64,000 nucleotides of DNA from positions 1 to 64,000 of the forward strand of contig MU271279.1 in assembly GCA_021432655.1 (NCBI GenBank). The letters run 5' to 3'. Positions 1 to 64,000 of this stretch are shown in pieces. Below the pieces are notes generated by a model. It searched no databases. It was not told where the DNA came from and saw only the letters and a program-made list of their open reading frames with translations. Each line of letters opens with the position of its first letter. Position 1 is the first letter of the stretch. Both the position numbers and the translations under genes were made by a program. The DNA is from Atractiella rhizophila (taxonomy: Eukaryota).

Positions 1-901
1 CTAGCTATACCTCAATACAGGCAAGCTCAGAGAAGATGGTGGTTGTGTGTGAGGGAGAGAAACGAGGTCACGGAAGCAAGACTGCGACAAAAGAAAATGA
101 CTCATAAAGTACGAAGAATGCTCATTTCTGTTATTCGTATTACAGGTTCCTTTGTGTTCCTTTGTATTGCAATCAGCGCGCGGCATCTCTTGATGTAAAA
201 TAGGACCCAAAAAAATGCACCTTTCGATGCTAGCTGTTTGTACACAGATTGGCACACTTATATTCACTCGCAGATTGATTTGACCAAGTGTTCATGCTGT
301 TACTTCATCCCGTATGTTCCATGATGGACAACGAATTTCCAATACTTCCTAAGCACGCTGAGCACCTGTTCTCAGCTCTCGCACCTCATGCTTCGCTACT
401 GTCCACCTCAATTAATTTGCGTGCATTATGAATTCTACTCTCCAGCTGATATCTGCACTTTGTTGTCGTCCTGGCGCACAGCAATTGAGTTCTCAAGCAA
501 ATCTTTGGCGGAGTGCTTGGTCACCACAATTGTCATATTGCTCTCCTTCTCTTTCATTTTCTCAATCCCAATCTCAGTTCTCCTCAGAACACAGATCACT
601 TTTGTGTTCCAGAATGATAGTTCGAGTTCTCCGATGTAGCTTCATTATATGTGAATCTCTTCCACGGTAAGTATGCCCTTTATCTTGTCATGACTCGCTC
701 TGTTCGACGCTCTAGATTCCCTCCATCCCTTACCCCATACTGTTACTCCAGCCGCAGCGGTGTCACTGCGCAGTCGTTCGTGGCCGCAGCATGAGTTGTT
801 GATGCTGCGACTACTGCGTATTTTTGGAGCATTGGCTGAAGGAGAGTATAAAATGGACGCTTTCTCTCCAACTCCATCTCATCATCATCCTGACCTGCAA
901 G

Positions 902-2167
902 ATGAGCATTCAAAAGCTTCCAACCGAGATCCACACTTCCATTCTCCGACTAGTCTGTGCATCTGCTCGCGACACTCTTCGAAGCCTCGGTTCGACTTCG
1001 ACAGACAAATCCAGTCTTGAAACTCCTCCTGCTGCCTACGCATGCTCTCTATGGCATGAAATCATCAGTCAAGAATGGTTTCGCGACCTACTTCTCGCTT
1101 CAGAAGCGGATATCCCACGTCTACGAGTATTTCTAAAGTACTGGCCTGAGGAGAAGAGAAGGAACGTTCAATTTCTGGAGATTTTGAGGCTTCCTAGGTG
1201 GGAGTGGAGCACAATTGGAGAATTTTTTACGCTGTTACCGAATTTAAGGAAGTTTGAGTTGACCATTGGATTTTACGTACGAAGGTCAGCAGCCTGTCAT
1301 TCATCATCGAAGGACCTCGTCTTACCCTTCTATGTAGATCATTTGATTGGCCGGTCTTGCCTCCTCTCGAGAGCGTCATCATCAACTTTATCCCTGGACA
1401 CCTTGAAAGGTTCATGGGACAGCTGACTCCGCCATCCAACACAAAATTTGACGTGGCTGTTGCGACTTTCATGTCGCGGCTCACGACATTAAAACACCTC
1501 CAACTGAACCGGTATGTGGCTTTCTCTCACGATGGAGGGAATGGTCTCGACTCCTGAATGTAGATCTCCATATTTCGGCTTCCCCAACTTCAAGGAGAAA
1601 GCTTTGGCCTCCTTCCCATCCTTACGTTCTATACGCATGTCTTCGAATTCTCTTCCCAAGCCGTCTTTTCGCCAACTGCTCATCCAAAGCTGCGGCCAGA
1701 CCCTTCGACAGCTCCACATCTACGTTGACCCTTCCACTCTACAAGTCATACCCACACGAGTTTACGTAGATTTCATCACTTCTTTCTCATCCACGCTCGA
1801 AGAACTCTCTCTTAACCACCAAGACGAGTCTTCCCTCACTGCAATCGCAGTTGGTGTCCTTCCAATGCTTTCCCAACTCCGATCCCTGAACTTTTCTGGC
1901 ATCGCGCCCGACTTTCAGCATCTCTCTTCTGCTTCAGTAGAGAGCTTATTTGTCAATGACGAGAAAGGGAAACATTGGCATGGCTCACTGGTCTGGTCCA
2001 TCACTTCGGGCAACTGGCCAAATTTAAAATCAATGCACTCGTCCTCAAAACCAACCCTTCTGTTGAAAGACGTGTGTTCCGAAAGAGATATCTCTTATCT
2101 CGTTGTCCCGTGGAGTGACGAGGTTGATCGCCGGCAATACTACACCAGGGTTGCTAAGCAGGTCTGA
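902..2167 (+). CDS. F-box-like / leucine-rich-repeat protein (3 exons)
   Basis: ATG at 902 gives MSIQKLPTEIHTSILRLVC, an F-box-like LP.EI...I motif. LxxLxL repeats follow (LPNLRKFEL, LTTLKHLQL, LRQLHI, LEELSL, LRSLNF). GT..AG introns near 1284-1338 and 1512-1563 join ORFs 824..1426, 1357..1557 and 1514..2167. Confidence 0.65.
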
Positions 2168-2379
2168 TTCTGTTTCCTTATCATTCTACTTTTTTTGTTC
2201 GCTTCATGCGCATGCTCTTCTTATACTTGATGTAATATATCTTCGGTCGGTTCCAGAGCAAAAAATTGAGATTTTGCAGAATGAGTGCAGACGGAAGCTA
2301 CGATGGTTTGGTGTGTACGAAGGGAGATGGAGCAATCAATAAAGTAATTCTACGGTCCTTCTATCATGCTTTGTCGATA

Positions 2380-3872
2380 TCATGAGCGTAATGACTGGTA
2401 TCCTGCGATGACAAATTCGTTGAAAACAAGGGTAAGAACCTAACAAGTATGCAACTGATCAGTTACCATCAAAGAACATTTGTGCCTCTCTTCGTTAAGG
2501 GAAGGGAAGACAAACCGTATGCGGTGCTATCCGCAATAAGTGCGCTGTCGAGCCTTTATACCAACCTCTTATACCTTCTACTTTGAATGTCTTCCATAAA
2601 CAATCAAACGGATTCTTATAAAGCAGCCCTCGCGGCTTTCCATCTGGTCCCAGAGCATCTGGCGACTGATTGTACATTCTCGTTAATGCCGTATCTACAG
2701 CCTGGTCAATGAAGGAAGAAATGGTGTGAGAGAAGGACATACCGGCCGGCTGCATGACGAGGCACACGCAAGCGCCAGAAAAGGTGGAGGCGAGAATGTA
2801 GGTGAAGACGCTGTCGGAGGGCATATATTGAGATAAGTAGACTGTTCCGTATTGTTGTTACCACATCTCGCAAAAAATGCAAAAGAGGGTGAACGAACTT
2901 TTCGCAAAGTTGTATGCTGGCAGTTGAACCTGAAGGGCCAAAAATTAATTGGAGCGAGGAGGGATGGAACGACTGACTGAGCTCCCACACGCTGTTCGAA
3001 ACATGGCTGCATCCACGCCTCTAAAGATACCCTTGGTGCCCTCCTTTTTCATTATCTGTTGTAAGCCATGTAATGGGCTCTTGTACTTGTGTTGCGCGCC
3101 GACGGGGTTTGCCGATGAGTACGCTTGCATCCTCGCTTTGATGAGGAAAAGGGGGTTTCCAAGTATCGCTGTTGATTCCGTCAGACTTTCACTCGCAAAG
3201 AAAGGAGGAGGATGTTTAAACAGATTTGGCGGTAAGGGCAGAGAAAAATGCTTACCTCCTGTCACTCCGCTACTTGCTCCAGCTGCGACACTACTCCAAG
3301 CATGTTGGGCTGTAACATCCTCAACACCAGCTAACCGGTTCAAAGTGGTTCTATAAAGGTCATAAAAGCCTAACCGACAACCGTTCAATGCCATCTGATA
3401 TCCGTACTATTGTACAAGTTATAGATATTGCATCAGTTGGTGAAATTGTGAAGTAATGGAGGAGGAGACTCACAGCAGCCGTGAGACCGCTTTGGACTCC
3501 CCTGATTCCTTCAAATTTCCACGTCTTCCGTAACGCATCGAAAGCATTGTTATACACCTTCTGCGTGCCTTTAGCTTGCAACTCTCCCTGCAGCTGTAAC
3601 CGTGTTTTGGCTACTTCAAAAGGATTGGTGAAGGTCACGCTGCCGCAACTGTGACCCAAACAATCAGTCCCGCTTGACCAAACTAGGGAAACGGAGAGAG
3701 GAGCGCACGCTGCTATTCCTCCAGCTATGAAACTTTCTGGAGCGGGGAGTTAGCAATTGTAGGCCGGTGGAGGGAAAGAAAGCTCACCGGCTGTACTGAG
3801 TACATATTTCGGTTTCGGTGTTGGTGGAATCGCGCTCGCCTCAGCAAGAGCTGATGAAGGGGAAGGTGACAT
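2380..3872 (-). CDS. OAC1: Mitochondrial oxaloacetate/sulfate carrier (SLC25A34/35-like), multi-exon
   Basis: Carrier signatures TNPFEVAKTRLQLQGEL, ALNGCRLGFY, GNPLFLIKARMQAYS, DTALTRMYNQ and YKGSTAHLLRIAPHT. Start MSPSPSSAL at 3872; last exon VLTLVFNEFVIAGYQSLRS* ends at 2380. Confidence 0.9.
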
Positions 3873-4578
3873 GCTGAAGGAGAGATTGATTAAAGTTGAC
3901 TTGGAGAATAAAAATGGAGCAGGATTGTCGTTTTCTCAATATGGAACCCTCGGTTCGCAGGTTTATTTGCTTCTGAGGACTCGAAGAGGAGGATAAAGCC
4001 TCGATAAGAACGGAGATTATATAAGGAGCCTTCGTTTTCCCTTGCCGGGAGACAAATCTGGGGAAAGAAAGCAACATCGAAATGAGCACAGGAAGCGGTT
4101 GGAGCGCGGACCAATGGCTTACCTCGCTTTACGGGTACCTTTTCTAGCTATTACCACCGCAAATAAAGTCTACTAGCCACCCCTTGCCTCCTTGAACCTC
4201 GGCTGAATCCACGCTGACAATTTCGGTTTGCCAGCCTGCGTGCCGTTCTTTTGTTGTACCAGGACAGGAAGATGCCGAATGAGGCGATCAAACTAATTAC
4301 GAGCAAGCGATCCTCGATCCATTCCCAACGCCCAATCCACCATCGATAGAGGTCTGCCACTTCTCACTGCCCCTCTGAAGCACGAGATTCTGACTGGGCG
4401 CCTGCGGGACAGATACTTACGGGCTGGACGGAGGCGACGTCAAGCACGACGATACCTAGAAGAAAGGAGTCGAACCGTACAACCCATTCAAGCAATAACG
4501 ACGGTCTGTGACCTTATCCCTTCGTTCTCATTCCAAACGCTCACTCGAATAACATCGATCTGGCAAACAGATTCATCT

Positions 4579-7280
<2,702 letters not shown>

Positions 7281-8140
7281 TGTGGTTCCAGCAAGCGCCA
7301 GTAAATCGGGAGCAACAGACTTTCTCCCTCCTCTTTGATGTGTTCTGTTTATGATTGTCACCGCAACAATTGTTCTTTCCTCTTCTATGTCCCCGCCTTG
7401 GCCAGCTTTGGTGACGGTGATGGTCGTCTCAAGAATATGTTCTCGTCCTCGTTTGATTTGTGAGCTCTGAAGGATTGCGAATCGGACAGTAAGTATGGTA
7501 TGGCAGAGTATGAGTTGTTAACTAATGTTGTTCCTCCTTGCAATCATCATGTCAATTTACGTCTTCATCCTCATCTCTCTTAGGCCTGTGTGTCAAAAAG
7601 ATACTGTAATCCCAAAAGAAGGGATGGATTATGGATTAATCTTCTGGAATGCAGTTTAAACTAAATTAAATTGTATTGTCTACTGTACTGGTTGCTAGCC
7701 TCAACCTTACCCCTCCCTTTCGGGCTCACTGTCATATAATAAAGGCAGGCTGCCGCTGCTTCTCGACGCCGCCTTCAGAAAGAGATTCAGGTGAGAGTAT
7801 TCTCCAGTCGCGACTCAGTCGCTGAAGATGTGGGGCTTCTCTAAGAACCCAAGAAGCTGAGAGACGAAGTTTGGAGCTGCTCTTGCAACGAGTACAAATT
7901 GTCGGGGTTTAACACATCAGACCACTAGAAGCTCAGCTGAAAGCTGGTCGATGTATGTCACCTTCTGCCCATTGATTGCAAGCTTGTTGATTTTGAGCTG
8001 ATCGATCACATTTTCTGCGTCTAGTTCAAATATTCATCATAAATACTGCGCTCAAGTCATCCGCCAGCTTCGTCGTGGCACTTATTGTTCCCTCCACATC
8101 TTTGCTGAGGTCCTGAACGGAAGTTAGACGCTGCCTAGCT

Positions 8141-9540
8141 ATGGAGTGGCTCAACGCTGCTGGAGCATTTGACGAGCAATTGGACCAAATCTCATCGTGG
8201 CTCTCGGGATGGAGCACTGCTATTGGAGTCGACAAAGGAGTCTCGCGGCTTTGGGATTTGTACGGCTACACCAAGTCTACATGCCATATCCTGAAATTGC
8301 CTCCTGAGCTCCTCGACTATATTTTTCAATTCGTCTGTGATGCTGAAGGCTGGTCTAAAGCGAATTATGGTTACTTGTTACTCTCCAAAGCGTTGTTCCC
8401 ACATGTGCGTTGGATTTCCTCTTTCATCCTGCCTTCTTCAGAACATACACTGAGAAAATGCATCTTGGACAGGTTCAACGAGCGCTGATCAAGAAACCTC
8501 CTCCTTTCAAAACCACCGAAGACGTGTCCCGCCTCATTCGATACCTCCATCGCTACCATAATCGTCTCGTCTCGTGCGTCCAACAACTCGAACTCATCTT
8601 TCCGGCGACCTTGGGAGATCTGAAAATGACGTGGCTACTCGACATGATGGTAGACATGTGTCCTACCGTGCAAACCATAGCCTTCCATGGACGAATGGAT
8701 ATTGCGCTCGATTCTCTCTCTCCAGCCGATCTGACGAGGTTGAGGGAGTTGAAACACCTCAAAAGACTCGTGTCTTACGATGGTGGATTGGTCGTGGGAA
8801 CAGTGGCTCATTATTTCCCCAGGCTTGTCGCAGTCGAGGTGAGAGACAGGATCCACGACTTCCCGGTCTCCCCTCCCCCTCGATGGAGGCTCAAGTTACC
8901 TCCCGGCCTCAAACGCCTCGCCAGCACGACAGCGAGTGGAGGTCATTTCTCCAATTATCTCGGTTACTTCCTCTCTGCCTCCCCTCCCATTCCGCTCCCT
9001 AGTTCGATATTGGCATTCGAACTCGATCTCGGCAACCAATCTTTCTGTATCCTTTTTTATCCCGTCCTCAAACAGCTGTGCGATCGCTTAGAAGTCCTCA
9101 AGCTCGGAAACTCCCACTACAAGCCAGCAACTGAGGAGTTCTATTCCGCACTCGCGACCTGTACCAAACTTCGAATGCTCGTGCTTGAACACTTCCTCCT
9201 TGACTCCTGGAGCGCTCCCAGCACCGGATTTTTTAGACCTCACATCGAAGACATCGGCTTGTACGACTGTGGCGGGCAAGGAATGAAGTATACACGCTGG
9301 TGTTCTACTCTCCAAAGGCTGGGCCAGGAGACGAAGTTGAGGTCGCTCAAGACGGACGAGGCAACGATGGATCATTGGTTGCGGAGGCCGCCAGAAAGTA
9401 TGGAGGAACTGGATGTCATCTGCGAGCTCGAACACGCTTGGAGGGTCTTGTGTGATGAAAGAGGCATCGAGTTCAGGACGCCGAGCTCATTGCAGGCTTT
9501 CAGGGTTTGGTCAGGACTCCATTTAGCAACTTTGGTTTGA
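8141..9540 (+). CDS. F-box-like / LRR protein; additional 5' exons possible from about 7750
   Basis: HILKLPPELLDYIFQFVC F-box motif in ORF 8141..8488, intron near 8405-8472, then LRR-like segments in ORF 8410..9540 (LKHLKRL, LEVLKLGN, LRMLVLE). Confidence 0.7.
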
Positions 9541-9694
9541 TCCTTTCTCAGTATCAGTTTTAACTTGGATGCCTTGAGTATTTGTTGACATGTATATTTC
9601 GCAACAGAGTCTCGTCAGTCTCTGTGATGATACAACTGTTTTTTTTAAGTACAAGCAATACATGGCAAACCGAAATTCTATGCTTCGATTCAAA

Positions 9695-12324
9695 TCATTT
9701 AGGAGCCTTTCCTTCATCGATTTCTTTCTTCAGTATTCTCATGGCAAGAAACTTGCTGTAGAATCGGGACAATGCAAGATTCCCACTCCACACTCAGTTA
9801 GCGTGATGCGCTTTAGCGTAAACCAGCGGTCCACTCACATAGCGTAGTAAAGACCCTCATGCTGTCCCCATTCTCGCCAGATGCTCAAGATCTCCCAGTC
9901 GTTATCCAATCCCCAAACTAGAAACAATGGGTATCAGTTCCCTACTCAATGTACTTCAGGTTGTTCGGTTCAAAAAGCCCTACTCGGTTGAAGAGAAGAC
10001 TTCACGTCTTCCTGCTTGAGGAGAGGAGTAACGCTCCCTCTTCCATCAGCATAACCGGTGGCCCTGCAAACACGTGAATTAGCAAATGTAAAAGCGAACA
10101 GCTGACATACCAAATCACAGCATCGCACTTAATCTCTGTGTGTTCCTTATCATTGAGGACGATACCGTCTTCTACAAACTTCTCGATCTCAACCCCAGAG
10201 TGGAGACCGATCTTTCGATCGATGAGTAGCTGGGAACAGCCGACATCTAGGTAGTATGATCCTCCACGAAGATATATCACTGCAGATATTTTCAACATGT
10301 TTCGTGGCTGAAGATGAGACAACTCACACCAGAAGAAGCTATAGCGCAAATCGACCTGGAATCCCACCTCCTTCAAACCCTGAAGGAGCCCTCTAAAGAG
10401 CAGTCAAAGGTGAGACTAAGGAACAATTTTCGAACCTACTTGTCGTTCTCTGAGATCTTTGGAAGCGACAGTTCAGAGAGTGTTTTGTTCACGGGCACGG
10501 GGAAGGAATGAGATAATCTGTCTGCCAGCTCTGGAGCAGGTCCACCTTCGTAATAATATGCTGCAACCTAGTCAAGTAGTGCCAAGTGGGTGATGAAGAA
10601 CTTACGCAAGACGAGTTTCGCGCTCTTGTTGACGTTAATGATGTAATTAGGGCTGCGCTGGAGCATTGTAACCTTTGCTCCTCCATCGTGCAATTCCTTG
10701 GAACCAATCCGTCAGAGCGTCGCTGCAGGAACGCAAGTCACAAACCATGGAGACATCATGAGCGCTAGTTCCGCTGCCAACGACCACTGTTGCCCGTCTC
10801 AGTTTTACTTCTTTCCTTAACAGTAGAGGATTGGGAAGCGCACCAACATGTTTTCCTTCGAACGGGTTCGCGTTCTTGAACTCAACACTATGAAGTGTTT
10901 TCCCTTTGAACACGTCTAGCTGCCCAGGTTTCGGTTCAGGAACGTTAGGGAGTCCGCCTCCAAGCCCGAGAGCAGCCACCTTTTGTTATTTCACTTGTGG
11001 ATCCTTGCACATAGAACAAAGGATACGAACGACATGTCGAGCCTTCAGTTTGCGCACTCCATTGAATCTTCCTGGTGACTCGAACTCGACTTCCCATCCT
11101 TGACCATCTCCGAGTTTTGTGAGTCCGATAACTCGCGAGGATGTCCAGACGTTCAGTTCAAGCGCTTCTGCGTAATACTCCAGCCAGTTGGCTAGCTGTC
11201 ACCCGGCAGAGGTCAGCTTTGACTCAAGGTTTGCTAATGAAAGTGCATACCTTCGGGGCAGGACAATATTTGGGCCAATTCTCGGGAAAGGGCATGAATG
11301 GCAGATGGTCGTAGTGAACAAAATCGCTGGAAATCGCCAGTCAGTTGATGCTCGCTCAAAAAAACGCTGGACGCGAACTGTAGTGTAAGTCCAGAATATC
11401 TCTTTCGCCAGTTATCACCAATCCTTTCATTTCCTAGGAACAACGTGAGTTGTCTCTGTGAGCAAAATAATCAACCTACTTTCTAGGACCAAAGCCTCTA
11501 TGCCCAAAACTTTCAGCCTAGCGGCAGTATCAAGCCCAGTGTGGCCAGCACCAATAATAACGACTCTCGGGTCCGTGTCTTTGAATGAGGACTCCGCCGC
11601 TCTTCGAGGCAGATATTCGCCATGATAATCCCCATGCTTTCGATTTGGTCCGATTTGCTCCGGATGGCCATGTAGCTCCTCCAAAACCTGTTTCCCGTGC
11701 AGGCGAGATCAATCTAATCGCCTCAGTGAGGAAAGAGGATAATACGAACCGTGAACACAGTCCAGCCTTTCCAACCCTTATCAGTGTTTACTATGCGAAA
11801 GATCCCAGTGCCCTTCCCTAGGGTATTGCTGAATTTGAATCCAGCTTGAACAAACTGAAGAGATTTGTCTTCAGCCACTTGGATTGTCTCGTAGCTCGCT
11901 TTCAACTCCTCACTCATGTCGAGATCTTTGAATCCGCCAGTCGCAGCATACTTCTCTTTCAGCAAAGCTTCGATCTCGTTGCTCCCGACGAAAGTTCTAC
12001 ACCCAACAGTCATATCAGCTCGCCTGTCTCTTGATCTAAAATCGGCTTGCTTGAAATCCCATGTCAGCGCCATGACATCCCTCCAAAAGCCATTTTCCTC
12101 TAAAAACGTTTCTCGGGCTTCTGAAAACTTCCCCTCATCGAGCAGCTGCACGAGATTGGAGATCCAAGATTGTGCAACATGGCTAAACGCAATTCTAACG
12201 TTGGGAGCAAGTGGTTTAGATGTTGGGAGTGGCGGCACAGGAGCGTCGATAGGCTTTGTCGTAACTGAGGGTAGGGACCTGTTGAAATTCAGCTGGCATA
12301 AAACATGTCGATCAACACTCACAT
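9695..12324 (-). CDS. Flavin-containing monooxygenase, type II FMO-like with N-terminal extension, multi-exon
   Basis: FAD motif VVIIGAGHTGL, IGDNWRKRY, FMO fingerprint FKGKTLHSVEF (FxGxxxHxxxF/Y), NADPH motif VVVGSGTSAHD and RGGSYYLDVGCSQLLID. N-terminal extension contains FWRDVMALTWD. Stop follows EGKAPK at 9695. Confidence 0.9.
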
Positions 12325-13755
12325 CGTACGCACGAGCTAGATACCAATTCTTTGGGGGCGAAATTTCTAACTGATGGTGCTTTTAAACAAGTCCAAGATT
12401 TCGGCAGGAATGGTGCAAGGGAGCCAGAGAATTGTGGGACCGGGTAGATGTTGTGATAAAACACGTGACAAATACGCAGCATGATATTTCAGTGTCACAT
12501 GCTACGTAGGCTTCAATATTGAGAACCTGGAGGCTCTAATAATGACCGCTCCAAACCGCTCACGACAGTTTGCAAATTTACGACACCTCTACCTTGACTC
12601 GGCAAGGATATGGACTGACCATCGGAGTCACCCGCTTGACTGTTGGCTTTTACCATGGCGAATGCAATCTCGGGACATTGGAATTTCAGTCATTCTCCAG
12701 AATCAAGTGACCACTCGGTTACGAGCGCTGACAAGATATTTGGATGTAGAACCTGAAATCCTGGATTTGCTATATGTCCTGATTTTCATCGCCAGTCACT
12801 TGCCCCGTCGCCTGCTCACCAAGATTGAAGCATCGTTATAGGAAATACAGGAATTTGCATCGCCTGGGAAGGCCTATTAAAGACATGTTCCCATTTGGGT
12901 ATCCTAAAGGTTCTTCTCATTCTTTGACTAAGGTATACGGCGGACGTCAATCAAGTGGCGATTTGCTTCAGTGCCATTCGTTCCTTTACGAGGCTTGGAA
13001 AATGCTGGGAATGGATGCGTTTCCTCCACCACTGCACTTCTTCTTCCTCCTTCTGCTAGAAGCATGCTGGGGGAGTTCTCTTCTACTCTTTTGATTTCCT
13101 GGTATGTGCTACTTTTGGGCTGATCGACTTATTTGTTAATTTACGTGCCAACGAAAGTACGGCGAATTGTGTAACGTTCAACCCGATTCTAGATATCTGG
13201 ATATCTCAGAAACGCTCTAGTTCTTCGACACAAAGTCGACTTTTTGACTGCTTCAGCTGTACACCAGATACTTGCCGCTAAGCAATATTCTACAAAGAAA
13301 GAAGACATGATGGCAGAGATACGGCAGAGTTACTTGCAAGGCTTGCCACGAATGGGTTGTCAAGTATAGCTTGGGCATTTAATTGTTCAGCTGCTTTCGG
13401 ACGCACGTTTGACATGGTACTGGCCGAATTGTTCGGCAAGATTGGACCGGTTCCCTTCTTACAGTATCTTGATCGAATCAAGCTGAATTAAGAAAGGTCA
13501 GGACCTCAGACCGACTAGCACGGGCCACCAATGAGCTCCAGGCATATTTGTTTATCTACCTTGTATCTACGACATTTGCATCTTGCAGCAGGTCACAGAA
13601 CCACTTATGATCATTCAGCCCGATTCAGCCCGATTCAGCCCGAAGGACCAAAATTGTGGCCTTGCTATTTACCTTTTAAGCGCGATTGTGTGTCAGACGC
13701 CTCTCCTCTTCAGACGAGTTGGACAGTCGGACGCCAGCGCATCAACTATTTCACT

Positions 13756-15965
13756 ATGACCACCATCTCTACTATTCAAATTCATGGTGCCGTCCTTGTC
13801 GAAGATGTCAAATCGGGAGCTTCTTCACCAGCCCCTAGTCTCCACAGTACGATTGCAGAGGACGTTCCAGACTTTGCTCTAGAGGAAGGCAAGCATAGGG
13901 AAGAGTCGGAAAATGACGCGATTGGCGCAATAGAGCTGCACGAAGTAGCAGCGACGCCGCCATTGGATGTCATGCCTCCGGTGACCTTCAGGAAGTTGAC
14001 CGTCAAAGATCGCACGAACAGCTTCTTGTCCTTGTTTAAAATGTCTCTGAAAGAAGTTGCTGGATACTTAACGTGTGCGTTCTCCTCCTCCTTAAACAGA
14101 TTCTGCTCCTTACGGATGGCTTGCTTCGAAGTCATCGTCGCAGGATGGTCCGACGCTACTTCAGGTTAGTTTAGCTCCATGTTTAGGAAGCGCTGTTCTG
14201 ATAAGTGCAATAGGTGTCCTGATTCCTTAGTAAGGCTAATCCCCTCTCTTTTGATTAGTGCTGATTGACGGCGCTGCACAACCATGGAGAGGTACTTTGG
14301 CATTGGATACATGGCCGTCAGTTGCCTATTTGTCGGCCAGTTTTTAGGCTTCTTTCTGGCCTCATTGACGAGCACGTATCTTATGGATCGACTTGGCCTC
14401 GGCAAAGGTTGGGTCATTCTATCTTGCTGTTCATTGAAGCTAACACTAGGATGAAATGTACAGTTATCGTCCTTGGTGCGGTTAGTCAAATGGCAGCCTA
14501 TTTATTCATGTTTCCGCCTATCAACTTCCCTGTCCTTGCTAGCGCCTACATACTTTCAGGCATGTCCCTCTAGACTTCTACTCTACCTTGGGTTTGCTCA
14601 GCTGTATTCAAGGTTTTGGACTTGCGTTGCAAAATGCTAGCACGTCTTCGTTTATCGCGGGTACGACTCATGATACTACCTTTGTCTCCAGCTAACAATT
14701 TCTCTCGTAGGTTTGCCGGATGTGGCCTGGAAAATGGTACAGTTTTTTTCTCCTTTCACCATCTTTTGTAACCCGAAGCAAACTAGGGACTGCTACATTC
14801 CTTCTATGGCTTGGGAGGCGTGATCAGTCCTTTGGTTGCGACTGCTTTTGTCTCTTCAGGAATCAAATTCAGCTACTTCTACCTTATTACTTTAGGTACA
14901 CTGTCGCATGTGGTATACCGATGGTCTCTCATATACAGGTGTAGGTGTGTGCGCTATGAACGTTGCACTCCTCGTCCATGCTTTTCGGTTCGTCCTCTGT
15001 CCCTTGGTGTAAAGCACACATCTGAGTTTCTCTAGGTTGAAACCTGAACCTCTGCCTGCAAACTACGTTCACGAGCGGCCTGGGGATCAGCTGAAGAAAA
15101 TTTTGGTGAATAAAAATGTCTGGTTTATCTCGTTATTTATCATTGTCTACGTTGGAGCGGAAGTCTCTATGGGAGGTGCGTATAGTTCTCGCTTCTCCTT
15201 GGTAGATAATTTATCATCGCGTTAGGTTGGATAGTCTCCTTTATTATCCGCCAAAGGGGAGGAGGTGCAAGTTCTGGTTACATCGCAACGGGTAATTACA
15301 GCTATCCCTACTGCGCTTTTCCAAGCTAACAAGATGTGACTAGGTTTCTTCTCAGGTTTGACTGGCCACATTGACTGGGCTACACACTCATCGTCGCCTT
15401 ATTTGTAGGGCTCGCATTGGGGCGACTTCTATGCCCCAGATTCAACACGTACGTGGGAGAAAAGAGAGTTGTCTATCTCTATCTTGGCGTCGGCGCTGCT
15501 CTTCAGTTTATCATATGGTTCGTTCCATCAATCGAGGGCAACGCTGTTGCTGTAGGACTAGTCGGTTTTGTCTTGGTATGGGACAAGCGCTTGTACATCT
15601 TGCTCCGTCTTACCTGTGCTTCCAGGGACCACTGTATCCAAATGCCATGTCGCTGACAGTCAAGATCTTTCCTAGGAGCCTTCACCACGTGAGCGTCCTT
15701 TTTCTCTCGTACGGGCTCTCCTAACTTTCGAGTACAGGGTTGTATAGGCTTCATGAACTCTTTAGGACAGAGCGGGGCTGCTATCTTTCGTGAGTTTGGT
15801 GCGCGTTTCGAGAGAATTAAACTGACACTTGTAGCAGCATTCATCACTGGTGTCCTTGCCCAAAAGTACTCGGTGAATGTCTTGCCACCCGTCGAACTCG
15901 CTCTTTTTGCGACAATGACAGTTCTTTGGTCCTTCGTCCCCAATCCGGAGAGGAGGAGCGAGTAA
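13756..15965 (+). CDS. MFS transporter (Bsc6/fucose-permease-like), copy 1, many short exons
   Basis: AGWSDATSG, MERYFGIGYMAVSCLFVGQFLGF, YGLGGVISPLVAT, FIIVYVGAEVSMGG, GLALGRL and SLGQSGAAIF; many hydrophobic segments. Confidence 0.88.
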
Positions 15966-16135
15966 GGGCTCTATTCCACCTGCTTTCCTCAAAGATATTC
16001 TCGCGCGCAACAGAAATTTGGGTTTTTGTCGTCTTTCTGGGTATTTCAGCTCAGACAATTAAATAGACTCATGAAGCGATTCAGTTTTGGGCAACCGTGT
16101 TTGTAGAATCATAGTGGTGTGCAGATATAGGACAA

Positions 16136-17258
16136 TTAGCAGACATTGCAATCCGTGACAATAAACTTCGACGTTTTCTGCCCAAAAATGTGTCATTTTC
16201 AGTGGACTTTAGAAACGGAGCTAGCTTACCCATCTCCTCAGCGCATCAGTGATCTTGATTCCCGAAACAATCTCCCCAATGGCGACTGCCATTCACCTCG
16301 TGAACTCGTCCCTAGCCTAATAAAACATACGAACCGTATGCGAACTCCTCCGCGGTTTCGCTATCCGATGTTTCTCCATCTGAGATGAAGAACGCATTAT
16401 CTGGGTCAGAATCCATCAACTATTCGACTTTAAGCAGGATGCAAGATTTGAAGCGTACTGGAGATCCGATCCCCATCCCTTGCTATCTGGAAAAACACGA
16501 GCCCTCTCTTCCGAGAGGGGTCGTACACCTCTGGCGCTTGCAGGATCTTCTCGTTGGCCCATTTTGAATGAGCTTCTGTCGGAAAACTATGACACACAAT
16601 GTCACAACAACTTTGACCTTTATTGCTCAGAGATGGAGACGCACTGACAGACTAGTGCATGCTTGGAGATCGCAGCTGAATTTAGCCTTCAAGTGTGAAG
16701 AGAATGAGATTCGAAGCTGGAGCATGTTAGAATAACGAAAAGAACCCATACCGAGCTCCTACGTAGCGCTTTTGGGAGACGAGCTCCCTAAAATGCGCCT
16801 GTACCACAAGTGATCTTTAAGTATATGTAGCTCGATGGAATGGAGTCCTTACAGCGACTTTCGGTGCGCCGGCGTCAAAAGGTTTGATGACCACCTTCCA
16901 TGCCATAGGTCACAAAACTATCAGCCTTGGTGAAGAGCTAACACTGACCTTCATTGTTGTAGAAGTCACTGAGTTCTCGACGAGTGCGATGTCGAAGATG
17001 CAAACGGGATCTACGCAGTCTCAATCAGACGAAGAACTATGCAACACAAGGAAGAAAGAGAGACAAACGGTGAGCTTTAGATGACACGATCCCACCATCT
17101 CCGTTCAGATGCTTGCTCATAAGTTCATTGTTAGCCAACAGCGCCTTCCTCAGTTCCGCTATCTCTTGCCTCAGATCCTTGATCTCATTGGCTTGTGCCC
17201 CAGAGCTGACTTCTAGTTTGGACAGACGATTTTTGAGACTCGCTACTTCTGTATCCAT
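16136..17258 (-). CDS. Coiled-coil + divergent cyclophilin-fold protein, copy 1 (9 exons, about 225 aa)
   Basis: Spliced reading: MDTEVASLKNRLSKLEV...HPVCIFDIAL...VVIKPFDAGAPKVAAHFRELVSQKRYVGARL...RGLVFF...NAFFIS...YVAIGEIVSGIKITDALRRWKTSKFIVTDCNVC*. This follows the cyclophilin pattern PTVFFDIA / VPKTAENFRAL / SQFFI / VVFGKV.EG / KTSKKITIADC. All introns are GT..AG. Confidence 0.8.
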
Positions 17259-17657
17259 GCTGTTGCACACAATTGACGGGTTGAGGTAACAATGGTCCTC
17301 GTTCTGGAGGGGAGCAAACCAACAGGCCACGAAGTACACTCAGTAAACCAAGTGTCGTTCTTCCGGCAGTGCACAGAGCGAGCAGTAAGGTACACTGAAA
17401 GCCAATTGCTGAGGGTCACGTGTCGTACATAAGGTGTTGCAGGGAATGTAGCATGAAAGCCTGGGAAAAAAGGTCATGGAATTCGAACGATTTGCTCGCT
17501 TTTAAGAGGAAGTACAGCTTCTTAACAAAGATCATGATGACGGCCGACAAATAGCTACGGAGAGCACAATTTCAGAAAATCTTTGATAAGACGACGACAA
17601 GAATGAGGAAATAACTACGATCCAGAAATTAGAATGCAAAAGTTCAGAGGGAATAAA

Positions 17658-20534
17658 TCAGTTAAGGGAATAGCAGAGGGATTGGAGGTCGCTGACGATA
17701 TTCTTGGGAGGATGTTTCGAGCTATTTATCCAACTAGTTCATGATCGTCAGGTCCACCAGCTCAAAGGAGGAAAAAGGAAACAAGCTCACGATATAGCGT
17801 TGACATGATCCGCCAACAGAGCCGGCGTCTTCTTTTCAGCTTTGAAAAAATAGTTTCATCCTCTGCTTCCTCATCAACAAATCCACCTCCAAACCAAACA
17901 GCACCATCCTCCTTCGTCTGAACATCGGACGAATCCAATATCGACTCGTTGAGGCACCTCAAGATGTCCAAGCACCTTTGACACACAGGCACTCGACATG
18001 CCATCTGGGCGGCATGCTTTCACCTGGATGCGTGGGGAATTTTGGCATGATCCGTTGAACGAGGCTGAGGATGGATTTGACGAGATCGGTTTTGAGGGTG
18101 AGTTTCCGTTTGAAGGATGGTTTGGAGAGGAAGATGAAGTTGAACATGGAGATGGTGAGGAACTCAAGGGTCACGATACCTGATTCGAAGGCAGGAACGA
18201 CCGTCAGGGAATCTTCTTGGATCGGAATGTAGAATTTGAGCCTGTCTATGACATCCTCCACCTTTGCCGAATCGAGCGCGCCGCAATGACTTCCCGGTTT
18301 GGATCTTTGGTCGAAATCTTTGCCAAAGCAAGTAAGGCGATTTTCGGTAGCATAACTGAGCCTATGGATCGGTGGACCATTTGCACCAGCACCAGCACCT
18401 CCCTTCTCCTTCCCTCTCCCCTATCCATCCCTCATCCAACTCGTTCGTCAAGTCCAAAAACCAGCTCAAAAGTTCCACCACGGCATCGGCTACCCAACCA
18501 TTTGTCGTCGTCAACTCGACATCCAACCCCACAGACGAGAAGATGAACGCCACGTCCTTCCGAATCGTCAGGAGATCCGACACTTTCAGATCGAGATCTA
18601 CTCCTCCTCCCACCTGCTTTTGCACGTTTCGCCGTAAAGTTTGCTTCGAGGATACAAGGTCTGAGAAGAAGTTCGGCGAATCGAGGGAGGGAGGCGCAAA
18701 ATCGACCCACGTCCTCTGCTGTCGTGACGTTGCGAAAGAAATTGAGGATGGCGAGGACGGTTTCCACTCGTCCAAGAGAATACGACACGTCCTTCTTCTT
18801 TCCCTTTGAATCTAATAACCTCACGCTTTCCTCCTCTCCCATCCTCTTCAGTCTCCCAAAGCTTCTCCCCCTCCACTCCTCCCACGCATACCTCTTCTCC
18901 CTCTCCTTCCCCTTCCCACCAGCCAAGCCAACCATCTCACTCCCCAAACACTCATCCAACAAATCCAACAACTCCTCTCACCCAAATCCTCACACTGATG
19001 CAACGGAAACGGCACCGAGCCCTCCGTGCCCATACTCATCCCCAAGCTCTGCAACACATTCAAAGCATACGTGACCTCATGGGCCATCCGACTCTTCAAG
19101 CTCATCGTCAACGAATGGATGTCCACCACCCCAAAGTTCTCCCCTTCCAACCCAGTCCTCGGCGGTCGAACCTTGTTCGTCAACGCGTCCAACGCGCGCA
19201 GTTCCCATCCGCCAACCGCGGTGGTCGTGCGCGTCAAATGGTTGTATGTCACCCTATATCGTTTTTTCGGTCGCACAGGCTCAGGCTCTTCCAGCGCCGT
19301 CGACGGACGTTTGGTCGTCACGGATGGAGAGGAGGCGAGGGGGGAACGGAGGGCGAGTTTTCTGGCGCTTTTGCTTTTGAATCGGGTGGAAGAGAAGGAA
19401 GGAGGAGGAGGAGACGGTTTGGGTGCTGGCTCTGTGGTTGATGGTGGAGGTGGGATTGGGAGGATCGATTCTTTTTGAGACTCTGGGGCGGAAGGGATCG
19501 CGGGAGCTTCTGGCGTTTTTTCTCCATTGATGTCGATGGAACGGCGGTTGGGGGCGTTGGGGGTTTTGCGGTCGCTGGAGCTGTAGGAGTTGGGGTGGGA
19601 AGGAGGTTGAGCGCTGTCGGTGTCTCTGGGACAGGAGCGAGGGGAGGCGTTTCAGCCGTTCCACTTCCATGTGACCCCCGCCCTCCGCAAATTGGTATGG
19701 GTCTTCTCCAACCCCAAAAGGTACTTCGCATACACCTGAACCACCATTCAAGATCAATATCAAGCATCATCCGTCCGTCCCTTCACAGACACCACACACG
19801 GACCAACAAGCAGGGATGGAAGAAAAGGACGTACCTCGACCAACGCCTTCACGCCGACCTCGTCCTTCCTAACCTGCATCATCTGACACACCGTCGGCCA
19901 AGCGCCATTCTTGGTCAACATCGCGCTTCCGCCGCCCATGATCCTCACGATCGCATACAGCGTCCCAATCTCGACCTCCTGCGCGCCCTCGCCTCCCACA
20001 CCGAGCGGCGCACGCTCTATCCCATGCTGTTTCCTCACATGGTCTCCCGCGATCTTGCGCAACTGGATCATCTGCGCCTGCTTCTGCGGCGTCAGACCCA
20101 AGCCTGCCCATCCACCTCCTCCCGCTGGCTTCGTCCCGTTCACGGTCGCGGTTCCGTTTGCAGATGTTGCGGTTGCGGTTGCGGTTGCGGTTTGGGAGTG
20201 CAGTTGCTGTGCTTGTTGAGCGCGTAGACGCATTGAAGCGCGGCGAGGGCGGTCTTATGTCTTTCCTTTTCTTGTTGAGACATGGTCAGGAACGAGTTCG
20301 TGTCGAGTCCTTGTGAGCGGAGGTAGTCGGCCATGAGTTGTTGGAGCTGTTGTTGAGCTGCCAGCTGTGCGTTTTGTTGCGTTACAGATTGGGATTGAGG
20401 TTGGGGAGGTTGGGATGGAGGTGCAGGAGAAGAAGTAGATGAGAGTACTTTTGTTGGTGCTGGTATGAGAGAAGAAGGATGTGATGGAGGTGCTGATAGC
20501 GGGAGCGGTGAAGCAGACCCTGCCTGAGACGCTA
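17658..20534 (-). CDS. SWI1: SWI1/ARID protein, copy 1; 5'-truncated at the gap, with several frameshifts (likely sequencing errors)
   Basis: Near-identical to 27193-30085 but broken into several ORFs by 1-3 nt indels, often in homopolymers. Confidence 0.7.
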
Positions 20535-20559
20535 NNNNNNNNNNNNNNNNNNNNNNNNN
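20535..20559. other. Assembly gap (25 N)
   Basis: Run of 25 n in the sequence. Confidence 1.
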
Positions 20560-20797
20560 AAGCCATTTTCCTCTAAAAACGTTTCTCGGGCTTCTGAAAA
20601 CTTCCCCTCGTCGAGCAGCTGCACGAGATTGGAGATCCAAGATTGCGCAACATGGCTAAACGCGATTCTAACGTTGGGAGCAAGTGGTTTAGATGTTGGG
20701 AGCGGCGGCACGGGAGCGTCGATAGGCTTTGTCGTAACTGAGGGCAGGGACCTGTTGAAATTCAGCTGGCATGAAACATGTCGATCAACACTCACAT
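20560..20797 (-). CDS. FMO 5' fragment, second allele copy, truncated by the gap
   Basis: Matches 12087-12324 (SLPSVTTKPIDAPVPPLPTSKPLAPNVRIAF). Confidence 0.85.
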
Positions 20798-21039
20798 CTT
20801 ACGCTCGAGTTAGATACCAATTGGTTGGGGGCGAAATTTCTAACTGATGGTGGTTTTTAGCTTAGCAGGCCCAAGGTTTCGGCAGAGATGGTGCAAGGGA
20901 GGCATCGAATTGTGGGACGGGTAGATGTTGTGATAAAACACGTGCCGTGCTAAATATGTTGAGCAAATTCAGAGGCGGCGTCAGAAAACAGAAAACGTCA
21001 GGTAAGGTGAGTCGCAAGATATTTCAGTGTAACAGCCTA

Positions 21040-22780
21040 CGGTAGGATCTGCTCCCCTTTGCCTTCAAGTTTGTGACCTTGAAACCAAGTTTTTACTAGG
21101 ACCGTAATCCACTTATTGATCTCCCAGGTTGTTTCCCGGCGACCAAGGTCGAGATCCTCGCACACATTTCCGAATTCGCTTACCCTCCATACTTTTGCCC
21201 TATAGATATGATGTTGTGGGCAACTCGAGTTGGACATACCTGATCGTCAGCGTCTTCTGGCTTCCCATGCCCTGATCTGCAAAGGCTTGGAAGCACGCTG
21301 CTCGACGCACCGCTTTACACTCCATCCGGTTTACTTCTGCGAAAAGCTAGGTGCAGCAATTCAGAAGATTTTGCTACAACGGTCATGCTGCGGACTTCTT
21401 AGATGCCTCGTCATCGACTATTCTTTTTGAAGGGCTCACGGATTAGTTTCAGATCAGCTCCCGTCGTCATACATTAGACAGATCTGAAAGACAAGAAGGC
21501 CTCGGGTAACCAGTTATCTGCTCAATCTGGCCTAACTTCGGTACCAGTCACAATGCAGACGAGAGAGTTATCAATCCTGGAGTGAAACTTCCGTAGAGAA
21601 CCTGGAGGCTCTAATGGCCGCTCACGACACCTCTACCTTGACTAGGTAAAATGCACCAAAACTGCTTGCAAAGGGCTGTGGCCCAAGTTGCCTCTCAAAT
21701 CTTTGAGCCTGACCTACATGCATCTTCACCCCACGCTTCCAAAGGACATTTCTAATTCAATGGTGGCATCTTCACTTAGAAACCTCCTTATCTGCGCCGC
21801 CTTTGCAGAAAATGAACATAGGACCCATCAAGCGAAGATTGACTTTTCAAAATTTGTCAACCAACACGGATCCACATCTCCGGCGTTTCTTGGTGGTCTC
21901 TTTATATGCAAGAAGATATGGCTACCATCGGAGCCACCCCCCGAGGAAGCTTGATTGTTGGCTTTGACCTTCATCCGGATGTCTTCATTGAAGCTGCTGA
22001 GGGATTGTGTGCCAGTATCTGTCCCACTTGTCGGCTTCAGATCACCCGCACAGAGCTCCATTCAAATCTTTGACTAAAGATTCTCTGATATCTGCGGTCT
22101 GACGATTTATGTTGACAACCTAGTACTTGTTCGGCGACCCAACATATTGTATTCGGCTCCAATTCACGTTTCTACTGTTGTCCAAAAGCTACCACGGCGA
22201 AGGCCACCTCGGGACATTGGAATTTTAGACTTTCTCCAGAAACAGGTATCCACTCAGTTACGAGTGCTGACTAGATATTTGGATGCAGAACCTGAAATCC
22301 CGGATTTACTATCTCTGATTTTTCATCGCTAGACTCTCGCCCGTCGCCTACTCACCAAGATTAAAGCATCGTTATAGGAATAGAGGAATTTGTATCACCT
22401 GAGGAAGGCCTATCAAAGAAATATTCCCATCTAAGGATCCTAAACATTGTTCTCATTCTTGACAAAGGTGTACGGCAGCCGTCAATCAAATGGCCCTTTG
22501 CTTCAGTGCCATCTCCTTCCTTTACGGGGCTTGGAAGATGCCGGGGCTAGGTGCGTTCCCTCCACCTATGCGCTTCCTCTTCCTCCTTATGCTAGAAGCA
22601 CGCTGGCAGAGTCCTCTTCTACGCTTTCATTTCCTGGTATATGCTACTTTTGGGCCAATCGACTTATTAGCTAACTTACGTGTCAACGAAAGTACAGCAG
22701 AGTGCAGAATGGTGTAACGTTCAAATAGATTCTGCGGAAACTCTCTAGCTCTTCGACACAGAGTAGACTTTTGACTGCTT
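21040..22780 (+). pseudogene. Degenerate LRR-like gene remnant; a deleted version lies at about 12500-13250
   Basis: Short broken ORFs with LRR-like pieces (LPLKSLSLTYMHL, SLRNLLIC; NLRHLYLD in the other copy) and many stops. The two copies differ by large indels and high divergence. Confidence 0.35.
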
Positions 22781-23287
22781 CAGCAGTATACCTGATTAAT
22801 GCCTGCCGTTAAGCAATATTCTACAGAAAACTCTAAGGAAATATGATCATGGCGGGGACACCGCAGAGATACATGCAAGGGTGGTTTGCCACGAATGGGT
22901 TGTAGAGTATAGCTTTGGGCATTTAATTGTTCAGCTGCTTTCGGACGCACGTTGAGGAGGTACGGGCCGAATTGTTCGGCAAGATTAGACGGGTTCCCTT
23001 CTTACGATATCTTGATCGAATCAAGCTGAATCAAGAATGGCCAGGACCTCAGACCGACTAGCACGGGCCGCCAACGAGCTCCAGGCATATTTGTTTATCA
23101 ACCCTATATCTACAACGGCGCATCTTGCAGCAGGTCACAGAACCACTTAAGACCATTCAGCCCGATTCAGCCCGAAGGACCAAATTTGTGGCCTTGTTAT
23201 TTACCTTTTAAGAGCGATTGTGTGTCAGCCGCCTCTCCTCTTCAGACGAGTTGGACAGTCGGACGCTAACGCTTCAACTATTTCACT

Positions 23288-25489
23288 ATGACCACCATCT
23301 CTACTATTCAAATTCATGGTACCGTCCTTGTCGAAGATGTCAAATCGGGAGCTTCTTCACCAGCCCCTAGTCTCCACAGTACGATTGCAGAGGACGTTCC
23401 AGACTTTGCTCTGGAGGAAGGCAAGCAAAGGGAAGAGCCGGAAAATGACGTGATTGGCGCAATAGAGCTGCATGAAGTAGCAGCGACGCCGCCATTGGAT
23501 GTTATACCTCCTGTGACCTTCAAGAAGTTGACCGTCAAAGATCGCACCAACAGCTTCTTGTCCTTGTTTAAAATGTCTATTAAGGAAGTTGCTGGATACT
23601 TAACGTGTGCGTTTCCCTCCTCCTTGAACGGATTCTACCCCTAACTGGCTTGCTTCGAAGTCATCGTCGCGGGCTGGTCCGACGCTACTTCAGGTTAGTT
23701 TAGCTCTATGTTTAGGAATGGCTGTACTGATAAGTGCAATAGGTGTCCTGATCCCTTAGTAAGGCCAATCCCCTCTCTTCTGATTAGTGCTGATTGACGG
23801 CGCTGCACAAGCATGGAGAGGTACTTTGGCATTGGATACATGGCCGTCAGTTGCCTGTTTGTCGGCCAGTTTTTAGGCTTCTTTCTGGCTTCATTGACGA
23901 GCACATATCTTATGGACCGACTTGGACTCGGCAAAGGTTGGGTCATTCTATCTTGCTGTCATTGAAGCTAACACTAGGATGAACCAGTTATCGTCCTTGG
24001 TGCGGTTAGTCAAATGGCAGCCTATTTATTCATGTTTCCGCCTATCAACTTCCCTGTCCTTGCTAGCGCCTACATACTTTCAGGCATGTCCCTCTAGACT
24101 TCTACTCTACCTTGGGTTTGCTCAGCTGTATTCAAGGTTTTGGACTTGCGTTGCAAAATGCTAGCACGTCTTCGTTTATCGCGGGTACGACTCATGATAC
24201 TACCTTTGTCTCCAGCTAACAATTTCTCTCGTAGGTTTGCCGGATGTGGCCTGGAAAATGGTACAGTTTTTTTCTCCTTTCACCATCTTTTGTAACCCGA
24301 AGCAAACTAGGGACTGCTACATTCCTTCTATGGCTTGGGAGGCGTGATCAGTCCTTTGGTTGCGACTGCTTTTGTCTCTTCAGGAATCAAATTCAGCTAC
24401 TTCTACCTTATTACTTTAGGTACACTGTCGCATGTGGTATACCGATGGTCTCTCATATACAGGTGTAGGTGTGTGCGCTATGAACGTTGCACTCCTCGTC
24501 CATGCTTTTCGGTTCGTCCTCTGTCCCTTGGTGTAAAGCACACATCTGAGTTTCTCTAGGTTGAAACCTGAACCTCTGCCTGCAAACTACGTTCACGAGC
24601 GGCCTGGGGATCAGCTGAAGAAAATTTTGGTGAATAAAAATGTCTGGTTTATCTCGTTATTTATCATTGTCTACGTTGGAGCGGAAGTCTCTATGGGAGG
24701 TGCGTATAGTTCTCGCTTCTCCTTGGTAGATAATTTATCATCGCGTTAGGTTGGATAGTCTCCTTTATTATCCGCCAAAGGGGAGGAGGTGCAGGTTCTG
24801 GTTACATCGCAACCGGTAATTACAGCTATCCCTACTGCGCTTTTCCAAGCTAACAAGATGTGACTAGGTTTCTTCTCAGGTTTGACTGGCCACATTGACT
24901 GGCTACACACTCATCGTCGCCTTATTTGTAGGGCTCGCATTGGGGCGACTTCTATGCCCCAGATTCAACACGTACGTGGGAGAAAAGAGAGTTGTCTATC
25001 TCTATCTTGGCGTCGGCGCTGCTCTTCAGTTTATCATATGGTTCGTTCCATCAATCGAGGGCAACGCTGTTGCTGTAGGACTAGTCGGTTTTGTCTTGGT
25101 ATGGGACAAGCGCTTGTACATCTTGCTCCGTCTAACCTGTGCTTCCAGGGACCACTGTATCCAAATGCCATGTCGCTGACAGTCAAGATCTTTCCGAGGA
25201 GCCTTCACCACGTGAGCGTCCTTCTTCTCTCGTACGAGCTCTCCTAACTTTCGAGTACAGGGTTGTATAGGCTTCATGAACTCTTTAGGACAGAGCGGGG
25301 CTGCTATCTTTCGTGAGTTTGGTGCGCGTTTCGAGAGAATTGAAACTGACACTTGGAGCAGCATTCATCACTGGTGTCCTTGCCCAAAAGTACTCGGTGA
25401 ATGTCTTGCCACCCGTCGAACTCGCTCTTTTTGCGACAATGACAGTTCTTTGGTCCTTCGTCCCCAATCCGGAGAGGAGGAGCGAGTAA
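23288..25489 (+). CDS. MFS transporter, copy 2 (second allele; small indels near 23640 and 23985)
   Basis: Near-identical to 13756-15965. Confidence 0.8.
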
Positions 25490-25668
25490 GGCTCTATTCC
25501 ACCTGCTTTCCTCAAAGATATTCTCGCGCGCAACAGAAATTTGGGTTTTGTGTCGTCTTTCTGGGTACTTCAGCTCATTGTGTCACAACAATTAAATAGA
25601 CTCATGAAGCGATTGAGTTGTGGGAAACCGTGTTTGTAGAATCGTAGTGGTGTGCAGATACGGGACAA

Positions 25669-26793
25669 TTAGCAGACATTGCAATCCGTGACAATAAACT
25701 TCGACGTTTTCTGCCCAAAAATGTGTCATTTTCAGTGGACTTTAGAAACGGAGCTAGCTTACCCATCTCCTCAGCGCATCAGTGATCTTGATTCCCGAAA
25801 CAATCTCCCCAATGGCGACTGCCATTCACCTCGTGAACTCGTCCCTAGCCTAATAAAACATACGAACCGTATGCGAACTCCTCCGCGGTTTCGCTATCCG
25901 ACGTTTCTCCATCTGAGATGAAGAACGCATTATCTGGGTCAGAATCCATCAACTATTCGACTTTAAGCAGGATGCAAGATTTGAAGCGTACTGGAGATCC
26001 GATCCCCATCCCTAGCGATCTGGAAAAATACGAGTCCTCTCTTCCGAGAGGGGTCGTACACCTCTGGCGCTTGCAGGATCTTCTCGTTGGCCCATTTTGA
26101 ATGAGCTTCTGTCGGAAAACTATGACACACAATGTCACAACAACTTTGACCTTTATTGCTCAGAGATGGAGACGCACTGACAGACCAGTGCGTGCTTGGA
26201 GATCGCCGCTGAATTTAGCCTTCAGGTGTGAGAGAATGAGATTCGAAGCTGGAGCATGGTAGAATAATGAACAGAACCCATACCGAGCTCCTACATAGCG
26301 CTTTTGGGAGACGAGCTCCCTAAAATGCGCCTGCACCACAACTGATCTTTAGGCACATGTATGTCTCGCTGGAATAGAGTCACTTACCGCGACCTTAGGT
26401 GCGCCAGCGTCAAAAGGTTTGATGACCACCTTCCATGCCATAGGTCACAAAACTACTAGCCTTGGTGAAGAGCCAACACTGACCTTCATTGTTGTAGAAG
26501 TCACTGAGTTCTCGACGAGTGCGATGTCGAAGATGCAAACGGGATCTACGCAGTCTCAATCAGACGAAGAACTATGCAACACAAGGAAGAAAGAGAGACA
26601 AACGGTGAGCTTTAGATGACACGATCCCACCATCTCCGTTCAGATGCTTGCTCATAAGTTCATTGTTAGCCAACAGCGCCTTCCTCAGTTCCGCTATCTC
26701 TTGCCTCAGATCCTTGATCTCATTGGCTTGTGCCCCAGAGCTGACTTCTAGTTTGGACAGACGATTTTTGAGACTCGCTACTTCTGTATCCAT
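25669..26793 (-). CDS. Coiled-coil + divergent cyclophilin-fold protein, copy 2
   Basis: Same exon structure as copy 1 (exon 1 26793-26604, intron 26603-26546). The exonic differences I compared between the copies are synonymous. Confidence 0.82.
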
Positions 26794-27192
26794 GCTGTTG
26801 CACACAATTGACGGGTTGAGGTAACAATAGTCCTCGTTCTGGAGGGGAGCAAACCAACAGGCCACGAAGTACACTCAGTAAACCAAGTGTCGTTCTTCCG
26901 GCAGTGCACAGAGCGAGCAGTAAGGTACACTGAAAGCCAATTGCTGAGGGTCACGTGTCGTACATAAGGTGTTGCAGGGAATGCAGCATGAAAGCCTGGG
27001 AAAAAAGGTCATGGAATTCGAACGATTTGCTCGCTTTTAAGAGGAAGTACAACTTCTTAACAAAGATCATGATGACGGCCGACAAATAGCTACGGAGAGC
27101 ACAATTTCAGAAAATCTTTGATAAGACGACGACAAGAATGAGGAAATAACTACGATCCAGAAATTAGAATGCAAAAGTTCAGAGGGAATAAA

Positions 27193-30100
27193 TCAGTTAA
27201 GGGAATAGCAGAGGGATTGGAGGTCGCTGACGATATTCTTGGGAGGATGCTTCGAACTATTTATCCAACTAGTTCATGATCGTCAGGTCCACCAGCTCAA
27301 AGGAGGAAAAAGGAAACAAGCTCACGATATAGCGTTGACATGATCCGCCAACAGAGCCGGCGTCTTCTTTTCAGCTTTGAAAATAGTTTCATCCTCTGCT
27401 TCCTCATCAACAAATCCACCTCCAAACCAAACAGCACCATCCTCCTTCGTCTGAACATCGGACGAATCCGATATCGACTCGTTGAGGCACCTCAAGATGT
27501 CCAAGCACCTTTGACACACAGGCACTCGACATGCCATCTGGGGCGGCATGCTTTCACCTGGATGCGTGGGGAATTTTGGCATGATCCGTTGAACGAGGCT
27601 GAGGATGGATTTGACGAGATCGGTTTTGAGGGTGAGTTTCCGTTTGAGGGATGGTTTGGAGAGGAAGATGAAGTTGAACATGGAGATGGTGAGGAACTCG
27701 AGGGTCACGATACCTGATTCGAAGGCAGGAACGACCGTCAGGGAATCTTCTTGGATCGGAATGTAGAATTTGAGCCTGTCTATGACATCCTCCACCTTTG
27801 CCGAATCGAGCGCGGCCGCAATGACTTCCCGGTTTGGATCTTTGGTCGAAATCTTTGCCAAAGCAAGTAAGGCGATTTCGGTAGCATAACTGAGCCTATG
27901 GATCGGTGGACCATTTGCACCAGCACCAGCACCTCCCTTCTCCTTCCCTCTCCCCATCCACCCCTCATCCAACTCGTTCGTCAAGTCCAAAAACCAGCTC
28001 AAAAGTTCCACCACGGCATCGGCCACCCAACCATTTGTGGTCGTCAACTCAACATCCAACCCCACAGACGAGAAGATGAACGCCACGTCCTTCCGAATCG
28101 TCAGGAGATCCGACACTTTCAGATCGAGATCTACTCCTCCTCCGCCTGCTTTAGCACGTTTCGCCGCAAAGTTTGCTTCGAGGATACAAGGTCTGAGAAG
28201 AAGTTCGGCGAATCGAGGGAGGGAGGCGCAAAATCGACCCACGTCCTCTGCTGTCGTGACGTTGCGAAAGAAATTGAGGATGGCGAGGACGGTTTCCACT
28301 CGTCCAAGAGAATACGACACGTCCTTCTTCTTTCCCTTTGAATCTAATAACCTCACGCTTTCCTCCTCTCCCATCCTCTTCAGTCTCCCAAAGCTTCTCC
28401 CCCTCCACTCCTCCCACGCATACCTCTTCTCCCTCTCCTTCCCCTTCCCACCAGCCAAGCCAACCATCTCACTCCCCAAACACTCATCCAACAAATCCAA
28501 CAACTCCTCACCCAAATCCTCACACTGATGCAACGGAAACGGCACCGAGCCCTCCGTGCCCATACTCATCCCCAAGCTCTGCAACACATTCAAAGCATAC
28601 GTGACCTCATGGGCCATCCGACTCTTCAAGCTCATCGTCAACGAATGGATGTCCACCACCCCAAAGTTCTCCCCTTCCAACCCAGTCCTCGGCGGTCGAA
28701 CCTTGTTCGTCAACGCGTCCAACGCGCGCAGTTCCCATCCGCCAACCGCGGTGGTCGTGCGCGTCAAATGGTTGTATGTCACCCTATATCGTTTTTTCGG
28801 TCGCACAGGCTCAGGCTCTTCCAGCGCCGTCGACGGACGTTTGGCCGTCACGGATGGAGAGGAGGCGAGGGGGGGGACGGAGGGCGAGTTTTCTGGCGCT
28901 TTTGCTTTTGAATCGGTTGGAAGAGAAGGTGGAGGAGGAGGAGACGGTTTCGGTGCTGGCTCTGTGGTTGATGGCGGAGGTGGGATTGGGAGGATCGATT
29001 CTTTTTGAGACTCTGGGGCGGAAGGGATTGCGGGAGCTTCTGGCGTGTTCTCCATTGACGCCGATGGAACGGCGGCTGGCGGCGTTGGGGGTTTTGCGGT
29101 CGCTGGAGCTGTAGGAGTCGGGGTGGGAAGGAGGTTGAGCGCTGTTGGTGTCTCTGGGACAGGAGCGAGGGGAGGCGTTTCAGCCGTTCCACTTCCATGT
29201 GACCCCGCCCTCCGCAAATTGGTATGGGTCTTCTCCAACCCCAAAAGGTACTTCGCATACACCTGTACCACCATTCAAGATCAACATCAAGGATCATCCG
29301 TCCGTCCCTTCACAGACACCACACACGGACCAGACAAGCAGGGATGGAAGAAAAGGACGTACCTCGACCAACGCCTTCACGCCGACCTCGTCCTTCCTAA
29401 CCTGCATCATCTGACACACCGTCGGCCAAGCGCCATTCTTGGTCAACATCGCGCTTCCGCCGCCCATGATCCTCACGATCGCATACAGCGTCCCAATCTC
29501 GACCTCCTGCGCACCCTCCCCTCCCACACCGAGCGGCGCACGCTCTATCCCATGCTGTTTCCTCACATGGTCTCCCGCGATCTTGCGCAACTGGATCATC
29601 TGCGCCTGCTTCTGCGGCGTCAGACCCAAGCCCGCCCATCCACCTCCTCCCGCTGGCTTCGTCCCATTCACGGTCGCGGTTCCGTTTGCAGATGTTGCGG
29701 TTGCGGTTGCGGTTGTTGCGGTTGCGGTTGCGGTTGCGGTTTGGGAGTGTAGCTGCTGCGCTTGTTGAGCGCGTAGACGCATCTGAAGCGCGGCGAGGGC
29801 GGTCTTATGTCTTTCCTTTTCTTGTTGAGACATGGTCAGGAACGAATTGGTGTCGAGTCCTTGTGAGCGGAGGTAGTCGGCCATGAGTTGTTGGAGCTGT
29901 TGTTGAGCTGCCAACTGTGCATTTTGTTGCGTTACAGATTGAGATTGAGGTTGCGAAGGTTGGGATGGAGGTGCAGGAGAAGAAGTAGATGGGAGTACTT
30001 TTGTTGGTGCAGGTATGAGAGACGAAGGATGTGATGTGGGAGGTACTGATAGCGGGAGAGGTGAAGCAGACCCTGCCTGAGACGCCAACAAGCTGAGAGC

Positions 30101-30637
30101 GTCCGTCCCAGGTGCGCCGCCATGGAGAGAGTTGGGCGGCAACGAGTCCTGCCTCTCGTTCTTGATTCCGTTGGCCAAAGGTGATGGCGACGGAGCGGAG
30201 GCAGAACTCGGCTGTAACAGGCCCATACCGATACCGTTAGGATGTGAGGCGGGTCGCGGAGGTTGGGAGAGGACGGAGAGGTGGTTGAAGAAGCTCAACT
30301 TGTCCTTTCCTTCTCTTTCGAGGGAGAAGGAGGATGCGGGACGGGCGGGATGGGATGCGGAGGGAGAAGCGGAGGCGAAGAGGTTGGAGAAGTCGTGACT
30401 GTGTCCGTTGGTGAGGCCTGTCATGTGTGGCAGGGGAGCGACGGCTGAAGAGGACGTTGAGGGCTGGGTGGAGGGGGAGGAAGAGGGTATCCATGGCGTG
30501 TGTGGGTTGGAGAGGGAGGGTTCTCCGAGACCTCCGATGCCTGCGCCGTTCAACCATGGGAGTTGCTGGGCGGAAGAGGATGTGCCGTTCTGCGCTGGTG
30601 GGACTGGTGGTGCGGAAGGGGAAGAAGACGCGAACAT
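27193..30637 (-). CDS. SWI1: SWI/SNF subunit Swi1/Sol1 (ARID1-like)
   Basis: Low-complexity P/S/Q N-terminus; ARID domain (EIGTLYAIVRIMGGG...AWPTVC...VYAKYLLGLE); BAF250_C-like VDIHSLTMSLKSRMAHEVTYALNVL. Introns lie near 29265-29360 and 27270-27325. Confidence 0.8.
29696..29741. repeat. (GCGGTT)n coding microsatellite (Thr-Ala repeat in SWI1)
   Basis: gttgcg repeats; the array is longer here than at about 20166-20192 in the other copy. Confidence 0.9.
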
Positions 30638-31813
30638 CTACTTACACGTCCACTGACGGCATCAACACCCCCGAAGTCACCTGGCGGGAGAGAAAAAGCT
30701 GACCTCAACATAAATACTCTACGTTCTACCCACCAAGGACCACAACACTACACCACGACTCTCTAATCCGGACCGCGACTCACCGCGAACGTGCTGGGGT
30801 ATGCGGAGTGGCGTGAGCGACAGGCTGCTGGATGACAACACTCAAAGCGCCAGTGGAAATGCGCGATGATCGAGTACGTAGGCGTGGCGTGGATGAGGCA
30901 GGTGATACTGAAAAAAGGCCGGATGGTCGCGGTTGATCGAACTGAGCTGTCCCGCACAGCCTCACTCCGTTTCGTTTCCGGCCTGAATGAAGAACCTACT
31001 TTTATCAACTTCTACTCGCCTTTTCTCTCGCTCAGCCGAACTCTGCTCTGCTCGGATGAAAAAGACTATGAGTATCCAAACAAGAGTCAACTGTGTGCTG
31101 TGAGTTGTTGTCGACTGGTCGAAGGAAGAATATTGTTACTCGGTTCCGAGCACGTAATGTTTGGCGAGAAGCTCTGCGTCCACTGCATGCTGAAATAAAT
31201 GATCATGTTGGCTGGACCCATTTTGTACAGCCGAAGAAGAGAAAGAACTGAGTCGAAACGAAGAAAAAGCAAAGAAAAGGAGAGGCGGTTTTGTAGCAGA
31301 CGTGGGGTCGACAAGTTGATTGCTATTGCTATTTATTCCGCGCCATCGAAAACTTCTCAGCGTTTGCATCAGCCCATCTGCATCAATCGCTCATGCTTCC
31401 GAATCCGAGCTAGATGCATGAGAGATCTCGTCCCTCTCGTGCTCCACCCTCCGCTCCATCGTTTCTCAAATTCTCCAATCAGTTCCATCGATCACCTCAT
31501 TCCATTGGGATCCCACATATCCAAGCTTTGATTTATGAATTTTGAATTTTGAATTTTGAATGTTCAAGTCAAGAGGATGAGGGTTTGGGAGAGACACCGA
31601 TTGTATATATTATTCCTTCATCTTCTTCCCCTTTGTATCTTTTGATCACACGTATTCACACACGAACCAATTTATGTCTCACTCATCACTGGCAAACAAT
31701 CAGTCACTCCTAAACGTCCCTCCAAACCTCCTCTCATAGATCAAATACCAAAGGAATCCCCTTCCTCCAAAGACCTCCTCCAACTCCTCAACACCTCACC
31801 AATCTCAAACCCT

Positions 31814-34107
31814 CTAAGTGCTCATCTCCGCATCCCTCGCGCCCGTCTGCTCCCCACTCGCCACCCCAGCCGCGAACTGGGCGGCCTTGTCCGCAAAGAA
31901 CCTGACGTCGGCGTCTCTATCCTGTCTGAGCTTCTCGAGCGAAGGGAGGATGATCGACTGCGCCAGCTCCTTCCCTCCCGGTTGGCCGGCAACGACGGAG
32001 GAGATCACTTCGAGCGCCTTCGACACGTTGAAGCGGATGTTGGGGATCGGATCCGACGTCAGTTGCACCACCGCGTCCAGGACTGGTCCGCGGATGGACT
32101 CGATCGTTAGAGCTGGAGCCATCGTCTGTATGAATAAGAATCCAAGAAGTCAATGCGTCATCTTGTTACAAAAAAGTGAAAGGACGAACGGTGATAGCAA
32201 AGATGGCAGTCATCCGTTTCAGATAATTCGGCTCGTTCCTCAGCTCAATGACCTTTGGTAGAATGTGTTGTTGCGCCCATTCGACGCCAAAGACCTCCGT
32301 CAACTTCTTCAGGTTGACGGTTGCCGATTCGCGGATCGAATAGACGGGGTCTCCGAGCCAAGAGAGGCAGAGGGTCGAGAGCTTTTCGTCAAAGAATTGC
32401 ACGCCCAGTTGGGTGGCTAAGAGGGGATGTATTCTATGATCGCTTGCCGGATTCGCCACTGTTTGTCTTCTGCTAATTCCATGATGGCGGGCAAGAGAGC
32501 TTGGGAGAGCAGGTCGATGCCGATCACTGTCCATCCACACCCCATCATCAACAACTCGTCCACAATACACTCTTCTAGACAGAGCATCAGTGGCAGAGGG
32601 AAGGAAGAGACGAACCAGAGTTGACTTGCTCCAACTTGCTGATAATATTCAGTCTCACATCCGGGAACTCGTCCTTCAACAACTGCAAGAAGAGAGGGAG
32701 CAAATGTTCGATCGTCGCCTCCTTCCCAAACAGGGGAGCGAGACCGGAAATCTGATTTGCGAGAGCGGTCCGGACGTGTTGGGACATGTCTGTTGCGAGC
32801 TCACGGACGCAGGGGAGGATGCGATTCAAGATCGTGTCGCGATCGAGCAGCTTGGCGAATCCTTCGTAGCCATCTCACCGTCAGGGTGTGGAGATGGCGC
32901 GGAGGAAGAGGAACGAACCTGGAATCTGCCCTGCGGCTGCGGTGCGCACTTCCGCTTCGTTGTCTTTTAGAAGGTTGACGAACGCTCCAACGAGTTCTTC
33001 CCTCACTATCTCCTCACCCGCTGCCAATGCCAACTGCAACCAGCATCCTTTACCCACTTTACAAACTGGAATATGCAAAAGCTCACCTTGACGAAATGGT
33101 CAGCCACCATGAATCTAACCCTCCAGCTCTTATCAGACACCATGTTCTTCATCAATCCACCAAGGTGGGTCTTGCACTCTTCATCGTTCAAGTTCTCGGC
33201 GATTGTGATGAGGGCATCTACGGTGAGGAGACGGACTGAGTCTTGGTCGTCTGATCCGAGCTTTCGCAGGACGGGAATCATTTCTGAGAGCAATAGCTGG
33301 TGGGAGAGGGTCTTTGCGAATGCCTATCCATACCAATGCATCATTCTCAGTATCCAAACTCCCTTCAGCTAGTGGAAGGTAGAGGACGACAAACCCCGAG
33401 TTCTTTAGCAGCAGCGCGTCGGACCATGGGCGTGTCATCACCACAGAGCGCACTGAACATCCTCCTCATTTCCGTCTTTATATTCTCTCCCACCCGACTG
33501 TATGCGACTCTATAAAGGCTAGTTGCGCTCATTCGACTCGTGAACCAATCTCCGGTGCTGAGTCTCCTGAGCAATGGGAGGTAATTCTCCTCGACCTGTT
33601 GCTGAGAGAGCGAAAAACAAATCCTCTGAATCGAAACAGACGCATGTTCTCGGACCAGCGTCTCTTCCACCGCAGCAAGATTCTCAAGAGGAGAAAGCAG
33701 GACGTGAGCATGAGATCGTCCTCCGATGTACTCCACGAATGCAGCTTCTTTCGGTTCGCCCTCTCCCTCAGGTTCGAGAGGAGGCGGAGGAGAGATGGGA
33801 GGTACTCCGCCGGGGTTGAAGTTCGGTAGAGCGCCGACTGGAGCTCCAAGTTCGTCAGCGATCGCGAGCAGCACCTCGTCCTCGTCGTCGAGGGATTCAT
33901 GCAGGAAGGGAATGAGCTCGTCTCGCGTGCGTTGAGCGCCTAAAGCGAGCGCGATTGTCGATAGTCTGTGGATTGAGGCCAGACGAAGGAGGACATCCTC
34001 GGATTTCAACTCGTCCAAGAGCAATGCGATGGGATGGATCTTTGCCAACACAATTTCAATATGCCTGATATTCTCGCGTGTAAATATGAGAGACATACTG
34101 GTTCCAT
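31814..34107 (-). CDS. TPD3: Protein phosphatase 2A scaffold (A) subunit, HEAT repeats
   Basis: [100 protein letters not shown] and [12 protein letters not shown]. Confidence 0.97.
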
Positions 34108-34276
34108 GGATGGCTGCTCCATTTTATTTTGTCCTGCCAATGATCGTTGTTCAGTGCGAAAGTTCAAGTGGTCGTCTTTGATCCTCTGCGGGCGTGGCGG
34201 AGCGGTGTTTCTCCAAGCATAACTTCAACCACCATTTCCACTTTCTTCCCCTTCTTACTTGAACACTACAGCGACA

Positions 34277-35833
34277 ATGGATGACCTCTTCGAGTCCTAC
34301 GCTCAGGATTATGCGCAGATTGCAGCGGGAGTAAAGGCAAAGTTGGCGGAAGGAGGAGAGGCAAAGGTCTCGAAAGGAGGTGTGTCCTTTCGTCATGGTT
34401 GTGCAATGAGGAATCCTTGGATTGAAGAGGTTTCCAAACGTACCGTATTTTATTGGATGAATATTGTTATTTCCAGCAGCTCTAGAGCTTTACGAGAAGT
34501 GCAAGATGAACATGCATGCAAGACCCCTGCTTTGCGTTTGACGGAGAGGATGGCCTGTCGACTCATGCTGTCAGCATGGCTGTAATTCTGGTCACTTATA
34601 CTGCTGCAGCTTCCTATCACGACTTCTCCTAGTTGACACAAGCGTTAAAAGCTGAACCAGGGCGTCATTCCGGAAAGAGCTTGCAGAATATCGTTTGCTT
34701 CCACACGAGCAGTGCTGGGCTAGACAACAAGGAGTAATGTAATCAAGTGATAGGTTACAAGCTAACTCAGAAGCAGCCAATGTAGCGCTTGCATACGTGT
34801 CGTGCTTCGTGAGATGTGCCTTTTGGTACAATACGTGCTTCAAAGCAGACCGTTTGCGCTTTACCTATCTACGAGAAAGTATACGCACGATGTTACTTTT
34901 GAAGTCGTTTAGTCTTGTTTTGTCTCCATCCCATCAATCTCTGCTCCAGAATGCAAGCTAATCATCTTCCCGTTCCCGCAGAGGCACGAAAGACAGTCCT
35001 CCGCCGCATCAACATGGAGCTTGAGGAAGCAGACGAGATCATAGCCCAGATGGAGATTGAGCTCCAGTCACAACCCAAGGATGTGAAGACTAAGCGGCAG
35101 ATCCAGATTCGAGGTTACAAGAGCGACATGGGTCGGTGGAAGAACGACGTGGTAAGTTCTCCCTCTTTCTCCCTTCTCTTCAGTTGAGGTTTCCGTGACT
35201 AATTCTTACGTCCTATCGTGTGCGATATAGAAATCCTTGATGGCCTCAGCAGACAGGGACGAGCTCTTCTCCCGTTCCTCTCCAATGGGTCCAGAGCGTA
35301 GCGACACGACCAGTCCTCCAATAGACGGAATGGATGCCCAGTCCGCACAGAGGGCAAGATTGTTGAGAGGAACTGATATCCTGAGCGAGGGCCAGAGGCG
35401 GCTGAATGACAGCCATCGCATCGCGCTTGAGACGGAGGATCTTGGAGCGGGGATTTTGAGGGACCTGAATGCGCAGAGGGGACAGTTGGAGAACACGAGG
35501 GATACGGTCCGTTCACACCTCGTCAGATTACTTTGACATTAGGATTAATGGATGATGGATAGCTTGGACGAGCGGATAGCTCGATTGACAAGGCTTCAGG
35601 GACTTTGAAGCAGATGATACGAAGGTAAATCAACGCAGATTTATCTGGTCTGTTTTGCATTTCGTTGAATGGTGCTGATATGACATGGATAGAATGTACC
35701 AACAACGCGTTGTGACCATTTTGATCATTATTGTTCTCCTTTTTCTGATGTAACGTTTCCTCTTCTGCCTCTCTCAAATATACTGACAGATTTGGAAAAC
35801 AGTGCCCTCGTATTGTACTCTAAACTTCGTTAA
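34277..35833 (+). CDS. VTI1: v-SNARE Vti1
   Basis: MDDLFESYAQDY, ELEEADEIIAQMEIE and QRARLLRGT...RLNDSHRIALETEDLGAGILRDLNAQRGQLE, with a C-terminal TM segment ending LVLYSKLR*. The first intron is about 600 nt. Confidence 0.93.
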
Positions 35834-36214
35834 GCCTCTCATCTTGCGGATACACATCGTCTTGTTCCCTTTTGGTGAATAAACCGGCTCTGGTGGATGG
35901 AATCTTGGGAATACATGGTTATTCTACTCTTTTGCAATTGCAATAATTATTCAGCTGTTTTGTTTCATACATTTTCCCCTCTACCCGCTTCCTGTCCTTT
36001 TTCCCTACAAGTCGACTGAGATATTTCTTTGAAGCACAATCACCTTTCCACCAAGAATCCACAATCCTCAAACTTGAAATCAAACGCCGCCGCAGCACGT
36101 CAGCCACCCACACAACGACGAACTCTTGTTCAACTTTTTGGCTCAAAGTCAACCAACAACCTAACGAACAGCACCAGAAAACGATAGAGACGATAATTGA
36201 TTGATTTTATTGGG

Positions 36215-37585
36215 ATGGCGGAAGAGAATAATACTAATGCAGGTGGAAACGCGGCGTCGATGCGACCGGTTCAAGGTACGCACTTTTTCTCGCACTGGGG
36301 GTGGAAAGCGGGTATTGGTTTGCTGGGATGGACTGTGCTGATGTCTTGTCCTATCATTTGTTCTATGTTTCACTACGCGTCCGATGCTGCTCTCGATTGG
36401 CGTGCGGCAATGTTTGCTGGCATGACGTGCTCTTGGTGTCACAGTCAAACTTGTCCTCCTCGGTTCGTCTCCTCTTCTCCCTTTGTGCGCGCCGGTGTAG
36501 AGAGCTGAGACTGTGACACAATGTAGGTGAAGCTGCAGTCGGAAAGTCATCTCTTGTCCTGCGGTTTTGCCAGGACGACTTTCAAGCGAATAAAGAGCCC
36601 ACCATTGGAGCAGCCTTGTACATCCTGCCCCCATCCCGATCCCTCTCTCGTCAGATGTTGACTGTGCTATAGTCTTACCCAGAAATGTCGACTGGAGGAT
36701 AAGGTGATCAAGTTCGAGATCTGGGATACGGCAGGACAGGAGCGCTTTCATTCCTTGGCACCGATGTATTATGTTTGTCTTCCTTTTCTTCTACCCCAGC
36801 CAAGTAGGGTTGCTGAATGAGAGGCGCGTATAGAGGAATGCGGCTGCAAGCTTGGTTGTTTATGACGTTACCAAATCGGTATGTTTCATTGTGTCTGCTC
36901 CGTGGATTTCGTGGATTGATGGCTGATTCAATTGCGGTGCAGGGTTCATTAGAGAAGGCTAAATCGTGGGTAAAGGAACTTCAGAGACAAGCCAACCCCA
37001 AGTCCGTTCCCTCCCTGCCATCGGTCTTGGTCTAACATCAACAACAATATGAAGCATCGTCATTGCACTCTGTGGTAACAAGCTCGACCTTGTCCAAGGA
37101 TCTACAGAAGGATCTCCAGACGCTGGAGAAGGCGGAGCGCACAACTCAGCAGCTGCCTCCGACGACGATGAAACTGCCACCGCTACTCCCGACGCACCGA
37201 ACGATGCTCAAGGAGACGCAGTGACTGATGGGTGGAAAGCTAGCAGGGAGGTAGAGAAGGATGAAGCAGCCGCATATGCGGAAGAGAACGGGTTGCTCTT
37301 CTTTGAGACTTCCGCGAAGACGGGAGAGGGAGTCATGGAGGTTTTCACTGAAATCGGTTAGCCAATCCTTCCTGTCTCCTATTTCATAATCTGTTGGCTG
37401 ACGTTGGTTTCTGGATAGCGAAAAAGATTCCCCTTGAACACATCCTTTCTTCTTCCCGTGGTGGACGCGGAACGACAGGTAGAGCAGGAGGAGCAGCCAC
37501 GGCTGCGGCAGGTGCTGGAGGAGATGGACGAATCAAAGTTGGGGAGGAGACGCCAGAGCAGAAGAAGAATGCTTGCGGCTGTTAA
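36215..37585 (+). CDS. Rab5-family GTPase (Vps21/Ypt52-like)
   Basis: Spliced [52 protein letters not shown] and ETSAKTG; C-terminal CGC prenylation motif. Confidence 0.93.
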
Positions 37586-37942
37586 TCTCCATTCTCTGTT
37601 TCTACCCCAGCTCTTTCTCCACCCGGCAATTGGCCACGGAATGAACGACATGCCCTCCTTCGATTCAGATTCACACTCAGTACCTCTCCCTTTCTTTCTG
37701 CTGAGATCTCTTGCGTGTAGACTAACTATTAATACCTTCATGGGGAGGAGACGCCAGAGCAGAAGAAGAATGCTTGCGGCTGTTAATCTCTATTCTCTCT
37801 GTTTCTACCCCACCTCTTTCTCCACCTGGCAATTGGCCACGGAATGGACGACATGCCCTCCTTCGATTCAGATTCACACTCAGTACCTCTCCCTTTCTTT
37901 CTGCTGAGATCTCTTGCGTGTAGACTAACTATTAATACCTTC
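37540..37942. repeat. About 201-bp direct tandem repeat (2 copies) covering the Rab5 C-terminus and 3' UTR
   Basis: tggggaggagacgccagagc...attaataccttc at 37540-37739 and again at 37741-37942, with a few substitutions and a 2-nt indel. Confidence 0.95.
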
Positions 37943-38195
37943 TCTCCCACGAATATATGAGCATCTTAAGTTTTGTCTCGCAATACGTGAACGGATCTGG
38001 AAAATAATGATGCCCTCATCCCCCCTTCCACTTCATTGGGATTGATGTTTCATATGGTTGGCTGCCTCGCCTTTCGGCTACGTCTATGCGAACTAGCAAG
38101 CAAAATAAGAACATCCAAAGTATTCCCTGGAAGCTGAACTAGGCAACGAGGTCGTCTTCTAAGCGAGTGAGATGATATATACAGGTGTGGTCGAG

Positions 38196-40404
38196 TTACG
38201 ATTGCTCTGCTGCAGGTTTTGGTTCTGAAATTGACGAAGGGAACACTTTATAAGGTGAGAGTATACCTAGCAAAGTGTGTCACTAGTTATGCCATGGTGA
38301 AAGAAATGGGATGAACATACTTTTAGGATCGAATATCTTCTTGATCATACGCATCCGGTCGACAGTGCTCGCCTCCTGCGAGTACTCAATAAACGGGGCT
38401 TTTTGTAATCCGAGTCCATGTTCAGCGGATATCGATCTTATCGCCTCGTCAGTTTATCGAGGAGAACAGACGGAGAAAGCTGTACCCTCGCTGCCGTGAA
38501 GTCTCTTCAAATACCCAAGGCTCCATAATCTCCTCGATTTTGGGGTCATAACGACTAGCAATGACGTTCTATCGCATCAAAACACAATTCAGTCTTGTTT
38601 CTTCTCTACAAGATGGAGAAAGAGCACAAGGGAAGACAAACCAAATGAATATTCCCATCTCCCACATGTCCAAACCCAATACACCGCCTAATGACATCGT
38701 CTCCCAAACCATGTTCCTTAAACCGCTTTCTCATCTTCTCCACCACACTGTACATCTCCCGGACGGGCAGCGACAGGTCGTACTTGTACACCTTACCCAA
38801 CTTGGCACCATTCTCAGCTATTGATTCTCTGATCGCCCACAGCTGTTGCAATTGGGTTTCGTCTGCCGCTACAACTCCATTGGTAATTAATTCTTCTGTC
38901 ATGAGCGATTCAAGGTGATCTTGCAATTTCTGCATCCCAGCGTTAGAACTCTTGACTACGAGTGTTGGAACGGAAATCACTTCATCGTCATGTTCCTTCC
39001 TGCTCCCACTCGTCTCAATCAAAATATAAAATCCCTCTTTGGCCGCATCATCTTGTTCGAACGGTGCTCTCATGTCTGAGAAAGTTTGTACGATATCGAG
39101 GGAGTCGGGATCAAAAAACTCAAAGGCGCTCAAAATCTCGGACAGGGATGACTTTGTGCGTATGAACACCTTTAGGAGATCTTCCCAGCTCGAGACAGAG
39201 AGGAGGGCAACTCCTGTTGACTGTTTGGATGATTAGGTTGCACTATCGAAACGGATTAGCAGAAACGGACCTTGGGACGCTGAGGAGCCAGGATGCAAGC
39301 GCCAGTTACAATTCCGAGTGTACCTTCGGCACCAATGAAGAGTTGCTTGAGGTCGTAACCTATTACCATAGCACACCATCAGCCACTCGTTCCATAGATC
39401 CACGCTTTTACTAGAGAAGTTAAAGTTATACCAGTATTATCCTTGCGCAATCCACCCATCCCCATTCTCAACACAGTACCCTCCTCATCAGGCAACACAA
39501 CTTCCAATCCTAACACATTCCCGTGCAATGATCCATAGCGGAGGAGACGTAGCCCGCCGGCATTCGTGGAGATGTTACCACCAATTTGACACCTGAAGCG
39601 GAGAGAGTTTAGAGCTGGAGCGTGAGAAGAGGGAAGACTGACGAGCCCTTCGCGCCTAGATCGAGGCTGAATTCTTACGTGAGGAATATAATGAAGAGGA
39701 AAAGAGGGCGACGCACGGGAAGATGTAGCCTTTGGCTGCTAGGTAGTCGTCTACATTCTGCAGCACACACCCAGCATCGAGCGTAATCACGCCTGTTTGT
39801 CTTCCCTCAGGCTAACTCTTCTGCACCAAAGGAGGCCGTACCAGATACCTCATCGAATGATCGGATGGTGTTCATCCCGCTCAGATTGAGGACTAGCTCG
39901 TCATGCACTGGCACACTGCCGCCTACCAAGCCAGTGTTCCCGCCTTGCGGTACTCTGTTTACCACATCATCATCAGAGAAGCAAGAAAGGAGAAGGACAC
40001 AAACACGGCAATGTTTTGTTTGTAGCAATACGCAAGCAGCTTTGAGACTTCCTCTGTTCTCTTAGGGCGGACAACAGCAACTGAGTCCAACAATCACCTT
40101 CCCTTCCTCATAAATCCATCAAAAACAACACACCGCTTCTCCCCTTGTACTTCCCCATCCAATCCTCATTATATCCACCCAGTTCTACTTCTTCCACTTC
40201 CTTCCAACCAGCCTCATCGACTGCTGCAGGTTTTAGAGACGTGATCACATTTGAGTCTGGATTCGAGATCACGCTTCGGAAGAATGTTATGTCTCCCGCG
40301 TCGAGGGTCTTATACTGCTTCTTGCGCGGTGGAACTGTTGAGTTCCAGCGTTTTGAAGCTCTGGAAAGCTGCAAAAGTTGCTGAGGCAGTCGAAATGGTC
40401 GCAT
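38196..40404 (-). CDS. DLD2: Mitochondrial FAD-linked D-2-hydroxyacid dehydrogenase (D-lactate / D-2-hydroxyglutarate)
   Basis: Presequence [77 protein letters not shown] and [11 protein letters not shown]. Confidence 0.93.
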
Positions 40405-40487
40405 CTCTCAACTTCTATCAAGTGGTCCAGACACACAAACTCAACAACGAACCCGTCTTTATATTTTATATTGATTTCTGTACAAAT

Positions 40488-41847
40488 ATGCAATGGCCCA
40501 TATCCTTCGCACGATCAGAAGACGCAATCCCTCAGCCGGGTCCACGATCTGCGTCTCAATATTCCTCCACGAGCATGACACTATTAACCGAGACTGGGCG
40601 CCAACTAACGCGACCAAGCCACATCGAGTGGATGAATGATCGCTACAACGGGAAGAGGTGTATTTTTACACAATGGATTGCTGGCGTGCACTGGTGCCAC
40701 GTATTGGAGGCGAGAGATGTCATATCGGCGCGTTGTCTGGTCCAAGGCGGGAACGGTTATTGTATTGAATAGCAATTTGGGATGGACAGGGTAGCGCGTT
40801 GAGCAGGCTCAACTTGGTGTCAGCGGATTTCCTAAGAGAAGGATATCTGAACCTGTTCCCTTCGCTACTCAAGTACCACTTTGACAATGGCATGTTGGGC
40901 TTTCTGCCCAATATCGAAGTTTTACAATTCCTGGTTCTTATTGAGGAAGGACATCGGCGATTTCGCGAGGATTCCATCTCGAGGGGGCATCCAGATCCTG
41001 GCAGAATGCCCTATTCGTCATTTTACGGAACATTCGAAGGCTCTGGCACATATTACGACGTATATTTCAAGAGGCGCATAGTCGACTTTGAGCGTGTCTT
41101 TAGAGTCCTCGATCGCAAGCTTTGTTATACCGACTCCGGAGCACCCATAGGCGACGATGCCTTCCCTCAACTCAAGTTATATCTTGCTTTAACAGTCGTA
41201 ATCTGGATTCAAGCAGAACGTCTGAACAGGACGTTCAGTAGTGCCACGGCCGACCCATTTGTTGGTTTTTCTTTTTATGCAGCTGGAAACTGAGTGCGTA
41301 TTTAGTTCAACGTGTCACTAGCCATTTATCTGAAGGATTTATGGATGGCTCCGCTGATGGGCGCCTGTTGAACTCCCAGCGACCAACCTCTCTTCCGCCT
41401 CAAGGAGTCTGGCCATATACTACAACTGCACCAGACTTGACTTTATTCACAGGATCCACAGGAGCCACAGCAACAAATCCCCATCCTCCCAATCCTCCAG
41501 GCTCATCCCAATTTTCTGTTCCGATTTGGACTTTGCCTGAATTTGATTTCCAAGAACTGCCCGCAGAGGAACGATACGTGGGAATGACGACGGAAGAAGC
41601 TGTGTCGCGTGAGCTTGCGAGGAGGGGAATGACAACGACAGTACCTTCTGGAAACTTAATCCATGCGTGGCAAATGAAGACAGAATGTTTATCGCCGGTG
41701 AAAAATGTATGGTACCGACTTTCTCACCAGACTCGTGACTTATCAAGACCGTTTCTTTGCAAGCATTTACACCCTACAATTAATGTCGGATTACAACTTC
41801 CTCACAACATTGCGGGAAGGTATAGATATACGAAACAGCCTGTATGA
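40488..41847 (+). CDS. Hypothetical protein with degenerate HNH_2-like nuclease motifs, copy 1
   Basis: RYNGKRCIFTQWIAGVHWCHVL followed by NLFPSLLKYHFDNGMLGFLP resembles the C..T....H / N..L....H..FD.G...F.P pattern of fungal HNH_2 proteins. The exon structure is uncertain. Confidence 0.4.
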
Positions 41848-41849
41848 TG

Positions 41850-44300
41850 TATGAAAACTTTTACGCCAACACGACATAGACATTGTTTTATCCTATTTGT
41901 CCCTATCTTCGTTTGTCGTCTATTTACCTTAAATCTTACTATTTTGGCTATCTAAGCCGATATGTATATAAACCCTCGGCTTCCTTTCTCTGTCGCCCAT
42001 CGTTTCATTTCGAGCTCTCCGCTGGATAGCAGCTCACTGAATTCGTTGGACGACAGATTCATAAGAATCTAATATGGTAGCGAGAGCTTTCTCTCATGAA
42101 TCCTAACGAGAGAGAAACGGTGCCTGGACCTCCCAACTCAGACATCAACACACGATCGAATACAGAAAATTCGATTTCTGATTCAGAGGAAAGCGTGATC
42201 AGCATTTCCTGACTATATCCCATATCCTAGATCAGAACCTCCAACTCCCACTGCTCCTCGATCCACCACATTCGCTCCACCTCCGCACAACAGCACAGGA
42301 CTACCATCTCCGACACCTCCCTCCTCCTGATTCATTCAACAGGAACTCCCCTTCCCTCCTTCTCCCATACCAGAGACAACTACAGATCCTGCCCGCGGAG
42401 ATCCATTTCAAAACCAATCAGGAACGACCTCTCCCCTATTACCAGAAACGACAGACCTGATCTTTTATTGGAAGACCTCCCTTCGATCAAACGATTCAAA
42501 GGCGATATGACCTCCTCCTGACTTCATCATCTTCCTCCAACGTAACGTGGAGTGCGATAGATGCACTGAAGATACCTGAACTCACGGTTGGAACTTACGT
42601 CTCTTTCAAGGAGAAGATTGACAAGGCATTTGCCATCGCAGAGGTGACGACATTCGCTAGTGGCGACTTCCCTGCCCCTGTCAGTCCTACGAACTGCATT
42701 GACCTGGACGGACGAGAAGAGAAGAAGGAAAAGAAGGAAGCGATACCTATCATCAGAGGAGACGCGTCGACTGATGAGATGAAGGCATATTTTCGGGAAG
42801 TAAACAACTATTCAAAATCCCTCGCCTTGGCGATGCTTGTCTTATACGAAGATACGCTGGACCTACTGCGTCGAGAATCATTGAGAAAGAGGACGATCCA
42901 GTAGAAGCGATGAAGTTATTGGATTCTGCTTATGGAGGAAAACTAGGTGGAGATATTGCAGGTCAACTCCGAGCGTGCATAGAGATGAAATGGGACGGTT
43001 CTTCTGATTTCGATGCCTTCCATACGGAACATGCAGAAGAATTTAGGAAATTCAGAGACATGGCATCGAGTAAACAGGTGAATATCGATGAGAAACTCGA
43101 ATCTCTTTTTCTTTACGGTGCCATTCATAGAATCATGGAGACAATGGCTTTCCGGAGACTCTTTCTTGGATCAAACCGATCGTCAGCAAATCATCGAGAA
43201 GATCCGTCCAGAATATCTGATTCGTCGAGACAAGGGAGTGGAACTGGGTGCGATGATGGTAACGAACAATCCTTCCAGTTCGTCAAACTCGAACAGACGA
43301 GGAACAAGGGAAAAGGTAAATCTTTGAAAGGACAAAGGGGGTGGAGCCCCTACTTCTTCGAACACTATCGTTACAAAATGATATCGAGACGCTAAGAAAT
43401 GTCAAGAATGCTGGAAACCGGCCAGATGGCATACACCCGGAAGAAAGATTCGTTTAGGAAGAGAGCAGATGTCGCAAATGTGGAAGGAGAGGCCATTTAG
43501 CGGGAGCGTGTCGTAGGACAGATGAAGAAGCGACGAAAAATCTGCGAACGATTTTCTCTGGATTTGGTATCGAGCTGCCTAAAAACGATTCCGCGTCAGC
43601 ATGGATTGCAGGATTCATTCAAGACGACGATACTTCGATCGTTTGGCCTCAATCCATTAACCCTGAGACCAATCGAGCCTGGTTTATGTCTCCAAATTTC
43701 CTCAACCCTGTTGCAATTAAGTTCGATGACCAGGAAGAAAGATACGATTCAATCTTCTGCGTATTTGGCAGCCACCAATTCCATTTTCGATAGGATCTCA
43801 ACTGCTTCTTTATCCGATCGTATCTCTGATCAACCAGATTCTATTCATTTTCAAGGATGGATGGTTTTAGACTCAATCGAGATCTCATCGGACAAGAGGA
43901 GAAGAAGATGATGACTTAGATCCAGGAGAGGGAGATTTCGTGGATGCGGACTGAGATTACGGAGGAAGATGAAATAAATTTCGATTCAAGAAAGCCTCTA
44001 GACAGTTGACCATCGAACGACGAGTATGACCAGACTCCTGGCGACAGCCCTACGACCGGATCCCTTCTTCATCTTCCTACGATCCGGCAATCTATCCACC
44101 TCCTCCCAATATGATTCTCAACCCCCCACTATCGATCGCCTCTCCTCCAGAACATCGCCGCCTTATCGACGAAGCCGATAAAGAGGAAGAGTTGTGGAAT
44201 TTCCCGAAGGAACTAAAGAACAAAGACCGCATTGGATTTGACGTCGACATGGCCTTGAAGCATCCGCCTGGTTCATACGAAGATGAGGAAGAACGTGACG
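41850..44300 (+). mobile_element. Degenerate Ty1/copia-like LTR retrotransposon (5' LTR, PBS, gag remnant); ends uncertain
   Basis: TATATAAA at 41965 and PBS-like TGGTAGCGAGAGC at 42075-42087. Gag-like ORF pieces (KLLDSAYGGKLGGDIAGQLRACIEMKWDG) precede a CX2CX4HX4C knuckle CRKCGRRGHLAGAC at 43470-43511. The element is absent from the second copy of the block. Confidence 0.75.
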
Positions 44301-45087
44301 ACCCCGGTTGAGGTCATGGAGAAATTAGGAGAGATGAGGAGGGAGTACGACGAAGAGTTGGAACTTCAAGTGGAAACTACCGAGGTTTGAAGATCTGGAT
44401 AGACAACTTAGGCTCCATGAAGAACCGTCACGACTCTTACTCGACTCAACCCAGTAATTTCCACCCTCGACGAAAAGATCTCTCTTACGGTTATCCTGGA
44501 GCAGCATCTACCAACCTTTGAATCCTCCTGGTTCTCCGACACGAATGGACGAAGCAAGAAGCAAGAAATCCTTGGACCACCGATCAACGAATACGCTTAC
44601 AGTTAACGAAACGGACGATTTCCTTACGGAGAAGACATCGCAGAGTGGTTCAGGAGCGAGTAAAGCAGACCCGTAGGAACACACCGCTCAGGGAGGCGAT
44701 GGAACGCAACCTCACACCTGTAGGACGAATTTAGACGGAAAAGTGAAAATGGAAGAGCCATCCATTGGGAAGAACAATGAAGAAGAGGAGCTCATTGAGA
44801 TGAGGTAGATTACGGAAGAGCAACGACTAGCATTGCACTGAAAACGGCAACTCTCAGTCCTCATATGGAATACCTCCTAGAACTATCCATATCGTACGTC
44901 TCTTCCTCCCACATATACGCCGAAATCTGCTCGAGCGTACAAACGGGACTCTCAGAAAGCCGAAAGCAACAGCATACGGACCCCTCCTGAACTTTCTCTC
45001 CGTTAGGCACCGGCAGGAACCGAAACGTATCTCAACCGTGAAGCATCCTAATTCGAAGTACTTCGAGGAGAAAAACCTCCAACATGA

Positions 45088-46128
45088 TTAGAATCCGCAG
45101 GAACCTTCAATGTCAGCTCAGGATATCCCCAAGACCACATTTTCCCGGCCTACCCACACGTCCTCCTGAATACTCGACTCCGCATGGCAAGCCCTTGCCC
45201 TAGACACATGAATCCCTCCAAAGTCATCTACACCTCCAAACCACGACTACGAGATCCCAAAGCTTCCCAATGATCCCTTCCTCACCCCAGAGCACAAGTA
45301 CATCCGTCTTCATCTTCTTTCCCTCCCTCTCATCCGCCTCGTCAAGTTCCAAATCTATGCTCGCGCTCGCTCGATAGTCTTCACAGATCGCGTGGACGGC
45401 GCCAGGCAGACTGTTTGTGCGGTGATATTCTTGTTCGAGCTGGGAACGGATTGGCGTGGGAGGACGGAGAGCAGCTTGCTTTTCGAGCTGGGATTGGAGG
45501 TATTCTCGTTGGTTCGCTTCAATCATTCTGTTCACAAAATCGCATCAAAAGCCTGGTAAGCTTGGAGCTTCATACCTTTCAGGCCACGGATAAGGTTGGA
45601 TGAGAAAGAACCACCATATATATTTTGTCGCAAATTCCTTATAGTCTTTAGGGGAGCGATACATGGTCAACGTAGGGGCGATATCCAGCAGAACGACCTT
45701 CTCGACTCTATCAGGGAAATCCACTGCGAGTCGATGTGCCACCCTCGAGCCTCGATCATGACTGACTATCGTGAATCGTTTGAAACCAAAGTTGTCCATG
45801 ACCTTTACCGAATCGTTTGCCATCTCTCTCTTCGTGTACAGTCTGTGCTCTGTATCGCCCTCATCGAAAGGCTTGGAGGAGTCTCCGTATCCCCTCAAGT
45901 CGTGAAGCACGACGGTATATCCAGCTTTCTCAAGAACAGGAGCGATGGACGTGCCATGTTGAGAGTGTTTGCGGGTTCCCATGTATCAAGAGGACGGGAG
46001 GACCGGTGCGGGAGGGTGAGATGGCGTTGTGGATGTGGATTGGAGGGAAGTAGAAGTTTGGATGTGTGAACGCCAAAGGTGTACGTAGGGTAGAGAGACT
46101 TTGCGAGTTCACTCGTTGTGAGCGACAT
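45088..46128 (-). CDS. Haloacetate dehalogenase-like hydrolase, copy 1 (frameshifted, 3' end garbled)
   Basis: Near-identical to 53965-54969 over 45255-46128; 45088-45255 is a corrupted version of the 3' end. Confidence 0.7.
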
Positions 46129-46939
46129 GGTTTCTTCAGAAAGACAAAGACAATGTCAAGATCAAAGTTTGATGAGGAAGCAGCAGCACTAAACATCCAA
46201 CTCTGCCATGCTTTTATAGTTTTCGGACGAATCTGTTTCGTCAGCTGTTCCATGCAAGTATTTATTAACTTGTATTAACTGTCGCAAGAGCTCAATCGTT
46301 TAAAGCTGTCAGCACAAGTTAAGGTAACGCTGGCGGTTGTGCGTAAGACCGAATAGTCCGAGGCGTGGTAGCATCAACCTCATTTCGATACTCGACTCGA
46401 GCGCTCCAAAATGTGAAGCAGAAATCTGCTATCATGCAGGAAACATCGTTGAAATTTGATGAATATGACAACAGCATGAAAACAGACTCTAGCCCAGTAA
46501 CCAAACTGACTACCCACCAATCAAATGCTACTTAGATCTTGCAACAGTCACAGAACCCATCAGAGGAACAACTCACGACAGAACACTCACAAATACTATC
46601 CCACGTACTCCCACGCAGTCAGCCAGTGACCCTCCTCCAGCCACCAAACGCGCCCGTACGTCCGAGCCGCAGCAATAGCAATCTGACGAAGCACGAAGAC
46701 AACACTAATTAGGTCACGTCTAAAGCTCCAAATCGAGAGAATATAAAGCTCTCCCCCCTCTAGACACCGATTTCATACATTCACCAGAAGAGAGTCAACA
46801 ATACTGCTGAACGAAGATGCCAAGGTCAACACAACACTATTCTGCCAGCTGCTCCTCAACCGAACCCTTTCGCAAAAAGAGTTCGGACGTGGAATGCGCA
46901 ACAAAGAGAAAGGAGAAGACAAATGTACAAGAAATGCAA

Positions 46940-48235
46940 CAAACATGCATACGACAAGTTCGAGCTGCTGAAGAAAAGATGGTACAAAGACATTCTGAAA
47001 GCCCGGATTTCGAACTTCGCTTGCATACTGCGCACGGTGTCAGCCACACCACAGTGTCAGAAAGTAGATGCTTACTTCTCTCTCAACGCACATATCTCCT
47101 CCTGAAGGACCCACATGAACGCAGTGCACATCTGGTCTAAGTGTGCAATTATGTCAGCTGCCTCCTCTTCTTATAGTTTAATACAAATGATACCTCGTGA
47201 GAACCATTGCTCGATGGATATATCGACAGAATGTAGTATCTTGACCCAATGCCCAAGGATCTCCCAGCTCTTTTTCAGTCATGAGAAAATTCACACATCC
47301 GTCAAAGTCGTCGTACTGCTTGTTGCTCCCCAAACAGTATGCCATTGCCCTACTGGACATTCAACCACGCTATCTGAACGGGCTGTGGAGTACGCACACT
47401 TCGCACGTATCCACGGCTGCTCTCATCTTGATCAGGTTGCTGCTGGACAAGATTTGCTCTCCTTTCCTAAAACGTCCAGCAGTCATACTAACTGTCCGAT
47501 CCCCATTGTCGCCTTCCTCAACAGAATAGCCCAATTCGTTTGCGATAGGCTTTAGAAGGTAGGGAAAAGCCTCCTGCACGGACCAAGCATAACGACGGAA
47601 GGTGAAATCGTAAGCTGTCATTTTCGTAGGGTTTGAAGGGTCGTATTTAAGCCATGCATCGATTTGGATGGGCTGGTAAGGCATTCCGTCCACGCCATAG
47701 TCATATTCTGCTATCAGGGACCAGGAGACAATGGATTCCGTCAATGTGAGAGCGCTGAAAATCTGTCAGTATTCATCAACTGCATCTGAACTAGAGGGGT
47801 ACATGATTTTCGTGTCTCGAGCGACAGGAACAAGACGGGTAGTGTTGATTGATCCTTGGTACCCGAAAACACCTGAAAAAAAATGTTTAACCCAAACCGC
47901 AGAAACTGTGAAGCAACTCGTACCAAAGATGTACTCAGTGTTCAGCTCTGCGCCGTCATACTCATTGGTCACATCCACTCTCCCAACAACGTCGTCAGAA
48001 AAGCCTTCCCAGACACCAGCATTTGCAATCGGCGCTGGATTTAGGTAAGCCTCCCCCAGTCTATGAACATTCGCCTTTCCAGACACTCAGCGAAAGGACT
48101 GGATGGATGGAAGAAGACTTGCAAGTAGCACGGCTGGGTTGATTGATTGGCTGGTTGCTATCGCAGGACGAGCATAACCAGAGGGAGCGAGGAGAAAGAG
48201 AGCCCATAAAGGAGGAGAGTAGTGAGAGGCGCCAT
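46940..48235 (-). CDS. Secreted Cys-rich hypothetical protein, copy 1 (1-nt indel near 48203, 3' end garbled)
   Basis: Near-identical to 55682-56975. Confidence 0.65.
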
Positions 48236-48696
48236 TGACGGAGCTTGAGCTCAAAGGGCTGTCGAGGGAAAATTCTCTCCATTCCCATTCGCTTTAAGCG
48301 CTTTCATGAGACTCTGTCGAGGTACATGTACACAAGCTTCAAACATTAGTCAAACAAGGCGAGCAAGAATTGCGGCGGAGAATGGACAAGAATGGACGCG
48401 AAAATCACTAAAAGGTATTGGAAACTGCTTATCTGAATTCTGAGGTAAATCAAAATCAAGTCCTAGCCTAATTTTCTACTCTGCTAGGGCTACTGGCAGT
48501 GTTAATTCCCTTTATTGGCCAGGTTATTATCGGAACTCTGCGCAATCTACAAGCCGCAACAGATACAGCCGGCATGTTTGGCATCCGAAAATCTCCAACG
48601 AGTCTTGGAAAACATGTCGCCCATCACTTCCTACTTACTAAAATCGCGTCACTACCTTATCAGCCACACGCAGTGGCGGACATCACATCCAACGCT

Positions 48697-48721
48697 NNNN
48701 NNNNNNNNNNNNNNNNNNNNN
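48697..48721. other. Assembly gap (25 N)
   Basis: Run of 25 n in the sequence. Confidence 1.
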
Positions 48722-49665
48722 CCCATTCTCAACACAGTACCCTCCTCATCAGGCAACACAACTTCCAATCCTAACACATTCCCGTGCAATGATCCATAGC
48801 GGAGGAGACGTAGCCCGCCGGCATTCGTGGAGATGTTACCACCAATTTGACACCTGAAGCGGAGAGAGTTTAGAGCTGGAGCGTGAGAAGAGGGAAGACT
48901 GACGAGCCCTTCGCGCCTAGATCGAGGCTGAATTCTTACGTGAGGAATATAATGAAGAGGAGAAGAGGGCGACGCACGGGAAGATGTAGCCTTTGGCTGC
49001 TAGGTAGTCGTCTACATTCTGCAGCACACACCCAGCATCGAGCGTAATCACGCCTGTTTGTCTTCCCTCAGGCTAACTCTTCTGCACCAAAGGAGGCCGT
49101 ACCAGATACCTCATCGAATGATCGGATGGTGTTCATCCCGCTCAGATTGAGGACTAGCTCGTCATGCACTGGCACACTGCCGCCTACCAAGCCAGTGTTC
49201 CCGCCTTGCGGTACTCTGTTTACCACATCATCATCAGAGAAGCAAGAAAGGAGAAGGACACAAACACGGCAATGTTTTGTTTGTAGCAATACGCAAGCAG
49301 CTTTGAGACTTCCTCTGTTCTCTTAGGGCGGACAACAGCAACTGAGTCCAACAATCACCTTCCCTTCCTCATAAATCCATCAAAAACAACACACCGCTTC
49401 TCCCCTTGTACTTCCCCATCCAATCCTCATTATATCCACCCAGTTCTACTTCTTCCACTTCCTTCCAACCAGCCTCATCGACTGCTGCAGGTTTTAGAGA
49501 CGTGATCACATTTGAGTCTGGATTCGAGATCACGCTTCGGAAGAATGTTATGTCTCCCGCGTCGAGGGTCTTATACTGCTTCTTGCGCGGTGGAACTGTT
49601 GAGTTCCAGCGTTTTGAAGCTCTGGAAAGCTGCAAAAGTTGCTGAGGCAGTCGAAATGGTCGCAT
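48722..49665 (-). CDS. DLD2: DLD2 5' part, second copy, truncated by the gap
   Basis: Essentially identical to 39461-40404. Confidence 0.85.
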
Positions 49666-49741
49666 CTCTCAACTTTTATCGTCTGTCCAGACAAACTCAA
49701 CAACGACCGCCTTTATATTTTATATTTATTTCTGTACAAAT

Positions 49742-51140
49742 ATGCAATGGCCCAATATCCTTCGCACGATCAGAAGACGCAATCCCTCAGCCGGGTCCAC
49801 GATCTGCGTCTCAATCCTCCTCCACGAGCCTGACACTATTAACCGAGACTGGGCGCCAACTAACGCGACGAAGCCACATCGAGTGGATGAATGATCGCTA
49901 CAACGGGAAGAGGTGTATTTTTACACAATGGATTGCTGGCGTGCACTGGTGCCACGTATTGGAGGCGAGAGATGTCATATCGGTGCCTTGTCTGGTCCAA
50001 GGCGGCAAGGCGGGAACGGTTATCATATTGAATAGCAATTTGGGATGGACAGAGTAGCGCGTTGAGCAGGCTCAACTTGGTGTCAGCGGATTTCCAAAGA
50101 GAAGGATGTCTGAACCTGTTCCCTTCGCTACTCAAGTACCACTTTGACAATGGCATGTTGGGCTTTCTGCCCAATATCGAAGTTTTACAATTCCTGGTTC
50201 TTGTTGAGGAAGGACATCGGCGATTTCGTGAGGATTCCATCTGGAGGGGGCATCCAGATCCTGGCAGAATGCCCTATTCGTCATTTTACGGAAAATTCGA
50301 AGGCTCTGGCACATATTACGACGTATATTTCGAAGAGGCGCATAGTCGACTTTGAGCGTGTCTTTAAAGTCCTCGACCGCAAGCTTTGTTATACCGCCTC
50401 CGGAGCACCCATAGCGACGATACCTTTCCTCAACTCAAGTTATATATTGCTTTAACAGTCGTAATCTGGATTCGAGCAGAAAGTCTGAACAGGACGTTCA
50501 GTAGTGCCACGGCCAACCCATTTGTTGGTTTTGTTTTTATGCAGCTGGAAACTGAGTGCGTATTTAGGTCAACGTGTCACTAGCCATTTATCTGAAGGAT
50601 TTATGGATGTGTCCGCTAAGTAGGCGCCTGTTGGACTCCCAGCGACCAACCTCTTTTCCGCCTCAAGGAGTCTGGCCATATGCTACAATGGCACCAGACT
50701 TGACTTTATTCACAGGATTCACAGGAGCCACAGCAACAAATCCTCATCCTCCCAATCCTCCAGGGTCGTCCCACACCCAATTTCCTGTTCCCATTTTAGA
50801 CTTTGCCTGAATTTGATTTCCAAGAAATGCCAGCAAAGGAAGAATATGTGGGAATGACGACAGAAGAAGCTGTGTCGCGTGAGCTTGCGAGGAGGGGAAT
50901 GATGACGACAGTAACTTCTGAAGAAACTTAATCCAAGCGTGGCAAATGAAGACAGAATGTTTATCGTGGGTCGAAAAATGTATGGGTGTAGACTTTCGCA
51001 CTAGACTCGTGAACACGTTTTATCAAAACCGTTTCTTCGGGATTTACAGGGCTTTTAAAGCGTATACATGGACGATTTATGTCGGATTACAACTTCCATT
51101 GTGGGAAGATATAACGTTACGAACCAGCCTGTATGTATGA
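49742..51140 (+). pseudogene. HNH-like hypothetical gene, copy 2, frameshifted
   Basis: Homologous to 40488-41847 with several indels and many non-synonymous changes. Confidence 0.4.
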
Positions 51141-51558
51141 AAACCAAAAAACATAATGCACAAAATACATGTGTCTATCTATTTACGATCACTTGGACAT
51201 CGATAGCCTCCCCCTTCACTTTAACCCCCGTTGTTACTCGTAGCACGAATAAAGTCGCCTGTCCAAACGCACTCCTCCTATCCTCCGTGACCACTCCCCT
51301 GTCCTGAAAGCCACTGCACATCACTAGGTGAGCTGGTGAACGACATTCCCACTTGCGCCGGGATTGATCGCAAAGGGCGAGGTGGATGCAGGGAGTGGAG
51401 ATGGTGCCATGCCCTCTGTAAGGGGAGGTGTCCATGGAGAGGCGATCGTGGACAGTTGTGCGTAGTCTTGAACCAGCCGGACTTCAAGAAAGTAACGACG
51501 ACTTTGGGAATTGCTTGGGCTTTGGTCAGGATTTGCTGGCGTAGATTGGGACATCAGA

Positions 51559-53766
51559 ATGAAGCCTTCTCTTCCTGAGAAAGATTTGGGTCCCCAGATC
51601 AGCGTAGCAGCGGGAATATCTGTTTCGCTTGTCGCCTCCCTTTTCCAATCGTTAGGTGCAGGTCTCCTCTTCCCCATTGTCTGATCTCATCGGTATACAG
51701 GCCTCACTATCCAGCGGAAATCCCATCTGCAAAATGAGGCACTACCTTCCTCCAAACGCCGTAGCGATTGGAAGCGACCGTAAGTTATATCCTCGCTTTA
51801 TTGGGTACGCGTTATGAGAGGCTGCTGGCTGAGCACGCCTTGTCTGAAGGTTGTGGCTCGTGGGCTTCGGCGTGTTCATTGTCTCCAACATTCTCTCGAC
51901 TGTCTTTCAGCTCTCCGCATTACCAATTGTCATCCTCGCCCCTTTAGGAGCTGTATGTCGACTCCTGCTCTTTTCGGCTCTTTAGTGTGTTTTTAATTGG
52001 AAGAACAGGTTTCTCTCATTTACAATGCCTTCTGTGCTCGTCTTATACTAGGAGACGTCTTCTCCCGCTACCTAGCAATTGGAACACTTTTTGTTGCTGG
52101 TGGAGGTGCGCAGTTTTGCTTTTCTCTCTAGTAGTGCGAGAGTTCTGACGTGTTAATGGGTGGAAAGCTGTCATGGTCGCGCTCTTCGGCGTCGTCCCTG
52201 AGCCGTCTCACACTCTCCCACAGCTAATAGCACTCTACACACGCCCTGCCTTCCTTGCCTGGATCAGCGTGTTTTCCTTCCTCGTCATCTGTCTCCTTCT
52301 CATTGTTAGTTTCTCCTCTTCTTTCCCACCATACTCCCCCGTTAGTTGACTGCTCGGATGCATGGATCGTAGAGCCACGTATCAGAATACTCGCTACGGA
52401 GACAAATGATAGACTTAGAAGCCAGCCTCCTGTCCTCCGATCCAACCTCACAGGCGATACACAAACAGCTCCTTCTTCGGCGGAGCCAAGGACGTGTCCC
52501 CATACAACGACCACTTCGTTTTCATAAACGATATCACTCTCTAGACTCGTCCCGCATCCTTCCTCCACTTCTTCGGCGGAGCCAAGGACGTGTCCCCATA
52601 CAACGACCACTTCGTTTTCATAAACGATATCACTCTCTAGACTCGTCCCGCATCCTTCCTCCCCTCCCGCTTCCCACTTCTCGAACAAATATCGTTAGAA
52701 GTGCAGGCGGGCAGGTGGAAGGGGAGGAAGCTAAAGTAGAGGCGATGGATAGGAAGAAGGTGGAAAGGTTGCAATTTCTCGTAGGTGCAGGATACGGGGC
52801 GAGCAGTGGATGCTTGAGTGGGCTATGCTTGTTATTCGCCAAAACGGGTACTGTCACTCCTTCATTATTTTCCATCACACGCTGACTTTCGTACCCATGA
52901 AAGGCACGGAGCTCCTAATTCAATCTATCGCTGGACCACAGAATCATTTCAAGCATCCCGAGCCTTGGGCAATAGTCATCGTACTCCTACTTGCAGCAAT
53001 CGCGCAGCTGTTCTACCTCAATCGTGCTCTCACGTTCGGAGGACCGACTTTTGTGTGCCCACTCGCATTCATGTTTTATAACTTGTCGTCAATCATCTCT
53101 GGCCTGTTCTATTACGACGAATGGCGCCTCCTCTCTCCATCCCACATCGCCTTGGTCTTCACAGGAACTATCGTCCTTCTCCTTGGGGTATGGATCGTTT
53201 CCCTCCAGGACAGTGATCCGAAGCGAACGACTAGCCAACCCGTAGTACCCACAGAACAAACCGCATTGTTGCCAGCGCGTGGCCCTAGAGCCGGACACGA
53301 TGATGAGGAAGAAAGTGACGACAGCTCATCGGACAGCGAAGATGAGGAAGGAGAACGCAGGTCCTCACTCCTCAACTCCTACCGAGGCTTTGCAATCGGA
53401 ATTTCAGCTTCTTCTCCGGGATTCTCCATCCGTCCCTCTCTCCCTCGTCCCAATCGACAGACGAAAAGATCTGTCACTTATTCTGGAGCAGACAGCGCAC
53501 ATCATCCTTATCCTTCTGGTTCTCCGCCACGCATGGACGGAGAGGAAGCAACCATCCTTGGACCACCGCTTGAACGCACAGTTAGCGAGACGGACTCGGA
53601 ACTCGCAAGGGGAGAGCGAGAGAGGAGACGGGTGGGAAGACACCGCTCGTTGGCTGGGGACCCTTATGTAGGCTTTAGACGAGCAAGTGGAGATGGGAGA
53701 GCTATGATTGGGGGGAGAATGAGAAGGAGCTCATTGAGAGAGGTAGATACGGAAGAGGAACGATAG
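51559..53766 (+). CDS. NIPA / DUF803 family (DMT superfamily) putative Mg2+ transporter
   Basis: ASLFQSLGLTIQRKSH, LPIVILAPLGAVSLIYNA, YGASSGCLSGLCLLFAKTG, QLFYLNRAL and PLAFMFYNLSSIISGLFYYDE, followed by a long acidic/Arg-rich C-tail. Confidence 0.88.
52472..52662 (+). repeat. 96-bp in-frame tandem duplication inside the NIPA CDS
   Basis: cttcttcggcggagccaagg...catccttcctcc starts at 52472 and again at 52568, giving LLRRSQGRVPIQRPLRFHKRYHSLDSSRILPP twice. Confidence 0.95.
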
Positions 53767-53964
53767 CATTGCACATGAAAACGGCAATTGTCAGTTCATT
53801 GTAAATCGGTTCATGCATTCGTTCGTTTTTTCATCTGTGGCAAGTGCTTTCGTTTACATAACTCTTGAAGTGAATGTAACATTATACCCCTTCCTTATTC
53901 TCCTAGGCTCGCAGCCTAATTGTACAACCGTTACATCCTAACGACCCAACCTGCTCCAACATGA

Positions 53965-54969
53965 TTAGAATCCCAGGAACCTCTTCAGCTCGTCTATCAG
54001 TCTTTCCGGCTCCAGCTCCTGAATACTGTGTCCGCATGGCAAGCCCTTGCCCTCGACCTTGAATCCCTCCGAAGTCTTCTCCCTCCAAACCTGGACAGGA
54101 TCCCAAAGCTTCCCAATGATCCCTTCCTCACCCCAGAGCACAAGTACATCCGTCTTCATCTTCTTTCCCTCCCTCTCATCCGCCTCGTCAAGTTCCAAAT
54201 CTATGCTCGCGCTCGCTCGATAGTCTTCACAGATCGCGTGGACGGCGCCAGGCAGACTGTTTGTGCGGTGATATTCTTGTTCGAGCTGGGAACGGATTGG
54301 CGTCGGAGGACGGAGAGCAGCTTGCTTTTCGAGCTGGGATTGGAGGTACTCTCGTTGGTTCGCTTCAATCATTCTGTTCACAAAATCGCATCAAAAGCCT
54401 GGTAAGCTTGGAACTTCATACCTTTCAGGCCACGGATAAGGTTGGATGAGAAAGAACCACCATATATATTTTGTCGCAAACTCCTTATAGTCTTTAGGGG
54501 AGCGATACATGGTCAACGTAGGGGCGATATCCAACAGAACGACCTTCTCGACTCTATCAGGGAAATCCACTGCGAGTCGATGTGCCACCCTCGAGCCTCG
54601 ATCATGACTGACTATCGTGAATCGTTTGAAACCAAAGTTGGCCATAACCTTTACCGAATCGTTTGCCATCTCTCTCTTCGTGTACAGTCTGTGCTCTGTA
54701 TCGCCCTCATCGAAAGGCTTGGAGGAGTCTCCGTATCCCCTCAAGTCGTGAAGCACGACGGTATATCCAGCTTTCTCAAGAACAGGAGCGATGGCGTGCC
54801 ATGTTGAGAGTGTTTGCGGGTTCCCATGTATCAAGAGGACGGGAGGACCAGTGCGGGAGGGTGAGATGGCGGTGTGGATGTGGATTGGAGGAGAAGTAGA
54901 AGTTTGGATCTGTGAGAAGGTGTACGTAGGGTAGAGAGACTTTGCGAGTTCACTCGTTGTGAGCGACAT
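53965..54969 (-). CDS. Fluoroacetate/haloacetate dehalogenase-like alpha/beta hydrolase (318 aa, one intron 54374-54421)
   Basis: LLIHGNPQT, DLRGYGDSSKP, YTKREMAND, SHDRGSRVAHRLAVD, LLDIAP, YIWWFFLIQP, ICEDYRA, VLVLWG and CGH. Confidence 0.88.
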
Positions 54970-55681
54970 GGTTTCTTCAGAAAGACAAAGACAATGTCAA
55001 GATCAAAGTTTGATGAGGAAGCAGCAGCACTAAACATCCAACTCTGCCTGCTTTTATAGTTTTCGGACGAATCTGTTTCGTCAACTGTTCCATGCAAGTA
55101 TTTATTAACTTGTATTAACTGTCGCAAGAGCTCAATCGTTTAAAGCTGTCAGCACAAGTTAAGGTAACGCTGGCGGTTGTGCGTAAGACCGAATAGTCCG
55201 AGGCGTGGTAGCATCAACCTCATTTCGATACTCGACTCGAGCGCTCCAAAATGTGAAGCGAGAAATCTGCTATCATGCAGGAAACATCTTTGAAATTTGG
55301 TGAATATGACAACAGCATGAAACAGACTCGAGCCCAGTAGGCAAAGTGAGTACCCACCACTTGATGCGACTTAGATCTTGCAACAGTCAAGGCCTTTGTG
55401 TGGAATATCTGTGAGAGAACACTCTCAAATGGTTGTACTACAGTCAGCGAGTGATCCAGGTCAAAGTCCCTTTGTTTGAGCCGCAGCAATAACAATCTGA
55501 CTAAGCACAAGTGAACCTAATTATGTGAGCTCTTCCAAGTGGTGAGCATTTTCTTTGTTTCTTTTCATGGATAGAGTCAAGAATACTGCTGAAAAGATGC
55601 CAAGGTGCCAATAATGGGCTCCCGAACTCGCAAAAATATTTCCTGTCTACAAAGAGAAACGGTCCACTGTAAAGTCATGCT

Positions 55682-56975
55682 TCAATCCTGTAACACAAGT
55701 TCGGGCTGCTGAAGAAAAGATGGTACAAAGACATTCTGAAAGCCTGGATTTCGAACTTCGCTTGCATACTGCGCACGGTGTCAGCCACACCACAGTGTCA
55801 GAAAGTAGATGCTTACTTCTCTCTCAACGCACATATCTCCTCCTGAAGGACCCACATGAACGCAGTGCACATCTGGTCTAAGTGTGCAATATGTCAGCTG
55901 CCTCCTCTTCTTATAGTTTAATACAAATGATACCTCGTGAGAACCATTGCTCGATGGATATATCGACAGAATGTAGTATCTTGACCCAATGCCCAAGGAT
56001 CTCCCAGCTCTCTTTCAGTCATGAGAAAATTCACACATCCGTCAAAGTCGTCGTACTGCTTGTTGCTCCCCAAACAGTATGCCATTGCCCTACTGGACAT
56101 TCAACCACGCTATCTGAACGGGCTGTGGAGTACGCACACTTCGCACGTATCCACGGCTGCTCTCATCTTGATCAGGTTGCTGCTGGACAAGATTTGCTCT
56201 CCTTTCCTAAAACGTCCAGCGGTCATACTAACTGTCCGATCCCCATTGTCGCCTTCCTCAACAGAATAGCCCAATTCGTTTGCGATAGGCTTTAGAAGGT
56301 AGGGAAAAGCCTCCTGCACGGACCAAGCATAACGACGGAAGGTGAAATCGTAAGCTGTCATTTTCGTAGGGTTTGAAGGGTCGTATTTAAGCCATGCATC
56401 GATTTGGATGGGCTGGTAAGGCATTCCGTCCACGCCATAGTCATATTCTGCTATCAGGGACCAGGAGACAATGGATTCCGTCAATGTGAGAGCGCTGAAA
56501 ATCTGTCAGTATTCATCAACTGCATCTGAACTAGAGGGGTACATGATTTTCGTGTCTCGAGCGACAGGAACAAGACGGGTAGTGTTGATTGATCCTTGGT
56601 ACCCGAAAACACCTGAAAAAAATGTTTAACCCAAACCGCAGAAACTGTGAAGCAACTCGTACCAAAGATGTACTCAGTGTTCAACTCTGCGCCGTCATAC
56701 TCATTGGTCACATCCACTCTCCCAACAACGTCGTCAGAAAAGCCTTCCCAGACACCAGCATTTGCAATCGGCGCTGGATTTAGGTAAGCCTCCCCTAGTC
56801 TATGAACATTCGCCTTTCCAGACACTCAGCGAAAGGACTGGATGGATGGAAGAAGACTTGCAAGCAGCACGGCTGGGTTGATTGATTGGCTGGTTGCTAT
56901 CGCAGGACGAGCACAACCAGAGGGAGCGAGGAGAAAGAGAGTGCCATAAAGGAGGAGAGTAGTGAGAGGCGCCAT
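55682..56975 (-). CDS. Secreted fungal hypothetical protein (signal peptide, SnoaL/NTF2-like segment, Cys/His-rich C-terminal domain)
   Basis: Signal-like start MAPLTTLLLYGTLFLLAPSGCA; FSDDVVGRVDVTNEYDGAELNTEYIFG; PIQIDAWLKY; YCLGSNKQYDDFDGCVNFL...CRYIHRAM...HCVHVGPSGGDMC. The fold call is an inference. Confidence 0.7.
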
Positions 56976-58363
56976 TGACGGAGCTTGAGCTCAAAGGGCT
57001 GTCGAGGGAAAATTCTCTCCATTCCCATTCGCTTTAAGCGCTTTCATGAGACTCTGTCGAGGTACATGTACACAAGCTCAAACATTAGTCAAACAAGGCG
57101 AGCAAGAATTGCGGCGGAGAATGGACAAGAATGGACGCGAAAATCACTAAAAGGTATTGGAAACTGCTTATCTGAATTCTGAGGTAAATCAAAATCAAGT
57201 CCTAGCCTAATTTTCTACTCTGCTAGGGCTACTGGCAGTGTTAATTCCCTTTATTGGCCAGGTTATTATCGGAACTCTGCGCAATCTACAAGCCGCAACA
57301 GATACAACCGGCATGTTTGGCATCCGAAAATCTCCAACGAGTCTTGGAAAACATGTCGCCCATCACTTCCTACTTACTAAAATCGCGTCACTACCTTATC
57401 AGCCACACGCAGTGGCGGACATCACATCCAACGCTATTCAAGCGAGGAGCTAAGGTCCGCTGTCGGATAGCTGTATTTGGACGAACGCTGTCGTGCGCCT
57501 GAAGACAACACGAGGCTCCAAAGGAGTGACAGACTAAGAAATGAGGTCACTATTACCTTTTCCTGGTTAGGCCTACAGCTCGAGCGCGAACCAAGCTAAA
57601 GAGTACTTGGATCTTAAAACAACGAGTCCCTTCGAAATATGGGACTTTAATTCACCTAATCACATCGTGAAGCGGATTTTTAAACGTTGAAATGTTCAGA
57701 ACTCGCCTACATAAATAAAAGATACTTGCTGACTACTCCTGTGGTTGAAAATGACACGGAGATGCACGTCTTCCCACATAAACATCTCTTGGGAGGATAG
57801 GGCCATCGAATTTTATGCTCTTGCTTGTAGCTTAGGTAACAGGCATGCTCATACTTGAATCGATTCAAAAGTTCAGCCCTTCCCCTTTCCTCAAAGTCTT
57901 GTCACCGTCACATTGTCTACCCTTTCGATAAGCGAGTAAGCATCTACTCAATACCTTCTCAGCGAGGTGCACATGCAGCTTGGCGAGCGTGATTCACAAA
58001 GTAACTGCACCGCTGTTCTGTTTGAAGGACAGGATGAACTGAAAGAGAAGCTGCAACACGCGCGATCGCGCGCTCATGTGCGCTCCTGAAAGACACATCA
58101 CGAATATTAGAACTGACGGTTTGTGCAAGCTGAGGATGGCAACTTTGCTTTATACTATAGAGCGATGTGTGGGTTGTTGCACTTTGTAGTCGAAATAGAG
58201 GATGAAAGAAATGAATAACTAACTATTGTTTTGTTCGACTACAAAGCGCAAGACCCCGCTGAAAAAGGGCAGAAGCGCTCACCCTAACCAACGAGGATTT
58301 GGATAGTACGCTCTATAGACTGGGAGGAAGCAAGGGGACGGGTGGGTGGGACTTAAAAAGAGA

Positions 58364-58879
58364 ACGCGTATGAAGACTGCTTGCGAGTGAGGAGCAGCAG
58401 ACCTGAGCGTGAGGCGATGGTCGACTTTGCTTGCAAGCAAAGTAAGCGCCTCACGTGCACAAACGCAACTTTCGCTTCTTCGTGCCTCATTTTCGAAACT
58501 TCACTAACTGACGGTCTATGATTTGAGATGATCGAATTTACATAGTGCTAGTGAAAGGTGAGCTGATTTGACTTTTCAAAGTTCCTTTTCAATTGGGTCC
58601 TCTGGGCAAACCCAGCCTCGGACTGGGTAGAAGTACAATACTACTTGCGTCTCCCGAATAAGAGGACTCTATCAGTAAACGCATACGCGTAATGTTGAGG
58701 GATTTGAATGCCATAAAAGAATTCTTTAATTCTTTCAAGCAGATCAAGCTTCAGGCTAAAATTATTGAGGCATAAGGACGGCGTCTGACTTTCTCCCAGC
58801 CTCTTTCCCAAATTCTAATACGTACATTTTCCCAGCAGTGAAAAATATATCTTTTCTCTTTCGGCTGCATCAGACGCGT
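58364..58879 (+). promoter_or_regulatory. Three ACGCGT (MluI/MCB-like) boxes upstream of the Ura1-like gene
   Basis: ACGCGTA at 58364, 58685 and 58874. Confidence 0.4.
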
Positions 58880-58901
58880 AACAGGTCTCTAAAGTGCTCA
58901 A

Positions 58902-59918
58902 ATGGCGCTTCCGCTTCTAAATTCCTCCAGCCCATGGGCCACCACCCAATCTGATCTGCGAGGGCTATATGAATCCGAATACACGAGCGCAGTGACTACT
59001 CGCACGAGTCTTCTCCACGGCTTTGCCCACGATGATAACGTGCACAAGATGTGTTTCTTCGCTGCAGGTTCGCATTCCGTTCCTTCCACCACGAAGGAAA
59101 CGTTGGGAACCGATTCGAGCCTGAACACTTACGGTTATTCGCCGTTCCCTCTGGCGGATTACCTTCAGATGATCTCTACTCTGTATGCTGAACACGATGA
59201 GAAGACACCTGGAAAGAGAAAGAAACCGTTCATTGTTTCCGTCACTGGTGTTCCTTCGGAGATTGTGTCGTGTTACGGTCTCATCGTCGATCTCGCAAAG
59301 GGAGTTCAAACTGTGGAAGAGGAAGAGAAGGGAACACTACTATCGATGGAAATCAACCTTTCCTGTCCCAACATTGCAAACAAGCCTCCACCAGCATACG
59401 ACTCCTCTTCACTGTCCGAGTATCTCATTGCTCTCAAACCAGTCTTTGAACCTCTCGTCAAAATAGGGGTCAAAGTCCCACCATATACGTACATGGCTCA
59501 ATTCCAAATGCTCCTTTCTGCACTCGAAGCCTCCGCTCCAGGAGGACCAATCGCCTTCATTACATCCACGAACACTCTCGGATCGTCTATCGTCTTCACG
59601 CCATCTATTACATCTTCCTCCAGTAAATCTCTATCTCCAGCTCTGCCCTCGGAAGACGGTAGCGGAATAGGAGGTATGGCAGGCTCAGCCCTTCACCCAC
59701 TAGCGTTGGGAAATGTGTATCGTATCCGCCAGTTATTGGATGGGAGCAAGGAGGAAGAGGTGAGGAGGATCGAGATTGTTGGTGTAGGAGGTGTGGGGGA
59801 TAGGGAGGGGTATGAGAGGATGAGGGCGGCTGGTGCGAACAGGGTTGCCCTGGCTACGGCGCTTGGGAGGGAGGGCGTGGGAGTCTTTGAGAAGATTACG
59901 AAGGGAAAGGAGTTGTAG
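58902..59918 (+). CDS. Class 1A dihydroorotate-dehydrogenase-like FMN enzyme, probably dihydrouracil oxidase; intronless
   Basis: LLNSSSPWATT, AVTTRTS, SLNTYGYSP, KPFIVSVTG, EINLSCPNI, VKVPPY, TSTNTLG, GGMAGSALHPLALGNV and IVGVGGV. Confidence 0.88.
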   Translation: MALPLLNSSSPWATTQSDLRGLYESEYTSAVTTRTSLLHGFAHDDNVHKMCFFAAGSHSVPSTTKETLGTDSSLNTYGYSPFPLADYLQMISTLYAEHDEKTPGKRKKPFIVSVTGVPSEIVSCYGLIVDLAKGVQTVEEEEKGTLLSMEINLSCPNIANKPPPAYDSSSLSEYLIALKPVFEPLVKIGVKVPPYTYMAQFQMLLSALEASAPGGPIAFITSTNTLGSSIVFTPSITSSSSKSLSPALPSEDGSGIGGMAGSALHPLALGNVYRIRQLLDGSKEEEVRRIEIVGVGGVGDREGYERMRAAGANRVALATALGREGVGVFEKITKGKEL

Positions 59919-60173
59919 AGCTGGAAGACTCAACTTGAAGGGTCGTGGCTATATTGATATAAGGGAATTTTCTTGCGAAGAATGCACTTATGTTCCGGTT
60001 AAAAATGTGTCAGGTGTACAACTTGGTATTCTCATTCAAATTTATTGATGTATCATAACAAATGGACAATCTCAGCCTTGATCGACGTGAATATAATCGG
60101 ACAATAACAGCACAAAAGGTCCTTCATTCACCAACACTTCTTAATTCGGAACAACACAAGTCTTGACCAATTC

Positions 60174-61169
60174 TCAAATATCGAAATCATCCCACTTCTT
60201 CTTCTCCCCACTCTCAATCTGCCTACTCATCCTCAGCACCGAATTCGGCAGAAAAACATCTTCAGGTTTAGGGAACGCAATTTCCTTCGGTACGAACGCT
60301 TCTTCTTCCGGTATGAACTGTTCATCGTCTTTTCTTCCAGGATGGGTGGGAGGGAAGTAGACGGGGATCAAGGTCTTGTACACCTCGTAGTCCCGGAGAG
60401 GGAAACAGACGAAGACGATGTTCTTGACTAGTTCTTGTTTCGGATGATTTTCCAAGAAGGAACGGACGGTGCGGAGCGCTATGTGCGTTGCTTTTCCGAG
60501 TGGAAAGCCGTATATTCCGGTGGAGATTCCACAGAAGGCCTGTATCCATCATTCCTCCCCATTAACACTCCAGAATCCAAATTGAAGGGGAGAGAAAATG
60601 GACGTACGATACTCTCCACTCCTTCCTCAGTCTTCCCAGCATTCTCATTGATCTCAATAGCCCTCTCCAAACAAGCAGTATAACAATCCTCCAAATCCTC
60701 CTCCGCCTCCTGCGGGTCCTCATACTCGTTGTAAATCGGTCCAGCGGTATGAATCACAAACTGAGCGGGCAGATTGAATCCCGGGGCAATCTTCGCGTCT
60801 CCCGTCTCGCACCCTCCCAACGTCTTGTTGAAAGCCAACAAGCGGGGTCCGGCCGCTTTGTGGATCGCGCCGTCGATGCCTCCACCACCTTGGAGAGAGT
60901 TGTTCGCCGCGTTTACCACCGCTGTCGCCGCGAGACGGGTCATGTCCCCTCGCCTGTCATCATTCGATCATCAGTCCTCAACTTTCGTACTTGTACTCTT
61001 TGCCCGATTGAAGAGTTTTGGAGGATGAGACGTACCATAGGAAGACACGACGGTTGATGGACATGTTGTGGTCGAACTCGAGCTCGTGGCGAGGAGGGAT
61101 GGGGAACATTTTCTCCACATAGTGATTGTGCACTGAATATTTGCTTTCGATGGGAATTGGTGAAGGCAT
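60174..61169 (-). CDS. MacroD-type macrodomain protein (ADP-ribosylhydrolase / O-acetyl-ADP-ribose deacetylase-like)
   Basis: GDMT...VVNAANNSLQGGGGIDGAIHKAAG, CETGDAKI...LPAQFVIHTAGP and, after splicing, AFCGISTGIYGFP. Confidence 0.9.
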
Positions 61170-61391
61170 CTTCTATATTACTTCGATTTCGCGTTTAGAG
61201 AGATGTGAAAGTGGCTTGGGCGGTTCAGTTGGAGGCAGTCGTCGTTTGGTCGTTACGTCCCTTTTGAGCAAGGGATCTCACGAATAAAATGGGACAGACA
61301 ACATTATGACGTAGTAACGAAGCCCCTTGGGACAGAAGAGCTGGCCCCTTAGCAATTTCTTCCAAGCCAAACTTGCCAGAAAGAGAGAACG

Positions 61392-61943
61392 ATGCGTCCC
61401 TCATTCCCCTTCGCGCGTCTCTGCAACTTCCTTCCACGGCATCTCCGAAGATTCCAGAGTACAAGCGCAGCGACAACAGCGAGCAAGAATGTGCCGCTCG
61501 AGCTTCCGCCTCTCCAAGACCCACTGCTCGCCTACCTCGTCAACCTGACCATGCGACACGGGAAGAAGACCTTGTACCAGAACCAAATCGCGCTCATGCT
61601 GCGCACCATCCTCCTCACCACCTCCTCACCTCCCTTACCCCTCCTCCGTCGAGCATTGCAGATGGCCGCGCCGTCCGTGGGCATTTTCACCATCAAGAGG
61701 AACATGAGGAAGTTTGAGGTACCGCAGCCGATGACGGAGAAGAGGAGGGTGAGGGAGGCGTGGATGTGGATCGTGGAGGAGAGCGAGAAGAGGTTGGAGA
61801 AGGAGTTGGGGAGGAGGTTGGCGGCTGAGGTGTTGAATGTGTTGGAGGGGAAGAGCGCAGTGTTGGGCAAGACGATGGAGAGACATAAGGTCGCGGTTGC
61901 TAATAGGGTCAACGTTGGAAAAAGCTTTGCTCATAGACGTTAG
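61392..61943 (+). CDS. RSM7: Mitochondrial ribosomal protein uS7m
   Basis: Presequence, then LVNLTMRHGKK, A...AAP, VPQPMTEKRRVREAWMWIVE and RHKVAVANR. Confidence 0.88.
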   Translation: MRPSFPFARLCNFLPRHLRRFQSTSAATTASKNVPLELPPLQDPLLAYLVNLTMRHGKKTLYQNQIALMLRTILLTTSSPPLPLLRRALQMAAPSVGIFTIKRNMRKFEVPQPMTEKRRVREAWMWIVEESEKRLEKELGRRLAAEVLNVLEGKSAVLGKTMERHKVAVANRVNVGKSFAHRR

Positions 61944-62240
61944 GTACGCCGTTTCCTTTCATTCAGTTCGTGTTGTGGGACCAGAAGTTAACAATTCACC
62001 AGCAGCTGCTTTAGGGCCAGCACTTCGACTTTCTAGCTTTCTCTATTATACCTGCACCTATATCTACGTCCAAAATGTCCATAGCTTCCATCCTTCTTCA
62101 CCGCACATGTTTGCCGGACAAAGACTATGAAGACTAATCGTGACAATGGGGGTCAAGCAGGAAACAAGACACGGAATCACATGAGACTAACATCCAGTGC
62201 TAAGTGAAAGATGTACACTCCCAACGAATCACATCTTACA

Positions 62241-63270
62241 TCACTCCTTCTTCCTCTTCTCCTCCACCTTAGCACCTTCACCCCCACTCCCACTTCCATA
62301 ATAAATGACCTCTCCAAGTATAACCGCATTCAGCGCCGCCGCTGCAACGAAAGACCACCAAATGATCCTATCACCCGTCTCCTGCGCGGTCGTGAAGACT
62401 CTAGCCAAACAACCGACGAGGGAATTGACGACGAGCCACGTGCTAAGTTGTCCCGCAGAGCGTTGTTGATAGATCGTACTGATCTGTGGGAGCTTCGAAG
62501 AGAGCGAGAGAGGGATGGTGAAACCTAGTCCTGCGCGGAGGAGGGAGGGAGGGAGGAGGTGCAGTGTGAAGAGGGTGGGGAGGACGAGGAGGTAGGTTAG
62601 GAGTGGGAGGGGACGGGAAGAGGGGGGAGTGTAGAGGAGGAGGAGGTAGAGGATTATCGCGTTCTGGTTTGAGTTGAGAAGTTAAGATGGGATTTGAGAG
62701 CGAGAGAGTAAAGAACGCTTACTTGGAGTAGGAGGAAGAAGGATTCTCCATATGACACGAACGGGTGAGAGGAGGCGAGGTTGTACCCCACTGTGATGGC
62801 AAGAGACGCCGTGTCTAGCGCGTCTGTGATACTTGCCACGTCAAAACAGTCTGTCAGCCATAGTAAGGAGAGAAGGCACACAAGAGCTAAATGAGAGTCC
62901 CTTCGTGCTCCTACTCTTCAATATGTTCAAAATCTGAGGGACCTTGACTTTGAACGCAACGGGTCATAGAATCAGTAAATAAGTGTTGGGAAGTGGAGGA
63001 TGAGAAGCGCACCAATCGACCCTCCAGCAATGATTCCCACTCCTAACACCTTGCTAACAGCATGCTTCAGGCACTCTGGCTCTGGATTCACGTCCAAAAT
63101 AAGCGTTTTATAGCATTGGGGGCCGATTAGTGCTTCCCCAAGTTGCGGGATGGGGTAGGGGAGGGAGGAGGTCAGTTTCTGGCATAGAAAAAGGGTCAGT
63201 CCGTGCCTTTCGTCTGAATATAACTCACCTGGAGAAAGTTGAGGGACTCGGAGGTCGTAGGAGGGGCCAT
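62241..63270 (-). CDS. MPDU1: Mannose-P-dolichol utilization defect 1 (PQ-loop) protein
   Basis: Spliced CLKHAVSKVLGVGIIAGGSIVKVPQI, PFVSYGESFFLLLQN and SKLPQI...GQLS...GCLARVFTT.QETGD; ends in KRKKE (KxKxx ER-retrieval-like). Confidence 0.9.
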
Positions 63271-63337
63271 TGTTGTTTCAAGTGAAGATGTTCCCTTGTG
63301 TTGGTGGCGGCGTGCGCTTCCGCAACCCGCGCAGGTG

Positions 63338-63371
63338 GACGCGCGATAGCGCGCAAGATCGCGTCGCGTAA
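63338..63371. promoter_or_regulatory. CGCG-rich MCB-like cluster in the MPDU1/thymidylate kinase bidirectional promoter
   Basis: gacgcgcgatagcgcgcaagatcgcgtcgcgtaa within a 180-bp divergent intergenic region. Confidence 0.45.
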
Positions 63372-63450
63372 CAGCATAAGTGGGTACACTGATCAACTGC
63401 TAGACAAACCACAGCTTCGTGCTTTGTATCACTAAGAAATAGTAAGAGCG

Positions 63451-64000
63451 ATGCGTGGAAGGTTCATTGTCTTTGAGGGTTTAGATCGGTCTGGAAAGTC
63501 AAGCCAGTCTGAGCTGCTCAAAGCCAGACTGGAAGAGGAGGATAAAACTGTCCAATTGCTCAAATTTCCAGGTGTGATTTCTTCACGAGATCGGTGATAA
63601 TCAGTTTATTATACACAAATATCTACAGATATTTTTGGCCACCTCTTTTTGGAGAATGAGTTTACTATCGTCCCTCAGTGATAAGATGTTTTCGTGGCTT
63701 TGCTTTCGGTTTCCGTTCTTATGTATAGCCTCATCCGTATCTGAAACAGTTCAAAGTACTAAATCACATCTTCTTTTGATTGCTAGTGCTTATACTCGAG
63801 TATATCGAAGTTCTAGGCGTAGATTTTCACTTTAGGCTGATTGTCATGGACAGCGAAATTGTGCTCACACCATCATTGACGTAGATCGTACCACTCCAAT
63901 CGGAACTCTCATCAACTCCTACCTCCTCTCCAAGTCTAACTTATCAGATGAATCCATACATCTCCTCTTCTCTGCAAATCGATGGGAGAAAGCGTGAGCT
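63451..64000 (+). CDS. CDC8: Thymidylate (dTMP) kinase, 5' part; runs off the window
   Basis: [19 protein letters not shown]...[17 protein letters not shown]...[11 protein letters not shown]; intron 63572-63885. Confidence 0.95.

Follow-up and report, generated by a model that had tools for sequence, protein, structure and literature searches.

We have identified in Atractiella rhizophila a spliced nine-exon gene, under purifying selection and with two paralogues in the same genome, whose product carries an N-terminal heptad helix ahead of a cyclophilin fold from which most of the active-site residues have been lost, and which has intron positions in common with the cyclophilin A gene of the same organism. 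We propose, with a probability of about 0.55, that this protein (P0003) is a pseudo-enzyme adaptor that descends from cyclophilin A and works as an oligomer; both the adaptor role and the oligomer are read from its anatomy only. The gene lies in a window of 64,000 nucleotides, the whole stretch of DNA that was analysed (contig MU271279.1, positions 1 to 64,000). A. rhizophila is a root-dwelling basidiomycete of the Pucciniomycotina.

The gene occupies positions 25669-26793 of the minus strand. Removal of its eight GT..AG introns, which are 49-64 nt long, leaves an open frame of 224 amino acids followed by a stop codon (Table 1), so that the nine-exon gene of the original prediction, which had been made from the DNA letters, was recovered in full. 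Splicing was examined in contigs of four of the 15 listed public runs (X1-X4). X3 is recorded as RNA (a root metatranscriptome), X1 and X2 are presumed to be RNA, and X4 reaches the 3' flank only. Seven of the eight introns (1, 2, 3, 4, 5, 6 and 8) were found joined at the modelled sites in these contigs, the junction of intron 2 being present only in X2 and that of intron 8 only in X1; the support for intron 7 is a 14-letter loose end in an X3 contig, which is equal to 25805-25818 at the start of exon 8. Intron 2 (26430-26483) sits five codons 5' of the corresponding intron of cyclophilin A and of the paralogue P0004 and has an identical 6 letters at both of its ends, and an intron shift or gain is possible at this site. 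The gene had also been described as hidden, which does not hold as far as annotation is concerned: a search with exon 6 returned an identical 224-amino acid protein already present at NCBI, as an A. rhizophila hypothetical protein with two accessions/locus tags and no assigned function. Convergent with the P0003 gene is a spliced gene at about 23270-25500 (plus strand) with frames that by eye are those of a transporter-like membrane protein, and run contigs from that side extend to 25654-25688, into the exon 9 region.

Table 1. Features of the P0003 gene and of its second copy (positions in the window; intron positions in human cyclophilin A numbering)
Feature	Position	Strand	Description
Exon 1	26604..26793	-	Start codon, heptad coiled-coil helix (residues ~1-51), short linker; present in contigs of runs X1, X2 and X3
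Exon 2	26484..26545	-	First strands of the cyclophilin barrel; from gene model, run contigs and predicted structure
Exon 3	26388..26429	-	Strand 2, beginning of helix 1; next intron at host cyclophilin A position 34, phase 0
Exon 4	26284..26330	-	Helix 1; Tyr corresponding to Y48
Exon 5	26178..26219	-	Ex-catalytic hairpin; in the ungapped register R55=Ser117, F60=Lys122, M61=His123, Q63=Leu125; next intron at cyclophilin A position 66, phase 2
Exon 6	25992..26119	-	Remodelled 67-95 loop and strand 5; next intron at cyclophilin A position 109, phase 1
Exon 7	25868..25933	-	Phe175 (=F113, kept), acidic Trp-free loop, H126=Tyr192; next intron at cyclophilin A position 127, phase 1
Exon 8	25763..25818	-	Strand 7 and helix 2; from gene model, run contigs and predicted structure
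Exon 9	25669..25710	-	Final strand and stop codon; from gene model, run contigs and predicted structure
Second copy	16136..17258	-	Nine matching exons, same protein sequence; other haplotype in the most likely reading
Scaffold gap, 25 N	20535..20559	.	Junction of both tandem copies

Two more genes of the same build were found in the genome. They encode P0004 (323 aa; contigs C219 and C805) and P0005 (264 aa; G000:C82:74217-75159, where one copy was found), which are 32% and 31% identical to P0003, and the intron counts of the three genes are eight for P0003, five for P0004 and two for P0005. No relatives were detected outside A. rhizophila by searches of a kind that could miss very divergent or unannotated homologues: a phmmer search of 1.84 billion representatives returned 3 matches, all from A. 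rhizophila, a word-index search with P0003 gave a single match (itself) among 705 candidates, and the same search with a profile of the three sequences gave 3 matches among 7999 scored, again all from A. rhizophila. A metagenome scan that yielded five loci out of 170 candidates was discarded as chance matches, all five being coproporphyrinogen oxidases. The family consists of three lineage-restricted paralogues, so far in one species.

The spliced protein had been predicted to adopt a cyclophilin fold, and this was confirmed by several methods. P0003 matched the Pfam family PF00160 over residues 83-215 with 24.1 bits (cut-off 21.7), and P0004 matched it with 42.4 bits; P0005 gave no match to PF00160 at E values up to 1. 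An AlphaFold2 model, generated from the three sequences without templates, has a helix (residues 2-51) joined through a disordered linker to a barrel domain rich in strands, at low confidence (pLDDT 57.7, pTM 0.44). When this model of P0003 was submitted to Foldseek, cyclophilins were retrieved at E ~1e-6 with a probability of 1.00, and nearly all top rows among the matches listed were titled cyclophilin. A VIA search of 48161 chains returned 33 chains with Z values of 9.7-12.4 over residues ~61-224, after which the next fell to 7.7; the top match had a Z of 12.4 and an rmsd of 3.2 with 146 aligned. The Atlas model agrees with a cyclophilin fold as well (TM 0.75), and Atlas clusters without a name scored up to 0.94 but had just 113-150 of 256 features in common, and are treated as leads only. 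At the level of the single sequence, a phmmer search of the PDB with P0003 found no match below E 0.2, and structural homologues were reached with the three-sequence profile.

The predicted coiled coil of about 50 residues was likewise recovered, as a heptad helix spanning residues 1-51, on the basis of both the heptads and the predicted helix. Hydrophobic residues occupy 11 of 15 a/d places in P0003, 15 of 18 in P0004 and 11 of 14 in P0005. In the helix of P0003 the a places are mostly Ile or Val and the d places mostly Leu, a combination which in coiled coils favours the parallel dimer, and the sequence therefore suggests that P0003 may pair in this manner. The sequence of P0003 was inspected for a signal-peptide-like or membrane stretch and none was seen.

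Nine residues make up the cyclophilin active site, namely R55, F60, M61, Q63, A101, F113, W121, L122 and H126, according to the accessible part of PMC2911226, and the accessible part of PMC13162259 gives an identical set with the addition of G72. Tyr110-Phe129 of P0003 aligns without gaps to Y48-F67 of host cyclophilin A, and the automatic alignment moves the register of the 115-129 region relative to this ungapped one. Since residues 115-129 of P0003 contain neither Arg nor Gln, the loss of R55 and Q63 is independent of the register chosen. In the ungapped register the R55 position is occupied by Ser117 in P0003 and by Pro and Thr in the paralogues. Altogether, six of the nine site residues are replaced in P0003 (R55, F60, M61, Q63, W121 and L122); F113 is kept as Phe175, H126 corresponds to Tyr192, and the state of A101 hinges on gap placement. 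The loop at residues 177-191 is acidic and has neither Trp nor His, and cyclosporin binding depends on a Trp or His at position 121. P0004 and P0005 are likewise without R55, Q63 and W121. The original prediction had listed R55, Q63, W121 and H126 as absent, and for the first three residues our observations fully support it. H126 is indeed absent, being replaced by Tyr192, but this change alone is no proof of inactivation because two of the 12 host cyclophilins have Tyr at 126 and retain R55. We infer from established cyclophilin chemistry that both PPIase activity and cyclosporin binding would have been lost.

The genome gave 29 Pfam matches, from which 12 distinct host cyclophilin genes were modelled with our own spliced aligner, second copies being left out; the gene labels used here are our assignments from sequence motifs. 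The host gene which we take to be cyclophilin A (G000:C1051, C275) has five domain introns, at 25/0, 34/0, 66/2, 109/1 and 127/1 (human numbering/phase). By automatic alignment, P0003 has the introns at 34, 109 and 127 in common with it, P0004 those at 25, 34 and 127, and P0005 that at 127. The family as a whole thus matches four of the five positions by automatic alignment, and the fifth (66/2) is matched by P0003 and P0004 in the ungapped Y48-F67 register. Among the other 11 host cyclophilins, whose models, as those of all host cyclophilins, may lack introns at their ends, 10 have none of the cyclophilin A intron positions and one has a single position in common. The probability of four of five introns agreeing by chance is ~3e-7 if sites are assumed to be uniform, an assumption that makes the case look somewhat stronger than it is.

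Protein comparisons were less clear. The identity of P0003 to host cyclophilin A is 24%, the highest among the 12 modelled host cyclophilins, and in protein trees the family had a long branch and no settled place. A clade made up solely of the family and cyclophilin A was weakly rejected by the AU test (p of 0.042 and 0.032) and a grouping with the PPIL3-like gene was not rejected (0.13 and 0.08), long branches making such tests unreliable; the family profile scored 22.5 bits with a cyclophilin B-like gene, just over the 21.3 bits with cyclophilin A. Weighing the introns above the protein trees, we consider it highly probable that the family descends from host cyclophilin A. Two other host cyclophilins were observed to have unusual features: in L018 (G000:C213) the R55 position is taken by Lys and the tail is rich in Lys, Arg and Ser, so that by its sequence it is possibly another low-activity cyclophilin, and L006 (G000:C138) has a long insert after the first strand and a Lys aligned at W121.

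The case for purifying selection had initially been made by comparison with a second copy of the gene (Table 1). The two copies sit in blocks (12087-20532 and 20560-30085) that are 92-95% identical, non-coding DNA included. In all likelihood the second copy is the other haplotype, that is an allele and not a paralogue; a true tandem paralogue was judged less likely in view of the 25-N gap at the junction and the block-wide identity. Since every difference in the exons is synonymous, the argument for constraint holds even with a probable allele. In the exons the copies differ at 13 of 675 bases (13 of 13 synonymous) and in the introns at 15 of 450; given 156 synonymous and 516 non-synonymous sites the neutral chance of this outcome is ~6e-9, in agreement with the purifying selection first proposed. 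Of eight variants seen in run contigs six are synonymous and the remaining two fall in the coiled coil, and the two copies of P0004 differ at 8 of 323 codons, with 7 of the 8 changes synonymous.

Doubling of this kind was observed elsewhere in the assembly. Within the same blocks, an ARID-domain gene (27322-30637, minus strand; a weak Pfam match) shows 31 synonymous and 11 non-synonymous codon differences between the blocks, and the 650-codon frame of its partial copy (~17800-20532) contains 11 indels of 1-2 nt; these are probably sequence errors near a contig end in one of two alleles under constraint, and not signs of a pseudogene. A second tandem pair in the window (39461-48696 and 48722-57435) is 93-94% identical and meets at a 25-N gap (48697-48721), probably the same haplotype signature as in the first pair. 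On C82, a Dsc3 gene present twice (L070:5804-8274) and adjoining a 25-N gap (8730-8754) suggests an assembly duplication, and many host cyclophilin genes are present twice, on different contigs. Tandem duplications that meet at 25-N gaps in this assembly are thus probably haplotypes, and findings that rest on them need care.

Neither shared synteny nor an immune cluster was found around the paralogues, the 74 frames scanned having matched housekeeping families only. Within the window we also noted an uninterrupted 341-codon frame (58893-59918, plus strand) that matches dihydroorotate dehydrogenase and is unusual beside its intron-rich neighbours, as well as tandem doublets of exact period at 37540-37942 and 52472-52665 (~200 and 97 nt), 97-99% identical.

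Among known proteins, cyclophilin A (the PPIA group, host gene included) has in common with the family the barrel fold and four to five of five intron positions; P0003 differs from it by the replaced residues, by remodelled 67-95 and 115-125 loops and by the added coiled coil. The host has separate genes which, from their motifs, we take to resemble PPIL2, PPIL4 and SDCCAG10, so that P0003 is not an orthologue of these proteins. The accessible part of PMC2911226 describes human PPIL2, PPIL6, SDCCAG10 and PPIL4 as having cyclophilin domains without isomerase activity on standard substrates, and ties this mainly to position 121, and in PPIL4 to R55; P0003 resembles them in its cyclophilin domain, and its predicted inactivity follows from the replacement of six of nine site residues. 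In TRIMCyp, cyclophilin A domains that bind weakly gain avidity through oligomerisation (PMC4936896, accessible part). P0003 resembles TRIMCyp in that a cyclophilin A-derived domain is carried on a coiled coil, which is oligomerising in TRIMCyp and predicted to be so in P0003, but P0003 has no RING or B-box (by Pfam, and its helix begins at residue 2), has lost the pocket, retained introns at its origin and is fungal. The cyclophilin-fold subunits of the mitoribosome, the radial spoke and doublet microtubules were among the best fold matches, at Z 11-12.4 on a par with ordinary cyclophilins; in these subunits the domain works inside a larger assembly, and their likeness to P0003 is one of fold at 15-20% identity. 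Inactive cyclophilins and a cyclophilin A borne on a coiled coil were thus both already known, and what is new here is the two same-build paralogues. A literature search, covering main texts and mostly papers outside subscription, found no paper that combines A. rhizophila and cyclophilin and none that describes this architecture, and the word 'coiled' is absent from the accessible parts of a survey of 16 fungal cyclophilin repertoires (PMC1618848) and of PMC13162259.

Other functions can be envisaged for such a protein. The barrel could have been reused as an enzyme or a ligand-binding domain, with Cys67, His100, Cys127, His134, Trp137, Asn172 and Cys224 forming a new site for a small molecule or a metal. 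All three paralogues, at ~30% identity, have these seven residues in common, His100 and Cys127 stand where 12 of 12 host cyclophilins have Asn and Gly, and KslB (titled Pictet-Spenglerase; Z 11.2) and McbB (Z 10.9) are cases in which the fold serves other chemistry. We nevertheless regard such a site as unlikely: only three sequences are compared, most of the invariant columns are usual cyclophilin core positions, and the ex-active-site face varies between the paralogues. It is rather improbable, too, that the proteins are dimeric receptors, arisen from cyclophilin A duplicates, in which a new Cys/His/Trp site senses a repeating foreign or symbiosis-related ligand, which would be a convergence on the design of TRIMCyp minus its enzyme pocket. 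A sensor closer to TRIMCyp itself, whose coiled coil would lend avidity to cyclophilin A-derived domains recognising a repeating foreign surface, for instance the capsid of a mycovirus or a retrotransposon, seems very unlikely. The logic of its parts is like that of TRIMCyp, and the family is duplicated and lineage-restricted; yet Pfam finds no RING, B-box or effector domain, the capsid-binding proline pocket is gone, variation is nearly all synonymous and not diversifying, and all three genes are flanked by housekeeping genes.

A regulator that competes with host cyclophilin A, binding the same clients or docking sites without turnover and so tuning isomerisation, would fit the likely cyclophilin A descent, and inactive human cyclophilins still bind proline peptide (PMC2911226, accessible part). 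The proline pocket of P0003 is, however, far more changed than in those human proteins, F60, M61 and L122 having become polar or charged, and because it is so altered, clients in common with cyclophilin A are improbable; we hold this reading to be quite unlikely. Our estimate is the same for a weak isomerase or holdase chaperone that works with replacement residues: F113 and the barrel are kept, the Pfam cut-off is passed and Arg114 lies three places ahead of the R55 position, but R55 is described as the invariant catalytic residue, PPIL4, which has no R55, is inactive on standard substrates (PMC2911226, accessible part), Q63, F60, M61 and W121 are also gone, and Arg114 is not conserved in P0004. 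As for a decaying, functionless duplicate, the low identity of 24% to host cyclophilin A and the lack of relatives found beyond one species would agree with it, but the nine-exon frame is intact, the contigs are spliced and there are three intact paralogues; with 13 of 13 differences synonymous this explanation is largely refuted, and we consider it extremely improbable.

We therefore return to the pseudo-enzyme adaptor as the preferred reading of P0003. In the proposed course of events, a duplicate of the cyclophilin A gene would have given rise to the three lineage-restricted paralogues, having gained an N-terminal coiled coil and lost the prolyl-isomerase and cyclosporin site, and the barrel would have been retained under purifying selection. 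The protein would be soluble and intracellular, its coiled coil would hold two (or three) chains together, and their barrels, paired in this way, may bind a protein partner through their remodelled surface, with avidity arising from the pairing.

The reach of the finding is limited to a family seen so far in one species and without an assigned role. In the known inactive human cyclophilins one or two changes in the site are implicated, whereas the P0003 family has lost nearly the whole site. Since the parent gene is still legible from the intron positions, the family offers a clean case of a housekeeping enzyme that would have been turned into a binding module by duplication and fusion.

Follow-up and report, generated by a model that had tools for sequence, protein, structure and literature searches.

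The window analysed here is a stretch of 64,000 nucleotides from Atractiella rhizophila (GCA_021432655.1 MU271279.1:1-64000), a basidiomycete of the Pucciniomycotina, class Atractiellomycetes. The gene under study lies on the minus strand at 53965-54969 and is made of two exons, which encode a spliced product of 318 residues (Table 1). The product is identical, letter for letter, to database protein P0001, which carries the NCBI name 'haloacetate dehalogenase [Atractiella rhizophila]'. The gene model and this identity bear out the original prediction of a 318-residue alpha/beta hydrolase with one intron. The length of the intron keeps the reading frame, yet a TGA lies inside it, and alignments of the product to 9C9F, 3QYJ and 4NVR are gapless across the exon junction. 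In the public run X21, one contig joins 54373 to 54422 and omits exactly the 48 nucleotides of the intron. This spliced contig is probably RNA, the type of run X21 being absent from the record. A contig of run X20 retains the intron, as expected of genomic DNA; runs X1 and X22 leave the intron uncovered, and runs X1-X19 hold small shares of the stretch only. For the two adjacent Trp codons, which we abbreviate as WW (HW where His precedes Trp), no variant is listed in the covering contigs of runs X20, X21 and X1.

Table 1. Coordinates of the Atractiella gene, its second copy and the adjoining N run, counted from the first letter of the window
Feature	Position	Strand	Remarks
Second, haplotig-like copy	~45179-46128	-	WW kept; indels, stops, no His codon
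Run of 25 N	48697-48721	.	Separates blocks 39461-48696 and 48722-57435
Exon 2	53965-54373	-	Residues 183-318; stop codon 53965-53967
Contents of exon 2			Y234 (EDYRA); catalytic base H298 (codon 54028-54030)
Spliceosomal intron	54374-54421	-	48 nt, GT..AG, in-frame TGA, GC 41.7%
Exon 1	54422-54969	-	ATG 54967-54969; residues 1-182 and two bases of codon 183
Contents of exon 1			D123 (54601-54603); R124/R127 Arg clamp; triad acid D147; WW pair
WW codons TGG TGG (W170, W171)	54457-54462	-	W170 in place of the halide-pocket His (His155 of RPA1163)

The gene has a second copy in the same window. The block at 39461-48696 repeats that at 48722-57435; identity is 95.5-99.2% in the four main matching pieces and falls to 79-82% in two short ones, which lie immediately downstream of the gene. 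A similar block pair flanks the N run at 20535-20559. The blocks 39461-48696 and 48722-57435 are probably two haplotypes set in tandem by the assembler. In run X20, two variants are seen at about equal depth at the 3' end of the gene. The second copy carries the same TGGTGG as the gene at 53965-54969 (hereafter copy A), and therefore WW is not a sequencing error. This had been argued from the presence of WW in both allele copies, and that part of the argument stands, but the second copy is not an intact allele. It has +5, -1 and +1 indels within the first 175 nucleotides of the coding sequence and five further insertions within the last 130, two stop codons in the frame of copy A, and GTC where copy A has the codon for the catalytic His. 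It looks like a decaying pseudogene, not a second intact gene.

Copy A resides in a eukaryotic neighbourhood. The flanking frames encode a NIPA-type magnesium transporter, a dihydroorotate dehydrogenase, a Macro-domain protein, a ribosomal protein S5/S7 and a PQ-loop protein. The coding sequence has a GC content of 51.8% and a GC3 of 58.6%, both within the range of the flanking host exons, and 80 bacterial genes of the WW type have a median GC of 65% and GC3 of 79%. The intron, the spliced contig, the eukaryotic neighbours and the host-like GC and GC3 together place the gene in the chromosome. The gene is real; it is intact, spliced and chromosomally integrated in A. rhizophila. We give practically no credence to the alternative that the gene is non-fungal, brought in by bacterial contamination or mis-assembly. 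Its nearest relatives are bacterial, and N gaps and duplicated blocks lie around it, but contamination and mis-assembly are excluded by the spliceosomal intron with its in-frame stop and by the eukaryotic genes on both sides in the same contig. The spliced contig, the host-like GC, the presence of two diverged copies and an identity of only about 50% to any bacterial protein also speak against them. As a separate observation on the locus, the NIPA-like neighbour is split across several reading frames.

The active site of fluoroacetate dehalogenases (FAcDs) is well described. In the available text of PMC13262264 and bioRxiv 10.64898/2026.10.11.758284, roles are given for D110, R111, R114, D134, H155, W156, Y219 and H280, and H155 is named as the halide stabiliser in RPA1163 and the FAcD family, where it is one of three fluoride-stabilising residues. 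The Atractiella protein keeps seven of these eight positions (D123, R124, R127, D147, W171, Y234 and H298), and the eighth, that of H155, is W170. The motifs HDRGSR, LDIAP, EDYRA, CGH and IWWFF are all present in the 318-residue product. Motifs and alignments thus agree with what had first been noticed in the sequence, namely that HDRGSR, LDIAP, EDYRA and CGH are kept and that the usual HW reads WW. The assignment of the residues is consistent with known structures. D123 aligns with D107 of Daro3835, which carries the glycolyl intermediate in 8SDD, and H298 aligns with H274 of Daro3835, which is Asn in the H274N mutant of 8SDD (both according to PDB titles). D147 in LDIAP lies 24 residues past the nucleophile, as D134 does from D110, and the 63 residues from W171 to Y234 equal the spacing from W156 to Y219. 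Where the Atractiella protein reads YIWWFFLIQP, the FAcD-type structures read YWHWFFLIQP (9C9F), YYHWFFLIQP (3QYJ) and YFHWFFLIQ (8SDC), so that W170 stands opposite His in all three.

The fold points to the same family. Exon 1 matches the Pfam family Abhydrolase_1 (PF00561) with an E value of 8e-24; a search of exon 1 against the NCBIfam profiles gave no model at or above the cut-off. A 23-sequence alignment served to build an AlphaFold2 model, whose mean pLDDT is 86.3 and whose pTM is 0.89. Foldseek superposed this model on FAcD 9C9F with TM 0.86/0.93, on 4NVR with TM 0.85/0.89, and on RPA1163 (3R3U) with TM 0.85/0.88 and an rmsd of 2.0 Å, so the superposition on RPA1163 that had been proposed as a check gave a fold match. 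The Pfam match and these superpositions identify an alpha/beta-hydrolase fold with a cap domain. Identity to RPA1163 (3R3U), Burkholderia FA1 (1Y37), Delftia D4B (9C9F), Daro3835 (8SDC) and Nostoc Alr0039 (3QYJ) is 33-46%, with query-normalised TM values of 0.84-0.86, and the Atractiella protein shares with the characterised FAcDs the alpha/beta fold, the Asp-His-Asp triad, the Arg-Arg clamp and the cradle Trp and Tyr. Thus, the Asp nucleophile with the Arg clamp, the catalytic His with the triad Asp, and the cradle Trp and Tyr are all there, and the halide-stabilising His is not. Because one of the residues that define FAcDs is missing, the protein should, by its active-site residues, be called a FAcD-like hydrolase of the WW subfamily and not a fluoroacetate dehalogenase.

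Another FAcD-like protein with a non-canonical active site is PA2086 of Pseudomonas aeruginosa (4B9A), a 'putative epoxide hydrolase' crystallised with monofluoroacetate, which has the same fold and 36% identity to the Atractiella protein. The mutants T131D and Q244E, which appear in PDB titles, suggest that the difference in PA2086 concerns the triad acid, not the halide-pocket His. Two other reports were set aside. The enzyme of PMC13230308 is, in the part of that paper available, a Ser-nucleophile enzyme, and the available part of bioRxiv 10.64898/2026.09.12.751135 concerns the His preceding the nucleophile and not a pocket His.

The Trp in the halide pocket had been taken as a replacement in a fungal homologue. 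This reading did not hold when the relatives were examined. WW is found in 116 of the 119 best non-self database matches to exon 1 (HW in three). With the full-length protein, 82 of the 119 best non-self matches have WW and 37 are HW-type bacteria; the top 14 are all WW. In the column of W170 in the curated alignment, all 29 rows of the WW clade have W, and H occupies it in 92% of the remaining rows that are not fungal. Bacteria were also scanned, with one genome per species, for the patterns WWFFLIQ and HA[IV]CEDYR; this gave at least 601 matching stretches, and 571 of those listed encode relatives. WW is present in 75 of the 80 best loci out of these at least 571 relatives. The best 80 loci belong mainly to Alphaproteobacteria (52/80), the rest including Beta- and Gammaproteobacteria, Acidobacteriota, Bacteroidota and one Rokubacteria genome. 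Among representatives of 50%-identity clusters HW is the common state, and WW is found only in P0001, P0121, P0151 and a few fragments. On this evidence, WW is the normal signature of a large bacterial subfamily and not a change that arose within the fungus.

This subfamily already has a structure. 4NVR, a structural-genomics entry from Salmonella enterica named 'putative acyltransferase', is the best PDB match for exon 1 (E 1.5e-48) and itself reads YFWWFFLIQP. It is 44% identical to the Atractiella protein and shares with it WWFFLIQP, the D/R/R/D/W/Y/H set and the fold, at the TM values given above. 4NVR differs in being bacterial and intronless; compared with it, the Atractiella protein is extended by about 30 residues at the N terminus and lies on a much longer branch. 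A literature search found no paper mentioning 4NVR. The WW pocket most likely came with the gene from this structurally sampled bacterial subfamily. In the present searches, as far as seen, the WW subfamily is otherwise bacterial.

FAcD-like proteins themselves are not rare in fungi. A search with the cluster representative P0124 brought up a densely populated group of proteins from Fusarium, Diaporthe, Trichoderma, Metarhizium, Fonsecaea, Lepraria and others, genera which we take to be ascomycetes. Examples are Fusarium graminearum FGSG_03173, a Fusarium torulosum protein 'related to haloacetate dehalogenase H-1' and a Hyphodiscus hymeniophilus 'Fluoroacetate dehalogenase'. Thus, FAcD-like genes are common in ascomycetes, and a member of the family in a fungus is not unusual; the expectation that a FAcD homologue in a fungus would be an oddity is contradicted by this broad HW-type clade. 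Unlike the Atractiella protein, the ascomycete proteins are HW-type in 119 of the 120 matches listed. P0124 is 42% identical to the Atractiella protein, and in the trees the ascomycete clade is separate from it, beside HW-type bacteria of the Burkholderiales.

The closest relatives of the Atractiella protein are bacterial. Non-self matches reach at most 50-53% identity over the full length (best 120 matches of the database search). All organism-named matches are bacterial, among the best 120 to exon 1 as well as the best 120 to the full-length protein, and they include Methylobacterium, Telmatospirillum, Roseibium, Bradyrhizobium, Cupriavidus and Massilia. No fungal orthologue is among the best 120 matches of either search. 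P0001 represents its own 50% cluster, and its best relative among the representatives is P0121, which is 50% identical and WW-type. Furthermore, no basidiomycete orthologue was among the matches listed when collections of 5.8 billion and 1.84 billion proteins were searched. A broad, vertically inherited fungal clade with WW as the norm, which would have spoken against the original prediction, was not found among these matches either. Few genomes of Atractiellomycetes exist.

Phylogenetic trees place the Atractiella protein with the WW bacteria. In a FastTree of 137 rows it is the basal, long-branched member of a 42-row set with a support of 96; this set holds all rows of the WW clade and two HW rows (P0137 and P0266). 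In a quick IQ-TREE under LG+C20 with 85 rows it falls inside a 31-row WW clade (SH-aLRT 87), apart from the ascomycete clade (99). In a careful IQ-TREE of 62 rows, which took in the nearby HW group of Burkholderiales, 17 WW bacteria and the Atractiella protein form a clade with UFBoot 99 and SH-aLRT 99. This 18-row clade was unchanged, with SH-aLRT 89, when the column of W170 was dropped. At 0.89-1.57 changes per site, the terminal branch of the Atractiella protein is long beside those of the bacterial WW members in the same trees (mostly 0.1-0.8), and a long-branch artefact in its placement is possible. In full-length PDB searches, the scores of the HW-type 9C9F (272 bits) and 3QYJ (263) are slightly higher than that of the WW-type 4NVR (261).

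It has to be considered whether the gene is an old fungal gene, inherited vertically and kin to the ascomycete FAcD-like clade, in which case WW would be convergent and there would have been no transfer into Atractiella. AU tests did not reject a tree in which the Atractiella protein is joined with the ascomycete clade, either with 85 rows (delta lnL 17.6, p 0.209) or with 62 rows (delta lnL 31.3, p 0.105). The nearest feature cluster in the ESM Atlas is 94% eukaryotic and mostly Ascomycota, two of ten ascomycete-specific columns (P27 and V134) are present in the Atractiella protein, and the long branch lowers the certainty of the placement. However, the maximum-likelihood trees put the protein in the WW clade with and without the W170 column, and the constrained trees are worse by 17.6-31.3 log-likelihood units. 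Identity is 42% to P0124, the sole ascomycete representative measured, compared with 50-53% to WW bacteria. Of nine WW-specific columns, five are absent from the Atractiella protein and four are present, so that T153, Q200 and K282 accompany W170. The searches listed no basidiomycete orthologue. We regard vertical descent as rather improbable. The suggestion of horizontal acquisition is thus upheld as far as the nesting among bacteria (99/99) and the lack of a fungal orthologue in the searches go, and is weakened by the AU tests; with p values of 0.105 and 0.209, transfer into Atractiella is not statistically secured. A bacterial origin of the gene is the best reading, short of proven.

Under a bacterial origin, the most probable way of entry would be an old transfer from a bacterium to a fungus in the Atractiella lineage. 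The transfer would be old because the gene has an intron and is only about 50% identical to any bacterial protein. After the transfer, the gene would have gained its 48-nucleotide intron, adopted the base composition of the host and evolved fast.

The broken second copy and the long branch could mean that constraint on the gene is weak. Taken further, copy A might be a transferred hydrolase under relaxed constraint that is heading for loss and has no present role. Most bacterial WW members have terminal branches that are shorter than that of the Atractiella protein by a factor of 2-6 within one tree, the second copy is frameshifted and has lost the His codon, and the first 870 nucleotides of the coding sequence show 11 non-synonymous versus 8 synonymous differences between the copies. 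On the other side, the frame of copy A is open with the seven conserved active-site residues all kept, its intron lies in the right place, one contig is spliced, and its codon composition has shifted to that of the host, which is a slow process under retention. We consider this reading improbable.

The gene context of the bacterial relatives gives information on function. For the bacterial loci, all flanking ORFs were clustered and then scanned with Pfam and NCBIfam. In 42 of the 80 best loci, a LeuCD-type or tartrate-dehydrogenase-like partner lies within 4 kb and is mostly adjacent and co-directional. A pair of LeuC-like and LeuD-like genes is present in 19 of the 80, usually with a divergent LysR regulator, and 23 of the 80 have a gene of the isocitrate/isopropylmalate-dehydrogenase family that scores above the TIGR02089 'tartrate dehydrogenase' cut-off. 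The two types of partner never occur together in one of these 80 loci. On a megaplasmid of Pantoea dispersa (RefSeq), the order is leuC-leuD-alpha/beta hydrolase-LysR, and the start of the hydrolase overlaps the end of leuD. On a plasmid of Ruegeria conchae (RefSeq), the hydrolase directly follows the tartrate dehydrogenase. Furthermore, database protein P0415 is a natural fusion of LeuD and the hydrolase. In the literature searched, no paper connected fluoroacetate dehalogenase to tartrate dehydrogenase genes. A dedicated role in fluoroacetate breakdown is disfavoured because of these partners in 42 of the 80 loci, and gene context makes it more likely that the WW subfamily is tied to hydroxy-dicarboxylate metabolism than to fluoroacetate detoxification. 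Around the fungal gene, positions 48722-64000 of the window contain neither a LeuCD-like nor a tartrate-dehydrogenase-like gene. A eukaryote would not be expected to preserve such operon linkage.

A reaction course can be proposed from the residues that are kept and the established FAcD mechanism. The substrate would be a small alpha-substituted acid, its carboxylate bound by Arg124 and Arg127. Asp123 would attack C-alpha, and an ester intermediate would form with the leaving group held by Trp170, Trp171 and Tyr234. In the second step, the His298-Asp147 pair would activate water, and a 2-hydroxy acid would be released.

The leaving group may still be a halide. The nitrogen-bound hydrogen of Trp can form a hydrogen bond with a halide, as in haloalkane dehalogenases. 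The Atractiella protein could be a true fluoroacetate or haloacetate dehalogenase, in which the exchange of His for Trp shifts the halide preference, for example to chloro- or bromo-acids. Seven of eight FAcD active-site positions are kept, the fold matches, and, according to the introduction of PMC13262264, efficiency can be tuned and halide selectivity shifted by mutating H155, W156 and Y219. Against this, His, one of the three fluoride-stabilising residues, is missing, and WW runs throughout a bacterial subfamily in which the partners in the operon are LeuCD-like or tartrate-dehydrogenase-like genes rather than haloacid genes. Our literature search gave no assay of any WW-subfamily enzyme. 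We think that this reading, dehalogenation with a shifted halide preference, is unlikely.

A stronger form of the dicarboxylate reading is that the WW subfamily is a non-dehalogenase class which acts together with LeuCD-type or tartrate-dehydrogenase-type enzymes on substituted C4-C6 dicarboxylates, and that Atractiella captured one such enzyme, which now stands alone. For example, an epoxy- or halo-succinate-like compound might be opened to a tartrate- or malate-like product, and the Trp-Trp-Tyr pocket would hold oxygen or a large leaving group, not fluoride. We put this forward tentatively and think it less likely than not. In summary, we favour, with some reserve, the reading that a FAcD-like gene of the WW subfamily passed from a bacterium to the fungus and then gained an intron, took on the composition of the host and evolved fast, with a hydroxy-dicarboxylate role likelier than one on fluoroacetate.

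Transferred alpha/beta hydrolases are one of the three commonest transferred classes in fungi according to the available text of PMC11708051, whose main text, to the extent available, does not mention Atractiella. Because alpha/beta hydrolases are so common among transferred genes, the Atractiella case is an ordinary one, a further gene of probable bacterial origin, here in a root endophyte. For the family, the consequences are wider. In genomes and metagenomes, many proteins of the WW subfamily go under the names 'haloacetate dehalogenase' or 'fluoroacetate dehalogenase', and searches for defluorinases for the clean-up of organofluorine compounds should treat this subfamily as a separate group. 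The linkage to LeuCD and tartrate-dehydrogenase genes is a concrete lead to the substrate of the WW subfamily, and it is this outcome that can be transferred beyond Atractiella.

Two pairs of repeated blocks were found in the window, the members of each pair being separated by 25 N (Table). Both pairs look like two haplotypes that the assembler laid in tandem, and gene counts of this scaffold may therefore be inflated. At the 3' end of the fungal hydrolase gene (53861-54003), the public sequencing run X20 yielded two variant contigs of about equal depth (122 vs 125), a pattern that fits the presence of two alleles in the strain sequenced. Two short head-to-tail duplications were also observed.

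Table. Repeats in the window, and bacterial loci L081 and L082 (outside the window) with the operonic pairing
Feature	Coordinates	Identity or size	Remark
Repeated block pair 1	12087-20532 vs 20560-30085	main pieces 93-99% identical	25 N at 20535-20559
Repeated block pair 2	39461-48696 vs 48722-57435	main pieces 93-99% identical	25 N at 48697-48721
Head-to-tail duplication	37540-37739 / 37741-37942	~200 nt, 97% identity	
Head-to-tail duplication	52472-52566 / 52568-52662	95 nt, 100% identity	just upstream of NIPA-like gene
Bacterial locus L081	2934-6884		operonic pairing
Bacterial locus L082	3912-5882		operonic pairing

In two trees, Burkholderiales bacteria with hydrolases that keep the halide-pocket His (HW-type; Cupriavidus, Massilia, Telluria and Noviherbaspirillum), together with the database proteins P0122 and P0140/P0141, grouped with the ascomycete HW-type clade (SH-aLRT 94-95). 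The ascomycete HW-type family may have its own origin in a separate, older exchange with bacteria. In the 85-row tree, it was also observed that the WW-type protein (Trp in place of this His) of bacterial locus L002, whose record title reads Mycobacterium sp. KBS0706, clusters with Inquilinus at a nearly identical branch length; the organism name on this record may be wrong.

Among the best 80 bacterial loci (L001-L080) of at least 571 relatives, the WW-type hydrolase gene is operonic with a LeuC/LeuD-like pair and usually LysR at 19, and with a tartrate-dehydrogenase-like gene at 23; these LeuC/LeuD-like and tartrate-dehydrogenase-like partners are mutually exclusive, never occurring together at one of the 80 loci. 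In P0415, a 504-aa protein of metagenome/ENA source, a LeuD-type small subunit (residues 1-202) is naturally fused to a WW-type hydrolase; by the Rosetta-stone argument, this hints at joint action of the two. The WW-type hydrolase and its LeuC/LeuD-like or tartrate-dehydrogenase-like partner constitute a conserved, uncharacterised gene pairing.
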